IMG/VR virus record: IMGVR_UViG_3300049027_000072
Coordinates: 1-64,000 of that record
Strand: one strand, 5' to 3'
Length of the DNA: 64,000 nt
From: a virus
The notes under the pieces were generated by a model that saw only the letters and a list, made by a program, of their open reading frames with translations, searched no databases and was not told the DNA's origin. Positions 1 to 64,000 of the stretch are shown here, one piece after another. The translations under genes were made by a program, and so were the position numbers. Within the stretch, counting starts at the first letter, position 1. Every line of letters starts with the position of its first letter.

Positions 1-1506
1 GAATACAACGTGCTGCGTGCGCCGGGCAAGTACCGGATGACGATCGGCTCAAGCAACACGCTTTCCAGCCTCTACAACACCTGGCTGCAGGTGGAGAACG
101 CCACGTGGGGCGACGGGCTCGCATGGAACCAGGGCGACCCGATTCTTGGTAACCCGCCGACGAGCGGCTACCTGACGACCGGGTTCGCGGACGGCAACTG
201 GGCTCACGTGCTGGGCGCACTGTCGTTCGCGGTGGACCACGGAGCTACCGGCGCACAGGCCGCCTACGACAGGCTAACCTCGGCCAGCAACTGGGCCACG
301 AACGCCGCGTACTTGCACGACACACCGGAGTACGCGGTCGTGCCGCGCGTGCCGGCGTGGTACGGCTTGCAGACCACCAACACATGGAAGAACCTCGGGG
401 CATCCTGGCTGTCTGGCATCGGGCCAAGCCTGCCAGGCACGACCCTCGCCAACGGACAGACGCAGGTGGAGCCGAACGTCGGGGTGTTCAGCTACTCCGG
501 CGGCGCGCTGAACAACAAGTCGTTCTACGACAGGACCGGCTTGCGCCTGTACGGAGCCGCGATGTTCGTGTGGGGCGGCGGGCACCAAGCCTACGGCGGC
601 AACGAGATGGATGGGTTCCGGCTGTACGACCAGACGTGGTACCGGTCCAGGGCTGCCTACCCCACGCCGCTCAAGAGCACGAACGAGAATCCAGACGGTA
701 CGCCAGTCAGCCGGCACACCTATTCAGCGTTCTGCTGGATCGCATCGAAGAACTGGTTCTTCTCGCCGGTGACAGGTGCCAGGTACGCCGACGCGGGGGA
801 GGGCAGCCACTACAGCCATAGGTTCGACTGCACATACTCTGCGCCCAATAGCACCGGCCCTGGTCCGTGGACGCGAAACCCTGACCTGCCGGACCTTGGT
901 ATGTCGGGTGGAGGCATCTACTTCTTCGGGATGCTCGCGTGCTACGACTCGGACAACGACCGCGTCGTGTGCTTCCAGCCCGGTCCGCACAGGGCCGTCT
1001 ACTACAACCCGAACAACACCGCGGCGCCGTGGACGGTGCGCGGCATTGACCCTGGCACGTACTCCTACACCGACCGCGGTTCGATCGTGCACATCCCAGG
1101 CAAAAACTGGTGCGTGTTCCACCTGCCGCCGACCGGAAGCGACAAGAGCGGCCTGCTGGTAGTGGACATGAACTCGGACAACCCGGTGAACGTGATCCAG
1201 ATGGTCACGTCCGGCAGCCCGCCCAGCGCCAGCACTGCGCAGGGCTTGGCATGGGACTCGCGCAACGGCCGCGTGGTGGCTTGCGACAAGAACGGGAATC
1301 TGCGCGCCGCACAGCCGCCGGCCACCGTGGGTGGCACCTGGAACTGGATAGCCCTGACCAACACGGGGGGCGATACGCCTGACAGCCAGGCGTGGTCCGG
1401 CGAGGGCGTCTGGGGCCGCTTCGGCTACGTCAACGATGGTGCGCTACATGGCTACGTCCTGGTGGCCGGGCCGAACACCAGACCCTGCTTCTACAAGCTC
1501 GGCTAA
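1..1506 (+). CDS. Structural-region protein, 5' partial at the window edge; possible beta-propeller (Kelch-like) glycan-binding protein
   Basis: Frame 1 is open from nt 1, with no stop before the listed Met at 10, and ends TAA 1504-1506. A hairpin terminator follows. Recurrent GG...W/Y strand-like segments suggest a propeller, but this is unverified. Confidence 0.55.
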   Translation, partial: EYNVLRAPGKYRMTIGSSNTLSSLYNTWLQVENATWGDGLAWNQGDPILGNPPTSGYLTTGFADGNWAHVLGALSFAVDHGATGAQAAYDRLTSASNWATNAAYLHDTPEYAVVPRVPAWYGLQTTNTWKNLGASWLSGIGPSLPGTTLANGQTQVEPNVGVFSYSGGALNNKSFYDRTGLRLYGAAMFVWGGGHQAYGGNEMDGFRLYDQTWYRSRAAYPTPLKSTNENPDGTPVSRHTYSAFCWIASKNWFFSPVTGARYADAGEGSHYSHRFDCTYSAPNSTGPGPWTRNPDLPDLGMSGGGIYFFGMLACYDSDNDRVVCFQPGPHRAVYYNPNNTAAPWTVRGIDPGTYSYTDRGSIVHIPGKNWCVFHLPPTGSDKSGLLVVDMNSDNPVNVIQMVTSGSPPSASTAQGLAWDSRNGRVVACDKNGNLRAAQPPATVGGTWNWIALTNTGGDTPDSQAWSGEGVWGRFGYVNDGALHGYVLVAGPNTRPCFYKLG

Positions 1507-1530
1507 CAGCCGCGCGAACACACCACACCA

Positions 1531-1566
1531 AAGCCGCCTTCGGGCGGCTTTTCCATTCCTGAAGGG
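1531..1566 (+). terminator. Intrinsic terminator plus conserved RBS cassette (copy 1)
   Basis: AAGCCGCC-TTCG-GGCGGCTT stem-loop (1531-1550), then TTTTCCATTCCTGAAGGG, then the TTG start at 1573. Confidence 0.75.
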
Positions 1567-1572
1567 TACGGA

Positions 1573-2337
1573 TTGGCATACACCCTCAAGACCACTGGTA
1601 TCGCGACCAAGCTGATTGCCTGCGTCGCGGTCGACGAGGACGGCACCACCGTCAAAGACTTCGTCAGCGGTAACTCCATTACCCACAACGCGTCGATCGC
1701 CGCGCCGAGAACCGGCACGTCGGCGTGGAAGGGAACGACGCGCGGCACATTCAAGACCGACTACGGCGCGGACGTGTTCTCGCCGCGCGGCGTGCTGTGG
1801 AACGCCACGCAGCCAAGCATCCCCATTGGCAACGGCGGGAACGGGATCAGCTTCTTCGTCGCGGTCGCTTCGCTGACCGATTCCAGCAACCAGTACCTGT
1901 GGCAGCTGTCCACCGATGTGAACAACTGCGTGAAGTTCGACGGCACGAACCACCCGGTCATGCGCACCGGCGCCACGGACCAAGGTGCCGCGACCACCGC
2001 ATGGTCCACCGGGACGAAGTTCAGCTTCGGCCTCAACTGCAAATACAACACGTCGGGGAACCCGTTCTATTACGGGCTGGAGTCCGGCTCGCTCGCTGCC
2101 GACGGGACCTTCAACGAAGGTGGCTTCGGTGGCACCGGTCCGCTGAACCTGTTCGGCGGGGCGTCCGGTAACGGCTCATGCCGCGGCAGCTACCACATCG
2201 CCTGCTTCTTCTCGGACTCGACGCTGCTGACGCTGAGCGAGTTCCAGAGCCTGCATAACGACTGGTTCGGCACGCTGTTCGAAGCGCCCGCGGCGACGCA
2301 GAACGCGGCCGCGATGCTCAGCGGCGTGGGCCGCTGA
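1573..2337 (+). CDS. LamG/concanavalin-like lectin-fold protein (putative)
   Basis: 254 aa with a TTG start 7 nt after the GAAGGG motif. The C-terminal ...CRGSYHIACFFSDSTLLTLSEFQSLHNDW resembles the terminal strand/helix of Laminin-G_3 domains. Confidence 0.55.
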   Translation: MAYTLKTTGIATKLIACVAVDEDGTTVKDFVSGNSITHNASIAAPRTGTSAWKGTTRGTFKTDYGADVFSPRGVLWNATQPSIPIGNGGNGISFFVAVASLTDSSNQYLWQLSTDVNNCVKFDGTNHPVMRTGATDQGAATTAWSTGTKFSFGLNCKYNTSGNPFYYGLESGSLAADGTFNEGGFGGTGPLNLFGGASGNGSCRGSYHIACFFSDSTLLTLSEFQSLHNDWFGTLFEAPAATQNAAAMLSGVGR

Positions 2338-2364
2338 CGAGACACCTGAGGAGACCCTCACACC

Positions 2365-2832
2365 ATGGCAGATAACTTCGTGGCCAACGCCGGGGCCGGC
2401 GGGTCCACCTTCGCGTCCGACGACGTCAGCGGCGTGCACCACGCGAGGGCCAAACGGTCCTTCGGGCGCGACGGCTCGGCGGCCGACGTCGGCACGCTGT
2501 CCGCGCGGATCGGTTCCAACGGGACGACCTCGGTGCCTATCGTGGTCAAGTCGTCGGCTGGCACGCTGTTCCTTGTGGTGGCTACCAACTCCAACGCAGC
2601 TGTGGCCTATCTCAAGCTGTACGACAAGGCGACGACGCCAACGTCATCCGACACCCCGGTGGCCGTCATCCCGGTTCCAGGCGCAACGTCTGGCGCTGCC
2701 GTTGTCCTGCCGTTTCCCGGCGGCGTCTCCTTCGCTTCCGGCATTGGCATGCGGTGCTCCCTTGGTGCAGCCGACAACGACGACACGGCGCCGGCAAACC
2801 TCGCCACGTGGTTCTCCCTCGTTTACGTCTGA
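2365..2832 (+). CDS. Unknown virion-region protein, paralog A of a tandem pair
   Basis: 155 aa beginning MADNFVANAGAGGSTFASDDVSGV...; clearly homologous along its full length to the next ORF. Confidence 0.7.
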   Translation: MADNFVANAGAGGSTFASDDVSGVHHARAKRSFGRDGSAADVGTLSARIGSNGTTSVPIVVKSSAGTLFLVVATNSNAAVAYLKLYDKATTPTSSDTPVAVIPVPGATSGAAVVLPFPGGVSFASGIGMRCSLGAADNDDTAPANLATWFSLVYV

Positions 2833-2850
2833 GAGCGCTTAGGACAAGCA

Positions 2851-3315
2851 ATGGCTGACAACTTCACCACCAACGCCGGCTCCGGCGGCAACACCTTCGC
2901 GTCAGACGACGTGAGCAGCGTGCAGTACCCGCGCGTGAAGCGCTCGCTCGGCCGCGACGGCCAAGCGGCTGACTGCGGCACGCTGTACAGGTTCGCCAGC
3001 GCGGCCAGCACGAACACCACCAACGTCAAGGCCTCGGCTGGCGCGCTGTACCTGATCACAGCGGTGAACCTTAACGCAGCGGTGCGTTACCTCAAGCTCT
3101 ACAACAAGGCCAGCGCGCCGACGCTGGCCAGCGACACGCCGGTCATGACTCTGCCCATCCCCGGCAACACGGCGGGCGCCGGCTTCGTCATTCCCATCGA
3201 GTGCGGGGCGGACTTCTCCACCGGCATCTCATTCGCGATCACCACCGGCGCAGCAGACAACGATACTGGCGCTATTGGCGCCAACGAGGTCTTCTTGACC
3301 CTGTCGTACGTCTGA
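2851..3315 (+). CDS. Unknown virion-region protein, paralog B of a tandem pair
   Basis: 154 aa beginning MADNFTTNAGSGGNTFASDDVSSV..., with the shared motifs AAV.YLKLY.KA..PT...DTPV and the terminal YV. Confidence 0.7.
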   Translation: MADNFTTNAGSGGNTFASDDVSSVQYPRVKRSLGRDGQAADCGTLYRFASAASTNTTNVKASAGALYLITAVNLNAAVRYLKLYNKASAPTLASDTPVMTLPIPGNTAGAGFVIPIECGADFSTGISFAITTGAADNDTGAIGANEVFLTLSYV

Positions 3316-3335
3316 CCGCAGAAGGGAACTGAGGC

Positions 3336-4463
3336 GTGTCCTACGCAGCGCCGTTTCCGCACATCGGCCTGAACCTTCAGGCCGCCAATGTGCTCGCCGC
3401 CGACGGCGGGACCATTTCCGTCTCTGGGCAGGCCGCGGCGCTCCGGTGGGGCCGCTTGCCGCTGCTTGCGGCGCAGGGGACGTACTCGCTGTCAGGCCAA
3501 GACGCGGCGCTGACGGTGAGCCAACGCGGCTCAAGTCGTTCCCCAGCGCCGTTCCCGCACTTCGGGCTGTTGCTTGGAACAACCCAGGCTGGGCAGACCG
3601 ACGGGGGTGCCTATTCGGTCACCGGTGTATCGGCCATCCTGCGCAAGGGGTACGCGCTATCAGCGACGCCGGGCAGCTACGTGGTTGTTGGGTCGGACGC
3701 CATCCGTGATTTCGAGATCCGGGCCGATGTCGGCGTCTACAACTCAGTGGGCTTCGCCGCGGCGGGCGTTTTCGGCCACAAGCTCACGGCTGGTGCCGGC
3801 GCCTACGCCGTCGCCGGTCAGGCAGCGATGCTACGCCGAGGGCCTGCTCCATTGGTTGCGGCCGGGGCGGCGTATGAGGCGGCGGGGCAGGTGGCAGGTG
3901 TCCGCGTCGGGCGCCGAGTCACGGCGGTTGCCGGCGCCATCGTGGTGACGGGGGTGGCGGCCAGCCTGCGCAGGGCTAAAGTATTGATCGCCGGTGCGGG
4001 CAGCTATGCCTACACCGGGAACGCGGCGAACCTCGTACAGCTGGGGCAGCAGGACTACGTCATTACCGCGCAGACTCAGAGCTACGCGGCCACTGGCTAT
4101 TCGACGGCGCTGAGGGCGACCCGTGCGCTGCGCGCCGACGCGGGGACCATTACTGTCGCAGGTCAGGTTGCTGGCCTGCTCGTGCCTCGCCGGCTGCAGG
4201 CCGACGGCGGGACCTACGCGCAGTCTGGCACCAGTACCCGCCTTTCCTACGGCCGCTTCGGGCGCTCAGACACGACCACGTACACGGTGACGGGTTTCCA
4301 GGCCGGGCTGTCTCGCTCCTCAGCAGTGCTCGCAGCGGCAAGCAGCGCGATCACCGTCACTGGCTTCGCGGCCGTCTTGCGGCGCGGATCGAGCGTCGAT
4401 CCGTCCGAGGACCGAACGATCTACCTGCCGCCCGAGGTCCGCAGCGTCTGGGTCAACCCCTGA
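3336..4463 (+). CDS. Tandem-repeat protein (about 13-14 copies of a 21-22-aa unit)
   Basis: 375 aa with a GTG start. The recurring unit is L.A..G.Y.V.G..A.L.RG, for example GTISVSGQAAALRWGRL, GAYAVAGQAAMLRRG and SAITVTGFAAVLRRG. The motif APFPH(I/F)GL occurs twice. Confidence 0.7.
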   Translation: MSYAAPFPHIGLNLQAANVLAADGGTISVSGQAAALRWGRLPLLAAQGTYSLSGQDAALTVSQRGSSRSPAPFPHFGLLLGTTQAGQTDGGAYSVTGVSAILRKGYALSATPGSYVVVGSDAIRDFEIRADVGVYNSVGFAAAGVFGHKLTAGAGAYAVAGQAAMLRRGPAPLVAAGAAYEAAGQVAGVRVGRRVTAVAGAIVVTGVAASLRRAKVLIAGAGSYAYTGNAANLVQLGQQDYVITAQTQSYAATGYSTALRATRALRADAGTITVAGQVAGLLVPRRLQADGGTYAQSGTSTRLSYGRFGRSDTTTYTVTGFQAGLSRSSAVLAAASSAITVTGFAAVLRRGSSVDPSEDRTIYLPPEVRSVWVNP

Positions 4464-4483
4464 CGAAGACCACCACCTGACAC

Positions 4484-4507
4484 AAGCCGCCTCCGGGCGG
4501 CTTTTTC
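4484..4507 (+). terminator. Intrinsic terminator (copy 2 of the AAGCCGCC stem)
   Basis: AAGCCGCC-TCCG-GGCGGCTT followed by a T run, 21 nt after the stop at 4463. Confidence 0.75.
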
Positions 4508-4527
4508 GTTTGACGCGAGGGGCAGCC

Positions 4528-4869
4528 ATGGCCACAGACGGGAACGCCATTACGACGTCCAGTACCGGACGCAAGAGCGCCATCAAGGACCCGAATTCGA
4601 CGCTCGACTACAGCTGGGATTGGCGTGACTGGCTGGCGCAGGTTGGCGATTCGATCGTCACGGCGACGTTCATCGTTACCGACCCAGAAGGCGCGACGAC
4701 GCCACTCGTGGTCGCGTCCAGCGTGCACTTCGATGGGATGGTGACGGCGTTCGTCTCTGGTGGCACGGTGGGCAAGACCCACAAGCTGACGTGTCGCATC
4801 ACGACCAACAGCACACCCACGCCGCGGACCGATGACCGCAGCCTCTACATCATCATCCGGGAGCGTTGA
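4528..4869 (+). CDS. Conserved structural-module protein of unknown function
   Basis: ATG at 4528 lies 7 nt after GAGG. The listed TTG at 4510 sits inside the terminator tail. 113 aa. Confidence 0.65.
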   Translation: MATDGNAITTSSTGRKSAIKDPNSTLDYSWDWRDWLAQVGDSIVTATFIVTDPEGATTPLVVASSVHFDGMVTAFVSGGTVGKTHKLTCRITTNSTPTPRTDDRSLYIIIRER

Positions 4870-4871
4870 AC

Positions 4872-5396
4872 ATGGCACTCGTGGTTGAAGATGGCTCTGG
4901 CAAGGCCACGGCAGAGAGCTACTGCTCTGTCTTCTTCGCCGACGACTACCACCTGGCGCGCGGGCGCGACGAATCTTGGGCGCAGCTGGACGACGACCTC
5001 AAAGAGCAGTACTTGCGCGCGGCCAGCGACTACATGCTCCAGGAATACCGCATGCGCTGGGCCGGGTATCGAAAGACGAGCACTCAGGCGCTCGACTGGC
5101 CCAGATATGCGGTGCCCATGCGCGACGCGCCGTCTGGCGCCTACTTCGCGTACTACGACAGCGACACCGTGCCGGATGAGGTGAAGCGCGCGTGCGCCGA
5201 GCTGGCCTTTCGCGCCAAGGACGGGACCCTGACCCAGGATCTCGGGGCGCAAGTCGAAAGCAAGACGGTAGGCCCGATCACGGTGAAGTACGCGCCGTGG
5301 GCGCGCGAGACGAAGGTGTACCAGGCCATCGAAGGCATGTTGCGGCCCATGTTCAAGGGCGCAGGGCAGTCGGCGGCGGTGGTGGTGCGGCGGTGA
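4872..5396 (+). CDS. Head-tail connector/adaptor (DnaT-like ssDNA-binding-fold family)
   Basis: ATG at 4872 with GGGAG upstream. Motifs are ...ESYCSV..AD.Y...R.....W......KE..L..AS.YM...Y..RW.G.......Q.L.WPR, typical of phage head-tail adaptors. Confidence 0.65.
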   Translation: MALVVEDGSGKATAESYCSVFFADDYHLARGRDESWAQLDDDLKEQYLRAASDYMLQEYRMRWAGYRKTSTQALDWPRYAVPMRDAPSGAYFAYYDSDTVPDEVKRACAELAFRAKDGTLTQDLGAQVESKTVGPITVKYAPWARETKVYQAIEGMLRPMFKGAGQSAAVVVRR

Positions 5397-5884
5397 AAGT
5401 CCGCCATTCAGAGCAGCCGGTGCCGCGCTGCTTCGCAGGCCACCCGGCAGGCAAGGGCCTTCTCGGGGAGTGCGACATCCGGCTATGCGGGGCAGGGCGC
5501 CTTCGCGCGAAGTTGCTCGTGTTCAACGGGCCTGTGGCGCTACGCCGCTTTTGGCGTGACGCGCTGGGCCGCAACGAGTTGGGCCGCCACACAGCTGGGG
5601 CCGTGTCAGCATTGTCATACGAGCGGATCAACGTAACGACCGGCGCGAGTGTCATGGTGGTCGATCCGCGCTACTTCTGCGTGATTGGTCTCACACGAGA
5701 CAACCTCAGCATGGAGGTGATCACCCATGAAGCGGTTCACGCTGGATTCGCGTATGCCAAGAGGGTCCAGAAGAACTTGTGGGCCGGCGCGGATGAGCTA
5801 GACGAGGAAAACGTCTGCTATCCGGCAGGGCGCATCGCGGCCGCGATCAACAGTTTCCTTCACGACCAAGGGCTCTACCGATGA
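5393..5884 (+). CDS. Small putative zinc metallopeptidase-like protein (HExxH)
   Basis: GTG at 5393 overlaps the previous stop (GTGA). 163 aa containing VITHEAVHAGFAY. Confidence 0.5.
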   Translation: MKVRHSEQPVPRCFAGHPAGKGLLGECDIRLCGAGRLRAKLLVFNGPVALRRFWRDALGRNELGRHTAGAVSALSYERINVTTGASVMVVDPRYFCVIGLTRDNLSMEVITHEAVHAGFAYAKRVQKNLWAGADELDEENVCYPAGRIAAAINSFLHDQGLYR

Positions 5885-6258
5885 GCTTCTATGCCGAGAT
5901 GGCTGCCACGGCGGCCGAGCTCATTGCCGAGTTCGGGGCCACGGGCGAGATCACTGAGCGTGCGACCGGTACCTACGACCCCGCAACGGGAAGGGCGCCG
6001 GTGGTCGAGACCGCCCACCAGGTCGTTATCGCGATCTTCGACATGCCGGAGCGGCGCATCGACGGAACCCGCATCCTCACCGGCGACAAGTCCATCCTGC
6101 TGTCCACCAAGAAGCCTGACGGCACGGCTCTGGCGATCACACCGAAGCCGGACATGAAGCTGACGGATGCCGCGGGGACGGTCTACACGGTCATCAACGT
6201 CAAGCCGCTGGCGCCAGCACTGACGGCCGTGCTCTGGGAACTGCAGGCGAGGAAGTGA
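5881..6258 (+). CDS. Head-tail joining / head-closure protein
   Basis: ATGA overlap with the previous gene, 125 aa, positioned between the adaptor and the gp10-like gene. Confidence 0.6.
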   Translation: MSFYAEMAATAAELIAEFGATGEITERATGTYDPATGRAPVVETAHQVVIAIFDMPERRIDGTRILTGDKSILLSTKKPDGTALAITPKPDMKLTDAAGTVYTVINVKPLAPALTAVLWELQARK

Positions 6259-6641
6259 TGACGGCGACCTGGAGCATCCCCATCGACCGGCTCGCCGAGA
6301 AGGCGAAGGCCGACATCGACACGGTGACGCGCAAGGTGACGTTGGACCTGTTCAGCGCCGTGGCGCGCCGCAGTCCGGTGGACACCGGGCGCTTCCGCGC
6401 CAACTGGAACGTGAGCCTGAGCAGCCCTGACACGACCGTCACCTTCAACACGAACCAGGGCCGAATCACCGCCGAAGTTGGCAAGGCCGCCTCTTTCCAG
6501 AGCGGCAGCGTCGTCTACATGGTCAATGCTCTCCCTTACGCGCGGCGCCTGGAATACGGATGGTCGAAGCAGGCGCCACAGGGCATGGTTCGCCTGACGG
6601 TCCAAGAGTTCAAGCAGTACGTGGAGCGCGCCGTCAAATGA
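6255..6641 (+). CDS. HK97 gp10-family tail-completion protein
   Basis: Motif RRSPVDTGRFRANW, ATGA overlap, 128 aa. Confidence 0.7.
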   Translation: MMTATWSIPIDRLAEKAKADIDTVTRKVTLDLFSAVARRSPVDTGRFRANWNVSLSSPDTTVTFNTNQGRITAEVGKAASFQSGSVVYMVNALPYARRLEYGWSKQAPQGMVRLTVQEFKQYVERAVK

Positions 6642-7051
6642 GCCACGCACTGATCCGCCAGGCGCTGGAGTCCACGCTCAGTGCCTGGGCTGATGCGCAG
6701 TCGCCGGCTATCCCCGTCTCGTGGCAGAACGTCCCATTCACCCCACCGACAGGGCGCTACCTCCAAGCCTTCGTGCTGCCCGCGCGCACGGTGAGCGAAA
6801 CGCTTGACGGCACTCATCGTCGATACACGGGCCTGTTTCAGGTGTCGATCGTCATGCCCATCGATGTCGGCCCCGGTGACGCGGAGGCCATCGTGGCGTC
6901 GCTCGACGCGCTCTACCCGCTGAGCACGCCCATCACTGTAGGCGCGCTGCGCGTCTACATGACCGAGCCCATGAGTCCTGCGCCCGCGCTGCAGCGGGCA
7001 GACCGATACGTGATCCCGGTGACCGGCGCCTACCGCTGCGACACCGTCTGA
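6638..7051 (+). CDS. Tail terminator-like protein (DUF4128-like)
   Basis: ATG at 6638 overlaps the stop at 6641. 137 aa, lying directly upstream of the major tail gene. Confidence 0.6.
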   Translation: MSHALIRQALESTLSAWADAQSPAIPVSWQNVPFTPPTGRYLQAFVLPARTVSETLDGTHRRYTGLFQVSIVMPIDVGPGDAEAIVASLDALYPLSTPITVGALRVYMTEPMSPAPALQRADRYVIPVTGAYRCDTV

Positions 7052-7085
7052 CCTTTCAAACCGCCCCGCCGGGGCCACAGCAACC

Positions 7086-7123
7086 AAGCCGCCTTCGGGC
7101 GGCTTTTTTCATTCCTGAAAGGG
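7086..7123 (+). terminator. Intrinsic terminator plus conserved RBS cassette (copy 3)
   Basis: AAGCCGCC-TTCG-GGCGGCTT (7086-7105), then TTTTTTCATTCCTGAAAGGG, then ATG at 7131. Confidence 0.8.
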
Positions 7124-7130
7124 CCCACAC

Positions 7131-7781
7131 ATGGCCGTCCAAATCCCCAACGGCGCCATCTGGTCCATCGCCTCCACGATGGGTGCGCAGAAGACGATGA
7201 GCGCCATCACGAACGCAACGCAAGGCGTCGCAACGCTGGAGGCGTCGCACGGCGTGATCGCAAACGACATCCTGGTCGTCACGTCGGGCTGGTCCAAGCT
7301 CAACGGTCGGGTGGTGCGCGCTGAGTCGGTGTCCACGAACGACGTCACCCTCGACGACATCAACACATCCAGCACCACGAACTTCCCAGCCGGGTCTGGC
7401 ACAGGGTCCGTGAAGGAGGTGACTGCGTGGACGCAGATCACGCAGGTGTTGGAGGCGAGCTCGTCAGGTGGTGATCAGCAGTTCGCCACCTACTCGTTCT
7501 TGGAAGACAACACCGAGCGGCAAATCCCGACGGTGCGCAGCCCGATCTCGATCGCGCTGACCGTCGCCGATGACCCGTCGCTCGCGCACTACACGGTGCT
7601 GGCGGCAGCCGACGATGACCGGCTGCCGCGTGCCCTGCGGCTGCAGCTGCCCGGCGGATCCATCATCTACTACAACGCCTACATCACCATGAACAAGACC
7701 CCGACCACGAACAAAAACGAGGTCATGGGCCTGCAGGTGACGTTCTCGTTGGTTGCCGAGCCGACGCGCTACGCCTCGTAA
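7131..7781 (+). CDS. Major tail (tube) protein
   Basis: 216 aa, positioned before the chaperone frameshift pair and the tape measure, with its own terminator/RBS cassette. Confidence 0.7.
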   Translation: MAVQIPNGAIWSIASTMGAQKTMSAITNATQGVATLEASHGVIANDILVVTSGWSKLNGRVVRAESVSTNDVTLDDINTSSTTNFPAGSGTGSVKEVTAWTQITQVLEASSSGGDQQFATYSFLEDNTERQIPTVRSPISIALTVADDPSLAHYTVLAAADDDRLPRALRLQLPGGSIIYYNAYITMNKTPTTNKNEVMGLQVTFSLVAEPTRYAS

Positions 7782-7783
7782 TC

Positions 7784-8104
7784 ATGGCGAAGATCACCAT
7801 CGCAGCGGCGCCGACCTTCAAGGCCACCGCCAAGATCCCAGCGCCCGAGGGCAAGACCTTGGCCATCGAGTTCGTCTTCAGGCATCGCACGAAGGAAGAG
7901 CTCGAGCGCTGGAGCACGGGCGACGAGGCCAAGAACCGCTCGGAGGTCGACACCATCCTCGGCATGGCCGAGGGCTGGACGAACGTCGAAGAGCCGTTCA
8001 ACGCCGAAGAGTTGACCAAGCTGTGCCAAAGCTTCCACGCGGCCGGCCGCACCATCGCGACCACCTACATGGAAGAGTTGATGCAGGCCCGATTGGGAAA
8101 CTGA
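7784..8104 (+). CDS. Tail assembly chaperone (G-like)
   Basis: 106 aa, ending at the slippery site immediately upstream of the tape measure gene. Confidence 0.8.
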   Translation: MAKITIAAAPTFKATAKIPAPEGKTLAIEFVFRHRTKEELERWSTGDEAKNRSEVDTILGMAEGWTNVEEPFNAEELTKLCQSFHAAGRTIATTYMEELMQARLGN

Positions 8105-8427
8105 AGGCCGCGGCTCGGGCGCTATTCCGCAAGCCGCCCAAGCAGCCCAAGCAGTCCGAGCTCGCGGCGATCGGCCTCACTGCGGAAGACCTGGAAGAGC
8201 CCGGCGGCGCGTTCGCGCTTTGGCCTGACAACGCCGATGCGTTCAACGTCATGCAGGTCCTTTCGGGCCAATGGCGCATCGGACCGGGAGGTCCGATCGG
8301 GCTCGACTACAACGTGCTGGAGATCGGATTCCGGCACGCACGCATTCCAAGACGCGCCAGGCGCGACGTGTTCCGTGATCTGCAGGTCATGGAAGAAGAA
8401 GCCTTGAAGGTGATCCATGACAGCTGA
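7784..8427 (+). CDS. Tail assembly chaperone frameshift product (GT-like), made by a -1 shift at 8095-8101
   Basis: G_GGA_AAC heptamer at 8095-8101. The -1 frame continues GKLKAAARALFRKPP... to 8427, with a DUF1799-like ALWPDNADAFNVMQVLSGQW segment. Confidence 0.75.
8095..8101 (+). promoter_or_regulatory. Programmed -1 ribosomal frameshift slippery heptamer GGGAAAC
   Basis: X_XXY_YYZ in the zero frame (ttG GGA AAC tga), with the stop 1 nt downstream. Confidence 0.75.
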
Positions 8428-11146
8428 TGTCACCGTACTGGGGCTTGCCGTTGACAGTCGGCAAGTCGTTACCGCAGGGCAAGCCCTCGACCAGATGGCG
8501 GCCGCGGGCAAGCGAGCGGAAACCGCCGCACAGGCCGTCGAATCGGCATCGAAGCAATCGGCCAGCGCCACGCAAGCTGTCTCCGCGGCGTACGGCCGCA
8601 GCGCCGCTACCGCGGGCGCTGCGGCCTCGGCTGGCCGACTGGCCGACGATGCATACAAGCGGGTCGGTGCTTCTTCTGCGGCGGCGGCGCGTGGTGTTGG
8701 ACTCACGGCGTATCAGACGCAGCAGTTGAGCTTCCAACTCAACGACCTGTTTGTGCAGATCGCGAGCGGCGCCAGCCCGCTGACAGCGCTGATCCAGCAG
8801 GGTTCGCAACTGTCCGGCACGTTCGGCGGCGTCGGAGGCGCACTGCGCGCGGTCGGCTCGCTCATCACCCCGTTTCGGGTATTGGTCGGCGGGGCGGCCA
8901 CTGCTGTGCTGGCATTGGGCGCCGCGATTTTCAAAGGGGCAGCGCAGAGTGACGAGCTGTCGCGCTCGCTGCTCGTCACCGGCAATGCCGCCGGCGTGTC
9001 GCGCTCTGAGTTCGAGCGGCTGAAAGGGTCCATCGCCGACGCGACCGGCACGACGGTTGGATCGGCGCGCGATGTGCTGCAGAACCTGGTCTCCACGGGG
9101 CGCTTCAGTGGCCAGGCGCTGACCGCGACCGCCATAGCAGCACAACTGCTCGGCAAGGCGACCGGGCAAAGCACGGACGAAATACTGAAGAGCTTTGTCG
9201 GGCTCACCAACGGCGTGGCGTCGGGTGCGGAGCAGCTGAACCGTACCTATCACTTCCTGACGGCCCAGCAGCTCGACTACATCAAGACGCTCGAAGAGCA
9301 GGGGCAGCAGCAGAAGGCCATCAAGGTCACGATGGAGGCGCTAGGCCAGCGGGTGCAGGTTGCCGCTGGCGAGGTTGGAATACTGGAGCGCGCTTGGAAC
9401 GCCGCCAAGAGCGCGGTATCCGGGTATGTGGACGCTGTGTTGAAAATTGGGCGCGCACCAACCGCCCAGGAGCAGTTGGACAGTGTGTCCGGGCAACTGG
9501 CGGAGCGGCTTGCGCGTGGCCCACTGAATACTCTGACGAGTAAGGCATTCGAGAAGGGCAACGCCGCGCTCAGGCAGCAGCAAGCCGAGTTGCAAGAGGT
9601 CGTCCGCATGGAGCAGCGGCAGGCCGAGATCGGAGCGAAGAACGCGGCTACAGAGCAGGCCAAGATTGCGTTCATGAAGCTGCAAGAGCAGAGCCTCACC
9701 AAGCAGCAGCAACTGAAGCGCGAACTCGACAAAGCGAATGCCTTGGCGGACGCCGCAGGAGCGTCACCTGAAGAGCGGAAGCGCTTGCTTGCCTCCATCC
9801 GCGAGAAGTTCACACCGGGCATGAACAAGGCAGAACTGGGCGCGGACATTTCAAGCATCCGCACCGAGCTCAACTCGCTGACCAGCGCGTACGCCGGCGC
9901 TGAGTCGATCCTTGAAGCTCAGCGCAGCGCCGGCATCGTGTCGGAGCGCGCGTACTACGACGCGAAACGGGCCTTCATCCGCCTGGATGAAGAGGCGCAG
10001 ATCCGAGCACTGACGCGCGAGAACGATGAACTCGCGAAAGCGAAGGCTACGTCAGTTGAACGCGTCGAGAACGAACGCCGCATTGCCGAGAACAGGGTCA
10101 AGATCGAGATCCTCCGCGCCAGCGCCGCGGCCAAGACCGTCGTGGTCGATGCCCAGCAAGCGGCGTCACTGAAGCAGGTCGAAGTTGCGTACCTGCAAGC
10201 GCGACTGGCGGCCGACGCCTACATCACCACGCTGCAACGGCAGCAGCAGCGCGAGCTGGACGGCATCGGCCTTGGAAATCGTGAACGCGAACGACTCTCC
10301 GCGCGCGGTCAGATCACAGACCGCTTCGACGCCCAGCGCGAAGAGCTGGAGCGGCAGCGTCGCACACAGGAACTTGAGGGGCGGTTCGGCGACAGCGAGC
10401 GCGAGCAGTACAGCCGCCGGCTCGCGTTGACCGATGAGTACCAGGCCAAGGCCCTGGCGTCGTGGGACGACTTCTACGCGAAGCGGACGGAGCGCGAGCG
10501 TGATTTCAACGTGGGCGTGAATGAGGCGCTGGCTAACTACGTGGCCGAGAGCGCAAACACGGCCAAGCAGGTCGAACAGGTGTTCACGCGCGCCTTTCAA
10601 GGGATGGAAGACGCCCTGGTTCAGGCCGTGACGACTGGAAAGCTGGACTTCAAGAGCCTGGCCAACTCCATCATCGCCGACCTCGTGCGCATTGAGATCC
10701 GCGCGCGGCTGGCCGCGGCAGCCGCCACGTTCAGGTCTGGCGGAGGGCTTGGCGACGTCCTGGCGGCGTTCGTCAACGCGAGCGCCGGTGCCTCAGGAGG
10801 CGGTGGAACGGTCAGTGGCGGCGGTGGACTGCAGCCGAGCCAAGGCTTCCAGTTCGGCCCTGGACGGGCGTCTGGCGGGCCGGTGAAGCGCGGTGTCATG
10901 TACCCGGTCAACGAGAACGGCCCAGGCGAGCTTCTGAACGTCGGCGGCCGTCAGTACCTGATGGCCGGAGCGGACGGCTCGGTGTCCAAGGCAGGCGGAC
11001 GTGGAGCCATGAACTACAGCCCATCCATCACGGTGAACGTGGACTCGCGAACGGACCAAGCAGCCGTGCGCGAAGATGTGCTCTCGGCCGTGAACGAGTC
11101 GCAGCAGCGATTCGCGAGGGAGCTGCACAGGATGGGGGTGCTCTGA
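8417..11146 (+). CDS. Tape measure protein
   Basis: 909 aa, Ala/Gln/Arg/Glu-rich coiled coil, lying after the chaperone pair. Confidence 0.85.
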   Translation: MTADVTVLGLAVDSRQVVTAGQALDQMAAAGKRAETAAQAVESASKQSASATQAVSAAYGRSAATAGAAASAGRLADDAYKRVGASSAAAARGVGLTAYQTQQLSFQLNDLFVQIASGASPLTALIQQGSQLSGTFGGVGGALRAVGSLITPFRVLVGGAATAVLALGAAIFKGAAQSDELSRSLLVTGNAAGVSRSEFERLKGSIADATGTTVGSARDVLQNLVSTGRFSGQALTATAIAAQLLGKATGQSTDEILKSFVGLTNGVASGAEQLNRTYHFLTAQQLDYIKTLEEQGQQQKAIKVTMEALGQRVQVAAGEVGILERAWNAAKSAVSGYVDAVLKIGRAPTAQEQLDSVSGQLAERLARGPLNTLTSKAFEKGNAALRQQQAELQEVVRMEQRQAEIGAKNAATEQAKIAFMKLQEQSLTKQQQLKRELDKANALADAAGASPEERKRLLASIREKFTPGMNKAELGADISSIRTELNSLTSAYAGAESILEAQRSAGIVSERAYYDAKRAFIRLDEEAQIRALTRENDELAKAKATSVERVENERRIAENRVKIEILRASAAAKTVVVDAQQAASLKQVEVAYLQARLAADAYITTLQRQQQRELDGIGLGNRERERLSARGQITDRFDAQREELERQRRTQELEGRFGDSEREQYSRRLALTDEYQAKALASWDDFYAKRTERERDFNVGVNEALANYVAESANTAKQVEQVFTRAFQGMEDALVQAVTTGKLDFKSLANSIIADLVRIEIRARLAAAAATFRSGGGLGDVLAAFVNASAGASGGGGTVSGGGGLQPSQGFQFGPGRASGGPVKRGVMYPVNENGPGELLNVGGRQYLMAGADGSVSKAGGRGAMNYSPSITVNVDSRTDQAAVREDVLSAVNESQQRFARELHRMGVL

Positions 11147-11147
11147 C

Positions 11148-11777
11148 GTGGCCGTCATCACCATGCCTACCAACCTGCCGGTGGCCGAGTGTTCTTTCGG
11201 CCAGGTGAGGTACGACCTGACCGAAACGAGCGATGCGACTGGTAGCCAATCGGCCCGCATCCTGGCGCCGCCCCGGTGGAAGCTCTCGATGGCCAGCGGG
11301 CCGCTGCTGTCCACCGACCATTTCGGCCTCTGGTCCTCCATGCTGATGCAGCTGCGCGGCAAGGTGAACACGCTTGCCGCGTTCGACACGGTGAGAACCG
11401 AGCCGGCCGGCACGATGCGCGGGACCATGACGCTCAACGGTGCCCACGCGGCGGGCGCCACCACGCTATCCGTCGTGGCCTCGGGCCAGGCCAGCAAGAC
11501 CTTGCTGCGCGGCGACATGCTGCAGATCGGTACCGGCCTCGGCACCAGCCAGACCGTCATGGTCATGGCCGACGCGACATCGAACGGCTCCGGCGTGATC
11601 TCGCTGACGGTGGAGCCGCCGCTGCGCGCCGCCTACTCCGGCGGCACGGCCGTGGCGTGGCAGCGCCCATTGATCTACTGCAAGCTGGTGAACGAGTCGA
11701 CCTCGTGGACGTACACGAGGGCACCCACGCACCGGCAGGGTGGCATGGCCGCAGACCTGCTGGAGGTGTTCGCGTGA
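11148..11777 (+). CDS. Distal/minor tail protein
   Basis: GTG start 1 nt after the tape measure stop; 209 aa. Confidence 0.6.
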   Translation: MAVITMPTNLPVAECSFGQVRYDLTETSDATGSQSARILAPPRWKLSMASGPLLSTDHFGLWSSMLMQLRGKVNTLAAFDTVRTEPAGTMRGTMTLNGAHAAGATTLSVVASGQASKTLLRGDMLQIGTGLGTSQTVMVMADATSNGSGVISLTVEPPLRAAYSGGTAVAWQRPLIYCKLVNESTSWTYTRAPTHRQGGMAADLLEVFA

Positions 11778-12379
11778 CGCTATCCCTGGACGCGGCCGCG
11801 ACTGCGGTCATCACATCAGACGCGCGCGGCGCGCACTGGCTCCTGGAGTTTGACTTCGCGTCGGGCACGGCGAGGTACACGACTTACCCGCTGAGCTTGG
11901 TGGTCAACGGCAACACATACACAGGCCTCGGACATGTGCTGGATGTGTCCGATGTGAGCGAGACCGAAGAGCCTGGCGGCGACGAGCTGACCCTGGCCAT
12001 GACGCTCACCGCGACAACGAGCCTTCTGTCCGCCCTGGTCGGCAGCGCTGAGGACTACCGCGGCCGGGCCATCCGCCTGTACCTGCAGCTTACGGACGCC
12101 ACAGGCCAGCCGGTGGGCGCGCCTGTGCACCGGTGGACCGGCCGGATGGAGCCGGCCAGGGTGAAGTGGACCCCGTCGAAACCGGACCAGGGCCCGCAAG
12201 CCCATATCGAGATGCCGTGCGTACGCGGTGGCGCGTCCAGGCGGCGAAGGCACGACGGTCTGCGCTTGTCGCATACCCAGCAGCAGGCCAGGTTCCCGGG
12301 GGACATGGGCTTGGAGTACCTGCACGACCTCGCCGAGAAGCCTGTGGTGTGGCTCAGCAAGCGGTTCCAGGAAATCTGA
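11774..12379 (+). CDS. Minor tail protein
   Basis: GTG at 11774 overlaps the stop (GTGA). 201 aa, at a tail-tip module position. Confidence 0.6.
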   Translation: MTLSLDAAATAVITSDARGAHWLLEFDFASGTARYTTYPLSLVVNGNTYTGLGHVLDVSDVSETEEPGGDELTLAMTLTATTSLLSALVGSAEDYRGRAIRLYLQLTDATGQPVGAPVHRWTGRMEPARVKWTPSKPDQGPQAHIEMPCVRGGASRRRRHDGLRLSHTQQQARFPGDMGLEYLHDLAEKPVVWLSKRFQEI

Positions 12380-12431
12380 ACCGAAGACTGCCGCAAGACC
12401 ATCTCCCAGCCGCCCCTCGTGGCCCCACACC

Positions 12432-12467
12432 AAGCCGCCTTCGGGCGGCTTTTTCATTCCTGAAAGG
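12432..12467 (+). terminator. Intrinsic terminator plus conserved RBS cassette (copy 4)
   Basis: AAGCCGCC-TTCG-GGCGGCTT (12432-12451), then TTTCATTCCTGAAAGG, then ATG at 12477. Confidence 0.8.
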
Positions 12468-12476
12468 CCGGCCCAC

Positions 12477-12902
12477 ATGACCGTCCGCAAGCGTGGCTCG
12501 GCGGCAGCCCTCGGAGAGTTCCTCTCCGCCCGGCTGCGCCGTCCGTTCGACTGGAAGACCTGGAACTGCTGCACGCACCTGGCCGAGTGGGTGGACGAGT
12601 CCGAGGGCCGTAACCCCATGGCCGGCCTGCCAGTGGTCAAGAACGAGCGCCAGGCGGCGCGCCTGGTGGCGCGTGTCGGAGGCGACATGGTTGGCGTCTG
12701 GACTGCGCTGCTACGCCGCGACCCGCTGCAGTCGCCAGCGCTGGCGGCCGTGGGCGACCCTGTCGTCATGCGCGTCGGCGAGCACCTCGTTGCCGGCGTG
12801 TGCGTCGGCGTCAGGGCGGCGTGCGTCGCGGTCGGCGGCGGCCTGACAGAGGTTCCGATGTCTGAAGCCGTCGCCGCCTGGCGGTTGGAGCCACTACGGT
12901 GA
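12477..12902 (+). CDS. Tail-associated NlpC/P60-like peptidase (putative)
   Basis: 141 aa. The FDWKTWNCCTHLAEWV segment has a Cys motif like phage/GTA cell-wall peptidases. The longer listed ORF from 12228 spans the terminator and is rejected. Confidence 0.55.
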   Translation: MTVRKRGSAAALGEFLSARLRRPFDWKTWNCCTHLAEWVDESEGRNPMAGLPVVKNERQAARLVARVGGDMVGVWTALLRRDPLQSPALAAVGDPVVMRVGEHLVAGVCVGVRAACVAVGGGLTEVPMSEAVAAWRLEPLR

Positions 12903-15900
12903 GCGGCCCGCGCAAGCTAGGTCTAGCTGTCGCGGCAGCGGTGCTGGCGCTGCTGCCAGCCGCAGTTTCGGCGGCTCCCGTTTTCGTGGTCGCTGCGGCC
13001 TTCGCCTCCTTCGCAGGCTACAGCGCGGCGGTCGTCTTCGCCCTGCAGGTGGCCGCTGTCGTGTTCGGCTCCATCGACGCTCGTCGCAAGGCCAAGAGAC
13101 TCGCGGCCAAAGCTCGCGCCGAGTACAACGGGTCGCTACAGGACCGGTCGCTGTCCGGCGTGTTCCCGAACCCGCCGTGGCGCATCGTGTACGGGACGGC
13201 GGTCACGGGTGGCGACGTGGTGGCGATGTTCACCACCGACAAGACCGCCCTCAGAGAGAACGGAACCACCTACGTCAAGCCAGACGCCTTGCGGCACCTC
13301 GTCGTGCACCTCGCCACGCACAAGAGCCAGGCCATCGGAGAGGTGTACCTGGACGGCGTGCCGATCGGCGCGCTCGACGGCAACGGATGGGTGACCGGCG
13401 GAGAGTTCAGCGAGACGAAGACCGTGACCCAGGCGATCCTGATCGATCCGTTCGGGTCGACGGTAGTCACAGGCACCGGGTTCCAGCTCTTCGGCGCGTA
13501 CAACCAAGCCTACACCGGCGATGACTGGAACGCTGCAGCCGTCACACCCACGATCACCGACCTCGGCAATGGCACCACGAGGATCACCAACCCGGTCAAC
13601 GCCAGCATCCACGTCGACTACTCGGTCACGTCGTTCGTCCCGTACGTCCGGGTCAGCAAGCACCTCGGCGACGACAACCAGACGGTTGACACGTATCTCA
13701 ACGGGCTCATCCCGACGCAGTGGACGACGAACCACCGGCTCCGTGGGTTGACATACATCGTGCTCACGCTCGACCTGGAGAATCAGCGGTTCCAGGGGGG
13801 GCCGCCGAACATCACGGCATCGTTGTCAGGCCGCCTGGTGCTGGATCCGCGCACCGGCCAGACCGTGCACACAGAGAACAACGCGCTGTGCGTGGCGGAC
13901 TGGCTGCAGGCCAAGTGGGGCTTCGAATCCAGCGCCGGCGACGTCGATACCACCTACCTCAACGCGGCCGCCAACGATTGCGACGCCGCGCAGTCGTTCA
14001 CGACGAACACGCCAGCCGACGGGCAGCGTTGGGACTTCCTCAACGCTGCGCAGAGCTGGACTGTGTCAGGCGCCACCCTGACGGTGAACACCGACTCGGT
14101 GACCGTAACTTCGTCGTCGTCCGACCCGGTGTTCAGAAGCCCGGCGCTGTCGCCCGGCTTGTCCGGCACGATCTACCGGTATGTGCGCGCCAGGGTGCGC
14201 CGCTTGGCCGGCACAGGCTGGCAGGGCACGGTCTACTACACCACCGGCGGCCACAGCGAGTCTGAGTCGTTCAAGAAGACTCTGGCCAATCCAGGCCTGA
14301 TCGCAGTCAGCCAGTGGGTGGAGCTTGAGTGGGACATGCATGCGCTCACCGCGGGCGGTTCTGACTGGGCAACCAGCACGATCACGCGGTTCCGCATAGA
14401 TCTCGGGTCCACCACGTCAGACTCATTCGAAATCGACTGGGTCGCGGTCAGCAAGCCTGTCGCCAGGTACACCTGCAACGGCGCTTTCACGTCCGACCAG
14501 GACAAGACGCAGGTGCTGGAAGATCTGTGCGAGAGCATGGCCGGCTTTGCCATCTACGGCGCCAAGTGGCAGATCGCCGCGGGTGTCTGGAAGCCGCCGG
14601 TGCTGCTGCCGGACGGAACCGACACGCTGACGGACGACGACCTTGTGGGCCAGCTGGACCTCGTACAGGCCGGCGCGCCGTCGGAGAGTTTGTTCAGCGG
14701 CGTCAGGGGCACGTTCATCCCGCGCGACAGGGCAACACCGGAGGATTTCGAGCCGTACCAGGATGCCACCTTCGTGGTGGCCGACGCCGAGGAACTCTGG
14801 GACGACGTCTCGTACACGTTCACCGACGACAAGTACCGCTGCAAGAACCTGGCGCGCATCAAGGTGGAGCGGGCGCGTAACGGTCTGGTGGTCAAGGGCG
14901 CGTTCAAGCTCAAGGCCTGGCCGCTGCAGGTCGGAGACCGCGTCAAGCTGAACAACGCAGAGTACGGCTTCAGCCAGAAGACGTTCCGTGTCACAGACTG
15001 GCAGTTCAATGTCGGCGGCTTCGTTGTGCTGACGCTGCAGGAGGACTCGGCCGACGCATGGGACCTCGCGCCGGCGGCCAGCGCCGACCCGACGCCCAAC
15101 AGTGACCTGCCCAACCCATGGGTTGTCGCCGCGCCGACCAATGTCCAGGCGGTCAGCGGCACCGCGCAACTCATCAAGACCATGGACGGGTCTGTAGTGC
15201 CGCGTGTGCTGGTGACATGGGGTTCTCCGACGTCCGCCTACGTGGCCGAGGCTGCAGGGCGTGTTGAAGTCATGTGGCGCCGAGGTTCCCTACTGGGCGG
15301 CGGCAGCAACGCTTCGTTGAGCTACGACCAGATTTCGCTGCCGGGCACCGAGTCCGGTGCGTATATCGATGGCGTCAAGGAGACCGACCGCCTCGTCATC
15401 AAGGTCCGGTTCAGGAACGCCCTCGGCCGCGAGAGCCCAGAGACCGTGATCTACCACGTGGTGGTCGGCAAGACGCAGCCTCCAGCCAACGTGACAGGCC
15501 TGACCAACGCCATCTCCAAGACCGGGGTCGAGTTCAGGTGGGACCTCAGCGTGGAGCTGGACTACGACGAGACTGAGCTGCGCGTCGGCGGATCGTCCTG
15601 GTCGACGGGCACGCGCCTGTTCCGTGGAAGGGCTTCCGGGTGGACGTGGCCCGCGCCGGCCCAAGGCACGTACACGGTGCGCGCCAAGCACTTCGACACC
15701 AGCGGGAATGAGAGCGCCACGGAGGCTGTCACGGTCGCCGTCGTGAACTCCGCCGCGCTCACGCAGTGGAACGAGCTTGCCGGCCGTCCGAAGGTGTTCC
15801 GTGTCGCTGCGGCTGGACTTCAGGCCGTACTGCAGGGCACGGAGCCGATATCCCCGGGCCTTTACGACGCAGAGACTGGGGCTCAGCTATACGGGTCGGA

Positions 15901-17278
15901 GCGCAGCTACATGATGGCGCGCATAAGGCGCAGCGACGGCGCCGTGACGTGGTGGGCCAATTACGACGTATATGGAAGCGGCGCCGTTGGTGGCCGTTCG
16001 GCAGCGAGTTTGGCGGCGGACTTGAATGCTACGGGTTCTGATCACCTCGTTGTGATCTACACGTACGACGAGCCGTTTTCGAACCGCTTCGATAGTGGTC
16101 TACCAGCCGCCATGTACAGGTGCGGCGCGTCGCAGGCCTGCTTCGGTTCTCCGGAGTTCAACGTCCGCAGCGCTTACATCCTGGTGGGCATCCCAGGGTG
16201 CGGAGAGGGCAACGGGCACGAGGCCTACCAAGGCGCTCCGAGCCCGAGCGGCGACCCCAATGCGTGGTGCGACGTGAGCTTCACGCTGCAGTTCGGCAAC
16301 TTCCAGATCGGCGGATCTTCGTTCACACCGCGCACGCTAAAGGACTACTCGTACACCGGCTCGCTCAACGCGACCTCAGACCTGACGTTGATCCGGGTTG
16401 GCGGCGGCGGCACGCAGGCCGGCAATGCGGTGACGAAGGGCACGGGCACCAGCGGATGGGATACCGCGTGGTACAGCCAGGAGGTTGCGAACGGCGGCGC
16501 ATACGCTACCGGCTCGCCGACGAGCATCATGGATGGCTTCATCGCCCTGAAGGATGCGAGTACAGGCGGCGGACCTGCGGCGTCTGCGTCTTACCAGGAC
16601 CTCGATTACGGCTTCAACTTTGGCGGAGGCGGCCAGCTCGCGGCCTACGAGCTAAACGTCGGCACCGCAATAGGCTCCTACGTCCCAGGCGACCAGCTGA
16701 TGGTGACCTACGACGGGCAGCGCGTCCAGTACCTGAAGAACGGCACGGTGCTGCGCACAGTGGAGAACGTCGGCGCGAACCGGCGGTTCCACCACAAGAC
16801 CGTGGTGTACACGGCTGGCGCCACTGTGCAGAACCTATCCTTCGGACAGATGTCGCCGGTGACTGGGATATCCACACCTCAGCTGGCGGATAAATCGGCC
16901 ACAGACACGGTGTTCCACAACGGCGCAGACGGCTCGTTCACGGTCGTGAACCAACTTGGTGGGCTAGACCGCATATCGGCCATCGAGTACGGCAACACGA
17001 CATCCTCAACGGTTCACGCTCAGGCGGAATACACGGTCCACGGGTACAAGAACCAGACAGGCCTTGCCCACTTCAACTGCATCTTGTCGCTGAACACCGG
17101 AAATAGAAGCGAGGTGCTGTCGCAAAACGTCGGGACATCAGAGTCCACGATAACTGTTGTTCAGCAGATGGACGTGCCGCCCGGCGTCTTCGTAAGCTGC
17201 GAGCTCTTCGCCTTCGCGCTGGACTCCACCATAACGTGGCGCAACCCGGTGACGAGACTCACCATCATCAAGAAATGA
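12899..17278 (+). CDS. Tail tip / host-specificity protein (lambda J- / GTA g15-like)
   Basis: 1459 aa with a GTGA overlap. It has a hydrophobic N-terminus and is the largest gene of the tail-tip module. Confidence 0.75.
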   Translation: MSGPRKLGLAVAAAVLALLPAAVSAAPVFVVAAAFASFAGYSAAVVFALQVAAVVFGSIDARRKAKRLAAKARAEYNGSLQDRSLSGVFPNPPWRIVYGTAVTGGDVVAMFTTDKTALRENGTTYVKPDALRHLVVHLATHKSQAIGEVYLDGVPIGALDGNGWVTGGEFSETKTVTQAILIDPFGSTVVTGTGFQLFGAYNQAYTGDDWNAAAVTPTITDLGNGTTRITNPVNASIHVDYSVTSFVPYVRVSKHLGDDNQTVDTYLNGLIPTQWTTNHRLRGLTYIVLTLDLENQRFQGGPPNITASLSGRLVLDPRTGQTVHTENNALCVADWLQAKWGFESSAGDVDTTYLNAAANDCDAAQSFTTNTPADGQRWDFLNAAQSWTVSGATLTVNTDSVTVTSSSSDPVFRSPALSPGLSGTIYRYVRARVRRLAGTGWQGTVYYTTGGHSESESFKKTLANPGLIAVSQWVELEWDMHALTAGGSDWATSTITRFRIDLGSTTSDSFEIDWVAVSKPVARYTCNGAFTSDQDKTQVLEDLCESMAGFAIYGAKWQIAAGVWKPPVLLPDGTDTLTDDDLVGQLDLVQAGAPSESLFSGVRGTFIPRDRATPEDFEPYQDATFVVADAEELWDDVSYTFTDDKYRCKNLARIKVERARNGLVVKGAFKLKAWPLQVGDRVKLNNAEYGFSQKTFRVTDWQFNVGGFVVLTLQEDSADAWDLAPAASADPTPNSDLPNPWVVAAPTNVQAVSGTAQLIKTMDGSVVPRVLVTWGSPTSAYVAEAAGRVEVMWRRGSLLGGGSNASLSYDQISLPGTESGAYIDGVKETDRLVIKVRFRNALGRESPETVIYHVVVGKTQPPANVTGLTNAISKTGVEFRWDLSVELDYDETELRVGGSSWSTGTRLFRGRASGWTWPAPAQGTYTVRAKHFDTSGNESATEAVTVAVVNSAALTQWNELAGRPKVFRVAAAGLQAVLQGTEPISPGLYDAETGAQLYGSERSYMMARIRRSDGAVTWWANYDVYGSGAVGGRSAASLAADLNATGSDHLVVIYTYDEPFSNRFDSGLPAAMYRCGASQACFGSPEFNVRSAYILVGIPGCGEGNGHEAYQGAPSPSGDPNAWCDVSFTLQFGNFQIGGSSFTPRTLKDYSYTGSLNATSDLTLIRVGGGGTQAGNAVTKGTGTSGWDTAWYSQEVANGGAYATGSPTSIMDGFIALKDASTGGGPAASASYQDLDYGFNFGGGGQLAAYELNVGTAIGSYVPGDQLMVTYDGQRVQYLKNGTVLRTVENVGANRRFHHKTVVYTAGATVQNLSFGQMSPVTGISTPQLADKSATDTVFHNGADGSFTVVNQLGGLDRISAIEYGNTTSSTVHAQAEYTVHGYKNQTGLAHFNCILSLNTGNRSEVLSQNVGTSESTITVVQQMDVPPGVFVSCELFAFALDSTITWRNPVTRLTIIKK

Positions 17279-17646
17279 GTACCTACCATTTCTACGACCC
17301 CGCCACCGGGCGCTTCACTGGCCAGAGCTTTGAGGGCAGCGGGGACCAGATACCTGAAAACAACCCGGGTGGGCTCCCTTACGCTGAGAACGTCGGCCGG
17401 TTCTACTGGCTCAAGGCAGTTGTCGATGGGAAAGTCGTCGACAGAACGTTCGAAATACTGACCGAGGCGCAGCGGGCGAATCGGAACGAGCTTCTGAAGC
17501 AGAGCGACTGGGTGACAGCCGCGGCAGTAGAGCGCGGCGAGGCCGTGTCTCAGGTCTGGCGTGCCTACCGACAGGCCCTGCGCGACGTGCCCCAGCAGGC
17601 AGGATTCCCACAGACTATCGAGTGGCCGGAGCCGCCTGCCGGCTGA
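17275..17646 (+). CDS. Tail fibre assembly/chaperone-like protein
   Basis: ATGA overlap. The C-terminal ...LLKQSDWVTAA...WRAYRQALRDVPQQAGFPQTIEWPEPP is typical of tail fibre assembly proteins. Confidence 0.6.
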   Translation: MSTYHFYDPATGRFTGQSFEGSGDQIPENNPGGLPYAENVGRFYWLKAVVDGKVVDRTFEILTEAQRANRNELLKQSDWVTAAAVERGEAVSQVWRAYRQALRDVPQQAGFPQTIEWPEPPAG

Positions 17647-17668
17647 CTCCAGACGTTCTTCGACACCC

Positions 17669-17701
17669 AGCCCGCCCGGCGCATGCCCGGCGGGCTTTTT
17701 C
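17669..17701 (+). terminator. Intrinsic terminator
   Basis: AGCCCGCC...GGCGGGCT hairpin followed by TTTTTC. Confidence 0.7.
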
Positions 17702-17727
17702 ATGCGCACCACGAGAGAAGGGTCTGG

Positions 17728-18042
17728 ATGAACGACCAGCACGCAAATAACGAGCAACGCCTTGCTGACATCGACAAGCGGTTGGACCGTGGCGCCGCAC
17801 GCATCGCTGAGTTGCAGATGTCGGTCGCCGAACTGCAGCGCGAGATGCGCGAGAACACCGCAATCACCACCGAGGTCCGCGATCTCCTGCAGCTGGCACG
17901 CGCAGGCCTGCGTCTGCTTGGAATCGTCGGCAATGTCGTCCGGTGGGTCGGCATGGTTGCCGGCGGTGCTATCGCGATCTGGGGCGCGTGCTATGCCGTG
18001 TGGTACGCGGTTACGCATGGCGGTCATCTGCCGCCGAAGTGA
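17728..18042 (+). CDS. Coiled-coil membrane protein of the lysis cassette (holin or lysis regulator candidate)
   Basis: ATG at 17728; 104 aa with an N-terminal coiled coil and a C-terminal hydrophobic segment LLGIVGNVVRWVGMVAGGAIAIWGACYAVWYAV. Confidence 0.5.
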   Translation: MNDQHANNEQRLADIDKRLDRGAARIAELQMSVAELQREMRENTAITTEVRDLLQLARAGLRLLGIVGNVVRWVGMVAGGAIAIWGACYAVWYAVTHGGHLPPK

Positions 18043-18050
18043 AGCCCGCC

Positions 18051-18659
18051 ATGATCACGATCGCGTCTCTGGTAGCTGCAGGCGTCAAGCCGACTCAGGC
18101 ACGACTGTTCGCCGAGCCGCTGCGCGCCGCGTGCGCGCTGTTCGACATCGCAACGCCGGCCCGCGTTTCTGCCTTCCTCGGGCAGTGCATGCTGGAGTCG
18201 AAGGCCTTCACCGACACCGAGGAAGACCTGTACTACCGCGCCCCTGAGCGCGTGCTCGAAGTCTTCGCCGGGCGTGTCACAAGCTTGGCGCGCGCTGCCC
18301 AGCTTGCGCGGCACCCGAAGGTTCTGGCGAACACGGTCTACGCCGGCGTGAACGGCAACACGGACCCTTGCGACGGCTGGCTTTACCGTGGCCGCGGGCT
18401 GATCCAGCTGACCGGCCGGGCGAACTACCGCGAGGCCGGGGCAGGGACCGGCCGCCCCTATGTCGACCAGCCCGACCTGGTGGCCGAGCCGTCCGATGCG
18501 TGCCTGTCGGCAGCTTGGTACTGGCACGCCCGCGGCCTCAACACGCTCGCCGACACCTGGCAGATCGATGCCATCACGAAGGCCGTGAACGGCCGCCGGA
18601 TGCTGCATGCCGACCTGCGCCGGCAGTACAGCGAACAGGCCCTGCACGCCCTGGCATGA
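18051..18659 (+). CDS. Endolysin, glycoside hydrolase family 19 (chitinase-like lysozyme)
   Basis: Motifs FLGQCMLESKAF and LYRGRGLIQLTGRANY; 202 aa. Confidence 0.8.
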   Translation: MITIASLVAAGVKPTQARLFAEPLRAACALFDIATPARVSAFLGQCMLESKAFTDTEEDLYYRAPERVLEVFAGRVTSLARAAQLARHPKVLANTVYAGVNGNTDPCDGWLYRGRGLIQLTGRANYREAGAGTGRPYVDQPDLVAEPSDACLSAAWYWHARGLNTLADTWQIDAITKAVNGRRMLHADLRRQYSEQALHALA

Positions 18660-18838
18660 ACACCGAGGACTACGCCGCGATCGAGCGGCACATCCGCGAG
18701 CAATCGAACGACGCCGTTCCGGAACCGCCTGATGGCGCACAGGTTCAGGACCGCACCGTGCAGGAGTTGAAGCGCGCCATCCAACGGTCGCGCCCCAAGC
18801 ATTTCACCCAAGGAGAAAAGGCTGATGAAGCTCGTTGA
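18656..18838 (+). CDS. Small hypothetical protein in the lysis cassette
   Basis: ATGA overlap with the endolysin stop; 60 aa. Confidence 0.45.
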   Translation: MNTEDYAAIERHIREQSNDAVPEPPDGAQVQDRTVQELKRAIQRSRPKHFTQGEKADEAR

Positions 18839-19097
18839 GAACTGGCAGCAGGCCCCGCGCATGTACGTCGTGCAGGTGCTGGCCGTGATTGCCATCGTGC
18901 AGGCCGTATGGGCCGAGCTGCCGCCAGAGATCGTGGCCAAGCTGCCTGCCGGATTCGTCCACTACGTCACCGCCGCGCTGGCGGTTGGCGGAATCGTCGC
19001 TCGCGTGATCAAGCAGTTCTACGCGCAACAGGGCCAGCAGGACGAGCAGTGGCCTGTGACCCACCCAGAAGACCCAACCAAGGACGCCCACCAATGA
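18825..19097 (+). CDS. Holin candidate (two transmembrane segments)
   Basis: 90 aa with two hydrophobic helices (MYVVQVLAVIAIVQAVW and FVHYVTAALAVGGIVARVI) and a charged C-terminus. Confidence 0.55.
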   Translation: MKLVENWQQAPRMYVVQVLAVIAIVQAVWAELPPEIVAKLPAGFVHYVTAALAVGGIVARVIKQFYAQQGQQDEQWPVTHPEDPTKDAHQ

Positions 19098-19447
19098 AAC
19101 GATTCGCCTGGGGATGGCTCGCCATCTTCGCTTTCGCAATGCTATCGGCCTGCGCCAGCCTCGGCGTGCCGCCGGCTGACACCTTCGCCAAGCGCCTTGC
19201 AGCGGGCTACGTCACGGTGCAGACCGTCGCCGACAGCGCGGCCAAGCTCCATGCCGCCGGGCGCATCACCTCGGACGAGGCGCGGCATGTCCGGTCCGGG
19301 CTGCAAGAGACGCTCGCCGGTCTCGACGCCGCGCGCGCCGTCGGTGCCACTGACCCCGCCGCTGCACAAACCCGCCTGCAGGCCAGCATCCAGATGCTCA
19401 CGGCTCTACAGGCCTACCTCTCCACCAAGCAAGGGACGACCCCATGA
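19094..19447 (+). CDS. Lipoprotein (o-spanin candidate)
   Basis: ATGA overlap. The signal peptide has a lipobox: MKRFAWGWLAIFAFAMLSAC. Confidence 0.55.
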   Translation: MKRFAWGWLAIFAFAMLSACASLGVPPADTFAKRLAAGYVTVQTVADSAAKLHAAGRITSDEARHVRSGLQETLAGLDAARAVGATDPAAAQTRLQASIQMLTALQAYLSTKQGTTP

Positions 19448-19647
19448 AGACCGCAGAGCTACTCGATGTGATCCTCGTCGGACTGACACATCTTGCCGAG
19501 CTGCAGGCGCTGTACCAGCGCGCCGCAGCCGAGGGCCGCGACCTCACGCCCGAAGAGGTGGAGCAGGTTCGCGCGAAGGCCGTGGGCGCCATTGATTCTC
19601 TCGGACGCCAGATCGAGACTGCAGCCACCGATAGTCATCCGGGATGA
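19444..19647 (+). CDS. Hypothetical protein
   Basis: ATGA overlap; 67 aa; last gene of the + strand late block. Confidence 0.45.
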   Translation: MKTAELLDVILVGLTHLAELQALYQRAAAEGRDLTPEEVEQVRAKAVGAIDSLGRQIETAATDSHPG

Positions 19648-19691
19648 TGAGACTGGGCCGCGCGGGGAAACTCGCGGCACTGCTACAGGCA

Positions 19692-19901
19692 TCAGCTGCC
19701 GCGCGGCGTAAGCCACACCCGATCAATGATGCAGTCGACATCAACCCCGCGGCCCGCCGGGATGATGGTCGGCGCGTCAGAGCCTGGTAACCAAAGCAAT
19801 GTCAGGCCATCGGCCGTGACGTCGATGTGTATGCGCTGCAACCCGTCATTCGTGTGCGGCAGTGCCACCTGCGCATTTGCATACCTCGCAAGCTCGGTCA
19901 T
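19692..19901 (-). CDS. Hypothetical protein
   Basis: 69-aa ORF convergent with the late operon; no recognisable motif. Confidence 0.35.
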   Translation of the reverse strand: MTELARYANAQVALPHTNDGLQRIHIDVTADGLTLLWLPGSDAPTIIPAGRGVDVDCIIDRVWLTPRGS

Positions 19902-20016
19902 TAGATCCTCTCCGTCAGTTGCAGGTCAGGGAGATGGTAGCCGCCCCAAGATCTAGGGAGGGCACATCGGATGCTGGCCCCTCGTTGCACCACAACGTCG
20001 CAACGAGGAGTTCACC

Positions 20017-20718
20017 ATGGGCATCCACAGGATCTGGTCCACGGGTATGGCAGCGCTCGTGCTGGCACTGCCGGTTAGAGCGGCAATAGTTCCCGGTCCG
20101 CAGACCTTCGCTTCGATCGGGCCGGTAGAGGGCGCCGTGATCGACATGGACCTCAACGACGGGGTGGAGGCAGCCATCTCGTTCTCGTTGACCGAGTACC
20201 GCTCGCATGAGCTGGTTGGCTTCCTGCAGGACCTGGACACCGGCCACGTGACAACGTCGGTATTCGACACGCGCTTCACAGAATCCGACGCAGTGAACCC
20301 GGATGAGGTGCTGCTCGCGCAGCCATTCACCGCCGATACCGAGTTCGCTCCGTGGCGCGTCGTCGATCAGATCAGCATTGGCGAGTCATGGGATGTCGGC
20401 ATCACGCCAAACACCCGCGTGACCATTCGGATGCAAGCCTCCGCGCATGAAGCGGCCCCATATCGGGGTAGGGCGTCCGCCTCATTCAACGTTGGAGGCC
20501 AGTCGTTGAGCGAAGTCCTGACGGAGGGTATGAAGACGTTCGAGTTCTCCTTCACGACGGGCGCTGCAACAGCACAGGCTACCTTCGCCCGGGCAGTGCA
20601 GGCCGACACAGCTGCGCAGCGCCTTGGAGACCCGATATCGCCCGTTCCGGAACCGGCTGCCTGGGCGATGATGCTGGCCGGTATGGGTGCTGTTTTGCTA
20701 CGTCGCCGCGTCCAATGA
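20017..20718 (+). CDS. Secreted PEP-CTERM sorting-domain protein
   Basis: N-terminal signal peptide (MAALVLALPVRAA). The C-terminal SPVPEPAAWAMMLAGMGAVLLRRRVQ has the PEP motif, a TM helix and an Arg cluster. Confidence 0.75.
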   Translation: MGIHRIWSTGMAALVLALPVRAAIVPGPQTFASIGPVEGAVIDMDLNDGVEAAISFSLTEYRSHELVGFLQDLDTGHVTTSVFDTRFTESDAVNPDEVLLAQPFTADTEFAPWRVVDQISIGESWDVGITPNTRVTIRMQASAHEAAPYRGRASASFNVGGQSLSEVLTEGMKTFEFSFTTGAATAQATFARAVQADTAAQRLGDPISPVPEPAAWAMMLAGMGAVLLRRRVQ

Positions 20719-20892
20719 ACGTCGGCCTGTGCGCCTTGACCCGACCCAGACAATGCCGCCTCCGAGAAGGAACATGGCCATCGTTTCAGGCTCTGGCACG
20801 GGGCTGGCGATGACGGGCAGTGTGCTCAGGTCGAGTACCCACAGCCCTGTCCCGCCGCTACACACCATACCGCCCCCCTCATGCGGCGGCAT
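20698..20892 (-). pseudogene. Remnant of a second PEP-CTERM gene (C-terminal sorting tail only)
   Basis: The 64-aa ORF contains SPVPEPETMAMFLLGGGIVWVGSRRTGRR and has no signal peptide. Its 3' end overlaps the 3' end of the convergent PEP-CTERM gene. Confidence 0.45.
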
Positions 20893-20985
20893 GCTACGGA
20901 ACGCGCCGCGAGCCTAGAATGACGAAGCCCGCAGACGAGTGCGAATCGCTGCGGGCCCCTGACCAATCGGCGAAAGGACCGCTTC

Positions 20986-21288
20986 ATGGCTGCCGACAAT
21001 CCTACCCTCACATCGGACGACTGGAAGGCGTACGTCGGAGACGTGGCCGCCCGCGCGGCGGATGAGGAACGCCGCGCCGCGCTGATGGCCCAACTTGCCC
21101 AGGCCGAGCGGCTGCTTTTCGACGAGGGCTACACGACCGACGACCCGTGGCCCGGGATCGTCTACAAGCCCGGCCACGTAGGCTCGGAGCGGCGCGTCGA
21201 TATCGATACGTGGGTGATGATGCGAGCCCTTGTGCGCGGCATGGGAGAGGCGATATTGCGGCAGGACGCCAAGCGACAGGCCCGCTAG
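20986..21288 (+). CDS. Hypothetical protein
   Basis: 100-aa ORF with balanced composition. Confidence 0.45.
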   Translation: MAADNPTLTSDDWKAYVGDVAARAADEERRAALMAQLAQAERLLFDEGYTTDDPWPGIVYKPGHVGSERRVDIDTWVMMRALVRGMGEAILRQDAKRQAR

Positions 21289-21418
21289 CCCTTGTCGTGC
21301 CGCGACTGCCATGCCTTGCGCTCGTTCGCCAGCGTGCTCTGCGCCTTCTTCGTGAGGTCGGCTTCCCCTCCGCGTCGATGAGCACCTCCGTGACGCTGCA
21401 ACGTCGGCTCGCCTACTG

Positions 21419-21613
21419 TCACCCCTCAACATCCCCACCCGGCGAGATGAGCTTCGCGCCGTGCCCGCTTACCGATGCACGAACGCTGAACCAGCGCTTG
21501 CGGGCGAGGGTTTCGCTCTTGAACGAGCCAAGCTCCTTGTCGCCGAGCACGATGCGCCAGCGGCCAGAATCGGACGACGGTGGATGCTTTGGCTTGCTCG
21601 GCTTCGTGACCAC
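21419..21613 (-). CDS. Hypothetical small protein
   Basis: 64-aa ORF. A further 45-aa ORF (21285-21422) is GTGA-coupled to its stop. Confidence 0.3.
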   Translation of the reverse strand: MVTKPSKPKHPPSSDSGRWRIVLGDKELGSFKSETLARKRWFSVRASVSGHGAKLISPGGDVEG

Positions 21614-21833
21614 GATCTAGCGTAGGTGGATGAGCGGTCCGGGCGCTACTCCGGATCCTCGGATTGCACGATTTCGGGACCATACCGACGTTGCGCCGGC
21701 CACTTGAAGCGCTGTGCTGAACGTTGGCCTCTTTCGCGTGCTGGCTGCCGGGATCCCCGAGGCCCACGTCTGGGCGTGTCTGCTTTCCACGCCGCCGCTC
21801 ATCGCCCGACAATTGTAGGGAACCACAAGAAGA

Positions 21834-22223
21834 ATGCGCCTCTTCCTCGTCTCCATACTGCTCGCTGGTTGTGCCGTGCAGGCTGACACCGTGACCGTGC
21901 AGCCGCTCGTAGAGCAGCGCTACTGCGGCCCGCCAGCGCGAAATCCGGACGGCTCGATCCGGCGCCGTGCGGACGTGCTGGCTGCGTTCCAGCGCGCGCA
22001 CCCATGTCCGTCCACCGGCGCAACGACAGGGGCTTGCCCTGGATGGTCCAAGGACCATGTCGTGCCACTTGCCGCCTGCGGCTGCGATGCCGTCTCGAAC
22101 CTGCAGTGGCTCCCTGACGGCGCGAAGTCAGCGTCCGGCGACCTGCCGAAGGATCGATGGGAGCGGAAGGTCTACACGTGCCCGGGAGCGCCCGCCCCGG
22201 CGGTGCTCGATCCAGGCGCCTGA
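21834..22223 (+). CDS. Lipoprotein with an HNH-nuclease-like motif
   Basis: Lipobox MRLFLVSILLAGC. The motif is FQRAHPCPSTGATTGACPGWSKDHVVPLAACGCDAVSNLQWLP...KDRWE. Confidence 0.6.
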   Translation: MRLFLVSILLAGCAVQADTVTVQPLVEQRYCGPPARNPDGSIRRRADVLAAFQRAHPCPSTGATTGACPGWSKDHVVPLAACGCDAVSNLQWLPDGAKSASGDLPKDRWERKVYTCPGAPAPAVLDPGA

Positions 22224-23224
22224 CGACCACGACTCATCAGGCGCTGCCGCATTGAGCCGGCAGCCTCGTAGGCGGCGCGGGCCATGCCGGTGAACGTGCG
22301 CATGTTGCAAGCCATGAGCCCGATCCGCTCGCGCCGGTGCGTCATCCACGCGGCTTTGTACGGGTCGTCGCCAGTGAGGTAGTCCACCTCTGTGACCTTG
22401 TCGACGTCCAGCGCATGGCGCATCAGGTGCGCTGTGAGCAGCGTGCCGGCTGAGGTCTTTGCGTATTCCTCGTCGTAGGCGAGCTTCCAGATGTGCGCCT
22501 TGCCGTCGACGACGAACCAGAAGTGGGCGGCGATGGGCACGCCGCACATTGAGGCAATACCCAGCCGCAGCCACCCGCGCTCGGCGCAGATCCTGGCCCA
22601 GCCGCGGGCGAAGTTAGGGTAGGGCTCCGGCTGCTTCCATGACTTCGCGTAGACCGCCTCGTAGGCATCCATGCCCGCGTCCACTTCATCCGGCTCCGTG
22701 AAGATCCGAAGATCGCCGGGGAACGCCTTGCCCTTGCGGGTGATGGTGTTGCGCAACTGCGAGCCGCGCCCCTTGAGGTAGGTCTCGAAGGGCTGGCCGG
22801 CCAGGTACCAGTTCCCATGGCAGAAGTAGCGCCGGACGTACCAGTGCCTGTCCTCCAGCGCCGTCTGGAGCTCGCCGGTGGACGGTTCCTCGGCATCGAG
22901 CGGTCCGAATGCGATCCACGGGCAGCGGTTGAGTTCGCGCACCAGGTGCCGCGCGGGGCTGGATTCGCCGGTGGTGACCCATGGGGTGTAGAGGCTGGCG
23001 TAGTAGTTGGTCAGCGGCCGGACGGTGCGGCCGTCGTCGTAGAGCAGCATCACGCTCTCGCCGCCGATCAGGCTCTCGGGCGCGAGGATGGTCCAGCTCG
23101 GCTCCACGATCTGTTCGACCAAGTGGAGCAGCCAGGCCGACTTCGCGAACGGGTTTGTGCAGGCGTCGAAGATTTCAGCCCGCGATTCGACGAACGCGAG
23201 CGCTTCGGCTTTTGATAGCCGCAT
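22172..23224 (-). CDS. FemAB/CelD-like GNAT acyltransferase (Acetyltransf_6-type)
   Basis: ATG at 23224 is preceded by GGGAGAGGG. Motifs are YAKSWKQPEPYP, GWLRLGI..M.GVPIAAHFW....GKAHIWKLAYDEEYAKTSAGT and DYLTGDDPYKAAWM. Confidence 0.65.
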   Translation of the reverse strand: MRLSKAEALAFVESRAEIFDACTNPFAKSAWLLHLVEQIVEPSWTILAPESLIGGESVMLLYDDGRTVRPLTNYYASLYTPWVTTGESSPARHLVRELNRCPWIAFGPLDAEEPSTGELQTALEDRHWYVRRYFCHGNWYLAGQPFETYLKGRGSQLRNTITRKGKAFPGDLRIFTEPDEVDAGMDAYEAVYAKSWKQPEPYPNFARGWARICAERGWLRLGIASMCGVPIAAHFWFVVDGKAHIWKLAYDEEYAKTSAGTLLTAHLMRHALDVDKVTEVDYLTGDDPYKAAWMTHRRERIGLMACNMRTFTGMARAAYEAAGSMRQRLMSRGRQAPGSSTAGAGAPGHV

Positions 23225-23345
23225 GTGGTTGTCCCTCTCCCATTCCGCCCCTATGGCCGGTAACGACCGCTGGCGGATGGGCAAAAGCTGTATGGGTGAA
23301 CCCCTATCGAGAGGGGAAGCGATGGCGTCTTTTGGGGGTGACGCG

Positions 23346-23368
23346 ATTCACTCATTCCTCACACACGA
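23346..23368 (+). repeat. Direct repeat copy 1 (ATTCACTCA-N4-TCACACACGA); candidate Int arm-type site
   Basis: 19 of 23 nt are identical to 23533-23555. It overlaps a perfect 10-bp hairpin (23357-23380). Confidence 0.5.
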
Positions 23369-23399
23369 TGGTGTGTGAGGCGCGCAGAGCGAGCATTGG

Positions 23400-23450
23400 C
23401 GCGGGTTGCGGGCTGGCCGCCAGGGGGTTCGAGTCCCTCCGGGCAGGCCA
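23400..23450 (+). other. tRNA 3'-end-like fragment (T-arm, acceptor strand, CCA); attP/att core candidate
   Basis: GGGGG-TTCGAGT-CCCTC (23423-23439), then CGGGCAG-G-CCA (23440-23450). No complementary 5' acceptor strand (CTGCCCG) lies upstream, so this is not an intact tRNA. Confidence 0.5.
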
Positions 23451-23532
23451 ACGATACTGCTCCTAAGTCGTTGATTTGCCATGTTGTTTGCCTGTTGCTG
23501 GTGTCAGCGATATGGCACCGATAGGGCGCCGA

Positions 23533-23555
23533 ATTCACTCACTTTTCACACACGA
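23533..23555 (+). repeat. Direct repeat copy 2 (ATTCACTCA-N4-TCACACACGA), overlapping the int stop
   Basis: See copy 1. The two copies flank the tRNA-like segment, 187 bp apart. Confidence 0.5.
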
Positions 23556-24738
23556 GTGGAGTCTCGGGTGCGGTCCAAAGTCTTGCCATCCCATACTTGC
23601 GCGGCGGCCTGTCAAAGCCTAACCGCTCGCCTTGCTCCACCCAGCGGCCGTAGGTCCGAATGACCATCTCCACGGTCTTGTGGCCGAGCAGCTTGGCGAT
23701 GTAGGCCGGGTTCTCGCCTTGGCTCAGGAGCTGGCTCGCGAAGGTGTGGCGCAATTGGTATGGGTTGCGGTAGGCAATCCCGGTGTGCTTGTGGGCGCGC
23801 TTCCACACTCCGGCCAGCTTCTTGTCGTCCCACGCCTTGTCCTTACGCGTGCTGCGCGCGTTCTGGAACACGCGGTCGCCCGATAGCAGGGTGAACTGGC
23901 GCTGCAGCTCGAACGCTTCGAGCGCTGCCGGCAGCAGCGGGATAGTGCGCCGCCCGGCCTTGGTCTTGGGGCGCGGCTTGTCCTTGCGCTCGGTGGTCGT
24001 CTCTTCAATGCGGATGGAGCCCGCCTCCAGGTCCACGCGCGGCCAGCGCAGGCCGACCTGCTCGCCGGTGCGCACCCCGGTGTAGGCCCAGGCCTGGAAC
24101 ACGTACCGCTCTGCCGGCGGCAGGTTGGCCAGCAGCGCGTGAATCTCCGCCTCGGTGTACGGCTCCGGCTCGAAGTCGCTCTCGCGCTTGTCGGGCGGCA
24201 CGAGGCCGGCGAGGTCGACCCGGTCCAGCGGGCTCGTCTTGATGATTTCGTCGGCCACGGCCTCGTTGAGCACATTCCGCAGAGGCAGCAGCCGGTTGCG
24301 GATGGTCTTGAGGCACACCGTCTGCAGGCCGACCCATTCCCGGATGTCTGCCGGCGTGAGGTCTGGGATGCGCTTGGTGCCGCACCAGGGCACGAGCTGG
24401 TGGTCGATGGCCTTGCGGTACGCTGCAAAGGTCGATGCCTCCAGGGTGTTCTTCACTCGGTCGCGGTAGGCCTCCAGCGCATCCTTGAGCGTCGGCGTGC
24501 GTCCTGGCCCGTGGCCGAAGACCGCGGCGCGCGGCGACTTCGGGAAGTAGTCGTCATAGCGGAAGTCGCCCCGGGTGATCTTGCCCAGGATCTCCGCGCG
24601 TAGGCGCTCACAGTAGGTGTCGTTTGCCTTGGTGTGGGGCAGTGCCAGCGGCTCGCGGCACTGCACCCCCATGAATGAAAACGCGATGCGGTAGAGCTGC
24701 TTGCCACCCTTGCGGGTGACGCGCGTAATGCCGTTCAC
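23539..24738 (-). CDS. int: Tyrosine integrase
   Basis: C-terminal catalytic motifs ...LRHTFASQLLSQGENPAYIAKLLGHKTVEMVIRTYGRW. The GTG at 24738 overlaps the xis stop (GTGA). The alternative listed start is 24810. Confidence 0.9.
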   Translation of the reverse strand: MNGITRVTRKGGKQLYRIAFSFMGVQCREPLALPHTKANDTYCERLRAEILGKITRGDFRYDDYFPKSPRAAVFGHGPGRTPTLKDALEAYRDRVKNTLEASTFAAYRKAIDHQLVPWCGTKRIPDLTPADIREWVGLQTVCLKTIRNRLLPLRNVLNEAVADEIIKTSPLDRVDLAGLVPPDKRESDFEPEPYTEAEIHALLANLPPAERYVFQAWAYTGVRTGEQVGLRWPRVDLEAGSIRIEETTTERKDKPRPKTKAGRRTIPLLPAALEAFELQRQFTLLSGDRVFQNARSTRKDKAWDDKKLAGVWKRAHKHTGIAYRNPYQLRHTFASQLLSQGENPAYIAKLLGHKTVEMVIRTYGRWVEQGERLGFDRPPRKYGMARLWTAPETPLVCEK

Positions 24739-24944
24739 TTTCTTTTTCCGTGCTGGTGGGCGGGCGTCTTCCCCGCCGCCCAGTCCTCCACCGCCCGTAG
24801 GTTGATCCACAGGTCACTGCTCCCCTCAGGTTTCCTTGCGTGTACATCCCGCAGCCAATGGCCGCGGCGTAGCCGGGCTGTGACGGCTTCAGCCGTCTCG
24901 CCGGTCGTGGCGATGTACCTTGGAAGTGGAACCCAGTCCAACAT
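24735..24944 (-). CDS. xis: Excisionase-like DNA-binding protein
   Basis: 69 aa immediately upstream of int and coupled to it. Sequence is WVPLPRYIATTGETAEAVTARLRRGHW...WINLRAVEDW. Confidence 0.65.
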   Translation of the reverse strand: MLDWVPLPRYIATTGETAEAVTARLRRGHWLRDVHARKPEGSSDLWINLRAVEDWAAGKTPAHQHGKRK

Positions 24945-25025
24945 AGAAGTTAGGGGGTGGTGTCCTGGTGGTGCGGCGGGGTAGAGTGAGCGGGGGATTA
25001 CGTCGCTTGTGTGTGCGGGGCTACT

Positions 25026-25760
25026 CTATTGGGGGTGGTGGGGTTGGGGCAGGCGCTTGAACTCGATGCACCAGACCCAAGGATTCGCATCCCATGCGCC
25101 TTGCCCGTTGAGCTGCTCCCACAAAGTCCGGTACCCGCGCTGTGGGTAGTTGGTGCGGCGGGCGAACTGCTCTGGCGTCTCACTGCTGCCTATGCAGGCC
25201 GGGAAGTTCGGCATGGATGCCGGATCAAGACATGCGCCCTCTGCCAGCGCATCCTCGTAGCTGATGTCCTGCAGCCGCTCCACCCGCACGCCGGTCACCT
25301 CAAGCGTGATGCGGCTGGCCCAGCGTGGCATGTGGATGCTGGGTGTCCAGCGGATCGGCCCGTGCAGCCAGTCGGCCGCGTAGTTGCAGAAGCGCTGGTG
25401 ATGGAAGCGCTCGGGGATCTCGCTGACGGTGCGGCCGCAGCCGTTCCACTGGGTCGATGCCCAGGTGTCGTCGATCGGCGGATCGGGCGCCCAGGTCTCG
25501 CGCACCCAGAGCGTGTCCCCCGGTTCGCCGTGTGGGCACCCGATGATTTCCCCTGTCCGTGTGTGGCCGATGACGTTCTGGAAGGGGACCGTCTGACCGT
25601 CGCGCGTACGGCCGCCATTTGGGCCACCCCATGGCAGGACCTCCCACCGACCCGGTGGGTTCTCGTGCGGTAGCTTCACGACCCGCCGCGTCTGCGTCTT
25701 CGTGCCGGCCAGCAGCGCGCGCACCATCGGGGCCGAGAAAAGAATGGGCCTCTCCTTCAC
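25026..25760 (-). CDS. ASCH-domain-like phage protein
   Basis: GTG at 25760 with AGGAGA 8 nt upstream. The N-terminal ILFSAPMVRALLAGTKTQTRR and ...GDTLWVRETW are typical of prophage ASCH-like proteins. Confidence 0.5.
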   Translation of the reverse strand: MKERPILFSAPMVRALLAGTKTQTRRVVKLPHENPPGRWEVLPWGGPNGGRTRDGQTVPFQNVIGHTRTGEIIGCPHGEPGDTLWVRETWAPDPPIDDTWASTQWNGCGRTVSEIPERFHHQRFCNYAADWLHGPIRWTPSIHMPRWASRITLEVTGVRVERLQDISYEDALAEGACLDPASMPNFPACIGSSETPEQFARRTNYPQRGYRTLWEQLNGQGAWDANPWVWCIEFKRLPQPHHPQ

Positions 25761-25957
25761 GCTCCATCTCCTGTAGGGGTTGGCCTTGCCTTGCGTGAGA
25801 GGCGGCGTTCGTGGCGTTCGGCGAGGTATCCGTGCCACATGGCGCCCGCCAACCAACAAATGCTGACGAATATGGCGCCTATGCGACCCGAAGAAGTCGC
25901 GGCCCAAACGCTCGAACAGACGTAGCCTGTTGCTGAATAGATGTGGTACTTGTTCAT
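25757..25957 (-). CDS. Small membrane protein
   Basis: 66 aa with two hydrophobic segments; its stop overlaps the next start (GTGA). Confidence 0.5.
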   Translation of the reverse strand: MNKYHIYSATGYVCSSVWAATSSGRIGAIFVSICWLAGAMWHGYLAERHERRLSRKARPTPTGDGA

Positions 25958-26472
25958 TTGCTCATCTCGCTTGGCTGCCCACCTGGCGCGACGGTGGAGC
26001 GCATCGCGTCGTCAATGGTGCGGAGCACGTCGTCGTACTCTGCGAGCCACTCCGCGCCGTCCTGGTTGGTGACGCGGCCGGTGTACGGATCGACGTGGCA
26101 AGCCCAAACCTCCTGCCGGTCATCCTGAATGCGCGCCCTGGCATTGACCAGCGCGGCCCGCAGCCTCTCCACCTCATGACGGGTCGTCATGATGGTGTCG
26201 TCCATCATGCTGAGCAGTTGCCGCAGCTTTTTGCGCTCGGCCGCAAGACCGCGCTTTTCCGTCTTCATCCTCTCCACCTCTGCCTGTATGGAGCGGATAC
26301 GGGAGAGGGCGGCGGCATGGTCGGCGAGCGGCCGGCCATCCTCGTGAGGGAGGATTGCGAACACCTGCTTCTGCAGATACACCGAGCCGAACCCATGCTC
26401 AGTGAGTGAGCGCGCCCCGTCCCGGTACAGCCACGCCACCACCGGCAGGTCTACGCCTTCGGGTGTGCTCAT
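25954..26472 (-). CDS. Coiled-coil hypothetical protein
   Basis: ATG at 26472 after GAGGACGAGG; 172 aa. Confidence 0.55.
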   Translation of the reverse strand: MSTPEGVDLPVVAWLYRDGARSLTEHGFGSVYLQKQVFAILPHEDGRPLADHAAALSRIRSIQAEVERMKTEKRGLAAERKKLRQLLSMMDDTIMTTRHEVERLRAALVNARARIQDDRQEVWACHVDPYTGRVTNQDGAEWLAEYDDVLRTIDDAMRSTVAPGGQPSEMSK

Positions 26473-26639
26473 AGAACCTCGTCCTCTACCTGAATCGACT
26501 TGCCGCTGCGTAGTGCAGTCCACACGAGCCTGAGCAGGCGCCAGAAACCCATGAACTCGACACGCCCGCTGGGCCAATGAACCATCCACTCGGTGCTGGA
26601 CTTGTTCAGCGTCACGCGGAATGCGACCCTCGTGCTCAC
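26469..26639 (-). CDS. Small hypothetical protein (not in the ORF track)
   Basis: 56 codons. The GTG at 26639 overlaps the upstream stop (GTGA) and its TGA overlaps the next ATG (ATGA). Confidence 0.4.
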   Translation of the reverse strand: MSTRVAFRVTLNKSSTEWMVHWPSGRVEFMGFWRLLRLVWTALRSGKSIQVEDEVL

Positions 26640-26971
26640 TGCTGGCCCCCACCGGAGGCTCTGGCGATGACGCGGCGCAGATGCACCACAAGCGGATGTG
26701 CCAGTGCCATCGCCTTGGCTTGCTCCATCGTCAACGCGGGGTCTGCCGCATCCATCAACAGCGATATCAAAGCCAGCTCGGCCTCGCGAGAGCAGGAAAG
26801 CAGCTCCGGCGCCTGGGCAATCAGGCGTGCATTTGCGATCTGTTCAAGATCGGTCCTGCCGTGCGGCCACGCGACGGCGCATCCGGCAGAGTCCGACTTA
26901 ACGCTCGGCACAAGATCGCCGTTTGTGCAACTGGATTCGGTGAGCACCCACGGAGCTGGTGTGTGTGGCAT
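26636..26971 (-). CDS. Hypothetical protein
   Basis: ATG at 26971 shares its A with the upstream TGA; 111 aa. Confidence 0.55.
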   Translation of the reverse strand: MPHTPAPWVLTESSCTNGDLVPSVKSDSAGCAVAWPHGRTDLEQIANARLIAQAPELLSCSREAELALISLLMDAADPALTMEQAKAMALAHPLVVHLRRVIARASGGGQQ

Positions 26972-27708
26972 CACAGGCCCTCCCCAGCCGCGGCAGGGCG
27001 TTTGCCATCTGCGCCGACCGAATCTCCCAGATGCTTTTGGGCGGGCGGTGATGCTGCTGGGGGCTGTGGAGCGGCGTAGAGCTTGGTGACCTCGCACTCG
27101 CAGTTCGTCAGGTCGTCCACGGCCTCGTCAAGATCGTGGACGAACTCGCCGCGCTGCTCGGCTGGCACGTAAACCCAGTACGCGATTGGCGCCTGCTCTG
27201 TGCTGGTGGCTGGCTCCTGCCGGCGCACCCATGGCAACTCGGCGTTCATTCGCCTGGCCTCGGCCTCTGTGCAGTTGCAGTCGGTCTCGAAAGCATTACC
27301 CGCCGGCTCATCAAGCACCTTGAATGACCGCCGCAGCGCCTGCTTAAGGGCCGCATCCTCCTTCTGTGAGAGGTGGTATGTCGGCTTCTGCGGTGCTGGT
27401 GTGGAGAGGAGCGCAGCGCGGACCGAGCGGCGGTAGCCGAGCACGAAGCCGAGCATGTCGCCCTTGGTCTCGGCCTTGCCAATCTTGTCCACGAGGTCGG
27501 CCGCCTCGCCTAGGTCACTGAGCGTGCCCTCTTCGGGCAGCGCTGCTGGCTCCTGTGCAAGCACACGCTCTAGCGCCACGTCGGCCGGCACACGCTCCGC
27601 CTGTTCGGCGCGGCACGCAGCGATAGGAGTCATGCCCTCCCAGTAGCGGCCATCGGGCGCGGTGAGGCGCCAAGTCCCTGTCATCGGTTGCGGTGTTTGG
27701 TCAGCCAT
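26971..27708 (-). CDS. Hypothetical protein
   Basis: 245-aa ORF in the coupled early-left operon. Confidence 0.6.
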   Translation of the reverse strand: MADQTPQPMTGTWRLTAPDGRYWEGMTPIAACRAEQAERVPADVALERVLAQEPAALPEEGTLSDLGEAADLVDKIGKAETKGDMLGFVLGYRRSVRAALLSTPAPQKPTYHLSQKEDAALKQALRRSFKVLDEPAGNAFETDCNCTEAEARRMNAELPWVRRQEPATSTEQAPIAYWVYVPAEQRGEFVHDLDEAVDDLTNCECEVTKLYAAPQPPAASPPAQKHLGDSVGADGKRPAAAGEGL

Positions 27709-27943
27709 TGCCGCCCTCCTTGGTGAGTTTCCCGGCCCTCTCTTCGTAGTCGGCGATTGCGCGCTTAAGGTCTGCGATGTTGACCTCGAAGCGATGCTGC
27801 GTTCGACTGCCCCCTAACGGCTTCGGTCCCGCGATTCGGGCTTGGTACTCTGCGTCTCCGATACAGAGGATTGGGCCGGCAACGCCAACGCCCGTGTCGA
27901 TGTAGACCATCCCTGCCCTGGGTTGCTTTTCGTAGCTGGTCAT
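27701..27943 (-). CDS. Hypothetical protein
   Basis: 80 aa; ends ...LTKEGGNG, which is encoded by the repeated junction sequence. Confidence 0.55.
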   Translation of the reverse strand: MTSYEKQPRAGMVYIDTGVGVAGPILCIGDAEYQARIAGPKPLGGSRTQHRFEVNIADLKRAIADYEERAGKLTKEGGNG

Positions 27944-28431
27944 TGGCCGCCCTCCTTGGTGAGTTGCACGCCCCAGGCTGCTGTGAGCACGTCGCGGGCA
28001 CGGGCGCGAAAACCGTTGCGTTCTACTTCGCCGAGGCGATCCCAGTGCCAGTGCGTCGATGCCATCTCCATCGCGGCGGCCTCAACCCGCTCCTCGCTCA
28101 GCGACTCCTGCACTTGTGCCGTAGGGGCTGGGGCAAGGTCCGCGGGAACCATGTCGCCAAAGAGCGCCGAGTAGGCGTCGATGGTGGCTGCAATGTGCTG
28201 CTCTGTCGGCTCGATTCCTGGCCGCCGCTTGCGCCAGAACTCAATGGCTTGCTCGCGAGTCATGAACGAGCCGCGTGCCGCCTGCTCGGGAGGGAGAGAT
28301 GCGAGGCGATCCCGCAGGTACTCGGCGGCTTGGCAAGCCCTGTTCCGATCAGGTACAGATAGCGCCATGCCGTTGCCGATTGCCTGGATGAAGGCGATGA
28401 CGAGCTCGTCGCGCTCTTTGGTGTTGCTCAT
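27940..28431 (-). CDS. Hypothetical protein
   Basis: ATG at 28431 (ATGA overlap); 163 aa; ends ...LTKEGGQ. Confidence 0.55.
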   Translation of the reverse strand: MSNTKERDELVIAFIQAIGNGMALSVPDRNRACQAAEYLRDRLASLPPEQAARGSFMTREQAIEFWRKRRPGIEPTEQHIAATIDAYSALFGDMVPADLAPAPTAQVQESLSEERVEAAAMEMASTHWHWDRLGEVERNGFRARARDVLTAAWGVQLTKEGGQ

Positions 28432-28652
28432 GAGGCCCTCCACTTGAGGTGATTGCGCCCGTAGACAATCCACAGGGCGATGTTCATGGGCAGCAGGCCC
28501 CAGGCTTGCGCCGAGATGATCCAGACGAGCCACAGCGCTTGGCCCACGAGACCGACGAGCCACGCCTTCGGATGCTTGTTGCCGGCGAGCAGCGTCATGT
28601 AGATGGTGATTGCCGACAGCAGCCACGGCAGGTATTCGCGAATGGCGCTCAC
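28428..28652 (-). CDS. Small multi-pass membrane protein
   Basis: GTG at 28652 overlaps the upstream stop; 74 aa, strongly hydrophobic (LPWLLSAITIYMTLLAG...LWLVWIISAQAWGLLPMNIALWIVY). Confidence 0.5.
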   Translation of the reverse strand: MSAIREYLPWLLSAITIYMTLLAGNKHPKAWLVGLVGQALWLVWIISAQAWGLLPMNIALWIVYGRNHLKWRAS

Positions 28653-29056
28653 TTGCCATCCTTTCGAGCGGCGCGGATGGCGTTGCGCAGCGTTTCGCCC
28701 TCGAAGCGCTGCATCGTGTGCCGGTAGTCCCCTCGCATGTACCAAAAGCAGCGCTTGCCGAGCGTGCCCTCCCACTTGCGCTCGAACAGGTTGCGCTCCA
28801 GCCAGTCCAGCAGCGCCGCATCCTCGTTCTCTGCCGCAGGGGCGGGCCGCGCAGGTACTGGCGCAGTCTGTTCACCGGCGGGGAGCCCCACCGGACCTGC
28901 GCTGCCCTGAACTTGTTCGAGCCCGCGGCGGATTGCGTCGATGACCGGATCAGTCGTGCGCCACTGCTCGCGGTAATACTCCAGCGCAGCCAGCGCCTGC
29001 CGCAAAAGATGCACAGCAGTAATGTCGGCGCGCTCCTGCGCTTGGGTGGTGCTCAT
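28649..29056 (-). CDS. Hypothetical protein
   Basis: 135-aa ORF with coupled overlaps at both ends. Confidence 0.55.
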   Translation of the reverse strand: MSTTQAQERADITAVHLLRQALAALEYYREQWRTTDPVIDAIRRGLEQVQGSAGPVGLPAGEQTAPVPARPAPAAENEDAALLDWLERNLFERKWEGTLGKRCFWYMRGDYRHTMQRFEGETLRNAIRAARKDGK

Positions 29057-29298
29057 GCTGAGGCTCCGGTGGTTTTGGCCGCGCGCTGCTCTTTGATCGA
29101 CTCACCGAGGTTGAGCATGTCCGCGACTTTCTGCGCCCGCGCCTCTGACGCATATCGGTGAGTGCGACCGTCCGTCGCGAACCATATGCAGCATCCGTCA
29201 GATTCCCGCTGCACGGTCCACGGACGTTTTGGCGCGTAGCCCGCGCCGACTGACTGATTGACGGGTCGCCACGGCCCAGGTGTGTGCTGCGTGCTCAT
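29053..29298 (-). CDS. Hypothetical protein
   Basis: 81-aa ORF with coupled overlaps. Confidence 0.5.
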   Translation of the reverse strand: MSTQHTPGPWRPVNQSVGAGYAPKRPWTVQRESDGCCIWFATDGRTHRYASEARAQKVADMLNLGESIKEQRAAKTTGASA

Positions 29299-30401
29299 GT
29301 CGGCTCCCCTGGTGCTTGGTTGGCGGCAGATTCGTGTTCCAGGTACATGCGAATCCGATCAAGCTCCAGCGCGTCTTCCACGCTCGAAAACGAGCGGTAA
29401 TGGAGCTTCGTATAGGCCCAGCGGAGAAGCTCGTGGACATACTGGAGGTCATCGCTCGACGGATCGGTCGTGGGCGCATCCCGCTCTACTGCTGGGGACG
29501 CTGCGACCTCCGCTGGTGCTTGGGTTGCGATGGCGCCGCTGATGTTTTCGACCTTGAACGAGGCGTCGCACCACTCGTCAAGAGACTTGGACCAGTCGGT
29601 TGTGTCTTCGGTGTCGCCACCGAACGCCGCCTCTACAACCAGCTTCGCAATCGCCGGGTTGTCGCGCAGCACGCGGTACCGCAGCACATCCCGTGCTGGG
29701 GATGCTGCGCGCGCTTGCCATGCCCACCACGCAGCGTGAGTGCGCCTGTCGGCGTAAACCTCATGGCCGTTGATACACGTCGCGTTCGGCACCTTCTGGA
29801 CGCTGTAGCCCTCACGCCGAGCCCAGTCTTCAAACGCCTCGCGCTCGGCCGACGCTTGGTCGTCTCGCGCGTTGTGGAATGCAGCGAGCGCTTCCCTTGC
29901 GACACGCACGCAAGACCATGACTCAGCCCTGTCTGCATCACCGTACTGGTCGCGGGCATGCTGCCGATTCATCTCGATAATCTTCAGCAGTGCGTCGCGG
30001 CACGCTCCCTCTGTGGCGATCATCGCTGGCACTTTGGCGTGTGCCGTGTCCGTAAGACCGGCATGGAAAAGCAGCTCCTGCAGGTCAGACAGCAAGACGG
30101 TTCTCCAAGGATCATTGGGCTCGCGGTCATGGTTGCCAACGCTATACGGCGGCTGCCCTGGCGGGTGCTTTGCCGCTGCGCGAAGGCGCTCTACAACCGC
30201 CCAACTCGTGCGCCACTTAACCGCTGGCGCTTGGGTGGATGCTGATAGTGCGGCGCACTGGCGGCCGTACTTGCGCATCTGGTCGGCGGTGTAGCCTTCC
30301 AGGCATCCCCACATCCCGCTCGGGCGCTGATATGGCAGTCCGCCAAACGCCTCAGGCAGCGGCGGCAGCGCAGGCTCTGCGGCTTTGGTGTCGTGTGTCA
30401 T
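29295..30401 (-). CDS. Hypothetical protein
   Basis: ATG at 30401 (ATGA overlap); 368 aa. Confidence 0.55.
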   Translation of the reverse strand: MTHDTKAAEPALPPLPEAFGGLPYQRPSGMWGCLEGYTADQMRKYGRQCAALSASTQAPAVKWRTSWAVVERLRAAAKHPPGQPPYSVGNHDREPNDPWRTVLLSDLQELLFHAGLTDTAHAKVPAMIATEGACRDALLKIIEMNRQHARDQYGDADRAESWSCVRVAREALAAFHNARDDQASAEREAFEDWARREGYSVQKVPNATCINGHEVYADRRTHAAWWAWQARAASPARDVLRYRVLRDNPAIAKLVVEAAFGGDTEDTTDWSKSLDEWCDASFKVENISGAIATQAPAEVAASPAVERDAPTTDPSSDDLQYVHELLRWAYTKLHYRSFSSVEDALELDRIRMYLEHESAANQAPGEPT

Positions 30402-31030
30402 GCTTGTCCTTCGGTCTTGGGAGTGGGTGGAAGCGGCATCCATCCCGTGGGCGGGTTCTCATTCGTAAATCCACCGTCCCAGCTGTACCAGGAGGCCTCA
30501 ACGCACTCCCCCGTCTCGTGCTGCCCGAGGTACTCTCCGGTGCCGCTGTGGTACTCGGCAGCGGTTGGCCACTGCTCTGCATGCCACTCGCCGGCAGTCA
30601 CGCGGCCGGGGGCGGCAAGCAATACCGTTGTGCCATCCTTGGGCGCTGTCTCGATTGGCCGCCACGCACTAGCCCACTCCAGCTCCACAACCCGCTGGAG
30701 CAATTCGCCTCGCTGCTGGGCTAGCTCGTCTCGCTCTCGTGTTAGCTCTGCGATGAGTGATTCGTTGTCCATCGAAATCCCCTTTTGTTCATTCGCGATT
30801 CGCAGCTTGCGGTTGATTGCCTCGATGCAGGCCAGCGCGATCGCGCCAACCTTCACCATGTCGGCCCGAATGGTCCTCAGATCGACCATCGGCAGATCGC
30901 CGACAACGTGCCTCGTTGCGTAGTGGCTCACCAGCGCGGCCCACTCGCCGATGCTCCATGTGTCATCCGCGGCGTGGTCCCATCGCGCTAGTTGTGCGAC
31001 GCGCTCGGCTTGAATCTCTTGAATGCTCAT
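30398..31030 (-). CDS. DUF551-like C-terminal domain protein; N-terminal helical domain (DUF550/MazG-like?)
   Basis: ATG at 31030 (ATGA overlap). The WRPIETAPKDGTTVLLA motif is typical of DUF551. The N-terminal assignment is weak. Confidence 0.45.
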   Translation of the reverse strand: MSIQEIQAERVAQLARWDHAADDTWSIGEWAALVSHYATRHVVGDLPMVDLRTIRADMVKVGAIALACIEAINRKLRIANEQKGISMDNESLIAELTRERDELAQQRGELLQRVVELEWASAWRPIETAPKDGTTVLLAAPGRVTAGEWHAEQWPTAAEYHSGTGEYLGQHETGECVEASWYSWDGGFTNENPPTGWMPLPPTPKTEGQA

Positions 31031-31776
31031 AGCAGGCTTCCCTGGTCTTCCGGCTGGTACTCGGGGACCGCGAAACCCCAACGGGTTGCGGCGTTCTGGG
31101 ATTCGATGCGCGCGCGCATGACGGCCGCTCTGGCCTCTTTTGTCGGCGGCGTGTACGTGCCGCGCCAGGCCTGGTCGATGCCGATGTTTCGGCCGATGTT
31201 TGTGCTGTCAGCGCTGCTGAATGGCAGGTGGGTGAAGATCGCCGGATCCAGCATGCGCAACCCGTGGAGCTTGCACAGCGGGCGCCCATCGTCGTCACAT
31301 ACAACGCGCATTGCGCGCGCAATCTGGCCCCACCATGCGGCGGTGCCGATGGTCGCGAACTCACCCGAGCTGCCTATGCACACGCGAGGCCAACTCGACG
31401 CCAAGCGCTCAAGACGCTCCAGGCTCTCGTGCATATGCCAGACAGGCGCGCCGAACCATCGCGGTAGCGGCCACTCAGCGAGTAGCGCGTCGTTGTCGGC
31501 CTCGCTGCCGTCGATCACATCCGGCACCACCGCGAAGTCGCAAGACGGGATCAGCTTGCACTGCGCCGCCCACTCGTAGAACGGCTTCCAGTCGGCCACT
31601 GGCACGCCGCGCTTCCAGGCGGTGAACGCGCCGTTATCCACTGCGAATGACTGACACACCGCCGCAGCCAGGGCCAGGTTGCGCGGCTCGGCGAAGCTGA
31701 CGAAGCCGTGCCCAGCGTCCAGCACTACCACGGCGGCGGTCTCTGGTGTGATGGGTAGTCCGTGATAGGGAATCAT
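31027..31776 (-). CDS. tRNA-guanine-transglycosylase-fold protein, DpdA-like DNA transglycosylase candidate
   Basis: 249 aa. AVDNGAFTAW (compare TGT DSGGFQ), RVCIGSSGEF (compare AIGGL), KLHGLRMLDP and FSSADSTNIG (compare GxDxFD). No Zn-binding CxCxxC motif is seen. Confidence 0.45.
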   Translation of the reverse strand: MIPYHGLPITPETAAVVVLDAGHGFVSFAEPRNLALAAAVCQSFAVDNGAFTAWKRGVPVADWKPFYEWAAQCKLIPSCDFAVVPDVIDGSEADNDALLAEWPLPRWFGAPVWHMHESLERLERLASSWPRVCIGSSGEFATIGTAAWWGQIARAMRVVCDDDGRPLCKLHGLRMLDPAIFTHLPFSSADSTNIGRNIGIDQAWRGTYTPPTKEARAAVMRARIESQNAATRWGFAVPEYQPEDQGSLL

Positions 31777-31782
31777 GGGCGG

Positions 31783-31959
31783 TCAGCGTTCTGGCATCAG
31801 GTGGGTTGCGTCTTCGTCTTCGTGCTCGTCTGCGTGGTCTTCCACGTCGAACACCTCGCCGCATGCAGCGCAACGCTCAAGCCGGTCATCGGCCTGGCCG
31901 CAGTCGTCGCCGTCGTCGTACTGGTAGGTCACCTTGCATCCGCACTTCGGGCACGCCAT
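31783..31959 (-). CDS. Small zinc-ribbon protein with an acidic tail
   Basis: ATG at 31959; MACPKCGC...CAACGE (2x CxxC), then DVEDHADEHEDED. Confidence 0.5.
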   Translation of the reverse strand: MACPKCGCKVTYQYDDGDDCGQADDRLERCAACGEVFDVEDHADEHEDEDATHLMPER

Positions 31960-31961
31960 CG

Positions 31962-32918
31962 CTACCTCGTGTCGGTGGGGTGCGGGAAGCCGTTGTGCTC
32001 CACGCCGTCGAGCAGGCGGCCTGCGGCCTTCTTGCCGGCCCAGCCCATGTAGGTGCCGTCCGGGTGCCGGTGCTTCTCCCCGCGCACTGGCACGCCCTCC
32101 GCGTGGCCCATCATTGGGATCCACTCACCCCATTGCTTGAACAGGAACGGGACGCCGGCCTCGGCGCACTGGTCGCGCAGCGAGCGGGCCCAGTCGGGAT
32201 GCATGGGCCGCGCGTGCGGGCCGCTCTCGCCGCCTGCGATGACCCAGTCCAGGGCCGGCACATCGGCGCATGGGTCGCCTTCTCCGTCCACGCAATCGGT
32301 GGTGCCCTTGAGCGGGTATATCTCCAGGTCGCCGTCGATGTCGATGCGCGTCAAGTCGATGGGCCCCAGCATCGGCTCGATGCTCAGGAACCGAACCCGC
32401 GCCGGCACGGCCAGGAGCTTCTGGATGTCGCGGTCGGCCTCTTCCTGGTTCACCACAGTTGCGCCGATCCACACATGGGGCCACGGCCACGCCAACGGAT
32501 GATCAGCCGGCAGCGCCTTAATGTTGTCGGGCAGCGTCTCCGCGATCATGCGTGCAGCGTTGCCGATCCGCTTGGTAAGCAGGAGCCAATCAAGGTGCGG
32601 CGTGCTCAGGATGAGGTTGAACAGGTCGCGCCGCCATCCCGCCGGCACCTGGTTATCGAACACGTCGGCAAGCGAGGCGCAGAACACCCGGAAGCGCCTG
32701 CCCTCGCGCTCGGCCTGCGCGTTCCACTTCCCAGGGTCCTTCCACGTGGTGTCGCTGGTGCGCCGCCGCGGGCCTCCCCAGCCCTCCGGCGTCCAGCGGC
32801 GGAATGCGTCCTGCCGCGCGGCGTAGCACCCGTCGCACCCGGGGCCGACCTTCGTGCAGCCGATCCACGGGTTGAACGTGTGGTCGCACCACTCGATCTT
32901 GCTGTTCTCTGCCATCAC
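31962..32918 (-). CDS. Phage Gp37/Gp68 family protein (DUF5131, three-Cys motif)
   Basis: N-terminal KIEWCDHTFNPWIGCTKVGPGCDGCYA and C-terminal DWVIAGGESGPHARPMHPDWARSLRDQC...GVPFLFKQWGEW match the family signature. Confidence 0.8.
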   Translation of the reverse strand: MMAENSKIEWCDHTFNPWIGCTKVGPGCDGCYAARQDAFRRWTPEGWGGPRRRTSDTTWKDPGKWNAQAEREGRRFRVFCASLADVFDNQVPAGWRRDLFNLILSTPHLDWLLLTKRIGNAARMIAETLPDNIKALPADHPLAWPWPHVWIGATVVNQEEADRDIQKLLAVPARVRFLSIEPMLGPIDLTRIDIDGDLEIYPLKGTTDCVDGEGDPCADVPALDWVIAGGESGPHARPMHPDWARSLRDQCAEAGVPFLFKQWGEWIPMMGHAEGVPVRGEKHRHPDGTYMGWAGKKAAGRLLDGVEHNGFPHPTDTR

Positions 32919-33169
32919 GTCTTCCTCTCAACGATGCGAACCGTCCCATACCGCATGTGCGTCTGCGCGACGTGCACGGGCTCGCCTATGGGTGCGTCGT
33001 GCCGGCTCTTGAAGACGATGTGACCGCTTGAGTCAAGGCGGTAGAGCAGGGCGTAGAACGACTCCTCGTTCGCCTCGACCACCGCATGCGACGGGATCAG
33101 TTCGCCGTCGATGCGCACGTCGTACCGGGCCATCTCCTCGGCGGTCTGCTCGTCTCGTGAGAGCCTCAT
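32915..33169 (-). CDS. Hypothetical protein
   Basis: 84-aa ORF with an ATGA overlap. Confidence 0.5.
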   Translation of the reverse strand: MRLSRDEQTAEEMARYDVRIDGELIPSHAVVEANEESFYALLYRLDSSGHIVFKSRHDAPIGEPVHVAQTHMRYGTVRIVERKT

Positions 33170-33172
33170 TGC

Positions 33173-33361
33173 TCAGTGCCTCGTGGGGACCGCGCTCTGC
33201 TGCAGCGCTTTCGCCTCCGCAGAGACCTCGCGCATCACATCGCTCAGAGATTCAAAGGCGGCGGCTACCCTCTCGGCGTGCCGAGCCTGAGCGACTCTGT
33301 GCTTCATGGTGACGCGCGTCATTGCCTCTTGCAGCAAGCGGCGGTGGCTGGATGGGCTCAT
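33173..33361 (-). CDS. Hypothetical protein
   Basis: 62-aa ORF in the operon. Confidence 0.4.
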   Translation of the reverse strand: MSPSSHRRLLQEAMTRVTMKHRVAQARHAERVAAAFESLSDVMREVSAEAKALQQSAVPTRH

Positions 33362-33387
33362 GGTGTGATCCTGGTGATGGTTTGTTG

Positions 33388-34056
33388 TCAGGCGCTCATC
33401 AGCACTTCTCTGTGCCCATTTGGGGCCATGGGACTGACGACGCCGACCCGCTCCAAAGCCTCCAACAGTCGGGCGGCGCGGTTGTAGCCAATCGCGAGGT
33501 GCCGCTGAACCAGACTGATGCTGGCGCGCCTGTTCTCTGTGACGATGTCGCGAGCGCGCGGGAGCAACTCGTCGTCGTCAGTCGGAGCGCTGGACGCCTG
33601 CCCAAGGCCTTCCCCGGCCTTCTGGTCATCAAGAAGAGACGGCTGGGCGCGCAGGTCGATGTCGACGTCCTCGGCGTACCGCTCTGCGAGAATTGCGACA
33701 TCGGTCTTCGTCGGCTCGAAGGTCAGGGTCATCGTTACCGCGGCGCGGAAGCTGTCTTTCGGCTCCACCCGGAACTTGTGGACCTTCACGCCGGTGAAGT
33801 GGAGGCCGCAAACCTCTGCCGTGCAGTCAGGCACTTCGCCGCCGAACTCGATCTTGTTGATCAGCGGGTTGCGGACGATGCCCGCGGCGCTCCACAGGAA
33901 ATGCCGGAGTCCGGTGTCCAGGTAGTCAGGCAACGCCATATCGGTGCTGGCCTCCACCTTCATGTCGACCTTCAGCACCTTCTCGTCATCACCTTCTTTG
34001 CGGATGTTGAGATGGCGAAGGATTGCGCTGCCCTTGAACTGGAACTGATGGCTCAT
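33388..34056 (-). CDS. Protein with a C-terminal FtsK-gamma winged-helix domain
   Basis: The C-terminal [56 protein letters not shown] matches the FtsK gamma (KOPS-binding) domain. The N-terminal ~140 aa are unknown. Confidence 0.75.
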
Positions 34057-34074
34057 AACGTCAGGCCTTGTCGT

Positions 34075-34515
34075 CTAGAACGGGATGTCGTCGTCCATGT
34101 CGTCAAAGCCGCTCGCGGCGCTTGCCGGTGCGGGCCTTGTCGGCGCGGGACGCTGCTTGGGCTGTGGGGCTGGTGCTGGCGCTTCGCTCTGCTGCGGCGC
34201 AGGACCGGCGAACTCGATCGACGCGACGCGGGCGGCCAGCTTGGAGCCGACCGTGTTGTCGCTGCGCTTGAAGGTCTCGATGTGGACGTCTTCGAGCACG
34301 ACCACGACGGCCTGGCCCTTCACGAGGTACGAGGCCATGGACTCGGCCTGCTTGCCCCACAGGGAGGCGTCCACCCACTGGGTGGGACGCTTACCGTCCT
34401 CGCCCTTGCGGCCATAGGAAAAGGCCAGAGACAGGTTGGCTACTGCGGTACCTTCCGGGGTGTAACGCACCTCGCAGTCGCGTCCGATGATGGCGCGGCC
34501 GAATGCCTGGAGCAT
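34075..34515 (-). CDS. ssb: Single-stranded DNA-binding protein
   Basis: OB-fold N-terminus, Pro/Ala/Gln-rich linker and an acidic tip ...FDDMDDDIPF. Confidence 0.9.
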   Translation of the reverse strand: MLQAFGRAIIGRDCEVRYTPEGTAVANLSLAFSYGRKGEDGKRPTQWVDASLWGKQAESMASYLVKGQAVVVVLEDVHIETFKRSDNTVGSKLAARVASIEFAGPAPQQSEAPAPAPQPKQRPAPTRPAPASAASGFDDMDDDIPF

Positions 34516-34538
34516 GTTTTCTTCCTTGTTGTGGTTGG

Positions 34539-35714
34539 TCAGATGGCGCGCGCGGCGTCGATGAGATCTGCGATGTCGCTGGTGGCGTAGAACGTCCAGA
34601 TCCCGCCCAACTCATCGGCGCCGAACCGCCGGGCCAGAGCGGCGGCATCAACGAGGCGCTGGTCTTCGGGCAGAGTGCGGGCCTTGTGGACGACGGTGCG
34701 CAGCGGCGCGGGCTCGATCGGCTGCTCGATGGCGGCCGGCGGCGTGGCCACGGGCAGCGCGACGACAGCGACCGGCTCAGCCAGCGCAACGGCCTCGGCG
34801 ACGGCCGTTTCCGGCTCGCTGGCGGGCTTTTCGATCTCGGCCATGGGTTCGGGCGCGGGCGCAGCCTTCGCGGCCTCCTGGGCTGCGAGCAACTCGGCGC
34901 GCTGCCGTTCAAGCTCTGCCCGCTGCCGCGCAAGCTCCTCCGCTACTTCCCGCTGCTGGCGGGCCAGCTCGTCGGCGGCGGCCTTCAGCCGGGCCGCCTC
35001 GGCGCGCTGTTCCTCGGCGATGCGCGCCTGCTCCGCGCGCTGGCGCTCGCGCTCGGCTGCCTCGGCCTCGGCCGCCTGAGTCCTCGCCAGCAGGGCCCGC
35101 AGGCTGGCCAGCGTCTCGTCCTTCGCTTCGTTCGCCTGGTCGAAGAACTCCTCCCAGACCGCCGGGTCGATGATGATGGCGTCCAGGGCCACGATGACGT
35201 TGGCTATGCGTGCCGCGGGCAGGCTTTGTGCCTGCGCGACGTAGCCGCGCAGCGTGGCCAGACGTTCCTGGTGGGCCGCCTTGCGGTCGCGCTCCTTCTG
35301 CTCGCGCTCGGCCTTCTCGCGGGCCTTGCGCTCATCGGCCGCACGGATCTGGGCGTCGATGGCCTCTTCGGTATCGGCCAGGGCGGCGATGATTGCCTGT
35401 TCCTCGGCGCCGATGGCCTTGCTCACCTGGGCCAGTTCGGACTTCGATGCCTTGCTGACGTTCTGCGCGGCGTAGCGCGGCGCACGGACCTCGGCGCGCG
35501 CCTTTGTCGCCTCTTCGTAGCCCTTCGTCGTCGTGGTGTCGAAGACCACGCCCTTGTACTTCTCAACGAGGGCGGCAGCGGCTGGCCGCCAGTCGCCAAA
35601 GCGTGACAGGGCAACTGCCTTCAGGTCGATCTTTGTCAGGTCGGTTGCCTTCGACGCGGCGGCCGGCTTTGCGGGCGCCTCGGTCTCAACTGGGACGAGT
35701 TCGAGTGTTTCCAT
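34539..35714 (-). CDS. Coiled-coil protein of the recombination module (DUF1351-like?)
   Basis: ATG at 35714; 391 aa; long Ala/Glu/Arg coiled coil. Confidence 0.5.
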   Translation of the reverse strand: METLELVPVETEAPAKPAAASKATDLTKIDLKAVALSRFGDWRPAAAALVEKYKGVVFDTTTTKGYEEATKARAEVRAPRYAAQNVSKASKSELAQVSKAIGAEEQAIIAALADTEEAIDAQIRAADERKAREKAEREQKERDRKAAHQERLATLRGYVAQAQSLPAARIANVIVALDAIIIDPAVWEEFFDQANEAKDETLASLRALLARTQAAEAEAAERERQRAEQARIAEEQRAEAARLKAAADELARQQREVAEELARQRAELERQRAELLAAQEAAKAAPAPEPMAEIEKPASEPETAVAEAVALAEPVAVVALPVATPPAAIEQPIEPAPLRTVVHKARTLPEDQRLVDAAALARRFGADELGGIWTFYATSDIADLIDAARAI

Positions 35715-35721
35715 GGTGGGG

Positions 35722-36507
35722 TCAGCCGAAGATGCTTTCGGGCAGCAGTTGCGGGGTTGGGGTGGCAGCAGGCGCCTTCGCGGCGGTGGCTGGGCGTGCC
35801 GTGGCAAGCTCGTCAGCGCCGCTCCATGGGGCCGGATCTGGTGCCGGCAGGCCAGCCTTGGCCCGGTGGCTCAGTGCGGCGCGGTACTCCTCGACCAGCT
35901 TGTCGAATGCAACGAGGTCGCGCTCCAGCTCGAAGATTCGGTCGTCGTTGCGCTCGATCCGGTGCAGGACGAAATCGAGCCCGATGGGCGCTAGGGCAGG
36001 GCAGTACAGGCCGAAGTTCCACGCCTTGCGGTGCGTGATCCACATCCCGCCGTCGCACTGGTCGATCACATCGGTCACGTCGCCAGAAAGCAGGATCGCG
36101 CGGAGCTTGTCCGGGGCGAGAAAGCACTTGTACTCAGCGCCCTCGTCGTCACCGATGAATCCGTCAGCGCTGGCGCCGAACTTGCCGTCGTCGGTGGTGA
36201 CGAAGCCCACCTCTTCGACCAGCACGTCGTGACGCAGCTCGTGCTGCATGCGGGCCTGTGACTCAAGCTGCACGCCGCGCTCGGCCTGCCAGCCCACCCA
36301 GTCCTCACCTTCGACCGGCGCCTTGGCGATTCGCTCTATGGCGAGGTGGAAGGCAAGCTTCTTCGCATCGTCTTTGTAGTCGCCCTTGTTCGGGCCGGTC
36401 TTGAGCTTGGCCGACTCGCGCAGCAGCTTGAACTTGCTGGCCGAGATCACGCCGGCCCTGGCCATGTGCCACTCGACGCTGCCCTGCTTCACGCGGTGGA
36501 CGATCAT
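35722..36507 (-). CDS. YqaJ/lambda-Exo-like recombination exonuclease
   Basis: N-terminal KQGSVEWHMARAGVISASKF; lies adjacent to the annealing protein gene. Confidence 0.8.
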   Translation of the reverse strand: MIVHRVKQGSVEWHMARAGVISASKFKLLRESAKLKTGPNKGDYKDDAKKLAFHLAIERIAKAPVEGEDWVGWQAERGVQLESQARMQHELRHDVLVEEVGFVTTDDGKFGASADGFIGDDEGAEYKCFLAPDKLRAILLSGDVTDVIDQCDGGMWITHRKAWNFGLYCPALAPIGLDFVLHRIERNDDRIFELERDLVAFDKLVEEYRAALSHRAKAGLPAPDPAPWSGADELATARPATAAKAPAATPTPQLLPESIFG

Positions 36508-37319
36508 TTCTGCCCCTTCAGTGCGTTGCGATGAGCCACTACAGCGCCTCTGAACTCGGTGTAGGCCGCCTCGTGCTTAAGGGCATGTAGTGCCTTGGAT
36601 CCGGTGGCCCACAGGGCCGCCGCCTGTTCATCCGTTTGGCAGCGCTTCAGGTCCGCGAGCAGGCCGTCTAGCACCTTCTCAACGACCGATCCAGGCGTGT
36701 CCGCGCCGCTTGCCCCGTTGCCGTCGTCGTCGAACTCGCCAACAGCCACGTTGAAGATCTTCTTCAGCAGGTTGCGCATGCCGTAGCTGTCGGCGGACAT
36801 GGTGGCGTGCGTCTTCGTCATCACGTCGCCGCCCTTCGCCCCCTTACCATCGGCCGGCATGTCGCAGTGGTAGGTGCGGGTGAACCCGCCGCAGGAGACG
36901 TAGGCCAGGACGCGCACATGACCTTCGGGGGCGCCCTCGCCCGTGTTGAAGCTGATCGAGAATCCGTGCCGCGTGTAGATCGGGCGCAATATGCCGTCGA
37001 GCTTTGCGTAGGTCGCGTAGCGGCTACGGGTCTGGTTATTCGTGGCGTCAGCGGAGATTGGCGCCATTTCCGCCTGGGCGAGGTTCATCTTGGCGTTGAA
37101 CACCTCCTCGGCGGCACGGCTGCTCAGCTTCTCGTGCATTAACCACAGGCGCTCCATCTTTTCGATGTCGACCCTTGGGTCACTGGCTGCGGAGGCGATT
37201 ACGTGAATGAGGCTTTGGGCCTCGGTCGCTCGGAGCGCAGGAACAGACGCTTGCTGGTGCTGCTCCACTGCTGACACAGCAGTGAGCGCTGTATCCATGC
37301 CGATGGTCTCGACGGTCAT
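36504..37319 (-). CDS. Single-strand annealing protein, ERF/Rad52-like
   Basis: RSRYATYAKLDGILRPIYTRHGFSISF...SADSYGMRNLLKKIFNVAVGEFDDDGN parallels P22 Erf motifs. ATGA overlap with the exonuclease gene. Confidence 0.55.
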   Translation of the reverse strand: MTVETIGMDTALTAVSAVEQHQQASVPALRATEAQSLIHVIASAASDPRVDIEKMERLWLMHEKLSSRAAEEVFNAKMNLAQAEMAPISADATNNQTRSRYATYAKLDGILRPIYTRHGFSISFNTGEGAPEGHVRVLAYVSCGGFTRTYHCDMPADGKGAKGGDVMTKTHATMSADSYGMRNLLKKIFNVAVGEFDDDGNGASGADTPGSVVEKVLDGLLADLKRCQTDEQAAALWATGSKALHALKHEAAYTEFRGAVVAHRNALKGQK

Positions 37320-37341
37320 TTCCTTCCCTTCCTTCGGGTGT

Positions 37342-37407
37342 TCAAATCAGCACTAGCACTGCGGCACAAGCCGTAGCTACAACCACAACAGCGACACACA
37401 GCTTCAT
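37342..37407 (-). CDS. 21-aa hydrophobic micro-ORF (MKLCVAVVVVATACAAVLVLI)
   Basis: ATG overlaps the upstream TGA (ATGA); not in the track; speculative. Confidence 0.25.
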   Translation of the reverse strand: MKLCVAVVVVATACAAVLVLI

Positions 37408-37625
37408 GTGACCTCGCGCTCCAGGCGACGCCGCAGCGCGTCGATGTGCTGGCGGCATAGGTCGATCTGGTCCGGCAAGTGCGCCACGGCGTGCTCAAGT
37501 TCGGCGACGTGCTGCGCGAGGTCTTCCTCGGCGCACCTGATGCGCCACCGTAGGTAGGCTTCCCGCGCCAGTGCCTTGAGCCGGCTCACAAGAGGGCGAC
37601 GCGTAGGAATGACCACGGCACTCAC
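37404..37625 (-). CDS. Small coiled-coil protein
   Basis: GTG at 37625 overlaps the upstream stop; 73 aa. Confidence 0.45.
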   Translation of the reverse strand: MSAVVIPTRRPLVSRLKALAREAYLRWRIRCAEEDLAQHVAELEHAVAHLPDQIDLCRQHIDALRRRLEREVT

Positions 37626-37813
37626 AGCACGTCCAGCCCGTGAGCGAGCGCAGCTGCAAAGCCGAGCCCCATGCCCACAGCAATCAGGCAGGACAGCACG
37701 CGGTTCCCCCGGCTTTGCGCAGCCGGCCACGTCACGTCGCCCATGAGCCATGCGCACAGCCATAGAGCTGACATGCACACGAAGTCGACGACGAATTGAT
37801 GTGCTCTTCTCAT
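37622..37813 (-). CDS. Small membrane protein (2 TM)
   Basis: ATG at 37813 after GAGAAAGG; 63 aa. Confidence 0.45.
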   Translation of the reverse strand: MRRAHQFVVDFVCMSALWLCAWLMGDVTWPAAQSRGNRVLSCLIAVGMGLGFAAALAHGLDVL

Positions 37814-37826
37814 GGCATTACCTTTC

Positions 37827-38243
37827 TCAAAGGTCGTGTTCGATCGCCAGATGAACCCCGGCAGCTCCGCCCTTTGGCTTCGGCAGGAGCGCGAGTCGCA
37901 TGGCGGTTCGCTGCGTAATCGGGACGCGAGCACTGGCAACCAGCAGCGGCGCGATGCGCGCAGATTGGTAGCCCACGACTGCGCCAGACGTCACCGCGAA
38001 ATGGCGGGACTCGGTCTCCCATGTCCATGCCACGTAAGCGCTCGGGTCGCCGTCGCTGTTGCGGTAGGCTCCCAGCGTCAAACCAGACGCGCTGCGCAGG
38101 TACAGACCCGGGGTAGCGGTCTCAAACTGACCGCTGCGTGAGCCGAAGTGGGCTGTCGCGACGTGCAGCCCGACGGTTGAGGCCGACGCACTGGAAGCGA
38201 AGAGAGCCAGTGCGACAGCACAGAAGGCGGTGGAGCGCTTCAT
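37827..38243 (-). CDS. Secreted, small beta-rich (outer-membrane-like) protein
   Basis: Signal peptide MKRSTAFCAVALALFASSASA followed by alternating-polarity strands; 138 aa. Confidence 0.55.
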   Translation of the reverse strand: MKRSTAFCAVALALFASSASASTVGLHVATAHFGSRSGQFETATPGLYLRSASGLTLGAYRNSDGDPSAYVAWTWETESRHFAVTSGAVVGYQSARIAPLLVASARVPITQRTAMRLALLPKPKGGAAGVHLAIEHDL

Positions 38244-38422
38244 GCGGCCTCCAACAGCATGGTTTCGTCCACAGCCTCAAGCTCGTCAGCGGTGAGCGCG
38301 ACAGGCGCTGCGGGCATCAGTGATTCGTTGACCGCAGGCGGGCGCTGCGGGACGAGCGGCGGGATGGCGTCCATGCGGCGAACCTGCATGAGGTGCCGGC
38401 CAAGGAAGCTGTCGGCGTTCAT
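38240..38422 (-). CDS. Hypothetical protein
   Basis: 60 aa with an ATGA overlap. Confidence 0.4.
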   Translation of the reverse strand: MNADSFLGRHLMQVRRMDAIPPLVPQRPPAVNESLMPAAPVALTADELEAVDETMLLEAA

Positions 38423-38802
38423 GCCGCTTCCCCTACAGCCATCATTCGCGCCAAGTCGTCGCAGTGGAACTTGGCGTGACGGTTGGCGATCGTGGCGATG
38501 AACGCCGATGCGCGAAGGTTCCCGGACGTCGCCTGCTCCGCAATGATGCGGATGGCTTCCGTCAACAGATCTGGCTTGCTGGAGAAATCCGCACCAACGA
38601 CTTCTGCGGCAGTGACAACACGGTCCAGCCGTGGGGCCGCAACAATCCGCTCAGGGTCTTCGTGGAGCGCGCGAACCATCTCGCGGCGCAGCGAGTCGTA
38701 GGCCTCGCCCACAGTGCCGCGACGGTCTACCGGTGCCGCGGCATGTACATCTCTCTCAAGGCTGACCGCCAATCGCTGAAGCGTTCCCATCTGCCTCTCC
38801 AC
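38419..38802 (-). CDS. First gene of the early-left operon, hypothetical
   Basis: 127 aa with the SD GGAGAGG upstream; lies downstream of the predicted PL-like promoter. Confidence 0.55.
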   Translation of the reverse strand: MERQMGTLQRLAVSLERDVHAAAPVDRRGTVGEAYDSLRREMVRALHEDPERIVAAPRLDRVVTAAEVVGADFSSKPDLLTEAIRIIAEQATSGNLRASAFIATIANRHAKFHCDDLARMMAVGEAA

Positions 38803-38832
38803 TCACGCCGTGCTGGTGACGTGTTGGATCGA

Positions 38833-38876
38833 AGTATCGGCATACCGATGGCAAATGTCAACGGTTTACCGATATT
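38833..38876 (-). promoter_or_regulatory. PL-like early-left promoter with overlapping operator motifs
   Basis: On the minus strand: -35 TTGACA (38861-38856), 17-bp spacer, -10 GATACT (38838-38833). Operator motifs are TATCGG-N4-CCGAT (38835-38849) and GGTTTACCGATA (38863-38874). Confidence 0.55.
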
Positions 38877-39053
38877 GGCGTGCGCGCATCCCTAGAACGA
38901 AGAACGCCACGCTGTGGCTTTCCACTCGGGCATTACGGCGTCGTAATACCGGGGGTGTTGTCTACACTCGCCCCGTTCCCGGCGAGAGCCGGCTTGAATC
39001 TGCGGCTCGAAAGACGCTGCAGCCGCCCGGATGACTCACCGGGCGTAAGACGC

Positions 39054-39081
39054 AAAAAAGCCCGCGCAGTGGCGGGCTTTG
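39054..39081 (-). terminator. Intrinsic terminator ending the cI-moron operon
   Basis: AGCCCGC-N6-GCGGGCT hairpin. The minus-strand reading is followed by TTTTTTGCG. Confidence 0.7.
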
Positions 39082-39100
39082 TGGTGGCGTGGCGCCAAGT

Positions 39101-39301
39101 TCACTTGGGGCGCAGGCGCCTCACCTCATCCTCTATCTCTTGCAGGTCTTCCTGCGGGCACAGGCGATCCCTGCCGATCATCGGGACGGTTATGTGCATG
39201 CCCCAGGCGGTGATCCAAATCTGGTGGTAATCGTCCATGTCGGCGCCCCAGTAGCATCCGAGAGCGCGAAGCCTGCGCTCCACTTCGTCAGGATGCACCA
39301 C
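39101..39301 (-). CDS. HicA-like toxin candidate
   Basis: 66 aa. VERRLRALGCYWGADMDDYHQIW...HITVPM...L.PQEDLQEI parallels E. coli HicA (FRRWLESQG...NHLKL...SVMPRH...LRKAILKQ). Confidence 0.45.
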   Translation of the reverse strand: MVHPDEVERRLRALGCYWGADMDDYHQIWITAWGMHITVPMIGRDRLCPQEDLQEIEDEVRRLRPK

Positions 39302-39304
39302 CGG

Positions 39305-39565
39305 TCAATGGGCCGGCTGAACTACGACGCGGTCGAAAGACGGTGCGACGGTCGGGAAGGAGTCGATGCTAGACGCCACCGGTCGCACTTCCACATCGAT
39401 ATGTCTGTTCCGCCTGAACAGCTCTTTGACGGCCAGCACGGCGCTAGAGAGCGCTGACTCAGTGCTCTCGCCGCAAACGTGCAACCCAGGGAGGTCTGGG
39501 CTGACGATCGAGAAGTAGCCTTCTCGACTGCGGATCTTCAGCTGGATGACGCAAGCACTTGTCAT
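39305..39565 (-). CDS. HicB-like / DUF1902-like antitoxin candidate
   Basis: ATG at 39565 after GGGGGAG. The FSIVSPDLPGLHVCGESTESALSSAVLAVKELF segment is typical of the HicB N-terminal fold. Confidence 0.5.
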   Translation of the reverse strand: MTSACVIQLKIRSREGYFSIVSPDLPGLHVCGESTESALSSAVLAVKELFRRNRHIDVEVRPVASSIDSFPTVAPSFDRVVVQPAH

Positions 39566-39698
39566 GGTTTTCTCCCCCGCTCGTGGCACGACTCACGCAG
39601 TAACAATGTCGTTACTAGACGGACGTAGCTGCATTGTGGAGAAAGTCAGGCAACCACGCCCACTGCGGGGTTAGGGGCTTGCAACCAGCGGTGATACG

Positions 39699-39908
39699 TC
39701 ACGGGCATTTCGCGCGCTTGCGCTTGCACGGCTTGGGCATCTTCCCCGCCACATCGACGCACTCCGGCGCACCCTCGAAGGCGCGCACCAACGTTGCCAG
39801 GTCAAGCCTGTTCGGCGACGAAAGGTAGACCAGCCGGGCCTGAGCAAGCGTCAGGATGACGGTCGGCTGGTGCTCGCGATTCAGCACTTGAGATGGCGCG
39901 TGGCTCAT
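39699..39908 (-). CDS. Hypothetical small basic-tailed protein
   Basis: 69 aa with the C-terminal KMPKPCKRKRAKCP; ATGA-coupled to the upstream micro-gene. Confidence 0.4.
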   Translation of the reverse strand: MSHAPSQVLNREHQPTVILTLAQARLVYLSSPNRLDLATLVRAFEGAPECVDVAGKMPKPCKRKRAKCP

Positions 39909-40066
39909 GCTTTTGCGCGCAGGATCGCTTCGATCCGGTCGATGTGCGAATCAAGCTCTTCTGCCAAGCGAAGCGCCTCTGTCAGAACTGCCGAGAACTC
40001 CGCGCGAGTGGTTGGCCTGACGAAGGCGTAGATGTTGAACGGAAGCTCGTCCATGCGGACCATCAT
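39905..40066 (-). CDS. Hypothetical 53-aa protein (not in the ORF track)
   Basis: MMVRMDELPFNIYAFVRPTTRAEFSAVLTEALRLAEELDSHIDRIEAILRAKA. It starts just after the terminator and its stop overlaps the next ATG. Confidence 0.4.
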   Translation of the reverse strand: MMVRMDELPFNIYAFVRPTTRAEFSAVLTEALRLAEELDSHIDRIEAILRAKA

Positions 40067-40073
40067 AGACGTG

Positions 40074-40100
40074 AAAACGCCCGCTCAGTGGCGGGCTTTT
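40074..40100. terminator. Bidirectional intrinsic terminator
   Basis: AAAAC-GCCCGC-tcagtg-GCGGGC-TTTT. Confidence 0.65.
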
Positions 40101-40121
40101 GGGGTGAGGGCGGGTGTGGAA

Positions 40122-41030
40122 CTACACGCCAGGGAGGTTGATCTGCCGAGCTACGGTCCGGTGGTCAATGACGTGCACAACTTCGTACTCCGTTCGCGCT
40201 CCGGCCTTGGTCTGCCACTGCCGCACCCGCACATTGCAGATGAGCACGTCGCCCTTTGCGAAGTTCACGAGGTTGTTGTCTACGCGGCGTAGGAAGTCCT
40301 CGTCCGTGATCGACGCGTGAATTGTGGCTGCCCCGTCGAAGAGCCGCCACTTGTTGTCTTCCTTGAACGTCAGCGAGACGATGGAAAACACCATCTTGCG
40401 GGTGTCATCGAGCAGGAGTTCGTCTTGTGCCGTGGGAGGCGTGAACCAAGGGGTCTGCTCGCTTGTGATCTTCTCGCATATCCGGTCATCCGACCCCGCT
40501 GCGAAGGTGTCGATTCCATCCTTCGAGAGAGGCTCAAGCATGCGCGCAGCTGCATCGCGAACTGCCACATCCCGCAGCAGCGTCAGCACCTGAAGCTCGA
40601 TCTCCAGCTGATCCTCGTCGACGAAGATGATGGCCGTCTTGTCGCTAACAGACACCTTCTTGATTTCGCGCCCGCGTAGCCACTTGATCGCCTGCAGCAA
40701 CCCTTTGTGGCCCCTTTCGCAGACCAATCCGAGCGCAGCGATGATGCCGGCCGCGTTCGCCAAAGCGGTTGCGGTATCGCCAGCGAAAATGTCCCTGACT
40801 CGCGACAAGAAGTCTGTGGCGACGTTGAAGTCGATCCCGAAGCTACCGGTCTTAAACGTCCCCTTGACGTTGACCTGCGGTTTCACACGCCCACCACATA
40901 GCGCCTGCGTGGCGGCGTCGAGCATGTCGCCGACGGCCAGCAGTGCTGGCGCCAGCTCGCGCACATCCATTTCTGAACGCGCGAGCGCGGGGCCGTCGTA
41001 TGTGATGCGAAACGTGGTCACGTCTTCCAT
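40122..41030 (-). CDS. Unknown 302-aa protein in the immunity region (candidate superinfection-exclusion/abortive-infection factor)
   Basis: ATG at 41030 shares TAATG with the upstream HNH frame. No motif was recognised. The local GC is lower than the phage average. Confidence 0.6.
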   Translation of the reverse strand: MEDVTTFRITYDGPALARSEMDVRELAPALLAVGDMLDAATQALCGGRVKPQVNVKGTFKTGSFGIDFNVATDFLSRVRDIFAGDTATALANAAGIIAALGLVCERGHKGLLQAIKWLRGREIKKVSVSDKTAIIFVDEDQLEIELQVLTLLRDVAVRDAAARMLEPLSKDGIDTFAAGSDDRICEKITSEQTPWFTPPTAQDELLLDDTRKMVFSIVSLTFKEDNKWRLFDGAATIHASITDEDFLRRVDNNLVNFAKGDVLICNVRVRQWQTKAGARTEYEVVHVIDHRTVARQINLPGV

Positions 41031-41295
41031 TATCGTTCTCCTCCCTGGTTTGCAGTTGTGTGCATTCTGGCTCGGCACAGCTTCACTTCAACCGTCGTCT
41101 TCTCCCGGTGCTCGGCCACGGTCAGCCACTGCAGGTTCTGCAGATCATCCTTGCCCCCGCAGATGAGTGTCTCCCGGTGATCGACCTCGCACCCTGCGCG
41201 GGCTTCGCAGCAAGGTGCCGCTACGGCCTCAGATCCTTCACGTACGCCTTGAACTTGGCGGCTTGTTCGAGTTCATCCGTGGAGCACCCGAACAT
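41030..41295 (-). pseudogene. Small HNH endonuclease, frameshifted (or requiring a -1 shift)
   Basis: ATG 41295 opens a 24-codon frame (MFGCSTDELEQAAKFKAYVKDLRP*). The -1 frame (41272-41030) reads ...CCEARAGCEVDHRETLICGGKDDLQNLQWLTVAEHREKT... but has no start codon. Confidence 0.55.
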
Positions 41296-41317
41296 GTCGG
41301 TAGGCCACTACCGCATC

Positions 41318-41983
41318 CTAGTCTTGGATGGATTCAAGGCGGCCGTTCCGAAAGTACAGGTAGCGACCTGTGCCATAGACCCACTGCTCGTGCGTCCCCC
41401 AGCTGTAAGTGGTTCGATTCACTGAATCAGGTTTTCCCCAGATGCTAGCCAGCACCTCTTCGCGAGACATACCAATCAGGGCCGGTTTTGAACGAGCGAC
41501 AGCCGCCGCAGCCGCTGTATCCCGATCTCGAACTACCTTCATTGCTTTGTCAATCTCGACGCGCAAATGGCCAAGCTTCGACGCCCTTGCATGCTCTGGA
41601 TAGTCTCGCTCTATCGCCGTCATGGCAATCTCGCGCGCTTCCGGAAGAGCCGTTCGATCACGTGCGATGGCCAACCTATCCTCAAACTCCGCCGCGGCCA
41701 GCTTCCCCTTTAGGACGGTATCGTCCAGAACCGTTGCGCACTCTCGTATGGTGGCACTTGCTCGTCCAAACTCTCGTGCTCGCATGAGCTTGTCGTAATC
41801 GGCGATCTGCCCGGAGACGCTCGCTGAGCACGCGGCACGCCGCGCGGAATGCTCCTCCGCCGCAGCTTTTTCCTGTAACGCACGGTTTGCGGCGTCGGCA
41901 TGGCGCTCCGTCTCTCGGCTCAAGAACCAGATGCCGCCAATCGAAGCTATGAGGACAGCCAAGGCAGCTCGTATACCAATCAA
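41318..41983 (-). CDS. Membrane-anchored protein with a BamE/SmpA-like C-terminal domain
   Basis: N-terminal TM segment IGIRAALAVLIASIGGIWFL. C-terminal GMSREEVLASIWGKPDSVNRTTYSWGTHEQWVYGTGRYLYFRNGRLESIQ. Confidence 0.6.
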   Translation of the reverse strand: MIGIRAALAVLIASIGGIWFLSRETERHADAANRALQEKAAAEEHSARRAACSASVSGQIADYDKLMRAREFGRASATIRECATVLDDTVLKGKLAAAEFEDRLAIARDRTALPEAREIAMTAIERDYPEHARASKLGHLRVEIDKAMKVVRDRDTAAAAAVARSKPALIGMSREEVLASIWGKPDSVNRTTYSWGTHEQWVYGTGRYLYFRNGRLESIQD

Positions 41984-42022
41984 TGCGTTCTCCCTGTTGC
42001 TGCCAGTCCTCGTGATTCGTGC

Positions 42023-42262
42023 TCACTGCCCCTGGATCCTCTCGCGGAGCTGTTGATCCAGCATCTGGACGCACCCCAGCGTGAAGGTCGGGCTGCGATC
42101 AGCCTCACCGCACAAGTGCACCTCGTACTGGCGTTGTGAGTAGATCGCGATGTAGGCCAAGCCAAGCAGCTTCTTTGACTTGGCCCCGGCATGCAGTTCT
42201 GCGGTGCACCTTTCGGTATCAGTCGAGCCGCAGGACTGGATGAGCTTGAATGGCGTCCTCAC
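42023..42262 (-). CDS. Hypothetical protein translationally coupled to the repressor gene
   Basis: 79 aa; its ATG overlaps the cI-like stop (ATGA). Confidence 0.5.
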   Translation of the reverse strand: MRTPFKLIQSCGSTDTERCTAELHAGAKSKKLLGLAYIAIYSQRQYEVHLCGEADRSPTFTLGCVQMLDQQLRERIQGQ

Positions 42263-42852
42263 TTCTTCCCCCCTCGACCTGTTCCGGCGCCAGGTGGACG
42301 TTCCGGGTTCAGGAACTTCTCTGTCGTGCGCGGCTTTGGTGCCGGCGTCAGGCGCGGCTTTGCACCCAGGAACTGCTCGCGTGCTGGCCCAGCGACGGGC
42401 TCTGCGGGAACGATTTCGCGCTCGCGCCTCATGACCTCTTCGTAGTTGGCCCGTACCTTGGCAGCGCGGGCGCGGATCGTTGTTAGCTCCTCGTCAGTCA
42501 TGACGAGTTTCACGTCATGCAGGATCCCCCATTCGCTGTCGGTGACGACCTTGGCGTTGAAGTCGGCTACTGGTGGCGGAGCCTCGCCTTGTCTGCGCGG
42601 CGGCGCAACAACGAGCTCACCCCATCCGGGGAGCCCCTCGCCAGTGGCAAGCCAGTGCGCATCGCACCCATAGAGCTGGGCGAACTCCACGGTGCGACCG
42701 CTGCTGTGCGCGGTTGCCTCCAGCTCAGACAGCGTCCCCTGGGAGATGCCGAGCTTGTCCCTCACCTGTATCTGGGTCAGCTTGGCGTGCTGACGAGCTT
42801 TGAGCATCCGCTGCCCGAAGGGTGAACGTTCACGATCTGCACGCGTGGCCAT
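42259..42852 (-). CDS. CI-like repressor (XRE-family HTH), without a recognisable S24 peptidase domain
   Basis: ATG at 42852. HTH is FGQRMLKARQHAKLTQIQVRDKLGISQGTLSELE. It is divergent from the cro-like gene across the operator region. The C-terminal half is charged/coiled with no Ser-Lys dyad motif. Confidence 0.75.
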   Translation of the reverse strand: MATRADRERSPFGQRMLKARQHAKLTQIQVRDKLGISQGTLSELEATAHSSGRTVEFAQLYGCDAHWLATGEGLPGWGELVVAPPRRQGEAPPPVADFNAKVVTDSEWGILHDVKLVMTDEELTTIRARAAKVRANYEEVMRREREIVPAEPVAGPAREQFLGAKPRLTPAPKPRTTEKFLNPERPPGAGTGRGGKK

Positions 42853-42860
42853 AGCTATCA

Positions 42861-42915
42861 GTTTGCCGATATGGACAATCGGCAAACCGTTCTCTACACT
42901 ATCGGGGTGCCGATA
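42861..42915. promoter_or_regulatory. OR-like operator/promoter region between the cI-like and cro-like genes
   Basis: Perfect inverted repeat GTTTGCCGAT-N7-ATCGGCAAAC (42861-42887) and TATCGG-N4-CCGATA (42900-42915). Putative PR has -35 TGGACA (42872-77), a 17-bp spacer and -10 TACACT (42895-42900). Confidence 0.6.
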
Positions 42916-42932
42916 TGCCGGCGCACCCCCGA

Positions 42933-43235
42933 ATGAACTGGAAAAAACTGATTTCAGAGCTTGCATCGGCTGGCGTCACGCAGACACAGATCGCCGACGC
43001 GTGCGGCGTGAAGCAATCGTCCGTGAGCGACCTGCATCGTGGCGCGACGAAGTCGCCGAGCTTCGAGTTCGGCAACAAGTTGATTGCTCTCCACAAAGAG
43101 CGGGTGAAGCCTCCGTCTGGCCGGCCAGCCCGTGAGCGTGCGGCAGCGGCCGAGATTCGCAGAGAGGTCGACCGCATCTTTTTCGGCGCCTCCAAGCCGC
43201 CAGGCTCCAAGCCAAGCAACCGCCGGGAGCGTTGA
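42933..43235 (+). CDS. Cro-like HTH regulator
   Basis: MNWKKLISELASAGVTQTQIADACGVKQSSVSDLHRG; first gene rightward of the operators. The alternative start is 42915. Confidence 0.65.
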   Translation: MNWKKLISELASAGVTQTQIADACGVKQSSVSDLHRGATKSPSFEFGNKLIALHKERVKPPSGRPARERAAAAEIRREVDRIFFGASKPPGSKPSNRRER

Positions 43236-43249
43236 GATGCGCGCCTCAT

Positions 43250-43651
43250 TCAGTTCGCGAGAGAAGCTGCGAGCCCGGCGTAGAGCTGTCCGGCAGCTTC
43301 GCGAGTTAGCCGTACAGGAAGCGCGACGCCGGGTGCGATTTCCAGCCCAACCACGAGATCGGGTTGTGTGGGCGTTGTCGGTTGGAGGACGAACGCTGAT
43401 GAGCACGGAAGAACAACTGGCATATGAGAGCTGGTTGCGCTCGGAGCGTGCTCGCGCACGGCGGAGGCCGCTTGCGTCAGTAGCCCTGCAATCACCGCTG
43501 GGAACGAGGGAAGCATGAACGCGATGGTGTGGAACCCGTCCGCGTCGCGGAGCAACCCCCGGAAGCGCAGCACGACCGCTTGGTCGTCTGCTGTGCCGAA
43601 GTCTGTCGGTGTCACGACGACTGCGTCGTACATCGATTGGTCCTGGTTCAT
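43250..43651 (-). CDS. Hypothetical protein encoded antisense to the early-right operon
   Basis: ATG at 43651 is preceded by AAGGAGG. By hand count its third-position GC is higher (~72%) than that of the overlapping + ORF 43237-43518 (~60%, Arg-rich). Confidence 0.5.
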   Translation of the reverse strand: MNQDQSMYDAVVVTPTDFGTADDQAVVLRFRGLLRDADGFHTIAFMLPSFPAVIAGLLTQAASAVREHAPSATSSHMPVVLPCSSAFVLQPTTPTQPDLVVGLEIAPGVALPVRLTREAAGQLYAGLAASLAN

Positions 43652-43739
43652 GGGCGCCCTCCTTGGGCTGGTCGTTGTGGTGACCACCAGCGTACCCGAG
43701 GCAGGGTGCCCGCCCTTCGCTATGGGAGGGGCCTGACCC

Positions 43740-43943
43740 ATGTCCCGCCCGACCAAGCTCTGCACCGGTGTGCTCAGCACGCAGCCAGGTGCCGAACTGT
43801 GCAAGCGCTGCGAGCGCGCCCGGCCGCAGGCTGACCACGGCCCGTGGGTCGAGCCGATGGCCCGCATCTATGCAGGCAGGTTCATCTGCGAAAACTTTCG
43901 TCCCGCAGGCGTCGACATCGACGCAGTGCATCGGGGCAGGTAG
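43740..43943 (+). CDS. Small Cys-containing hypothetical protein
   Basis: 67 aa with GGGAGG 10 nt upstream and very high third-position GC. Confidence 0.4.
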   Translation: MSRPTKLCTGVLSTQPGAELCKRCERARPQADHGPWVEPMARIYAGRFICENFRPAGVDIDAVHRGR

Positions 43944-44234
43944 ATGGGCATCCATCACCGCCCCAACTCCAGTCGCATCACCCACTCCTTGTGGAGTGAG
44001 TCGATGGCGCGCCTGAACACATCACGCGCAAAAGAGGTGTACCCCGCTGCCGCGTTTTTTTCCCTCCCTCCCTCCGTGGCAGCGGTCTTCGCGTCCCCGG
44101 CCGGCCTCTTGGCTGGTCGGGGCGCCTTTTTCGGGAGGGGTGCAGGTTCGTTGCCGTCCGAGGGGGACGGTATCCCGCCCTGTACGGGCTCATAACCAAG
44201 AGAGGGGCGCGCAGAGCGCTTAGAGGGCTTTGAC

Positions 44235-44663
44235 ATGGACGAAATCGTCGGCGGTATCGACGGTAAACCGCTAACAACCATCCGAAAGGATTGGGGAATT
44301 CAGAGGGTGGGGTACCTCGCGGTGGTCAGGCCAGCGCATGAGGCCTGCGAGGACTTCGTATCGAGAGCGTCATGGGCGGGCGTGCTGCGCTACGCCGTTC
44401 AGCGCTCAGGAATGGATGACTACGAAGTGGCAGAAAAGATTCACGTGAGTCATGGCCTGATGTCCCGAATCCTCAAGGGGACGGCAGGCCTGTGGGGGGA
44501 GCGCATGGTCTTGTTCATGAAGACGACGGGCTCTATTGCGCCGTTGCAATGGATGGCGGACCAGATGGGGTTCGAGCTTCGGCTGAAGGAGATCAGCGAA
44601 GAGGACCAGCTACGTGCCCGACTGGAACAGATCGAGGCGCAGAAGAAGCAGAGGCCGAAGTGA
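44235..44663 (+). CDS. CII-like / phage regulatory HTH protein
   Basis: 142 aa. YEVAEKIHVSHGLMSRILKGTAGLWGERMVLFMKTTGSIAPLQWMA resembles the phage CII (CP76-type) family. Confidence 0.5.
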   Translation: MDEIVGGIDGKPLTTIRKDWGIQRVGYLAVVRPAHEACEDFVSRASWAGVLRYAVQRSGMDDYEVAEKIHVSHGLMSRILKGTAGLWGERMVLFMKTTGSIAPLQWMADQMGFELRLKEISEEDQLRARLEQIEAQKKQRPK

Positions 44664-44664
44664 T

Positions 44665-44754
44665 ATGGCACTCCCACTGCTGATGTTCATGGTCGTGTCG
44701 CTGGTGCTGATGTTCTTCGGCGGGCGTGAGGTTGCGAGGGCCCGTCATGGCTGA
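44665..44754 (+). CDS. 29-aa hydrophobic micro-ORF (MALPLLMFMVVSLVLMFFGGREVARARHG)
   Basis: It starts 2 nt after the previous stop and its stop overlaps the next ATG region; not in the track; speculative. Confidence 0.25.
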   Translation: MALPLLMFMVVSLVLMFFGGREVARARHG

Positions 44755-45280
44755 GCACCACGGGTTCCGAGTGATCGTCCAGGATGGCGCCCACACCACG
44801 ACCGACACCTTCGATGTGATGGATGCGGCCCGCGAGTGCGCGCGCATGCTGGCTGGGCGCGGGCAGAAGGTGCGCTGCTGCGAAGTGATCCGCAAACCTG
44901 CTCCCGTATGGCACGTAACGCCATTCGAGGAAGAGCTACGCGACATCGAGTGGCGAGAACGTTGGTACATCGCGGGACCGATGTCAGGCCTGCCGGCCCT
45001 TAATTTCCCGGCCTTTCACGCCGAGGCCGCTCGCCTTCGCAAGCTGGGCTTCGATGTGGTGAACCCGGCAGAGATCAACGCGGACCCGAAGGCAGGCTGG
45101 GAGACGTGCATGCGCGCCGACATCGCGCAACTCGTGACGTGCGTCGGCTTGGCCTTGCTCCCCGGATGGGAGGGTTCTCGCGGCGCCAAGCTCGAACACC
45201 ACATCGCCACGGCACTCGGCATGCGCATTCGCATGGCGAGCCAGATCACTGGGTGTGCTGTCGTTCTGGAGGGTTCATGA
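44747..45280 (+). CDS. DUF4406 / nucleoside 2-deoxyribosyltransferase-like protein
   Basis: WYIAGPMSGLPALNFPAFHAEAARLRKLGFDVVNPAE...LLPGWEGSRGAKLEHHIATALGMRI matches the DUF4406 signature. ATG at 44747 after GAGGG. Confidence 0.7.
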   Translation: MAEHHGFRVIVQDGAHTTTDTFDVMDAARECARMLAGRGQKVRCCEVIRKPAPVWHVTPFEEELRDIEWRERWYIAGPMSGLPALNFPAFHAEAARLRKLGFDVVNPAEINADPKAGWETCMRADIAQLVTCVGLALLPGWEGSRGAKLEHHIATALGMRIRMASQITGCAVVLEGS

Positions 45281-47781
45281 GCGACTACCGCTCCTTCTTG
45301 GAAAGCAAATTCAAGTTCAGCCAGTTCCACGGATTCGACGTGGCGGAGGACGAGGTGAACCCGGCGCTCAAGCCGTTCACCCGCGACGTGGTCCGGTGGG
45401 CGTGCAAGGGTGGACGGCGTGCGCTGTTCATGTCGTTCGGCCTGCATAAGACCGTCACGCAGTTGGAGATCATGCGCCTCGTCGGTGTGCACGACGAAGG
45501 CCTTCGCCTCATCGTCATTCCGCTCGGCGTGCGCCAGGAGTTCAAGCGCGACGCGGAGACCTTCTTCGCCGGATTGAAGCTGAAGTTCATCCGGCGCGCG
45601 GACGAGATCGAAGGCACGGACACCATCTACCTCACCAACTACGAGTCGGTGCGCGATGGGAAGCTCGACGTGAGCTTGTTCACCGCGGTATCACTCGACG
45701 AGGCCGCTGTGCTGCGCAGCTTCGGCAGCAAGACGTACCAGGAGTTCTTGACTCTGTTCGATGGCGTGAAGTACCGCTTCGTCGCCACCGCCACGCCCAG
45801 CCCGAACCGCTACAAGGAACTGATCCACTACGCCGGGTTCCTGGGCGTGATGGACACCGGCCAGGCGCTGACGCGGTTCTTCCAGCGCGACAGCACGCAG
45901 GCGAACAACCTGACGCTGTACCCGCACAAAGAGCGCGAGTTCTTCCTGTGGCTGCACTCGTGGGCACTGTTCGTCCAGAAGCCGAGCGACCTGGGCTACG
46001 GCGACGATGGATATGCACTGCCGGAACTGCGCGTGCACTATCACGAGCTGCCGGCGCCTGAGGTCGACGCGAAAGCCGATCGCGACGGGCAGTTGTCGAT
46101 GGTGCGCGATGCAGCTCTTGGTCTGGCGGACGCGGCAACCGAGAAGCGCGAGAGCATTTCCGCCCGCGTGGCGAAGCTGCAGGAGATCCTGCGCGCCGAG
46201 CCTGACCGGCACGCCATCCTGTGGCACGACCTGGAAGCCGAGCGCGAGGCCATCAAGCGTGCGGTCCCGAACGCGGTAGAGGTGTATGGCTCGCTCGACC
46301 TGGACGAGCGCGAAGAGCGGATCGTCACGTTCAGCGATGGCGGGAGCCAGTACCTCGCGACGAAGCCGAGCATCAGCGGGGCCGGGTGCAACTTCCAGCG
46401 GCATTGCTCGATGGCGGTGTTCACGGGCATCGGCTACGAGTTCCACGACTTCATCCAGTCGATCCACCGCATCCAGCGCTTCGGGCAGCGCCAGGTCTGC
46501 GATGTGCACATCATCTATACCGAGACCGAGCGGGAAGTTCTGAAGGTCCTGCAGCGCAAGTGGGCCGAGCATGACCAGCTCAGTGTGCGCATGAGCGAAG
46601 TCATCCGGCAGTTCGGGCTGTCAACAACCGGCTTCGAGCAACAGCTGGCCAGGACCATCGGCCTCAAGCGTTGCGAAGAAAGCGGTACCGGCTGGGTGGT
46701 GGCGAACAACGACTGCGTGGACGAGTGCGACCTGATCGGTAGCAACTCGGTCGACCTGATCCACACCAGCATCCCGTTCGGCAACCACTACGAGTACAGC
46801 GCGAGCTACAACGACTTCGGCCACAACGAGGACAACCCGCGGTTCTTCGAGCAGATGGATTTCCTGACGCCGAAACTGCTGCGCATCCTCAAGCCGGGCC
46901 GCGTGGCTGCGATCCACGTCAAGGACCGCATCCGCTTCGGGAACGTCACCGGATACGGCATGCCCTCTGTGGATCCGTTCCACAGCGACTGCATCGCGCA
47001 CTACCGAAAGCACGGCTTCGTGTACTTCGGAATGATCACCGTGGTCACCGACGTCGTGCGCGAGAACAACCAGACGTACCGGCTGGGCTGGAGCGAGCAG
47101 TGCAAGGACGGCACGAAGATGGGCGTCGGATCGCCTGAGTACGTGCTCTTGTTCCGCAAGCTGCCGACCGACACGAGCAAGGGCTACGCCGACGAGCGCG
47201 TCTCGAAGACCAAGGAGGAATACACCCGGGGCCGCTGGCAGATCGATGCCAGCGCATTCTGGAGATCGAGCGGGAACCGGCAGCTGTCGGCCGCAGAGAT
47301 GGCGAGCTATGGGCCCGACAAGCTGGGCAAGGTATTCGCCGACACCAGCTTGCGCACGATCTACGACTACGACGAGCACGTAAAGCTCGCGGAAGCGCTA
47401 GACGAGCGCGGGGCGCTGCCAAGCACGTTCGCATGCATGACGCCGGGTAGTCACCACCCGGAGGTGTGGCACGACGTGAACCGCATGCTGACCCTCAACG
47501 GTGAGCAGTCGCGCCGGGGCCTTGAGCAGCACATATGCCCGCTCCAGTTCGACATCGTGGACCGGGTCATCAACAGGTTCACCAACAAAGGTGAGCTGGT
47601 GTTCGACCCGTTCGGGGGTCTATTCACCGTCCCGCTGCGGGCCGTGAAGCTTGGACGTAGAGGCCGGGCAACCGAGCTGAACCCTAGCTACTTCCGGGAC
47701 GGCGTGCGCCACCTGCGCGCACAAGACATGGAGTTGAGCGCGCCGACGCTGTTCGACTTCGAGGACCTGGAGGCAGCTTGA
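45277..47781 (+). CDS. SNF2/DEAD-like helicase domain fused to a beta-class N6A/N4C DNA methyltransferase
   Basis: ATG at 45277 (ATGA overlap); 834 aa. Helicase-like motifs are FGLHKT (degenerate motif I), SLDEAA (II) and QSIHRIQRFGQ (VI). The MTase motif IV-like HTSIPFGN precedes motif I VFDPFGGLFT. Confidence 0.75.
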   Translation: MSDYRSFLESKFKFSQFHGFDVAEDEVNPALKPFTRDVVRWACKGGRRALFMSFGLHKTVTQLEIMRLVGVHDEGLRLIVIPLGVRQEFKRDAETFFAGLKLKFIRRADEIEGTDTIYLTNYESVRDGKLDVSLFTAVSLDEAAVLRSFGSKTYQEFLTLFDGVKYRFVATATPSPNRYKELIHYAGFLGVMDTGQALTRFFQRDSTQANNLTLYPHKEREFFLWLHSWALFVQKPSDLGYGDDGYALPELRVHYHELPAPEVDAKADRDGQLSMVRDAALGLADAATEKRESISARVAKLQEILRAEPDRHAILWHDLEAEREAIKRAVPNAVEVYGSLDLDEREERIVTFSDGGSQYLATKPSISGAGCNFQRHCSMAVFTGIGYEFHDFIQSIHRIQRFGQRQVCDVHIIYTETEREVLKVLQRKWAEHDQLSVRMSEVIRQFGLSTTGFEQQLARTIGLKRCEESGTGWVVANNDCVDECDLIGSNSVDLIHTSIPFGNHYEYSASYNDFGHNEDNPRFFEQMDFLTPKLLRILKPGRVAAIHVKDRIRFGNVTGYGMPSVDPFHSDCIAHYRKHGFVYFGMITVVTDVVRENNQTYRLGWSEQCKDGTKMGVGSPEYVLLFRKLPTDTSKGYADERVSKTKEEYTRGRWQIDASAFWRSSGNRQLSAAEMASYGPDKLGKVFADTSLRTIYDYDEHVKLAEALDERGALPSTFACMTPGSHHPEVWHDVNRMLTLNGEQSRRGLEQHICPLQFDIVDRVINRFTNKGELVFDPFGGLFTVPLRAVKLGRRGRATELNPSYFRDGVRHLRAQDMELSAPTLFDFEDLEAA

Positions 47782-48794
47782 CCGACAGCACCGCACTCCC
47801 TGAACCGCTCGTACCGGCCGAGGTGGACCTGCGGGACTTCTCCTGGATGCCCGTGGAGATCCACCGCCTGCGCCGGTCCAAGGCGTGGCTGCTGTGCAAG
47901 CGCAAGCCTGAGCTCGCCTTCTACATGCTCAACCTCTGGACCGCATCTTGGCACGACACGCCGGCGGCCTCGCTGGAGGATGACGACGACGTGCTTGCCG
48001 ACCTGGCGATGTGTGACCCGGCCAAGTGGGCGAAGGTCCGCGAACAGGTGCTGCGTGGGTGGGTGAAGTGCGCTGACGGTCGCCTCTATCACCAAGTCGT
48101 TGCAGACAAAGCGAAGGAGGCGTGGACGCAGAAACAGGCGCAGCGACAGCGTACTGAAGCGGCCAGGATGGCGCGAGAACAGAAGCGGCGACAGACACAG
48201 CAACTAGCGCAGTCAGATGCGCCGACAGACTCTGTCGCAACCTCTGTCACAGACATTGCCACTGAATCCAACAGAACAGAACAGACCGGACAGGGAACGG
48301 AGAGGGAACGGAACGGAGAGGGAACGGAGACTCTACCTGTGGTGGGCGCCGGGCCGCCTGCCGCCCCTTCCGCCGCTGACGCGGCGGCCACCACAGGGCA
48401 GGACCGCGGGGCGCGTCTGCCGAAGGACTGGGCGCTGCCGAAGGCTTGGGGGGACTGGGCGATCGCCGAGTACCCGCTGTGGACGGCCGAGAAGGTGCGC
48501 AAGGAGGCCGCCGCATTCCGCGACCACTGGACCGCGAAGACCGGCAAGGACGCGACGAAGCTCGACTGGAACGCGACATGGCGCAACTGGTGCCGCAGCG
48601 ACATCGCCCACCGCGACGACCCGAAGCCGGGGCGTGCTGGGCCGATGTCCGATGCCGAGCGGGAGGCGGCAAACGCCGCAGCCACAGCAGAGGCCAGGCG
48701 CCTCTACCTCGCCAAGCGCGCCGGCGGGGATGTGATCGACGCCGTGACAACCGTGATCGAGGACGCGCACCCAACCATGGAGCAGCTCACGTGA
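47778..48794 (+). CDS. Replication protein with an N-terminal DUF1376 domain
   Basis: FSWMPVEIHRLRRSKAWLLCKRKPELAFYMLNLWTASWHD...DDDVLADLA...WAKVREQVLRGW is typical of DUF1376 replication/primosome proteins. Confidence 0.7.
   Translation: MTDSTALPEPLVPAEVDLRDFSWMPVEIHRLRRSKAWLLCKRKPELAFYMLNLWTASWHDTPAASLEDDDDVLADLAMCDPAKWAKVREQVLRGWVKCADGRLYHQVVADKAKEAWTQKQAQRQRTEAARMAREQKRRQTQQLAQSDAPTDSVATSVTDIATESNRTEQTGQGTERERNGEGTETLPVVGAGPPAAPSAADAAATTGQDRGARLPKDWALPKAWGDWAIAEYPLWTAEKVRKEAAAFRDHWTAKTGKDATKLDWNATWRNWCRSDIAHRDDPKPGRAGPMSDAEREAANAAATAEARRLYLAKRAGGDVIDAVTTVIEDAHPTMEQLT
48268..48330 (+). repeat. Purine-rich tandem repeats (ACAGA x3; GGGAACGGAGA x3) inside the replication gene; ori/iteron candidate
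   Basis: caACAGAACAGAACAGAccggaca GGGAACGGAGA GGGAACGGAacgGAGA GGGAACGGAGA, preceded by small palindromes CGACAGactCTGTCG and TCTGTcACAGA (48224-48255). Confidence 0.6.
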
Positions 48795-49579
48795 ACTTCG
48801 ACGCCGACTTCGACGCTTTCTGCGAAGCCCTGGACGACCTGTGGTCGATCAAGGGCCAAGCCCTGACCGCGGGCGCCAAAGGTGCCTTCTTTCGGGCGCT
48901 GGAGGACCAGCCGCTGCAGGTTGTGCAGGCGGCCCTGATCGCGCATTCCCGCGACCCGGAGCGGGGTCGGTTCCTGCCTATGCCGGCCGACGTCATGGCC
49001 CAGATTCGGCAGCTGGATCGCGACGACGGGCGGCCGGGCGCTGAGGAAGCGTGGGCGATGTCGCTGCGCTCGGCCGACGAGGCCGAAACCGTGGTCTGGA
49101 CGGGCGAGATGGCTGAGGCATGGACGATCGCGAAGCCTGTGCTGCAAGCGGGCGACGAGGTGGGGGCACGCATGGCGTTCCGGGAGGCATACGCCCGGCT
49201 GGTGGAAGCGGCGCGCCAGCAGCGCACGCCGGTGACATGGTCGGCGTCGCTCGGGTTCGACCCACAGCGGCGGGAGCTGGCCATCAGCGCAGCCGTCACG
49301 GCCGGGCGCCTGCCGGCGAGCGAGCTGCAGGCCCTGCCGGCGCCAGAGGTTGACGTGCTGCGGCTGGCCTACGAGCAGCCCGCTCAGGGCGCATCGCTCA
49401 CCGAGCTGCAGGCGCGCGAAAGGCTGCGCCAGCTGAGCGAGCGGCTCAAGGCCCGAAAGGATGAGCCGAGCGAGGACGCCTTGGCACGGGCCTTCACCGA
49501 GGAGCGCAAAGCCGAGACGGCCGAGCTGGTGAGCCAGTACGTCGAGAGCCGGCAGCCCGAGCGCGAGGTGCATGCATGA
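48791..49579 (+). CDS. Replication-module protein, unknown function
   Basis: GTG at 48791 overlaps the stop (GTGA); 262 aa. Confidence 0.55.
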   Translation: MNFDADFDAFCEALDDLWSIKGQALTAGAKGAFFRALEDQPLQVVQAALIAHSRDPERGRFLPMPADVMAQIRQLDRDDGRPGAEEAWAMSLRSADEAETVVWTGEMAEAWTIAKPVLQAGDEVGARMAFREAYARLVEAARQQRTPVTWSASLGFDPQRRELAISAAVTAGRLPASELQALPAPEVDVLRLAYEQPAQGASLTELQARERLRQLSERLKARKDEPSEDALARAFTEERKAETAELVSQYVESRQPEREVHA

Positions 49580-49851
49580 GGTCAGCCCTGCCCGTGTGGA
49601 TGGCCCGCTGCGAGCCGTCGCGTCCGTGCCAGCAAGCCGCGCACTGCGCGCGCCACGTGGCCGACGGCTTCCACGAAGAGGTGGACGCCAGCAGCTGCAT
49701 TGGGCCGGAAGGCTGCGGGATGTTCCTGGACCAGCGCGGGCTGGCGCTGCTGTCTGGCGAGCCCAGGCAGGTGGAGCACCGCACCGAGGTCCGAAATGGC
49801 CGGGCGGTCCCGGCTCAGTGGTTCAGTCCGATCTCGCGTGAGGCCGCATGA
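49576..49851 (+). CDS. Cys-rich hypothetical protein
   Basis: ATGA overlap; 91 aa. Confidence 0.4.
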   Translation: MRSALPVWMARCEPSRPCQQAAHCARHVADGFHEEVDASSCIGPEGCGMFLDQRGLALLSGEPRQVEHRTEVRNGRAVPAQWFSPISREAA

Positions 49852-50042
49852 GCAGCAGCGACGACATCAAGCCTCGCCCCGAAGGTGGTTTCCGGTACGC
49901 CGGCCCCGGCCTGTCCTACACGTTCAGGTGCGCCAAGTGCGGGCAGCCGATCCGCAACTACGGCCGGCGCAAGCAGCGAGTGCAGGGGGTCATGCAGTGG
50001 GTGGGCCAGTGCTGTGCCATCAAGAAGGGTGCGGCCGAATGA
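49848..50042 (+). CDS. Small zinc-binding-like protein
   Basis: ATGA overlap; CAKCGQ...QCCAIK; 64 aa. Confidence 0.45.
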   Translation: MSSSDDIKPRPEGGFRYAGPGLSYTFRCAKCGQPIRNYGRRKQRVQGVMQWVGQCCAIKKGAAE

Positions 50043-50260
50043 GCGACTACAAACACATCAAGCCAGGGACGCCTCTCTCGAAGCGCGAGCAAGACGTGTT
50101 GATCTTCGTGGGCAAGGGCTGCACGAATGCAGAAATCGCGCGGCTTCTGAACATCGCGGAAACCACGGTTGGTGACCACCTCAAACGCATCTTCCGTCGG
50201 CTGGACACCAACACGCGCGTCGAGGCTGCTGTGTGGGCCGCGAAGCAGGGATGGTTGTAA
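50039..50260 (+). CDS. LuxR/GerE-type HTH regulator
   Basis: LSKREQDVLIFVGKGCTNAEIARLLNIAETTVGDHLKRIFRRLDTNTRVEA; 73 aa. Confidence 0.75.
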   Translation: MSDYKHIKPGTPLSKREQDVLIFVGKGCTNAEIARLLNIAETTVGDHLKRIFRRLDTNTRVEAAVWAAKQGWL

Positions 50261-50862
50261 TGGCTGCCGACCGCATGCTCATCCCCGTGCACGACAGCGA
50301 TCTTGTCCTCTACACGGTGGCGACGCCGGCGGCGATGCGCGAGGCGATGGTGAGGGCGTTCGAGTTCGCCAAGACCCGCTGCCACGCCCCCGACGACATC
50401 GAGTGGATCGACAACGAGACGGGCGAGGTGCACACGCGCCAGCTCCGCATCGTGATCGGCCCTGACCTGGACCCGATGACGGTCAAGCAGCGCCGGTTCT
50501 ACCACGGGGTAGTGCTCAAGCAGATCCACGAGCAGATGCGCGACCCGGACACCGGCCGGCCGTTCCTGTACGTCGCGATCAAGGAGCACTACCGGAAGAC
50601 GTTCCTCGGCACGAACGGCATTCGGTGGGAGCACTACAAGGCCCCCGGCGAGAAGCGGGCGCGGCCACACGCCGTGCGCATAAGCACGGAGGACTTGAGC
50701 GTCAAGCAGTACAGCGAGCTCATCGACAAGGTGATCGCCGACGCCATCGACGCCGGGGTCGTCTTTGAGTTCGACCAGCAGGAGCGCGAGGCGGTGCGGT
50801 GGAAGCGCAAGGCGCGCAAAGCCGCCGCGCCGGCGCTCGAGCGGGAGGCGGTACCGGCATGA
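50260..50862 (+). CDS. NinB/Orf-like recombination mediator (putative)
   Basis: KQRRFYHGVVLKQI...STEDLSVKQYSELIDKVIADAIDAGVVFEF parallels lambda NinB features; lies directly upstream of ninG. Confidence 0.4.
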   Translation: MAADRMLIPVHDSDLVLYTVATPAAMREAMVRAFEFAKTRCHAPDDIEWIDNETGEVHTRQLRIVIGPDLDPMTVKQRRFYHGVVLKQIHEQMRDPDTGRPFLYVAIKEHYRKTFLGTNGIRWEHYKAPGEKRARPHAVRISTEDLSVKQYSELIDKVIADAIDAGVVFEFDQQEREAVRWKRKARKAAAPALEREAVPA

Positions 50863-51488
50863 AGCGCACGCCCCTGCAACGCAAGACGCCGATGCGCAGC
50901 GCGTCACTTCGGGTCAGCGATGGCAAGGCCCGCGCCACCGTGGCGGTGCTGCGCCCCAGGCGCTGCAAGGCCTGCAAGGTCCAATTCACGCCAGCCCGCC
51001 CGATGCAGCACGCATGCAGCCCCGTCTGCGCGTTGGATCTGGCAAAGCTGGTGAGGGAAGCAGAACAGCGCAAGCTCGACAAGGCACAGCGCGAGCGCCT
51101 CAAGCCGCGTTCGAAGTGGATGGACGAAGCGCAGGCCGCCGTGAATGCGTATGTCAGGGTGCGTGATCTGCACCTTGGCTGCGTGTCATGTGACCGTCCG
51201 TCGACATGGGGTGGCCAGTGGCACGCATCGCACTACAGGAGCGTGGGCGCCGCTTCGGCCGTGAGGTTTCATCTCTGGAACATCCACAAGGCGTGCTCCA
51301 TCTGCAACAACCACCTGAGCGGAAACCTCGCTGGCTACAGGCCGCGCCTGATCGAGCGCATCGGTGCCGATCGTGTCGAGTGGATTGAGGCACAGAACCA
51401 ACTGGTGCGGCATGACGTCGAGTACCTCAAGCGGCTCAAGCGCGTCTTCGCAAGGAAGGCGCGTCGGCTCCAAAGGAAGCGTGCATGA
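50859..51488 (+). CDS. ninG: NinG/Rap-family recombination endonuclease
   Basis: KPRSKWMDEAQAAVNAYVRVRDLHLGCVSC...WHASHYRSVGAASAVRFHLWNIHKACSICNNHLSGNLAGYRPRLIERIG matches NinG. Confidence 0.8.
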   Translation: MKRTPLQRKTPMRSASLRVSDGKARATVAVLRPRRCKACKVQFTPARPMQHACSPVCALDLAKLVREAEQRKLDKAQRERLKPRSKWMDEAQAAVNAYVRVRDLHLGCVSCDRPSTWGGQWHASHYRSVGAASAVRFHLWNIHKACSICNNHLSGNLAGYRPRLIERIGADRVEWIEAQNQLVRHDVEYLKRLKRVFARKARRLQRKRA

Positions 51489-51754
51489 CGGCGGCCCCAT
51501 CCCCAGCCCGCGCCCTACGCGACAAGGCCGTGGCCATGCTCCAGCCGGGGATGGAGGTGGCTTTTGCGACCGACAGCCAGGCGCACGAGGGCGCCGTACT
51601 GCTGGCGATCGCCAAGCCCGACTGGTGCTGCGTCTTCACCATCTCGAAAGCGGAGTACGACCTGGACGGAGCGCTGGCGCTGGGCTCCCTGTTCGGGTTC
51701 CACAAGGCCCGCCCGCTGGCGGCTATCGCGAGGGCAAGGAAGGGGAGGCGATGA
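51485..51754 (+). CDS. Hypothetical protein
   Basis: ATGA overlap; 89 aa. Confidence 0.45.
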   Translation: MTAAPSPARALRDKAVAMLQPGMEVAFATDSQAHEGAVLLAIAKPDWCCVFTISKAEYDLDGALALGSLFGFHKARPLAAIARARKGRR

Positions 51755-52227
51755 GAAAGCGCTCGAAGTACCGCCCACGAGCGGTGATCACAAACCCGCT
51801 GACGTTGCTACAGCCGGGCACAGCAGCGGACAAGGCCAGGGTGATGCTGAACTTCCTCACGGCGCTGGATGCCATGGCGAACGGCCGGCACCCCGGTGTC
51901 GACGAGTGGAGATCGTTGTCCGACGCCATCAACACCGTGGAAACGCTGGCGCTGGGCATGGGCAAGCTGGTGCCATCCGAGGTGATGCCGGACATCAATG
52001 CGGCCATCGAAGGGATGGTGCACGCCTCCCGCCGGTTCAAAGCTGGCCAGGGCGCTCGGCTCGACGGCCCGGGCCTCCAGGCGCTGCGCCGCGTCGTCGA
52101 CATCTACGGGCAGTGTCTTGACGGATTCACCGCTCGCGAGATGGCCATGGCGCAGGCAGAGACACAGCGCCGCGTCGACGCACTGCAGCGTGCCAAGGGA
52201 AACAGCCCGGAAATCATCGAGCTATGA
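51751..52227 (+). CDS. Hypothetical protein at the Q-equivalent position (late regulator candidate)
   Basis: ATGA overlap; 158 aa; last gene of the coupled early-right block, before a terminator. Confidence 0.45.
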   Translation: MRKRSKYRPRAVITNPLTLLQPGTAADKARVMLNFLTALDAMANGRHPGVDEWRSLSDAINTVETLALGMGKLVPSEVMPDINAAIEGMVHASRRFKAGQGARLDGPGLQALRRVVDIYGQCLDGFTAREMAMAQAETQRRVDALQRAKGNSPEIIEL

Positions 52228-52293
52228 CAGCCGACGCCAATGGTTGGGTGCATGGCCGCGTCGTCGACGGTCAACCGAGCCGCAGATGAAAAA

Positions 52294-52328
52294 ACGCCCC
52301 AACGAGCGGGGGCTGGTCGGGGCGTTTG
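52294..52328 (+). terminator. Putative hairpin terminator
   Basis: ACGCCCC (52294-52300) pairs with GGGGCGT (52319-52325), followed by TTTGG; the U-tract is weak. Confidence 0.4.
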
Positions 52329-52382
52329 GAAGATCAATTTCGCTTGGTCGGCGAATGCGATTCTAAGCAGCAAGGAGCAACG

Positions 52383-53132
52383 GTGTTCATGACAAGCATG
52401 GAAGATCGCCCGACCATCGCGGAGCGCTACGCGCGCGCAACGCGGTCAAGCCACCTAGAGGTCAATGAGCTTCGGACGGGTGATGTCGATGTCCTCATCG
52501 CTGCCGGATGGGTAGGCGACACATTGGGCACGTTGCTCTACAGGCTCGTCTCCGAGTACGACTCGGCGAAGGGCGAGAAGGCACTGTACGAAGCCGAGGT
52601 CGGGCGGCTGCAGCTGCTGCACAAGAAGCACGTCGAACAGCGCGACCGCGAGCAGAAGGCGATGGCCCATGGACCGACGCGATACGCCGTGCTTCGCGCC
52701 GAAGTGGAGCGCCTGTCGCAGGAGATCGCCCGCGAGATGGTCACCGGGCGCGCCATGGTGCTGATGAACCTGCGGAGCCTCGCGCCGGCCAAACAGGCCC
52801 TCGGCCGGTTCGCATTGCTGCACGCCCAGGTGTGCAAGTACCAGATCAAGGACGCCGACGTGCTCGCCCTGGCCGGCCGTGTGCTGGATGTCTATCTCGA
52901 CCCCAACTGCGGGCACTGCAACGGCCGTGGGTTCACTGGCGGGTCGCACCGCGGGGAAAAGCAGGTGATCTGCCGACCCTGCAAGGGCAGCGGCAAGAGG
53001 CGCGACGCCATCGGGAGGAACACTGACGAGCGGCAGTTCGCCGGCAGCCTGTTGTTCGAGATGTCGGACAAGACGGCGCGAGTGGAGCGGTCCATGCGCA
53101 ATTTCTTGCGCACGCGAGTGGCTGATGCATAA
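52383..53132 (+). CDS. DnaJ-type zinc-finger (2x CxxCxGxG) protein; late activator/antiterminator candidate
   Basis: AAGGAG (52372-77) lies 5 nt before the GTG at 52383 (alternative ATG at 52389). It contains CGHCNGRG and CRPCKGSG. It stands alone between two hairpins just upstream of the packaging genes. Confidence 0.55.
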   Translation: MFMTSMEDRPTIAERYARATRSSHLEVNELRTGDVDVLIAAGWVGDTLGTLLYRLVSEYDSAKGEKALYEAEVGRLQLLHKKHVEQRDREQKAMAHGPTRYAVLRAEVERLSQEIAREMVTGRAMVLMNLRSLAPAKQALGRFALLHAQVCKYQIKDADVLALAGRVLDVYLDPNCGHCNGRGFTGGSHRGEKQVICRPCKGSGKRRDAIGRNTDERQFAGSLLFEMSDKTARVERSMRNFLRTRVADA

Positions 53133-53241
53133 TTCCGCAACAGCCCGGCCAGGCGCGTCCCCGCCGGTGCGACGCCGACCAGCGGCCGTGCCGCTCAAGC
53201 CAGCAAGTCTGGCGGCCCGTTGAGGGGGTTGGTGTCACTTT

Positions 53242-53266
53242 GAAGCCCGCCGTTGAAGCGGGCTTC
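53242..53266 (+). terminator. Putative hairpin terminator
   Basis: GAAGCCCGC-N7-GCGGGCTTC followed by GTCGTTTCTG. Confidence 0.45.
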
Positions 53267-53733
53267 GTCGTTTCTGAGCGGCGGCGCGGCGGAGACCGCG
53301 ACACGCAAGCCCCACATTGGGCCTCTGCGGACGGTCAGCCGGAGAGTGCCCGGCCCGCTCACCTACTCAGTGGTCCAGGCGCCGGAGGGCGCCCAACACG
53401 GGCGGCCAATCCGCCGCCGGGGCCGCCCCCATCAGGCCTACAGACGCCAGCCAGGGACGCGCCGTCAGGTCGCCGCTCCGCTGTCGTACGGCCCGCGGAA
53501 CAGCCAGCACTGCCGCGTCCTAAACCCTGGCCCCTAGCCCCCAGGTACGAAGACTGGCAAGCGGTGACGCAAGGTGGCCCGGCCGGACTCTCCCTCTGGC
53601 CGTTGCAGTGGGCGCCGCTACCTCACGACAGAGCCAGCGCACAAGCCGCGGATGCGGCGCGCAGGCGAAGTCACCCCCGAGTACCCCGCTGGATGGCGGG
53701 AAAAGGCATTCCCGTGGATGCGGGAGGGACCCA

Positions 53734-54300
53734 ATGGGTCGAAAGTCAAAGCTCACTGAGAAACAGTGGGAAGAGATCGGCCGCCGGTTGCTCGCCGGTG
53801 AGAAGGGCAGGGCCCTGGCCAAGGAATTCGGCATCGCCGAGTCCACGATCAGAGAGCGCTTTTCCGCTCAACACGCGGAAATAAAAAGCGTTGCACATCA
53901 AGTAGTTGCTGCGGAATCGGCGCTAAAGGCGCTGCCAATTTCCGCGCAAATCGCGGTTTTTAACCTCGCAGATCACCTCAGGTCGATCTCGGGGCACTTG
54001 GCCAGCGCTGGCAACTACGGCGCGGCTACGGCGCACCGCCTGACGGCCATCGCGCATGCCAACGTCCAGAAGATCGACGACGCGAAGCCGCTGGACGCTG
54101 ACAGCATCGAGGCCCTGAGGGGCGTTGCTGCGCTGACCAAGCTCGCGAACGAGGCGAGCACGATCGGCCTGAACCTGCTGTCAGCGAACAAGGAAGCGGT
54201 GCGGGACGCGCAAGACGACGAGCCGAAGCCGGTGAGGGTCGTCGTCCAGGTAGAAGATGCAAGCCGGCCCGAGCCCGAAGCTCAACAGGCCACAGGCTAA
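53734..54300 (+). CDS. terS: Terminase small subunit (HTH)
   Basis: ATG at 53734 after GGGAGGG. MGRKSKLTEKQWEEIGRRLLAGEKGRALAKEFGIAESTIRERF; lies directly upstream of terL. Confidence 0.7.
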   Translation: MGRKSKLTEKQWEEIGRRLLAGEKGRALAKEFGIAESTIRERFSAQHAEIKSVAHQVVAAESALKALPISAQIAVFNLADHLRSISGHLASAGNYGAATAHRLTAIAHANVQKIDDAKPLDADSIEALRGVAALTKLANEASTIGLNLLSANKEAVRDAQDDEPKPVRVVVQVEDASRPEPEAQQATG

Positions 54301-55546
54301 GTTCCTCTCGCTCGACCGGAAGTACCGCGCGTTCGTCGCCGGGTTCGGTAGCGGGAAGACGTTCGTGGGCAGTGCGGGGCTGTGCCAGCACGCATGGGAG
54401 TGGCCGAAGATCACCTCCGGCTACTTCGCGCCGACGTACGCGCAGATCCGGGACATCTTCTACCCGACCATCGAGGAGGTCGCGCACGACTGGGGACTGC
54501 GCACCGACATCCACGAGACGAACAAGGAAGTCCACCTTTACGCGGGCAGGCAGTACCGCGGCACGATCCTGTGCCGCTCGATGGAGAAGCCGGGCGACAT
54601 CGTCGGCTTCAAGATCGGCAAGGCGCTGATCGACGAACTGGACGTGATGAAGGCGCTGAAGGCGGCCACCGCCTGGCGCAAGATCATCGCCCGCATGCGC
54701 TACAAGGTGGACGGCCTGCTGAACGGCATCGACGTCACCACGACTCCAGAGGGCTTCAAGTTCGTCTACCAGCAGTTCGTCAAGGCGGTCCGGGAAAAGC
54801 CGGAGCTGGCGCAGCTGTACGGGATGGTGCAGGCGAGCACCTACGACAACGCCAAGAACCTGCCGGATGACTACATCCCGTCGCTGCGGCTGACCTACCC
54901 GCCGCAGCTGATCGAGGCGTACATCCGCGGTCAGTTCGTCAACCTGGCCAGCGGCAGCGTCTATCCGAACTTCGACCGGGTGCTCAACCACACCGGCGAG
55001 CAGATCAAGCCCCACGAGCCGCTGCACGTCGGCATGGACTTCAACGTGCTGAACATGCACGCGATGGTCAGCGTCATCCGGGACGACAAGCCGTTGACGC
55101 TGGCCGAGCTCGCCAAGGTGCGCGATACCCCCCAGATGGCGCGGATGCTCAAGGAGCGATTCGTCGACAAGGGCCACGCGGTGGCGGTCTATCCAGACGC
55201 CAGCGGCGGGAACACGAGCACCAAGAACGCGAGCGAGTCGGACCTGAGCATCCTGCGGCAGGCCGGCTTCACCGTACGGACGAACCCGGCCAACCCGGCG
55301 GTCAAGGACCGCGTCAACGCCGTGAATGCCCTGCTGCTCAATGACGCCGGGCAGCGGCGGTGGAAGGTGAACACCGACGCGTGCCCAGTGCTTACCGAAT
55401 CGCTCGAGCAACAGGCGTACGACACGAACGGCGAGCCCGACAAGAGCACCGGGCATGACCATGCGCCAGACGCTGCGGGGTACTTCCTGGTCAACCGCTG
55501 GCCCATCACGCCGCGCATGACGTCGGCCAGAACCACAGGACATTGA
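54257..55546 (+). CDS. terL: Terminase large subunit
   Basis: Walker A FVAGFGSGKT, Walker B-like ALIDELD and a C-terminal nuclease region; followed by the portal gene. Confidence 0.85.
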   Translation: MQAGPSPKLNRPQAKFLSLDRKYRAFVAGFGSGKTFVGSAGLCQHAWEWPKITSGYFAPTYAQIRDIFYPTIEEVAHDWGLRTDIHETNKEVHLYAGRQYRGTILCRSMEKPGDIVGFKIGKALIDELDVMKALKAATAWRKIIARMRYKVDGLLNGIDVTTTPEGFKFVYQQFVKAVREKPELAQLYGMVQASTYDNAKNLPDDYIPSLRLTYPPQLIEAYIRGQFVNLASGSVYPNFDRVLNHTGEQIKPHEPLHVGMDFNVLNMHAMVSVIRDDKPLTLAELAKVRDTPQMARMLKERFVDKGHAVAVYPDASGGNTSTKNASESDLSILRQAGFTVRTNPANPAVKDRVNAVNALLLNDAGQRRWKVNTDACPVLTESLEQQAYDTNGEPDKSTGHDHAPDAAGYFLVNRWPITPRMTSARTTGH

Positions 55547-55549
55547 CGC

Positions 55550-56980
55550 ATGCCGGTTGACTCGCAACACGCAGACTTCTCTGCCGCCTTGGCGCGCTGG
55601 GAACGCGCCCGTGACGCGGCCGCCGGCCAGGATGCCGTGCACGCCAAGGGCGCGCGGTACCTACCGAAGCTGGCAGAGCAGACGGACACGGAATACGACG
55701 GATACAAGTGCCGGGCGCTGTACTACAACGCCACGGGCCGCACGGTGGACGGGCTGACCGGACTGGTGTTCCGCCGCGAGCCTGCCGTCGAAATCCCGGA
55801 CGCGCTGGACTACCTGCGCGAGGACATCGATACCTGCGGTACGCCGCTGCTGGCCTTCTCCGAGAAGGTCGTGGACGAGCTGCTCACGGTCGGTCGCCTG
55901 GGCCTGCTGGTGGACTACCCGCCGCTGCAGACTGCACGCACCCAGGCCGAAGAGAAAGCGGCCGGCGGCCGGCCCTACATCAAGACCTACTGCGCCGAGT
56001 CCATCATCAACTGGCGCGTGCAGCGCGTGGGCAATCGCAACATGCTCACACTGGCCGTGCTCAAGGAGCAGGCCGAAGAGCGGGATGACGATTACACGGT
56101 CAAGATGGCCGACACATGGCGTGTGCTGCGCTTGGCGGATGGCGTCTACACCCAAGAGCTCTGGCGCAAGAACCCGAATAAGCAGGACGAGTTCATCCTG
56201 GTGGATGGTTACCCGGTCACGCCGCTCATGGGCGGCAAGCCGATGGACTTCATCCCCCTGCTCATCTGCGGCCCCATGGGCGTCGATGCGTGCGTCCAGA
56301 AGCCGCCGATCCTTGACCTGGCGGACGTCAACATCTCGCACTACCGCACGACCGCGGACTACGAGCACGGGCTCCACTTCACCGGGTTGCCAACGCCCAT
56401 CGTCACCGGCCACCAGTTCTCTGATGGCGAGACGTTTGCGCTGGGCAGCACGACCGTCAAGGGGTTCCCGAATCCGGACGCGAGGGCCACCTTCCTGGAG
56501 TTCCAGGGCACCGGGCTCACCCAGCTGTCCAAGCGGCTGGACGAGAAGGAAGCCATGATGGCTGCCCTCGGCGCGCGCATGCTCGCCGCCGAGAAGCGCG
56601 CCGCAGAGGCGGCTGAGACGGCAGCGATCCACCGGGCAGGCGAAAACAGCGTGCTCGGGTCGCTGGCCAATGCAGCCAGTGCAGCGATCAGCAAGGCGCT
56701 GAACTGGTGTCTCCAGTGGGCTGGGGTGCAGGCTGAGGCGAAAGTCGAGCTGAACACCGACTATCTGCCGACCGGCCTGAGCGCCCAGGAAGTGACGGCG
56801 CTGGTTGCTGCGTGGCAGGCGGGTGCGATTTCGCACCGTACCTTGCACGACAACCTATTGCGCGGCGAGGTGGCACGCCAAGGCGTGGACTTCGACGAAG
56901 AGAAGTCGGAGATCGAGAGTGAAGGGCCGAAGCTGGGCGCGATGGAGGATCCGGCGGCTGGTGGTAGCGGCGGGGCCTGA
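55550..56980 (+). CDS. Portal protein (DUF4055-type)
   Basis: 476 aa between terL and the MuF-like gene; its N-terminal region resembles DUF4055 portals. Confidence 0.75.
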   Translation: MPVDSQHADFSAALARWERARDAAAGQDAVHAKGARYLPKLAEQTDTEYDGYKCRALYYNATGRTVDGLTGLVFRREPAVEIPDALDYLREDIDTCGTPLLAFSEKVVDELLTVGRLGLLVDYPPLQTARTQAEEKAAGGRPYIKTYCAESIINWRVQRVGNRNMLTLAVLKEQAEERDDDYTVKMADTWRVLRLADGVYTQELWRKNPNKQDEFILVDGYPVTPLMGGKPMDFIPLLICGPMGVDACVQKPPILDLADVNISHYRTTADYEHGLHFTGLPTPIVTGHQFSDGETFALGSTTVKGFPNPDARATFLEFQGTGLTQLSKRLDEKEAMMAALGARMLAAEKRAAEAAETAAIHRAGENSVLGSLANAASAAISKALNWCLQWAGVQAEAKVELNTDYLPTGLSAQEVTALVAAWQAGAISHRTLHDNLLRGEVARQGVDFDEEKSEIESEGPKLGAMEDPAAGGSGGA

Positions 56981-58746
56981 TGGCCGGTTCCGTCAACGAG
57001 CAGCTGGCCGAGGCTGATGTCGGCCACCAGGTCGACCTGCATCAGTACGCCAACGGCGTCGTTCGCAAGCTCATTGCTCTGCTGAACCGCACCGACGCTG
57101 ACCTAGCGGCGCAGATCGCCGCGGCGCTCGAGCGCATGTCCGCATCCGCATTCACCGTCGAACGGCTTGAATCGCTGTTGGCATCGGTACGCAGCTTGAA
57201 CGCCCAGGCGTACGCCGTGCTGCACAAGGAGTTGGAAGGCGAGTTGCACGACCTCGTCGAGTACGAGGCCGGCTACCAGCTGCAACTGTTCCGCTCGGTG
57301 ATCCCGCCGCAGGTGGTGCTCGCTGTCGGGGTCGATACGGTCAGCATCGACCAGGTTTATGCCGCCGCGATGTCCCGGCCGTTCCAGGGGCGGCTGCTCA
57401 AGGAATGGGCGGCCAGCCTTGAGACAGGGCGGATGGCGCGTATTCGCGACGCGATCCGCATCGGCTACGTCGAGAACCAGACGATTCCGCAGATCGTCCA
57501 GCGCATTCGTGGCACGCGGGCGAAAAGCTACGCCGACGGCTTCCTGGAGACAGATCGCCGGCATGTCGAAGCGGTGGTGCGCACAGCCATCAGCCACACG
57601 GCGAACTTCGCCCGAAACAAGTTCTACGAGGCGAACAGCGACCTGATATCGGCCGTGGTCTGGACGTCTACCCTTGACGCCAGGACCAGCGAGCCGTGTC
57701 GGCTGCGTGACGGCAAGCGCTACGACGCAGAGACACACAAGCCGATCGGGCACAAGCTGCCATGGGGCGGCGGGCCCGGGGCGTTCCACTGGTGCTGCCG
57801 GTCGGTGGCCACGCCAGTTACGAAGTCCTGGCGAGAGCTGGGGCTGGACATTGAGGAGTTCTCACCGGCGACCCGCGCCAGCATGGATGGCCAGGTCCCG
57901 GCAGACACCACGTACGGCGAGTGGCTGAAGAACCAGTCCACAGCCAGGCAGGACGAGATCCTCGGGCCCGAGCGTGGCGCGCTGTTCAGGCAGGGAAAGC
58001 TGCCGCTGGATCGTTTCGCCAACGACCGCGGCAAGTGGCTTTCGCTGGACGAACTGCGGGAGAGAGACGCCAAGGCCTTCGAGCGCGCCGGGCTGGACAA
58101 TCCGATGCGAGCGCCACGCGGCCAGCCGCAAGATGAGATCGCCCGCTTCCTGGCGTCCAAGCCCGACCAGAGGGAACTGCTCGACCGCCTCTACGCCGCC
58201 GAAGGCGACCGGCTGTCAGATCACATGGCGCTGGTATCCAAGGTCAAGGCGGAGCAGGAGTACCGATCGACAGAGGAATCCCTGGCGGCGGTGCGCTACT
58301 ACACAGGGTCCGGGTACGCGGAGGTCAACCGACGAATGCGTGAGTCCGGCGGCACGCTGGAAGATCGCCAGTTCACGGCCCTGACGGCATCGGCCCTGCC
58401 CGGGATGAAGCCGTACCATGACGAGGTGTGGCGGTCGCCGACGACGCGAAAGGCCAATGCCGACAAGTGGTGGGACAAGGCCACCGTGGGCGAGCCGATG
58501 GACATCGGGAACCAGCTGCAGTCGTTCAGTGCGTCGGCCAACATGGCGGCGCAGTGGGCGATGAAGGGTGACGTACTGCTGAGAATTGCCAAGCCCAGAG
58601 GCGGCGCTTACATTGCCCCGGTGTCACAGCACGACACCGAGAAGGAAGTGCTGTTGCCGCCTGGGCAGAAGTACCGTGTGGTCGGGAAGTCGGTCAAGAC
58701 GGTGAACGGGCGCGAGATGCGCGTGATCGACCTGGAGATCGAGTGA
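56980..58746 (+). CDS. Head morphogenesis protein (Mu F / SPP1 gp7 family) fused to a C-terminal ADP-ribosyltransferase domain
   Basis: MuF motif TSTLDARTSEPCRLRDGKRYD. The ART R-S-E triad is YYTGSGYAEVNRRMR, QSFSASANM and DTEKEVLLPPGQKYRV. Confidence 0.75.
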   Translation: MAGSVNEQLAEADVGHQVDLHQYANGVVRKLIALLNRTDADLAAQIAAALERMSASAFTVERLESLLASVRSLNAQAYAVLHKELEGELHDLVEYEAGYQLQLFRSVIPPQVVLAVGVDTVSIDQVYAAAMSRPFQGRLLKEWAASLETGRMARIRDAIRIGYVENQTIPQIVQRIRGTRAKSYADGFLETDRRHVEAVVRTAISHTANFARNKFYEANSDLISAVVWTSTLDARTSEPCRLRDGKRYDAETHKPIGHKLPWGGGPGAFHWCCRSVATPVTKSWRELGLDIEEFSPATRASMDGQVPADTTYGEWLKNQSTARQDEILGPERGALFRQGKLPLDRFANDRGKWLSLDELRERDAKAFERAGLDNPMRAPRGQPQDEIARFLASKPDQRELLDRLYAAEGDRLSDHMALVSKVKAEQEYRSTEESLAAVRYYTGSGYAEVNRRMRESGGTLEDRQFTALTASALPGMKPYHDEVWRSPTTRKANADKWWDKATVGEPMDIGNQLQSFSASANMAAQWAMKGDVLLRIAKPRGGAYIAPVSQHDTEKEVLLPPGQKYRVVGKSVKTVNGREMRVIDLEIE

Positions 58747-58946
58747 ACGTGAGCGAGAAGGACGCCAACCTGGCGACGTACAGCATCGTCGAGCTGTATG
58801 CCTCTGGCATGCGGTTTGTGGATGACTACGACGCTGAGGCGGCCATCGAGCACTACATGGAGCTACACCCAAATGCCGACCGTCAGGCGGTTGAGGTGGA
58901 ACTCCAGGAGCACATTGCCAAGCGCGGCAAGCCGGGAAAACAATGA
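58743..58946 (+). CDS. Hypothetical protein
   Basis: GTGA overlap; 67 aa. Confidence 0.45.
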   Translation: MNVSEKDANLATYSIVELYASGMRFVDDYDAEAAIEHYMELHPNADRQAVEVELQEHIAKRGKPGKQ

Positions 58947-59221
58947 GCCAAGAACTGGTACTGCGGCTTGGGCCGCAGGTCGTGATCGCTTGCGTGTCTG
59001 GCCAAGAAGCGCCCGCGCAGCTTGCCGTAGCCGCCGATGACACACTGCCAGTGCAGCTGACCGCCTACGGCGGCGGGGTAGATGGCACGGCAGCCGCCCT
59101 CAAGGTCGAGATCGGCAACCAGCTGGACACGCTGCGGGTGCACATCACCGGCCGGCGCGAGATCCAGATGATGGTCGATGCCTGCACATTCGCGCTGAAG
59201 CACTTTCCTGACGAGGCGTAG
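58943..59221 (+). CDS. Hypothetical protein
   Basis: ATGA overlap; 92 aa. Confidence 0.45.
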   Translation: MSQELVLRLGPQVVIACVSGQEAPAQLAVAADDTLPVQLTAYGGGVDGTAAALKVEIGNQLDTLRVHITGRREIQMMVDACTFALKHFPDEA

Positions 59222-59246
59222 GCAAAGAAGAATCCGCCCACGCCAA

Positions 59247-59489
59247 ATGCCGCCCTTGCACGTCATTCCCGGCACCCCCGCGCCTGATACGCCGGCCGAG
59301 CGCGTACGCAAGCGCATGCGCGCCATGCCCAAGCCTGCTGCCATCCTGCAGTGCCCGCGCTGCGCCGGCCGCGAGGTCATGGAGACCAGGATCGGTGTCG
59401 CTCTGGTCGGCGGCAAGCCGCGCGGCGGCACGAGACAGTGGCTCTGCGTCGGTTGTCTGGGCCGCGGCGAGCGCATGGTCGTCGCCTGA
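59247..59489 (+). CDS. Zinc-ribbon hypothetical protein
   Basis: CPRC...CVGC; 80 aa. Confidence 0.45.
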   Translation: MPPLHVIPGTPAPDTPAERVRKRMRAMPKPAAILQCPRCAGREVMETRIGVALVGGKPRGGTRQWLCVGCLGRGERMVVA

Positions 59490-59640
59490 CGAAAATCTAG
59501 GGCCTCAATCCGGTGCGCCTCACCACCGCGCGGTGCAGTAACTGACCCGCGGAGACTGCAATCCCGGCCGGCAGCGGCCCACGAATAGCTGCCGGACATG
59601 AACACCTGAAGCCAGCAACCGCGCGGGCTTCTTCACTTCC

Positions 59641-59676
59641 AAGCCGCCATGGGCATACCCAGAGGCGGCTTTTTCA
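59641..59676 (+). terminator. Intrinsic terminator (AAGCCGCC stem, long loop)
   Basis: AAGCCGCC-N15-GGCGGCTT followed by TTTTCATGCC. Confidence 0.6.
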
Positions 59677-59737
59677 TGCCCGCCTCGCGGATGCAGGCCG
59701 GCGCACCGCGGCGGATGCCGCACGGAACCAAGGGCGG

Positions 59738-60550
59738 ATGCCCGAAGGAAATGGCAACGTGAAACTGAAGACGAACGAACAAGGGCATGCGGTAGTGGTG
59801 GACGGCAAGCCCGTCTACATCCACGACGACGGGAAAGAAATCCCGTTCGATGCTGTTGGCACGGTGGCGCGCATCAGCGCGCTCAACGCCGAGGCCAAAG
59901 GACACCGCGAGGCAAAGGAAGCGGCAGAGGCGAAGGTCAAGGCCTTCGAAGGCCTTGACGCAGAAGCCGCGCGTAGGGCGCTTGAGACGGTCAAGAACAT
60001 CGACGACAAGAAGCTGGTGGATGCCGGCAAAGTCGAAGAAGTTCGGGCCGCCGCGGTCAAGGCCTATGAGGACCGACTGAAGGCCGCGGAGACCACGCAT
60101 GCGCAGCAGCTCACCGCCGAGAAAGAGCGAAACCAAAAGCTCGAGCAGCAGCTCCACAGCGAGCTGATCGGCGGCAGCTTCGCTCGCTCCAAGTTCATCG
60201 CAGACAAGGTTGCAATCCCCGCCGACATGGTGCAGGCCGCGTTCGGTCGCAACTTCAAGGTCGAGGACGGCAAGGTCGCCGCCTACGACAACTCCGGCAA
60301 TCGCATCTTCTCGCGTGCTCGCCCTGGTGACCCGAACATCGACTTCGATGAGGCGATCGAGATTCTCGTGGACAGCTACCCGCACAGGGCAGCAATCCTC
60401 AAGGGCTCTGGGGCGACCGGTGGTGGTGCTGGCGGAAGCGGCAACGGCGCGGGCGGCAAGAAGACAGTCCCCCGCGCGCAGTTCCAAGCGATGTCCCCTG
60501 CGGATCAGGCTGCCACAGCACGCGACAAGAACGTCGTGATCGTCGACTGA
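59738..60550 (+). CDS. Scaffolding protein
   Basis: 270 aa, Ala/Glu/Lys-rich coiled coil, immediately upstream of the major capsid gene. Confidence 0.7.
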   Translation: MPEGNGNVKLKTNEQGHAVVVDGKPVYIHDDGKEIPFDAVGTVARISALNAEAKGHREAKEAAEAKVKAFEGLDAEAARRALETVKNIDDKKLVDAGKVEEVRAAAVKAYEDRLKAAETTHAQQLTAEKERNQKLEQQLHSELIGGSFARSKFIADKVAIPADMVQAAFGRNFKVEDGKVAAYDNSGNRIFSRARPGDPNIDFDEAIEILVDSYPHRAAILKGSGATGGGAGGSGNGAGGKKTVPRAQFQAMSPADQAATARDKNVVIVD

Positions 60551-60575
60551 TCCCTTCACCTATCGACACCCCCGG

Positions 60576-60611
60576 GCCCGCCATGAGCGGGCTTTTTTAT
60601 TTCCCGAAAGG
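60576..60611 (+). terminator. Intrinsic terminator plus conserved RBS cassette (variant stem)
   Basis: GCCCGC-catga-GCGGGC, then TTTTTTATTTCCCGAAAGG, then ATG at 60620. Confidence 0.75.
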
Positions 60612-60619
60612 CTCGACTC

Positions 60620-61789
60620 ATGGGCACTCTGACTCTTACCTCTCTCATCCCCACCATCTACAACGCGATGGACGTTGTGTCGCGCGAACTGGTGGGGTTC
60701 ATCCCCGCCGTTTCGCGTGATTCGAGCGCTGAGCGTGCTGCCGTCAACCAGAGCGTCATGTCCCCGGTGGTCGGCGCGATGACCGCCGAGGATCTGACGC
60801 CTGCCGCATACGCTGCGGATACGCCGAACCAAACGATCGGCAACGTCGAGATGAAGATCACGAAAGCGCGCTCGGTGCCGTTTGGCATCACCGGCGAGGA
60901 ATCGCTGGGGCTGCGCACCGCCGGCACGCTCGGCGTCGTGAATCGGGATCGCATCGCGCAGGCGCTTCGCACGCTGACGAACGAAGTTGAGGCCGACCTG
61001 GCGGCCCTGCACATTTACGCGTCGCGCGCATACGGCACCTACAACGCGACCCCGTTCGGCACCGCGGCTGACTTCACGGACTTCTCGAACTCCCTGAAGA
61101 TCCTTGACGACAACGGTGCTCCGCTGAGCGACCGCCAGATGGTGCTCGGCTCGGCTGCCATCTCCAATATCCGCGGGAAGCAGAGCGTGCTGTTCAAGGC
61201 GAACGAAGCCGGCACCGACGAGATGCTGCGCCGCGGCATCGTGGGCCAGGTGGAAGGGTTCGACATCCACAACTCCGCTCAGGTTAAGACCGCTGTGACT
61301 GTCGGCACCGGCGCTTCGGCGACGACGAACACTGCCGGTTATGCGGTCGGCGCAACGACGATCACTCTGGCGTCCGCCGGTACGGGAACGATCATCGCCG
61401 GGGACATCATCACGTTCGCCAATGACACGAACAAGTACCTCGTGGTCACCGGCGATACCGACGTCTCCAATGGTGGCACCGTTGTGTTGGCCGAACCTGG
61501 GCTGCGGCAAGCGCTGCCGGCGTCTGCGGTTGCGATTACGGTCGTGGCGGCAACGACTCGCAACATGTTCTTCCACCGTTCGGCGATCCAGCTCGCCACA
61601 CGCGCTCCGGCCATGCCGGAAGAAGGTGACGCAGCGGATGACGTGATGATGGTCACCGACCCGGTTTCAGGCATCAGCTACGAGTTCTGCGTCTACAAGC
61701 AAAAGCGCCAGGTGCGCTACGAAGTGAACCTGGCATGGGGTGTCAAGGCTGTCGCCACCCGCCACATCGGCCTGCTGATCGGCGCGTAA
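60620..61789 (+). CDS. Major capsid protein (P22 coat-like family)
   Basis: 389 aa after the scaffold gene. The N-terminal LTSLIPTIYNAMDVVSRELVGFIPAVSRD resembles P22-type coat proteins. Confidence 0.75.
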   Translation: MGTLTLTSLIPTIYNAMDVVSRELVGFIPAVSRDSSAERAAVNQSVMSPVVGAMTAEDLTPAAYAADTPNQTIGNVEMKITKARSVPFGITGEESLGLRTAGTLGVVNRDRIAQALRTLTNEVEADLAALHIYASRAYGTYNATPFGTAADFTDFSNSLKILDDNGAPLSDRQMVLGSAAISNIRGKQSVLFKANEAGTDEMLRRGIVGQVEGFDIHNSAQVKTAVTVGTGASATTNTAGYAVGATTITLASAGTGTIIAGDIITFANDTNKYLVVTGDTDVSNGGTVVLAEPGLRQALPASAVAITVVAATTRNMFFHRSAIQLATRAPAMPEEGDAADDVMMVTDPVSGISYEFCVYKQKRQVRYEVNLAWGVKAVATRHIGLLIGA

Positions 61790-61839
61790 GCCCACGGCCG
61801 GCGGCTATCCACGCCGCCGGCCCCTAATGGAGCACCTGT

Positions 61840-62028
61840 ATGGAAACGATGAAGGTCAAACCCTGGGGGATTGGGCAGGGCGACTTCGTCCTGATCAATG
61901 CCGAGGACTTTGACCCAGCGGTCCACGAGCCGCTGAACGGCGAAGTCGCGGTGAAGGCGTCTGAGGACGTCGACGCCCCGAAGCGCCGCGGCCGCCAGCC
62001 TGCAGCGAAGAGCGAAGCGCAGGGCTGA
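61840..62028 (+). CDS. Small hypothetical protein
   Basis: 62 aa with GGAG 9 nt upstream. Confidence 0.45.
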   Translation: METMKVKPWGIGQGDFVLINAEDFDPAVHEPLNGEVAVKASEDVDAPKRRGRQPAAKSEAQG

Positions 62029-62062
62029 ATTCCATCCGGCGCGTAGGCGCCACAACTTCCCA

Positions 62063-62100
62063 AAGCCGCCCTCGGGCGGCTTTTTTCATTCCCGAAAGGA
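62063..62100 (+). terminator. Intrinsic terminator plus conserved RBS cassette (copy 8)
   Basis: AAGCCGCC-CTCG-GGCGGCTT (62063-62082), then TTTTCATTCCCGAAAGGA, then TTG at 62107. Confidence 0.8.
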
Positions 62101-62106
62101 GCCGCT

Positions 62107-62529
62107 TTGGCTGCGTACAACAAGTTCAATGCGTTCGTCGAGAACCAGCTCATCAGCAAGATCGACTGGGACGCCGACACCTTCAAGGTCATGCTCACCA
62201 ACGTCGCCCCGGTGGCGACGAACTCGCTGAAGGGCGACCTCACCGAGATTTCGGCGGGCAACGGCTACACCGCCGGCGGCACGGCCACCACGATCACGCA
62301 TTCGCGTTCGTCTGGTGTGTCGAAGGTCACCGGCACCGACGTCGTGTTCACCGCCACGGGCGGTTCGATCGGTCCCTTCCGCTACGCGGTGCTGTACGAC
62401 GACACCCTCTCGTCTCCGGCCAAGCCGCTGATCGCATGGTGGGACTACGGCTCCAGCATCACGCTGGCCGACACGGAGACGTTCACGGTCGACTTCGACG
62501 CTGCCAACGGCATCTTCCAGATGTCGTAA
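62107..62529 (+). CDS. Virion-region protein of unknown function
   Basis: 140 aa with a TTG start after the cassette (MAAYNKFNAFVENQL...). Confidence 0.6.
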   Translation: MAAYNKFNAFVENQLISKIDWDADTFKVMLTNVAPVATNSLKGDLTEISAGNGYTAGGTATTITHSRSSGVSKVTGTDVVFTATGGSIGPFRYAVLYDDTLSSPAKPLIAWWDYGSSITLADTETFTVDFDAANGIFQMS

Positions 62530-62553
62530 GGCGCCCGGCCGCAGCAGTACCTC

Positions 62554-64000
62554 ATGCCCCGCCGTCTCCGCATTGGGCACGCAGGCCGTCGCATATTCGC
62601 GGCGAGCGGCCTCTACGTCCTGGCGGGGCGGGACGCAACTCTGCGGACTGGTGTTTCGACACGAACGCTCTCGGCAGCGTCGGGGACCCTCAATGTTTCC
62701 GGCCAAGCGGCGGCGCTGCGCCCCGGGCGCCTCATGTTGGCAGCTGGTGGAACGTACGGCATCGCGGGCCAGGCGGCAGCAGAGCGGCGCGGCCGGACGA
62801 TCTCAGCTGCAACCGGCGCCTACAACGTTACCGGCATTGCCGCCACGCTGGTGCAGGGTTCGCCATGGTCGTCCAGCGCTACGTGGGGAGGGCCGCCTCC
62901 CGGGGATGGTGAGAACGTCACCATTCCGTCCGGGGCGTCCTACATCCTCGACACGGACACGGCCAACCTCGGGCTGATCGTCATCCCGGCTGGGGCGACG
63001 CTGAAGGTCGACATGACCAAGCCCAGCCTCACGCTGAGGGCGAAGGGCATCGTCGTCGACGGCGGGAAGTTCATCTTCGGCACGAGGGCCGCGCCATACA
63101 CCGGCACGCTGATCATCGAGTTGGACGGCCAGCCGGTCGTGAATTCGATCGTCGGCCCGTCGCACCGGGCGGCGGATGTGCCGACAGGCAACCCGAACGA
63201 CGCATACCTGGGCTACGACGGCGCGTCGCGTGGGTTCCTGAACATCAACGGCGAGGTCAGGATCAACGTGGCCAAGGCTTCGGTCTTGCGTACGTTCCTG
63301 AACGCGAATTCGGCAGCTGGTGCGACCTCACATACGACCGAGGACTCAACCAACTGGCCAGCGGGTTCGAATGTCCTGATCGGGCCCACGGACTACTACG
63401 CCAACTCGCAGTCCGAGGTACACACGTTGGCTGCGGCAGCCAACGGCACGGCGATCCAGACCTCCGCGGGGCTTGTCACGGCGCGCTGGGGGCAGCTGCA
63501 GTACATCACCGACGCGGGCATGAGCTTGACGCCGGGGACCTACACGCGCTGGACGAGTGCGAGCGGCGCAGAGTTCCCGGCGAACACCAGCATGCCGACC
63601 ACGCTGGACGAGCGAGCGGAAGTAGCCCTGCTGGACCGCCGGGCGATCATCCGTGCGCCGAACGACACCGCCTTCCAGCAGGACAGGTTCGGTGTGCACG
63701 TGATGGCAATGGGCTCAGGCGCCATCACCGAGCTCGACGGCGTCCTGATCCACCGGTGTGGGCAGGGCGGGCGCCTGGGTCGGTACCCGTTCCACACCCA
63801 CATGCAGTCGTGGGCGTCCACGGGGCAATTTCTGGGTGCGGTCCATACCGACAACCGCGTCGAAGACTGTGTCGTCTGGCAGAGCTGGAACCGGGGGATC
63901 ACGCTTCACGGCAGTGTCGGTTTCAAGGTGCTCAACTGCGTCAGCCACGACACCCGCGGGCACAACCTGTTCTTTGAGGACGGGTCGGAGCGCCTGAACA
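62554..64000 (+). CDS. G8-domain / right-handed beta-helix glycanase-like protein with an N-terminal 22-aa repeat region; 3' partial
   Basis: It is not in the supplied track because no stop lies inside the window. I translated by hand from ATG 62554 to nt 64000 and found no stop. G8-like segment: WSSSATWGGPPPGDGENVTIPSGASYILDTDTANLGLIVIPAGATLKV...KGIVVDGGKFIFGT. Further on: GRLGRYPFHTHM and NRGITLHGS. Confidence 0.75.
   Translation, partial: MPRRLRIGHAGRRIFAASGLYVLAGRDATLRTGVSTRTLSAASGTLNVSGQAAALRPGRLMLAAGGTYGIAGQAAAERRGRTISAATGAYNVTGIAATLVQGSPWSSSATWGGPPPGDGENVTIPSGASYILDTDTANLGLIVIPAGATLKVDMTKPSLTLRAKGIVVDGGKFIFGTRAAPYTGTLIIELDGQPVVNSIVGPSHRAADVPTGNPNDAYLGYDGASRGFLNINGEVRINVAKASVLRTFLNANSAAGATSHTTEDSTNWPAGSNVLIGPTDYYANSQSEVHTLAAAANGTAIQTSAGLVTARWGQLQYITDAGMSLTPGTYTRWTSASGAEFPANTSMPTTLDERAEVALLDRRAIIRAPNDTAFQQDRFGVHVMAMGSGAITELDGVLIHRCGQGGRLGRYPFHTHMQSWASTGQFLGAVHTDNRVEDCVVWQSWNRGITLHGSVGFKVLNCVSHDTRGHNLFFEDGSERLN

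Follow-up and report, generated by a model that had tools for sequence, protein, structure and literature searches.

A G8/CEMIP-type beta-helix protein with an N-terminal repeat anchor, encoded in a probable fibre cassette of a siphovirus-type phage

An open frame at the window edge

The stretch of viral DNA analysed here (the window; 64,000 nt of IMG/VR record IMGVR_UViG_3300049027_000072) breaks off inside a gene. A frame that opens at ATG 62554 reaches base 64000 with 482 sense codons and zero stops on translation, as had been proposed from a reading of the letters, and it is missing from the ORF track because that listing omits ORFs running past the window end. All the peptides quoted in the original prediction (WSSSATWGGPPPGDGENVTIPSGASYILDTDTANLGLIVIPAGATLKVDM, LRAKGIVVDGGKFIFGTRAAPYTGTLIIELDG, GQGGRLGRYPFHTHM and WNRGITLHGS) are found in the translation. 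The phage is known from metagenomic contigs alone; its source contig of ~68.5 kb, which has a circular map and matches the window identically across 13,381 and 3,288 overlapping bases, supplied the sequence past nt 64000, where the ORF completes at 1260 aa (L003:11935-15717). The window holds aa 1-482 of this protein (62554-64000; all features given here lie on the + strand).

That translation starts at 62554 is backed by the opening nine residues, MPRRLRIGH, which recur at the head of another protein encoded by this phage and of one from a related phage. One gene caller placed the start at ATG 62734 (P0001, 1200 aa), which we rejected because the 60 residues upstream are conserved at the protein level in paralogs and relatives. 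The frame at the beginning of the window (1-1506) was likewise considered as the C-terminus of the same protein and discarded, as the source contig has a stop after aa 1260, followed by a 113-aa gene and then by a separate 1110-aa gene. Upstream, the gene for a 140-aa protein shares its frame with the ORF, the two being separated by a TAA plus 8 codons. We regard this as a coincidence and not as a sign of readthrough or fusion, since the frames differ in the related locus L005 and the next gene in L008 lies on the opposite strand.

A G8 domain, suspected from the letters, was identified by Pfam at aa 110-193 (62881-63132), where PF10162 matches with E = 8.7e-17 and 61.6 bits against a cut-off of 22.9; the match spans profile positions 1-85 of 124, scores 58.9 bits on the full-length protein and covers what are predicted to be the first turns of a beta-helix. 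Further on, a beta-helix of the suggested CEMIP/TMEM2 type is matched by PF24606 (CEMIP_beta-hel), with E = 6e-22 and 78.9 bits against a cut-off of 27.3 for the part inside the window, and over the entire protein the match scores 97.8 bits and spans aa 379-492; the window contains its first part, aa 379-482 (63688-63999). PF24606 aligns contiguously only at profile positions 2-108 of 212 because two modules of ~75 aa are inserted. Between the two domains lies an inserted beta-rich region (aa 194-378; 63133-63687) with no Pfam match at E<=1, modelled by AF2 mostly with confidence. This insert is shorter than that of TMEM2, and its aa 256-295 align weakly to TMEM2 333-371. Pfam scores so far over cut-off also back the ORF as coding, as does its base composition (GC3 = 0.84 vs GC2 = 0.55), which is similar to that of adjoining genes.

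The sequence finds TMEM2 (8C6I) in the PDB by phmmer with E = 9.5e-12. The AF2 model has pLDDT >90 across aa 100-482, and the structural check by Foldseek returned TMEM2 (8c6i_A) at rank 1 (E = 2e-10, probability 1.0, TMq 0.50), with the phage depolymerases 7w1c, 4ru5 and 4ru4 in the next ranks (E = 4e-6 to 7e-4, probability at least 0.99). By profile matches and predicted structure, the ORF product combines a G8 domain with a right-handed beta-helix and falls into the family of human CEMIP/TMEM2. R226, D352, Y411, H414, H416, H452 and E475, which are invariant in a 54-sequence alignment of phage and bacterial relatives, are all kept here, and the family-invariant motifs GRYPFHTHM (63778-63804), ITLHGS (63898-63915) and GHNLFFEDGSERLN (63958-63999) fall within the CEMIP-type beta-helix.

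TMEM2 ranks first in sequence and structure comparisons alike, and it and CEMIP/KIAA1199 are the closest known proteins. They and the phage protein have in common a G8 segment that is continuous with the right-handed beta-helix, as described for TMEM2 (PMC10206443), and the motifs LDERAEV/VDMRAEV, GRYPxHxH, xHG and GHxxFxEDGxExxN, of which GRYPxHxH, HG and GHxxFxEDGxE align residue by residue with 8C6I. Unlike TMEM2, the phage protein has no transmembrane segment, no secretion signal and no detected GG/lectin-like (PANDER-type) domain (no Pfam match at E<=1 within aa 1-482, nor at E<=0.1 over the whole protein), and it carries a phage anchor at its N-terminus in addition to the two ~75-aa modules.

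A shared N-terminal anchor and a probable fibre cassette

The N-terminal repeat region noted in the original prediction is real, with a 22-residue period at z = 5.9 against shuffled sequences. Alignment and periodicity delimit it to 62554-62862, where MPRRLRIGH is followed by about four 22-residue repeats with the core G-x-[YF]-x-[VLI]-x-G-x-x-[AV]-x-[LF]. The repetition exists at the protein level only, as no DNA tandem repeats were found in this segment. Residues 1-103 align by BLASTP (E = 1e-9) with aa 1-79 of the phage's otherwise unrelated 1110-aa protein, and DNA similarity between these two genes is confined to the first ~30 nt of the anchor. Because the 1110-aa protein starts like the G8 protein, the N-terminal ~100 aa constitute a shared anchor, with the remainder of each protein as its cargo. 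By the AF2 model, in which its pLDDT is <50, the anchor is not a self-folding domain, and its tblastn matches are repeat proteins of other phages.

Anchors and cargos can also be arranged differently. In L008, the anchor is found on a separate 182-aa protein that begins MPRRLRIGF... and aligns with ours; the next protein, of 562 aa, carries a signal peptide of its own. In L012, a different N-terminus, MVCVVPKP, is common to a G8 homolog, a homolog of the 1110-aa protein and one further protein, which shows that one anchor with several cargos is the rule. In the present phage, the ~100-residue anchor stands in place of the export signal of cellular relatives.

On the circular map, the G8 gene has the capsid gene on one side and the head-tail connector genes on the other, as had been proposed, and the gene map also bears out a siphovirus-type genome with a J-like protein. 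Upstream of the ORF are genes for a scaffold protein, the major capsid protein (60620-61789; phrog_283, E = 8.5e-103, P22 coat-like), which marks the upstream boundary of the cassette, and the 140-aa protein (62107-62529; phrog_644, no known function). Downstream, 4.5 kb outside the window lead into window positions 1-4869, which contain further cassette genes. These are followed by the head-tail adaptor Ad1 (4866-5396; phrog_477, E = 3e-46; PF20557), head closure Hc1 (5881-6258), Neck1/tail completion (6255-6641) and a tail terminator within 6560-7051, the connectors of 5881-7051 being assigned by phrog_161, phrog_169, phrog_179, PF04883 and PF13554, and then by the major tail protein, tape measure and J-like protein. 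In the window, no other fibre genes come after the J-like gene, next to which is a GH19 lysin-like gene.

The G8 ORF is no isolated oddity: a multi-gene fibre cassette carries it as one cargo, alongside a second anchor-bearing, enzyme-like protein. The C-terminal 501 residues of this 1110-aa second cargo (L003:16056-19388) are encoded at 1-1506. It has a weak PcRGLX_1st match (E = 0.0016, under the cut-off), no PHROG or PDB match, and a homolog in L012 (30% identity, E = 1e-42) that adjoins the G8 gene there. A 254-aa protein follows (1573-2337; GC3 0.86), with no Pfam, PHROG or NCBIfam match and no relative among the fetched loci. Two tandem paralogs (2365-3315; 155 aa at 2365-2832 and 154 aa at 2851-3315), both beginning MADNF..NAG.GG.TFASDDVS, have homologs in L008 (74% identity) and L005 and no family match in profile searches including PHROGs.

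The next gene (3336-4463) encodes a 375-aa protein that by periodicity consists almost wholly of the 22-residue repeat (z = 5.4), with 8 strict repeat units and spacings that allow ~15 periods, making it a candidate 'rope' or scaffold; like the anchor, it is predicted not to fold by itself. Homologs are present in L001, L005, L007, L008 (41% over 376 aa) and L009; no PDB or PHROG match was found for it, and searches for PDB relatives of the anchor were equally negative. The last cassette gene (4510-4869) abuts Ad1 and encodes a homolog of gp77 of podophage GP4, an Ig-like collar protein or 'fiber-tail adaptor' (PF23148, E = 1.6e-22, 80.3 bits against a cut-off of 27; PDB 8jou_D, E = 0.0038). 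This gene is kept before Ad1 in L008 (68% identity) and L012 (28%, E = 9e-10), and Ad1 is the likely docking partner of such a collar.

The 140-aa protein, a candidate 'bead' or fibre subunit, has about 8000 homologs, all of ~140 aa, the best 120 of which are 62-91% identical to it. Its AF2 model (pLDDT 89) shows a strand, a helix at residues 8-17 and a beta-sandwich; no PDB relative was found by fold or sequence, and a profile search gave just a chance match of WWDYG to STT3. It co-occurs with repeat proteins in L001, L005, L007, L008, L009 and GodonK. Across the loci compared, the 140-aa protein and the 22-residue repeat proteins are always found together, and both are missing where the G8 homolog has no repeats; the 22-residue period is significant for every repeat protein of cassettes of this type. 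The G8 gene is part of a mobile cassette made up of the 140-aa protein, anchor-bearing cargos, the 375-aa repeat protein and the gp77 homolog.

Relatives and known fibre systems

Searches of 50,697 deposited phage genomes, PHROGs and the literature returned no G8/CEMIP-type protein, and neither DNA queries nor single-protein patterns brought up a close relative among phages, viral contigs or genomes. Bacterial members of the family are numerous, with 2469 cluster representatives. N-termini resembling Sec or lipoprotein signals occur in 55 of 70 untruncated cellular relatives, the closest of which are secreted or lipoprotein enzymes of Burkholderiales. Relatives that have no signal peptide and stand in phage contexts occur in L004, where the gene comes directly after a podophage SU10 adaptor gene, and in L005, L012 and L013. 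A prophage setting for the bacterial G8 relatives was rejected, as cassette or marker genes of this phage occur at none of the 80 loci, in a test that sees only relatives of those genes.

With phage depolymerases such as the Klebsiella K1 lyase (7W1C), phi297 gp61 (4RU5) and LKA1 gp49 (4RU4), the protein has in common a beta-helix body and an N-terminal particle-binding module that is found on paralogs within one phage. Those enzymes belong to other beta-helix families (identity only 10-12%, TMq <0.2), and the anchor here is a 22-residue repeat instead of a globular T7 gp17-like or XD-type domain, in a gene that lies between head and connector genes.

The cassette as a whole recalls the collar-rope-whisker (Fiber-1) apparatus of GP4, Bas63 and Sf14, with which it shares an Ig-like collar homolog (PF23148) encoded beside the adaptor gene, and a small protein of ~140 aa in the same cluster as a periodic-repeat protein. 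GP4 gp77 is described as a 15-mer ring that surrounds the head-to-tail adaptor and holds the fibres (PMC11445570), and PMC12609058 describes a collar, rope and beads. In contrast to those phages, the genome here is siphovirus-type, and it encodes large enzymes with rope-like N-terminal repeats, which are undescribed for GP4, Bas63 and Sf14. GP4 Fiber-1, a small protein with a helix at its N-terminus and an incomplete sandwich, is likewise 140 aa long; its gene lies upstream of gp77, and 8JOU contains 10 chains of it. Our 140-aa protein resembles it in length, cluster position and a helix-plus-sandwich model. The searches did not support homology: BLAST between the two found nothing, hhalign gave a probability of 0.2%, and the top 50 Foldseek matches of the model include no 8JOU, Bas63 or Sf14 chains, so the two are analogous at best. 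A neighbouring 325-aa protein of GP4, a candidate rope whose sequence is absent from the PDB entry, has a 20-residue period vs 22 here. The Anabaena myophage A-1(L) also carries neck-anchored bead-chain fibres with a distal carbohydrate-binding module and an extra connector ring (PMC10966104); unlike the present system, its ring is a helical gp5 15-mer, its fibre genes lie far from the neck genes, and it has no known enzyme cargo.

Proposed site on the particle and proposed action

Taking sequence, models and these analogies together, we think that the 1260-residue protein, of which the ORF encodes the first 482 residues, is probably a virion-borne spike directed at a polysaccharide, whose attachment and site we infer. 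The repeat segment would serve as a docking element that inserts the enzyme into a fibre built of the 375-aa 'rope' and the 140-aa protein, on the rope-and-bead principle known from the solved structures of GP4, Bas63 and Sf14, in which an extended polypeptide is wrapped by small subunits, and a ring of the gp77-like Ig collar would hold this fibre on the particle. On the host, probably a member of the Burkholderiales, with the Methylibium, Rhizobacter, Aquabacterium and Rubrivivax group as candidates, the beta-helix would bind and most likely cleave a surface or extracellular polysaccharide, allowing the long tail and its J-like tip to reach the cell surface. The second cargo enzyme may act on a different linkage or a different glycan.

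As the collar gene abuts Ad1, the neck is the most likely site for this fibre, with the tail tip as the main alternative. The original prediction of display on the capsid or neck instead of on a classical tailspike therefore divides: the gp77 homolog directly before Ad1 favours the neck, a plausible collar site for the G8 protein, and nothing specific supports the capsid. The neck is nonetheless unproven, because the same adaptor pair sits among tail-tip genes in actinophages; in GodonK and Faith1, the gp77-like and 140-aa genes are in the minor-tail block after the tape measure. A conventional side fibre or tailspike, in which the cassette has an odd gene location and docks on the J-like tip or distal tail, is in our view rather unlikely, although it fits this actinophage arrangement as well as EBPR siphovirus 2, where the 140-aa gene comes after a J-like tail gene. 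Depolymerase spikes usually act at the tail tip, and the lack of fibre genes past the J-like gene in the window agrees with such a placement. In L005 the cassette sits between TerS and TerL, and locations that differ in this way mean that gene position is not diagnostic of site. Against the tail tip, the sole solved adaptor homolog, GP4 gp77, rings the head-to-tail adaptor and not a distal part of the tail (PMC11445570, PMC12609058); the gp77-like gene is, moreover, right before Ad1 in the window as well as in L008 and L012, all three of them siphophage genomes.

An enzyme decorating the head shell is the least probable of these placements, and a very remote one. The gene does lie downstream of the major capsid protein gene, and a processed esterase is reported to decorate the capsid of phage phi24B (bioRxiv 10.64898/2026.04.10.717836). 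However, a decoration-protein domain was not found, the anchor of the G8 protein is common to proteins in tail or adaptor contexts of other phages, and the cassette has a fibre-adaptor homolog and no capsid-binding module. It is also very improbable that the protein is non-structural, that is, a soluble enzyme freed at lysis or a captured host gene (moron) whose N-terminus serves another purpose. The secreted or lipoprotein character of the nearest cellular relatives would agree with this, and the split in L008 between the anchor and a signal-peptide protein shows that anchor and cargo can uncouple. On the other hand, the protein has no signal peptide, its gene is closely spaced with same-strand neighbours in the late structural operon, different cargos carry a common N-terminal module in each of two independent anchor systems, and the L004 homolog directly follows a podophage adaptor gene.

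Regarding activity, the label 'hyaluronidase type' in the original prediction was an overstatement: the TMEM2 ectodomain, inactive in vitro, showed no hyaluronidase activity and no assignable active site, and the activity of TMEM2 is disputed (PMC10206443). Catalysis is established for no member of the family, and the GG insert is undetected here. Hyaluronan is an unlikely substrate of the phage protein. The protein could also be a binding-only adhesin of the virion, its beta-helix holding a glycan without cleaving it, and the inactivity of the TMEM2 ectodomain counts in favour of this (PMC10206443). We consider an adhesin rather unlikely. The His/His/His/Glu/Asp/Tyr/Arg set is strictly invariant between phage, bacterial and human members, distant as these are; such constancy would be expected of a catalytic or metal site more than of a binding surface that has to follow variable glycans, and the nearest structures after TMEM2 are active phage lyases and hydrolases. 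Non-catalytic beta-helix fibres do exist, which again speaks for binding alone.

The G8/CEMIP protein is probably a virion-borne depolymerase, one of several swappable sugar-cutting enzymes. It belongs to the medically important G8/CEMIP/TMEM2 family, in which enzyme activity and the place of the active site are disputed. Phages appear to have recruited it as a particle-borne spike that retains the invariant His/Glu/Asp/Tyr/Arg set of the human proteins. A spike acting alone on a polysaccharide would be a simple system for testing catalysis and mapping the site, and, if active through the invariant cluster, the first tractable model for the disputed CEMIP/TMEM2 active site. The spike would add a depolymerase family to the phage repertoire, with a bearing on host-range prediction and enzyme mining. 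The cassette, in turn, links the widespread 140-aa protein, the 22-residue repeats and the gp77-type collar into one exchangeable fibre-docking system, which occurs in Proteobacteria phages with sipho- and podovirus-type genomes and, in diverged form, in actinophages. Thousands of 'hypothetical' genes can be annotated on this basis, and enzyme display on phages might be engineered by such a route.

More tentatively, all these elements may belong together, though we judge it quite unlikely that every part holds at once. The neck rope-and-bead fibre (gp77-type collar on Ad1, 22-residue-repeat rope and 140-aa bead) would be a universal socket, on which any enzyme that gains a few N-terminal rope repeats gets displayed; the G8 protein would be a CEMIP/TMEM2-type enzyme captured from among the secreted enzymes of the host and active via the invariant His/Glu/Asp cluster; and progeny would be shielded, or superinfection blocked, by a small secreted partner. 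This putative partner is a Cys-rich protein, of 113 aa in this phage, whose gene is coupled to the G8 gene via an ATGA overlap in four phages, and which has a signal peptide and 5 conserved Cys in all four loci. One speculative role, modelled on Llp of phage T5, a lipoprotein encoded beside the gene for the receptor-binding protein, lies in the infected cell's periplasm or envelope, where the Cys-rich protein might for instance mask or alter the receptor glycan. The two proteins have no sequence similarity, and the one described here has a Sec-type signal without a clear lipobox; in both cases, the gene for a small exported protein lies beside, and co-varies with, a receptor-recognition gene.

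The complete G8 gene and its fold

On the plus strand, window positions 62554–64000 translate into 482 sense codons without a stop, bearing out the original prediction of an unlisted open frame from ATG 62554, and all the peptides named there are present in the translation. The frame is missing from the ORF lists only because ORFs running off the source go unlisted. Its codon-position G+C (GC3 0.84, GC2 0.55) is like that of neighbouring genes. Upstream, the frame is closed by the TAA that ends the preceding gene, and the first start codon beyond this stop is ATG 62554, with no obvious Shine-Dalgarno sequence before it; this start is supported by conservation of the first residues at the protein level, MPRRLRIGH also beginning a second protein of this phage and MPRRLRIGF one of a relative. 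The preceding 140-aa gene lies in the same reading frame, spaced by TAA and eight sense codons (window 62527–62556), which we took to be coincidental, since frame or strand differs in related loci.

Two assemblies (JGI 3300071358, 68,510 bp; Logan SRR35218543, 68,529 bp) contain the source contig, which an exact capsid-protein match located. The locus fetched from it (L003) agrees base for base with the window on both sides and closes a circular map, with a gap of 4,501 bp from window end to window start. This sequence beyond position 64000 completes the ORF, which encodes a 1260-aa protein (L003:11935–15717). Outside the window its stop overlaps the ATG of a 113-aa gene (L003:15714–16055); next comes a 1110-aa gene (L003:16056–17882 and window 1–1506), of which the open frame at window 1–1506 forms the last 501 codons. 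The gene order is thus TerL, portal, MuF-ART, scaffold, major capsid protein (MCP, 60620–61789), 62 aa, 140 aa (62107–62529), G8 protein, 113 aa, 1110 aa, 254 aa, 155 aa, 154 aa, 375 aa, gp77-like (4510–4869), the connectors Ad1, Hc1 and Neck1, tail terminator, major tail protein, chaperones, tape measure, distal tail proteins and a 1459-aa J-like protein.

Both predicted domains scored well above the Pfam cut-offs, G8 at residues 110–193 (61.6 bits against 22.9) and CEMIP_beta-hel at residues 379–492 of the full-length protein (97.8 bits against 27.3). The sole PDB relative by sequence is the TMEM2 ectodomain (8C6I, E = 9.5e-12), with which the protein has the motifs VDMRAEV/LDERAEV, GRYPxHxH, xHG and GHxxFxEDGxExxN in common. 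In an AlphaFold2 model derived from 54 relatives, pLDDT exceeds 90 across nearly all of residues 100–482, and a Foldseek search of the PDB with this model returned TMEM2 as best match (E = 2e-10, probability 1.0, TMq 0.50), followed by the phage capsule lyases and tailspikes 7W1C, 4RU5 and 4RU4. The fold assignment is therefore solid. Residues R226, D352, Y411, H414, H416, H452 and E475 are invariant in the 54-sequence alignment, and R354, R410, H470 and E479 nearly so.

Unlike TMEM2, the phage protein has no detected GG/lectin domain, and the second half of its helix profile is broken by two inserted modules of ~75 aa (residues ~497–583 and ~640–722; L003:13420–14100, outside the window), which carry the pattern HGF..G...P.GL..G..YWV.N.T.N.F.LS and are copies of one another (score 114, shuffles 32 ± 6). 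One of them matches tail-fibre PHROGs (phrog_9370, E = 7e-7), and the pair may represent additional glycan-binding modules. In the TMEM2 structure G8 is merely the beginning of the beta-helix, and the ectodomain is reported to have neither hyaluronidase activity nor an assignable active site (PMC10206443), so that, of the predicted G8/CEMIP/TMEM2 hyaluronidase type, the domain and fold stand while 'hyaluronidase' is unsafe as a functional label.

A tblastn search of 50,697 phage genomes with the 482-aa segment matched the N-terminal repeats only and never the G8/helix part, PHROGs contains no family for the protein, a full-text literature search for the G8 domain in phage found nothing but human CEMIP papers, and BFVD holds a few uncharacterised viral proteins of similar fold. 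Depolymerases with a beta-helix are well known from phage particles; the G8/CEMIP-type helix family is new as a putative phage-particle protein.

N-terminal repeats and cellular relatives

The predicted N-terminal repeat region was recovered as MPRRLRIGH followed by 22-residue repeats within residues 1–103, a segment that is unfolded in the AlphaFold model (pLDDT <50). The 1110-aa protein also begins with MPRRLRIGH, with three such repeats; its N-terminus aligns with that of the G8 protein (E = 1e-9), and the bodies are unrelated. For the 1110-aa protein we obtained a weak PcRGLX-like RIFT-barrel match under the cut-off (E = 0.0016), and by eye the middle is helical and the C-terminal half propeller-like. 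In a close relative (L008, MCP 87% identical), a 182-aa protein encoded after the 140-aa gene begins with MPRRLRIGF and likewise has repeats. A more distant siphovirus-type genome (L012) encodes a G8 homolog (49% identical), likewise placed between its MCP and Ad1 genes, and there a different N-terminus, MVCVVPKP, is common to the G8 homolog, a 1110-aa-protein homolog (30% identity, E = 1e-42) and a 235-aa protein. Since the 1110-aa homolog adjoins the G8 gene in this genome, the two proteins travel as a pair. That several cargos have one N-terminus in common, in two independent systems, is characteristic of proteins docking on one particle site, and the G8-protein N-terminus is, as judged from these alignments, a putative shared anchor; a repeat-type anchor common to different cargos is new. 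In L008 (5844–8077), the 182-aa gene overlaps a 562-aa gene whose product has its own signal peptide, an arrangement that resembles an anchor separated from its cargo or newly placed beside it.

An exhaustive HMMER search with the G8 protein retrieved 2469 cluster representatives at E ≤ 1e-3 (152 at E ≤ 1e-30). Among the best 150 relatives, the N-terminus is signal-peptide-like in ~64 and short, often basic and directly before the G8 motif in ~36. All four sampled relatives without a signal peptide lie in phage or phage-like contexts, namely directly after an SU10-type adaptor gene (L004), in an SU10-type phage (L005), in the siphophage L012 and on a short contig with a small partner gene (L013); one with a signal peptide (L014) has a cellular context. 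Scanning species-representative genomes yielded 270 relatives, with the best cellular ones in Burkholderiales (Methylibium, Rhizobacter, Aquabacterium, Rubrivivax; 38–41% identity) and further ones in Planctomycetota, Bacteroidota and Deinococcales. Signal or lipobox N-termini occur in 55 of the 70 untruncated cellular loci, and cassette or marker genes of the window phage were near none of the 80 loci fetched. Signal peptides on the cellular versions and none on the sampled phage versions suggest that phages took secreted or surface enzymes and swapped the export signal for an anchor, so that a virion anchor would have replaced the export signal in a captured enzyme family. The Burkholderiales affinity, together with 65% G+C, suggests this order as the host lineage.

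Genes with a putative collar protein and the possible site on the particle

The 140-aa protein belongs to phrog_644, labelled as of unknown function, and has about 8000 homologs, almost all of ~140 aa (the best 120 listed being 62–91% identical), in sipho- and podovirus-type contigs; it is among the most abundant unannotated phage proteins encountered in this analysis. It has no Pfam family and no PDB relative by sequence, and its confident model (pLDDT 89) has no significant PDB fold match. The GenBank label 'general glycosylation pathway protein' on its Manatee Spring homologs was rejected as a chance WWDYG match to STT3. Wherever full context was seen (window, L008, L009, L005, Manatee Spring podoviruses, EBPR siphovirus 2), the protein is accompanied by 22-residue repeat proteins, in the window by a 375-aa all-repeat protein (3336–4463), and Gordonia phage GodonK has a diverged version of this pairing. 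L004 and L012 have neither, and their G8 proteins lack repeats. By autocorrelation, each of these repeat proteins has a 22-residue period (z = 5 to 26), and control proteins show no periodicity. Tandem paralogs of 155 and 154 aa (window 2365–2832 and 2851–3315), beginning MADNF..NAG.GG.TFASDDVS and without family assignment, are kept in the L008 and L005 cassettes.

The last gene of the cassette (window 4510–4869) matches PF23148, 'Podophage GP4 fiber-tail adaptor protein gp77' (80.3 bits, cut-off 27), and the solved chain 8jou_D (E = 0.0038); a gp77-type collar link in siphovirus-type genomes is new. In GP4, the 93-aa Ig-like adaptor gp77 rings the dodecameric head-to-tail adaptor in 15 copies and holds fibres (PMC11445570). 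The myophages Bas63 and Sf14 have a homologous Ig-like collar at the adaptor/head-completion interface, and a 'rope' bears their small whisker/Fiber-1 subunits as dimers, 'like beads on a string', each an N-terminal helix plus an incomplete sandwich completed by a rope strand; the GP4 rope is a separate protein (PMC12609058). The GP4 genome encodes a 140-aa virion protein three genes upstream of gp77, present in 8JOU as 10 chains (five dimers), and the following gene product (325 aa) has a 20-residue period and is not in the 8JOU entry by sequence. The parallel to the window is close, with a 140-aa protein, repeat proteins and then the gp77(-like) gene, yet the two 140-aa proteins have no similarity by BLAST or hhalign, and the equivalence of the gene sets is put forward as analogy, not as demonstrated homology. 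In GodonK (gp93–96) and Mycobacterium phage Faith1 (gp22–23), a gp77-like gene adjoins a 130–145-aa partner, which in GodonK is a homolog of the window 140-aa protein, the pair being followed by proteins with 24/12-residue periodic repeats, and in Faith1 a GP4 Fiber-1 homolog annotated 'head protein'. These gene sets suggest an ancient module of collar, bead and rope in which one bead family can stand in for another.

If the G8 protein is attached to the virion, the neck is a real possibility as its site, a little short of an even chance, since gp77-type collars have a solved position there and the gp77-like gene lies directly 5' of Ad1 (phrog_477) in the window, L008 and L012. Gene position is however no proof of this site, because placements differ: GodonK and Faith1 have the gp77-like gene with its 130–140-aa partner in the minor tail genes downstream of the tape measure, the 140-aa gene of EBPR siphovirus 2 comes after a J-like gene, and the L005 cassette is flanked by TerS and TerL. 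The tail tip is the main alternative, less likely than the neck, and the capsid surface is highly improbable, with the protein otherwise unattached or elsewhere. Of the capsid or neck display originally proposed, neck display is plausible, now with a concrete testable structural model. The L005 cassette (9573–15023), in a position unusual for structural genes, comprises a 140-aa gene, a G8 protein starting MRGFRIGH, a Disaggr_repeat protein, a MADDF protein and a 222-aa repeat protein.

A coupled, putatively secreted protein and further genes

In four loci (window phage, L004, L012, L013), the end of the G8 gene shares an ATGA with the beginning of the next gene, which encodes 108–113 aa. The products (41–56% identity among three of the four loci) have a signal-peptide-like N-terminus, five conserved cysteines and no family match; such a secreted partner coupled to a G8 gene is new. 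Tight coupling of an exported protein to a spike that is put together in the cytoplasm suggests that it acts in the envelope of the infected cell, and the protein could be an envelope-acting partner or exclusion factor; speculatively, it might mask a receptor, by analogy with the exported protein Llp of T5.

After the J-like gene, the window contains no side-fibre genes; a GH19 (chitinase class I-like) domain protein encoded directly behind it (17943–18659) is probably the endolysin. The MuF-like head morphogenesis protein (window 56980–58746) carries a C-terminal ADP-ribosyltransferase toxin domain (PF03496, E = 6.7e-10), and this fusion is probably an ejected effector.
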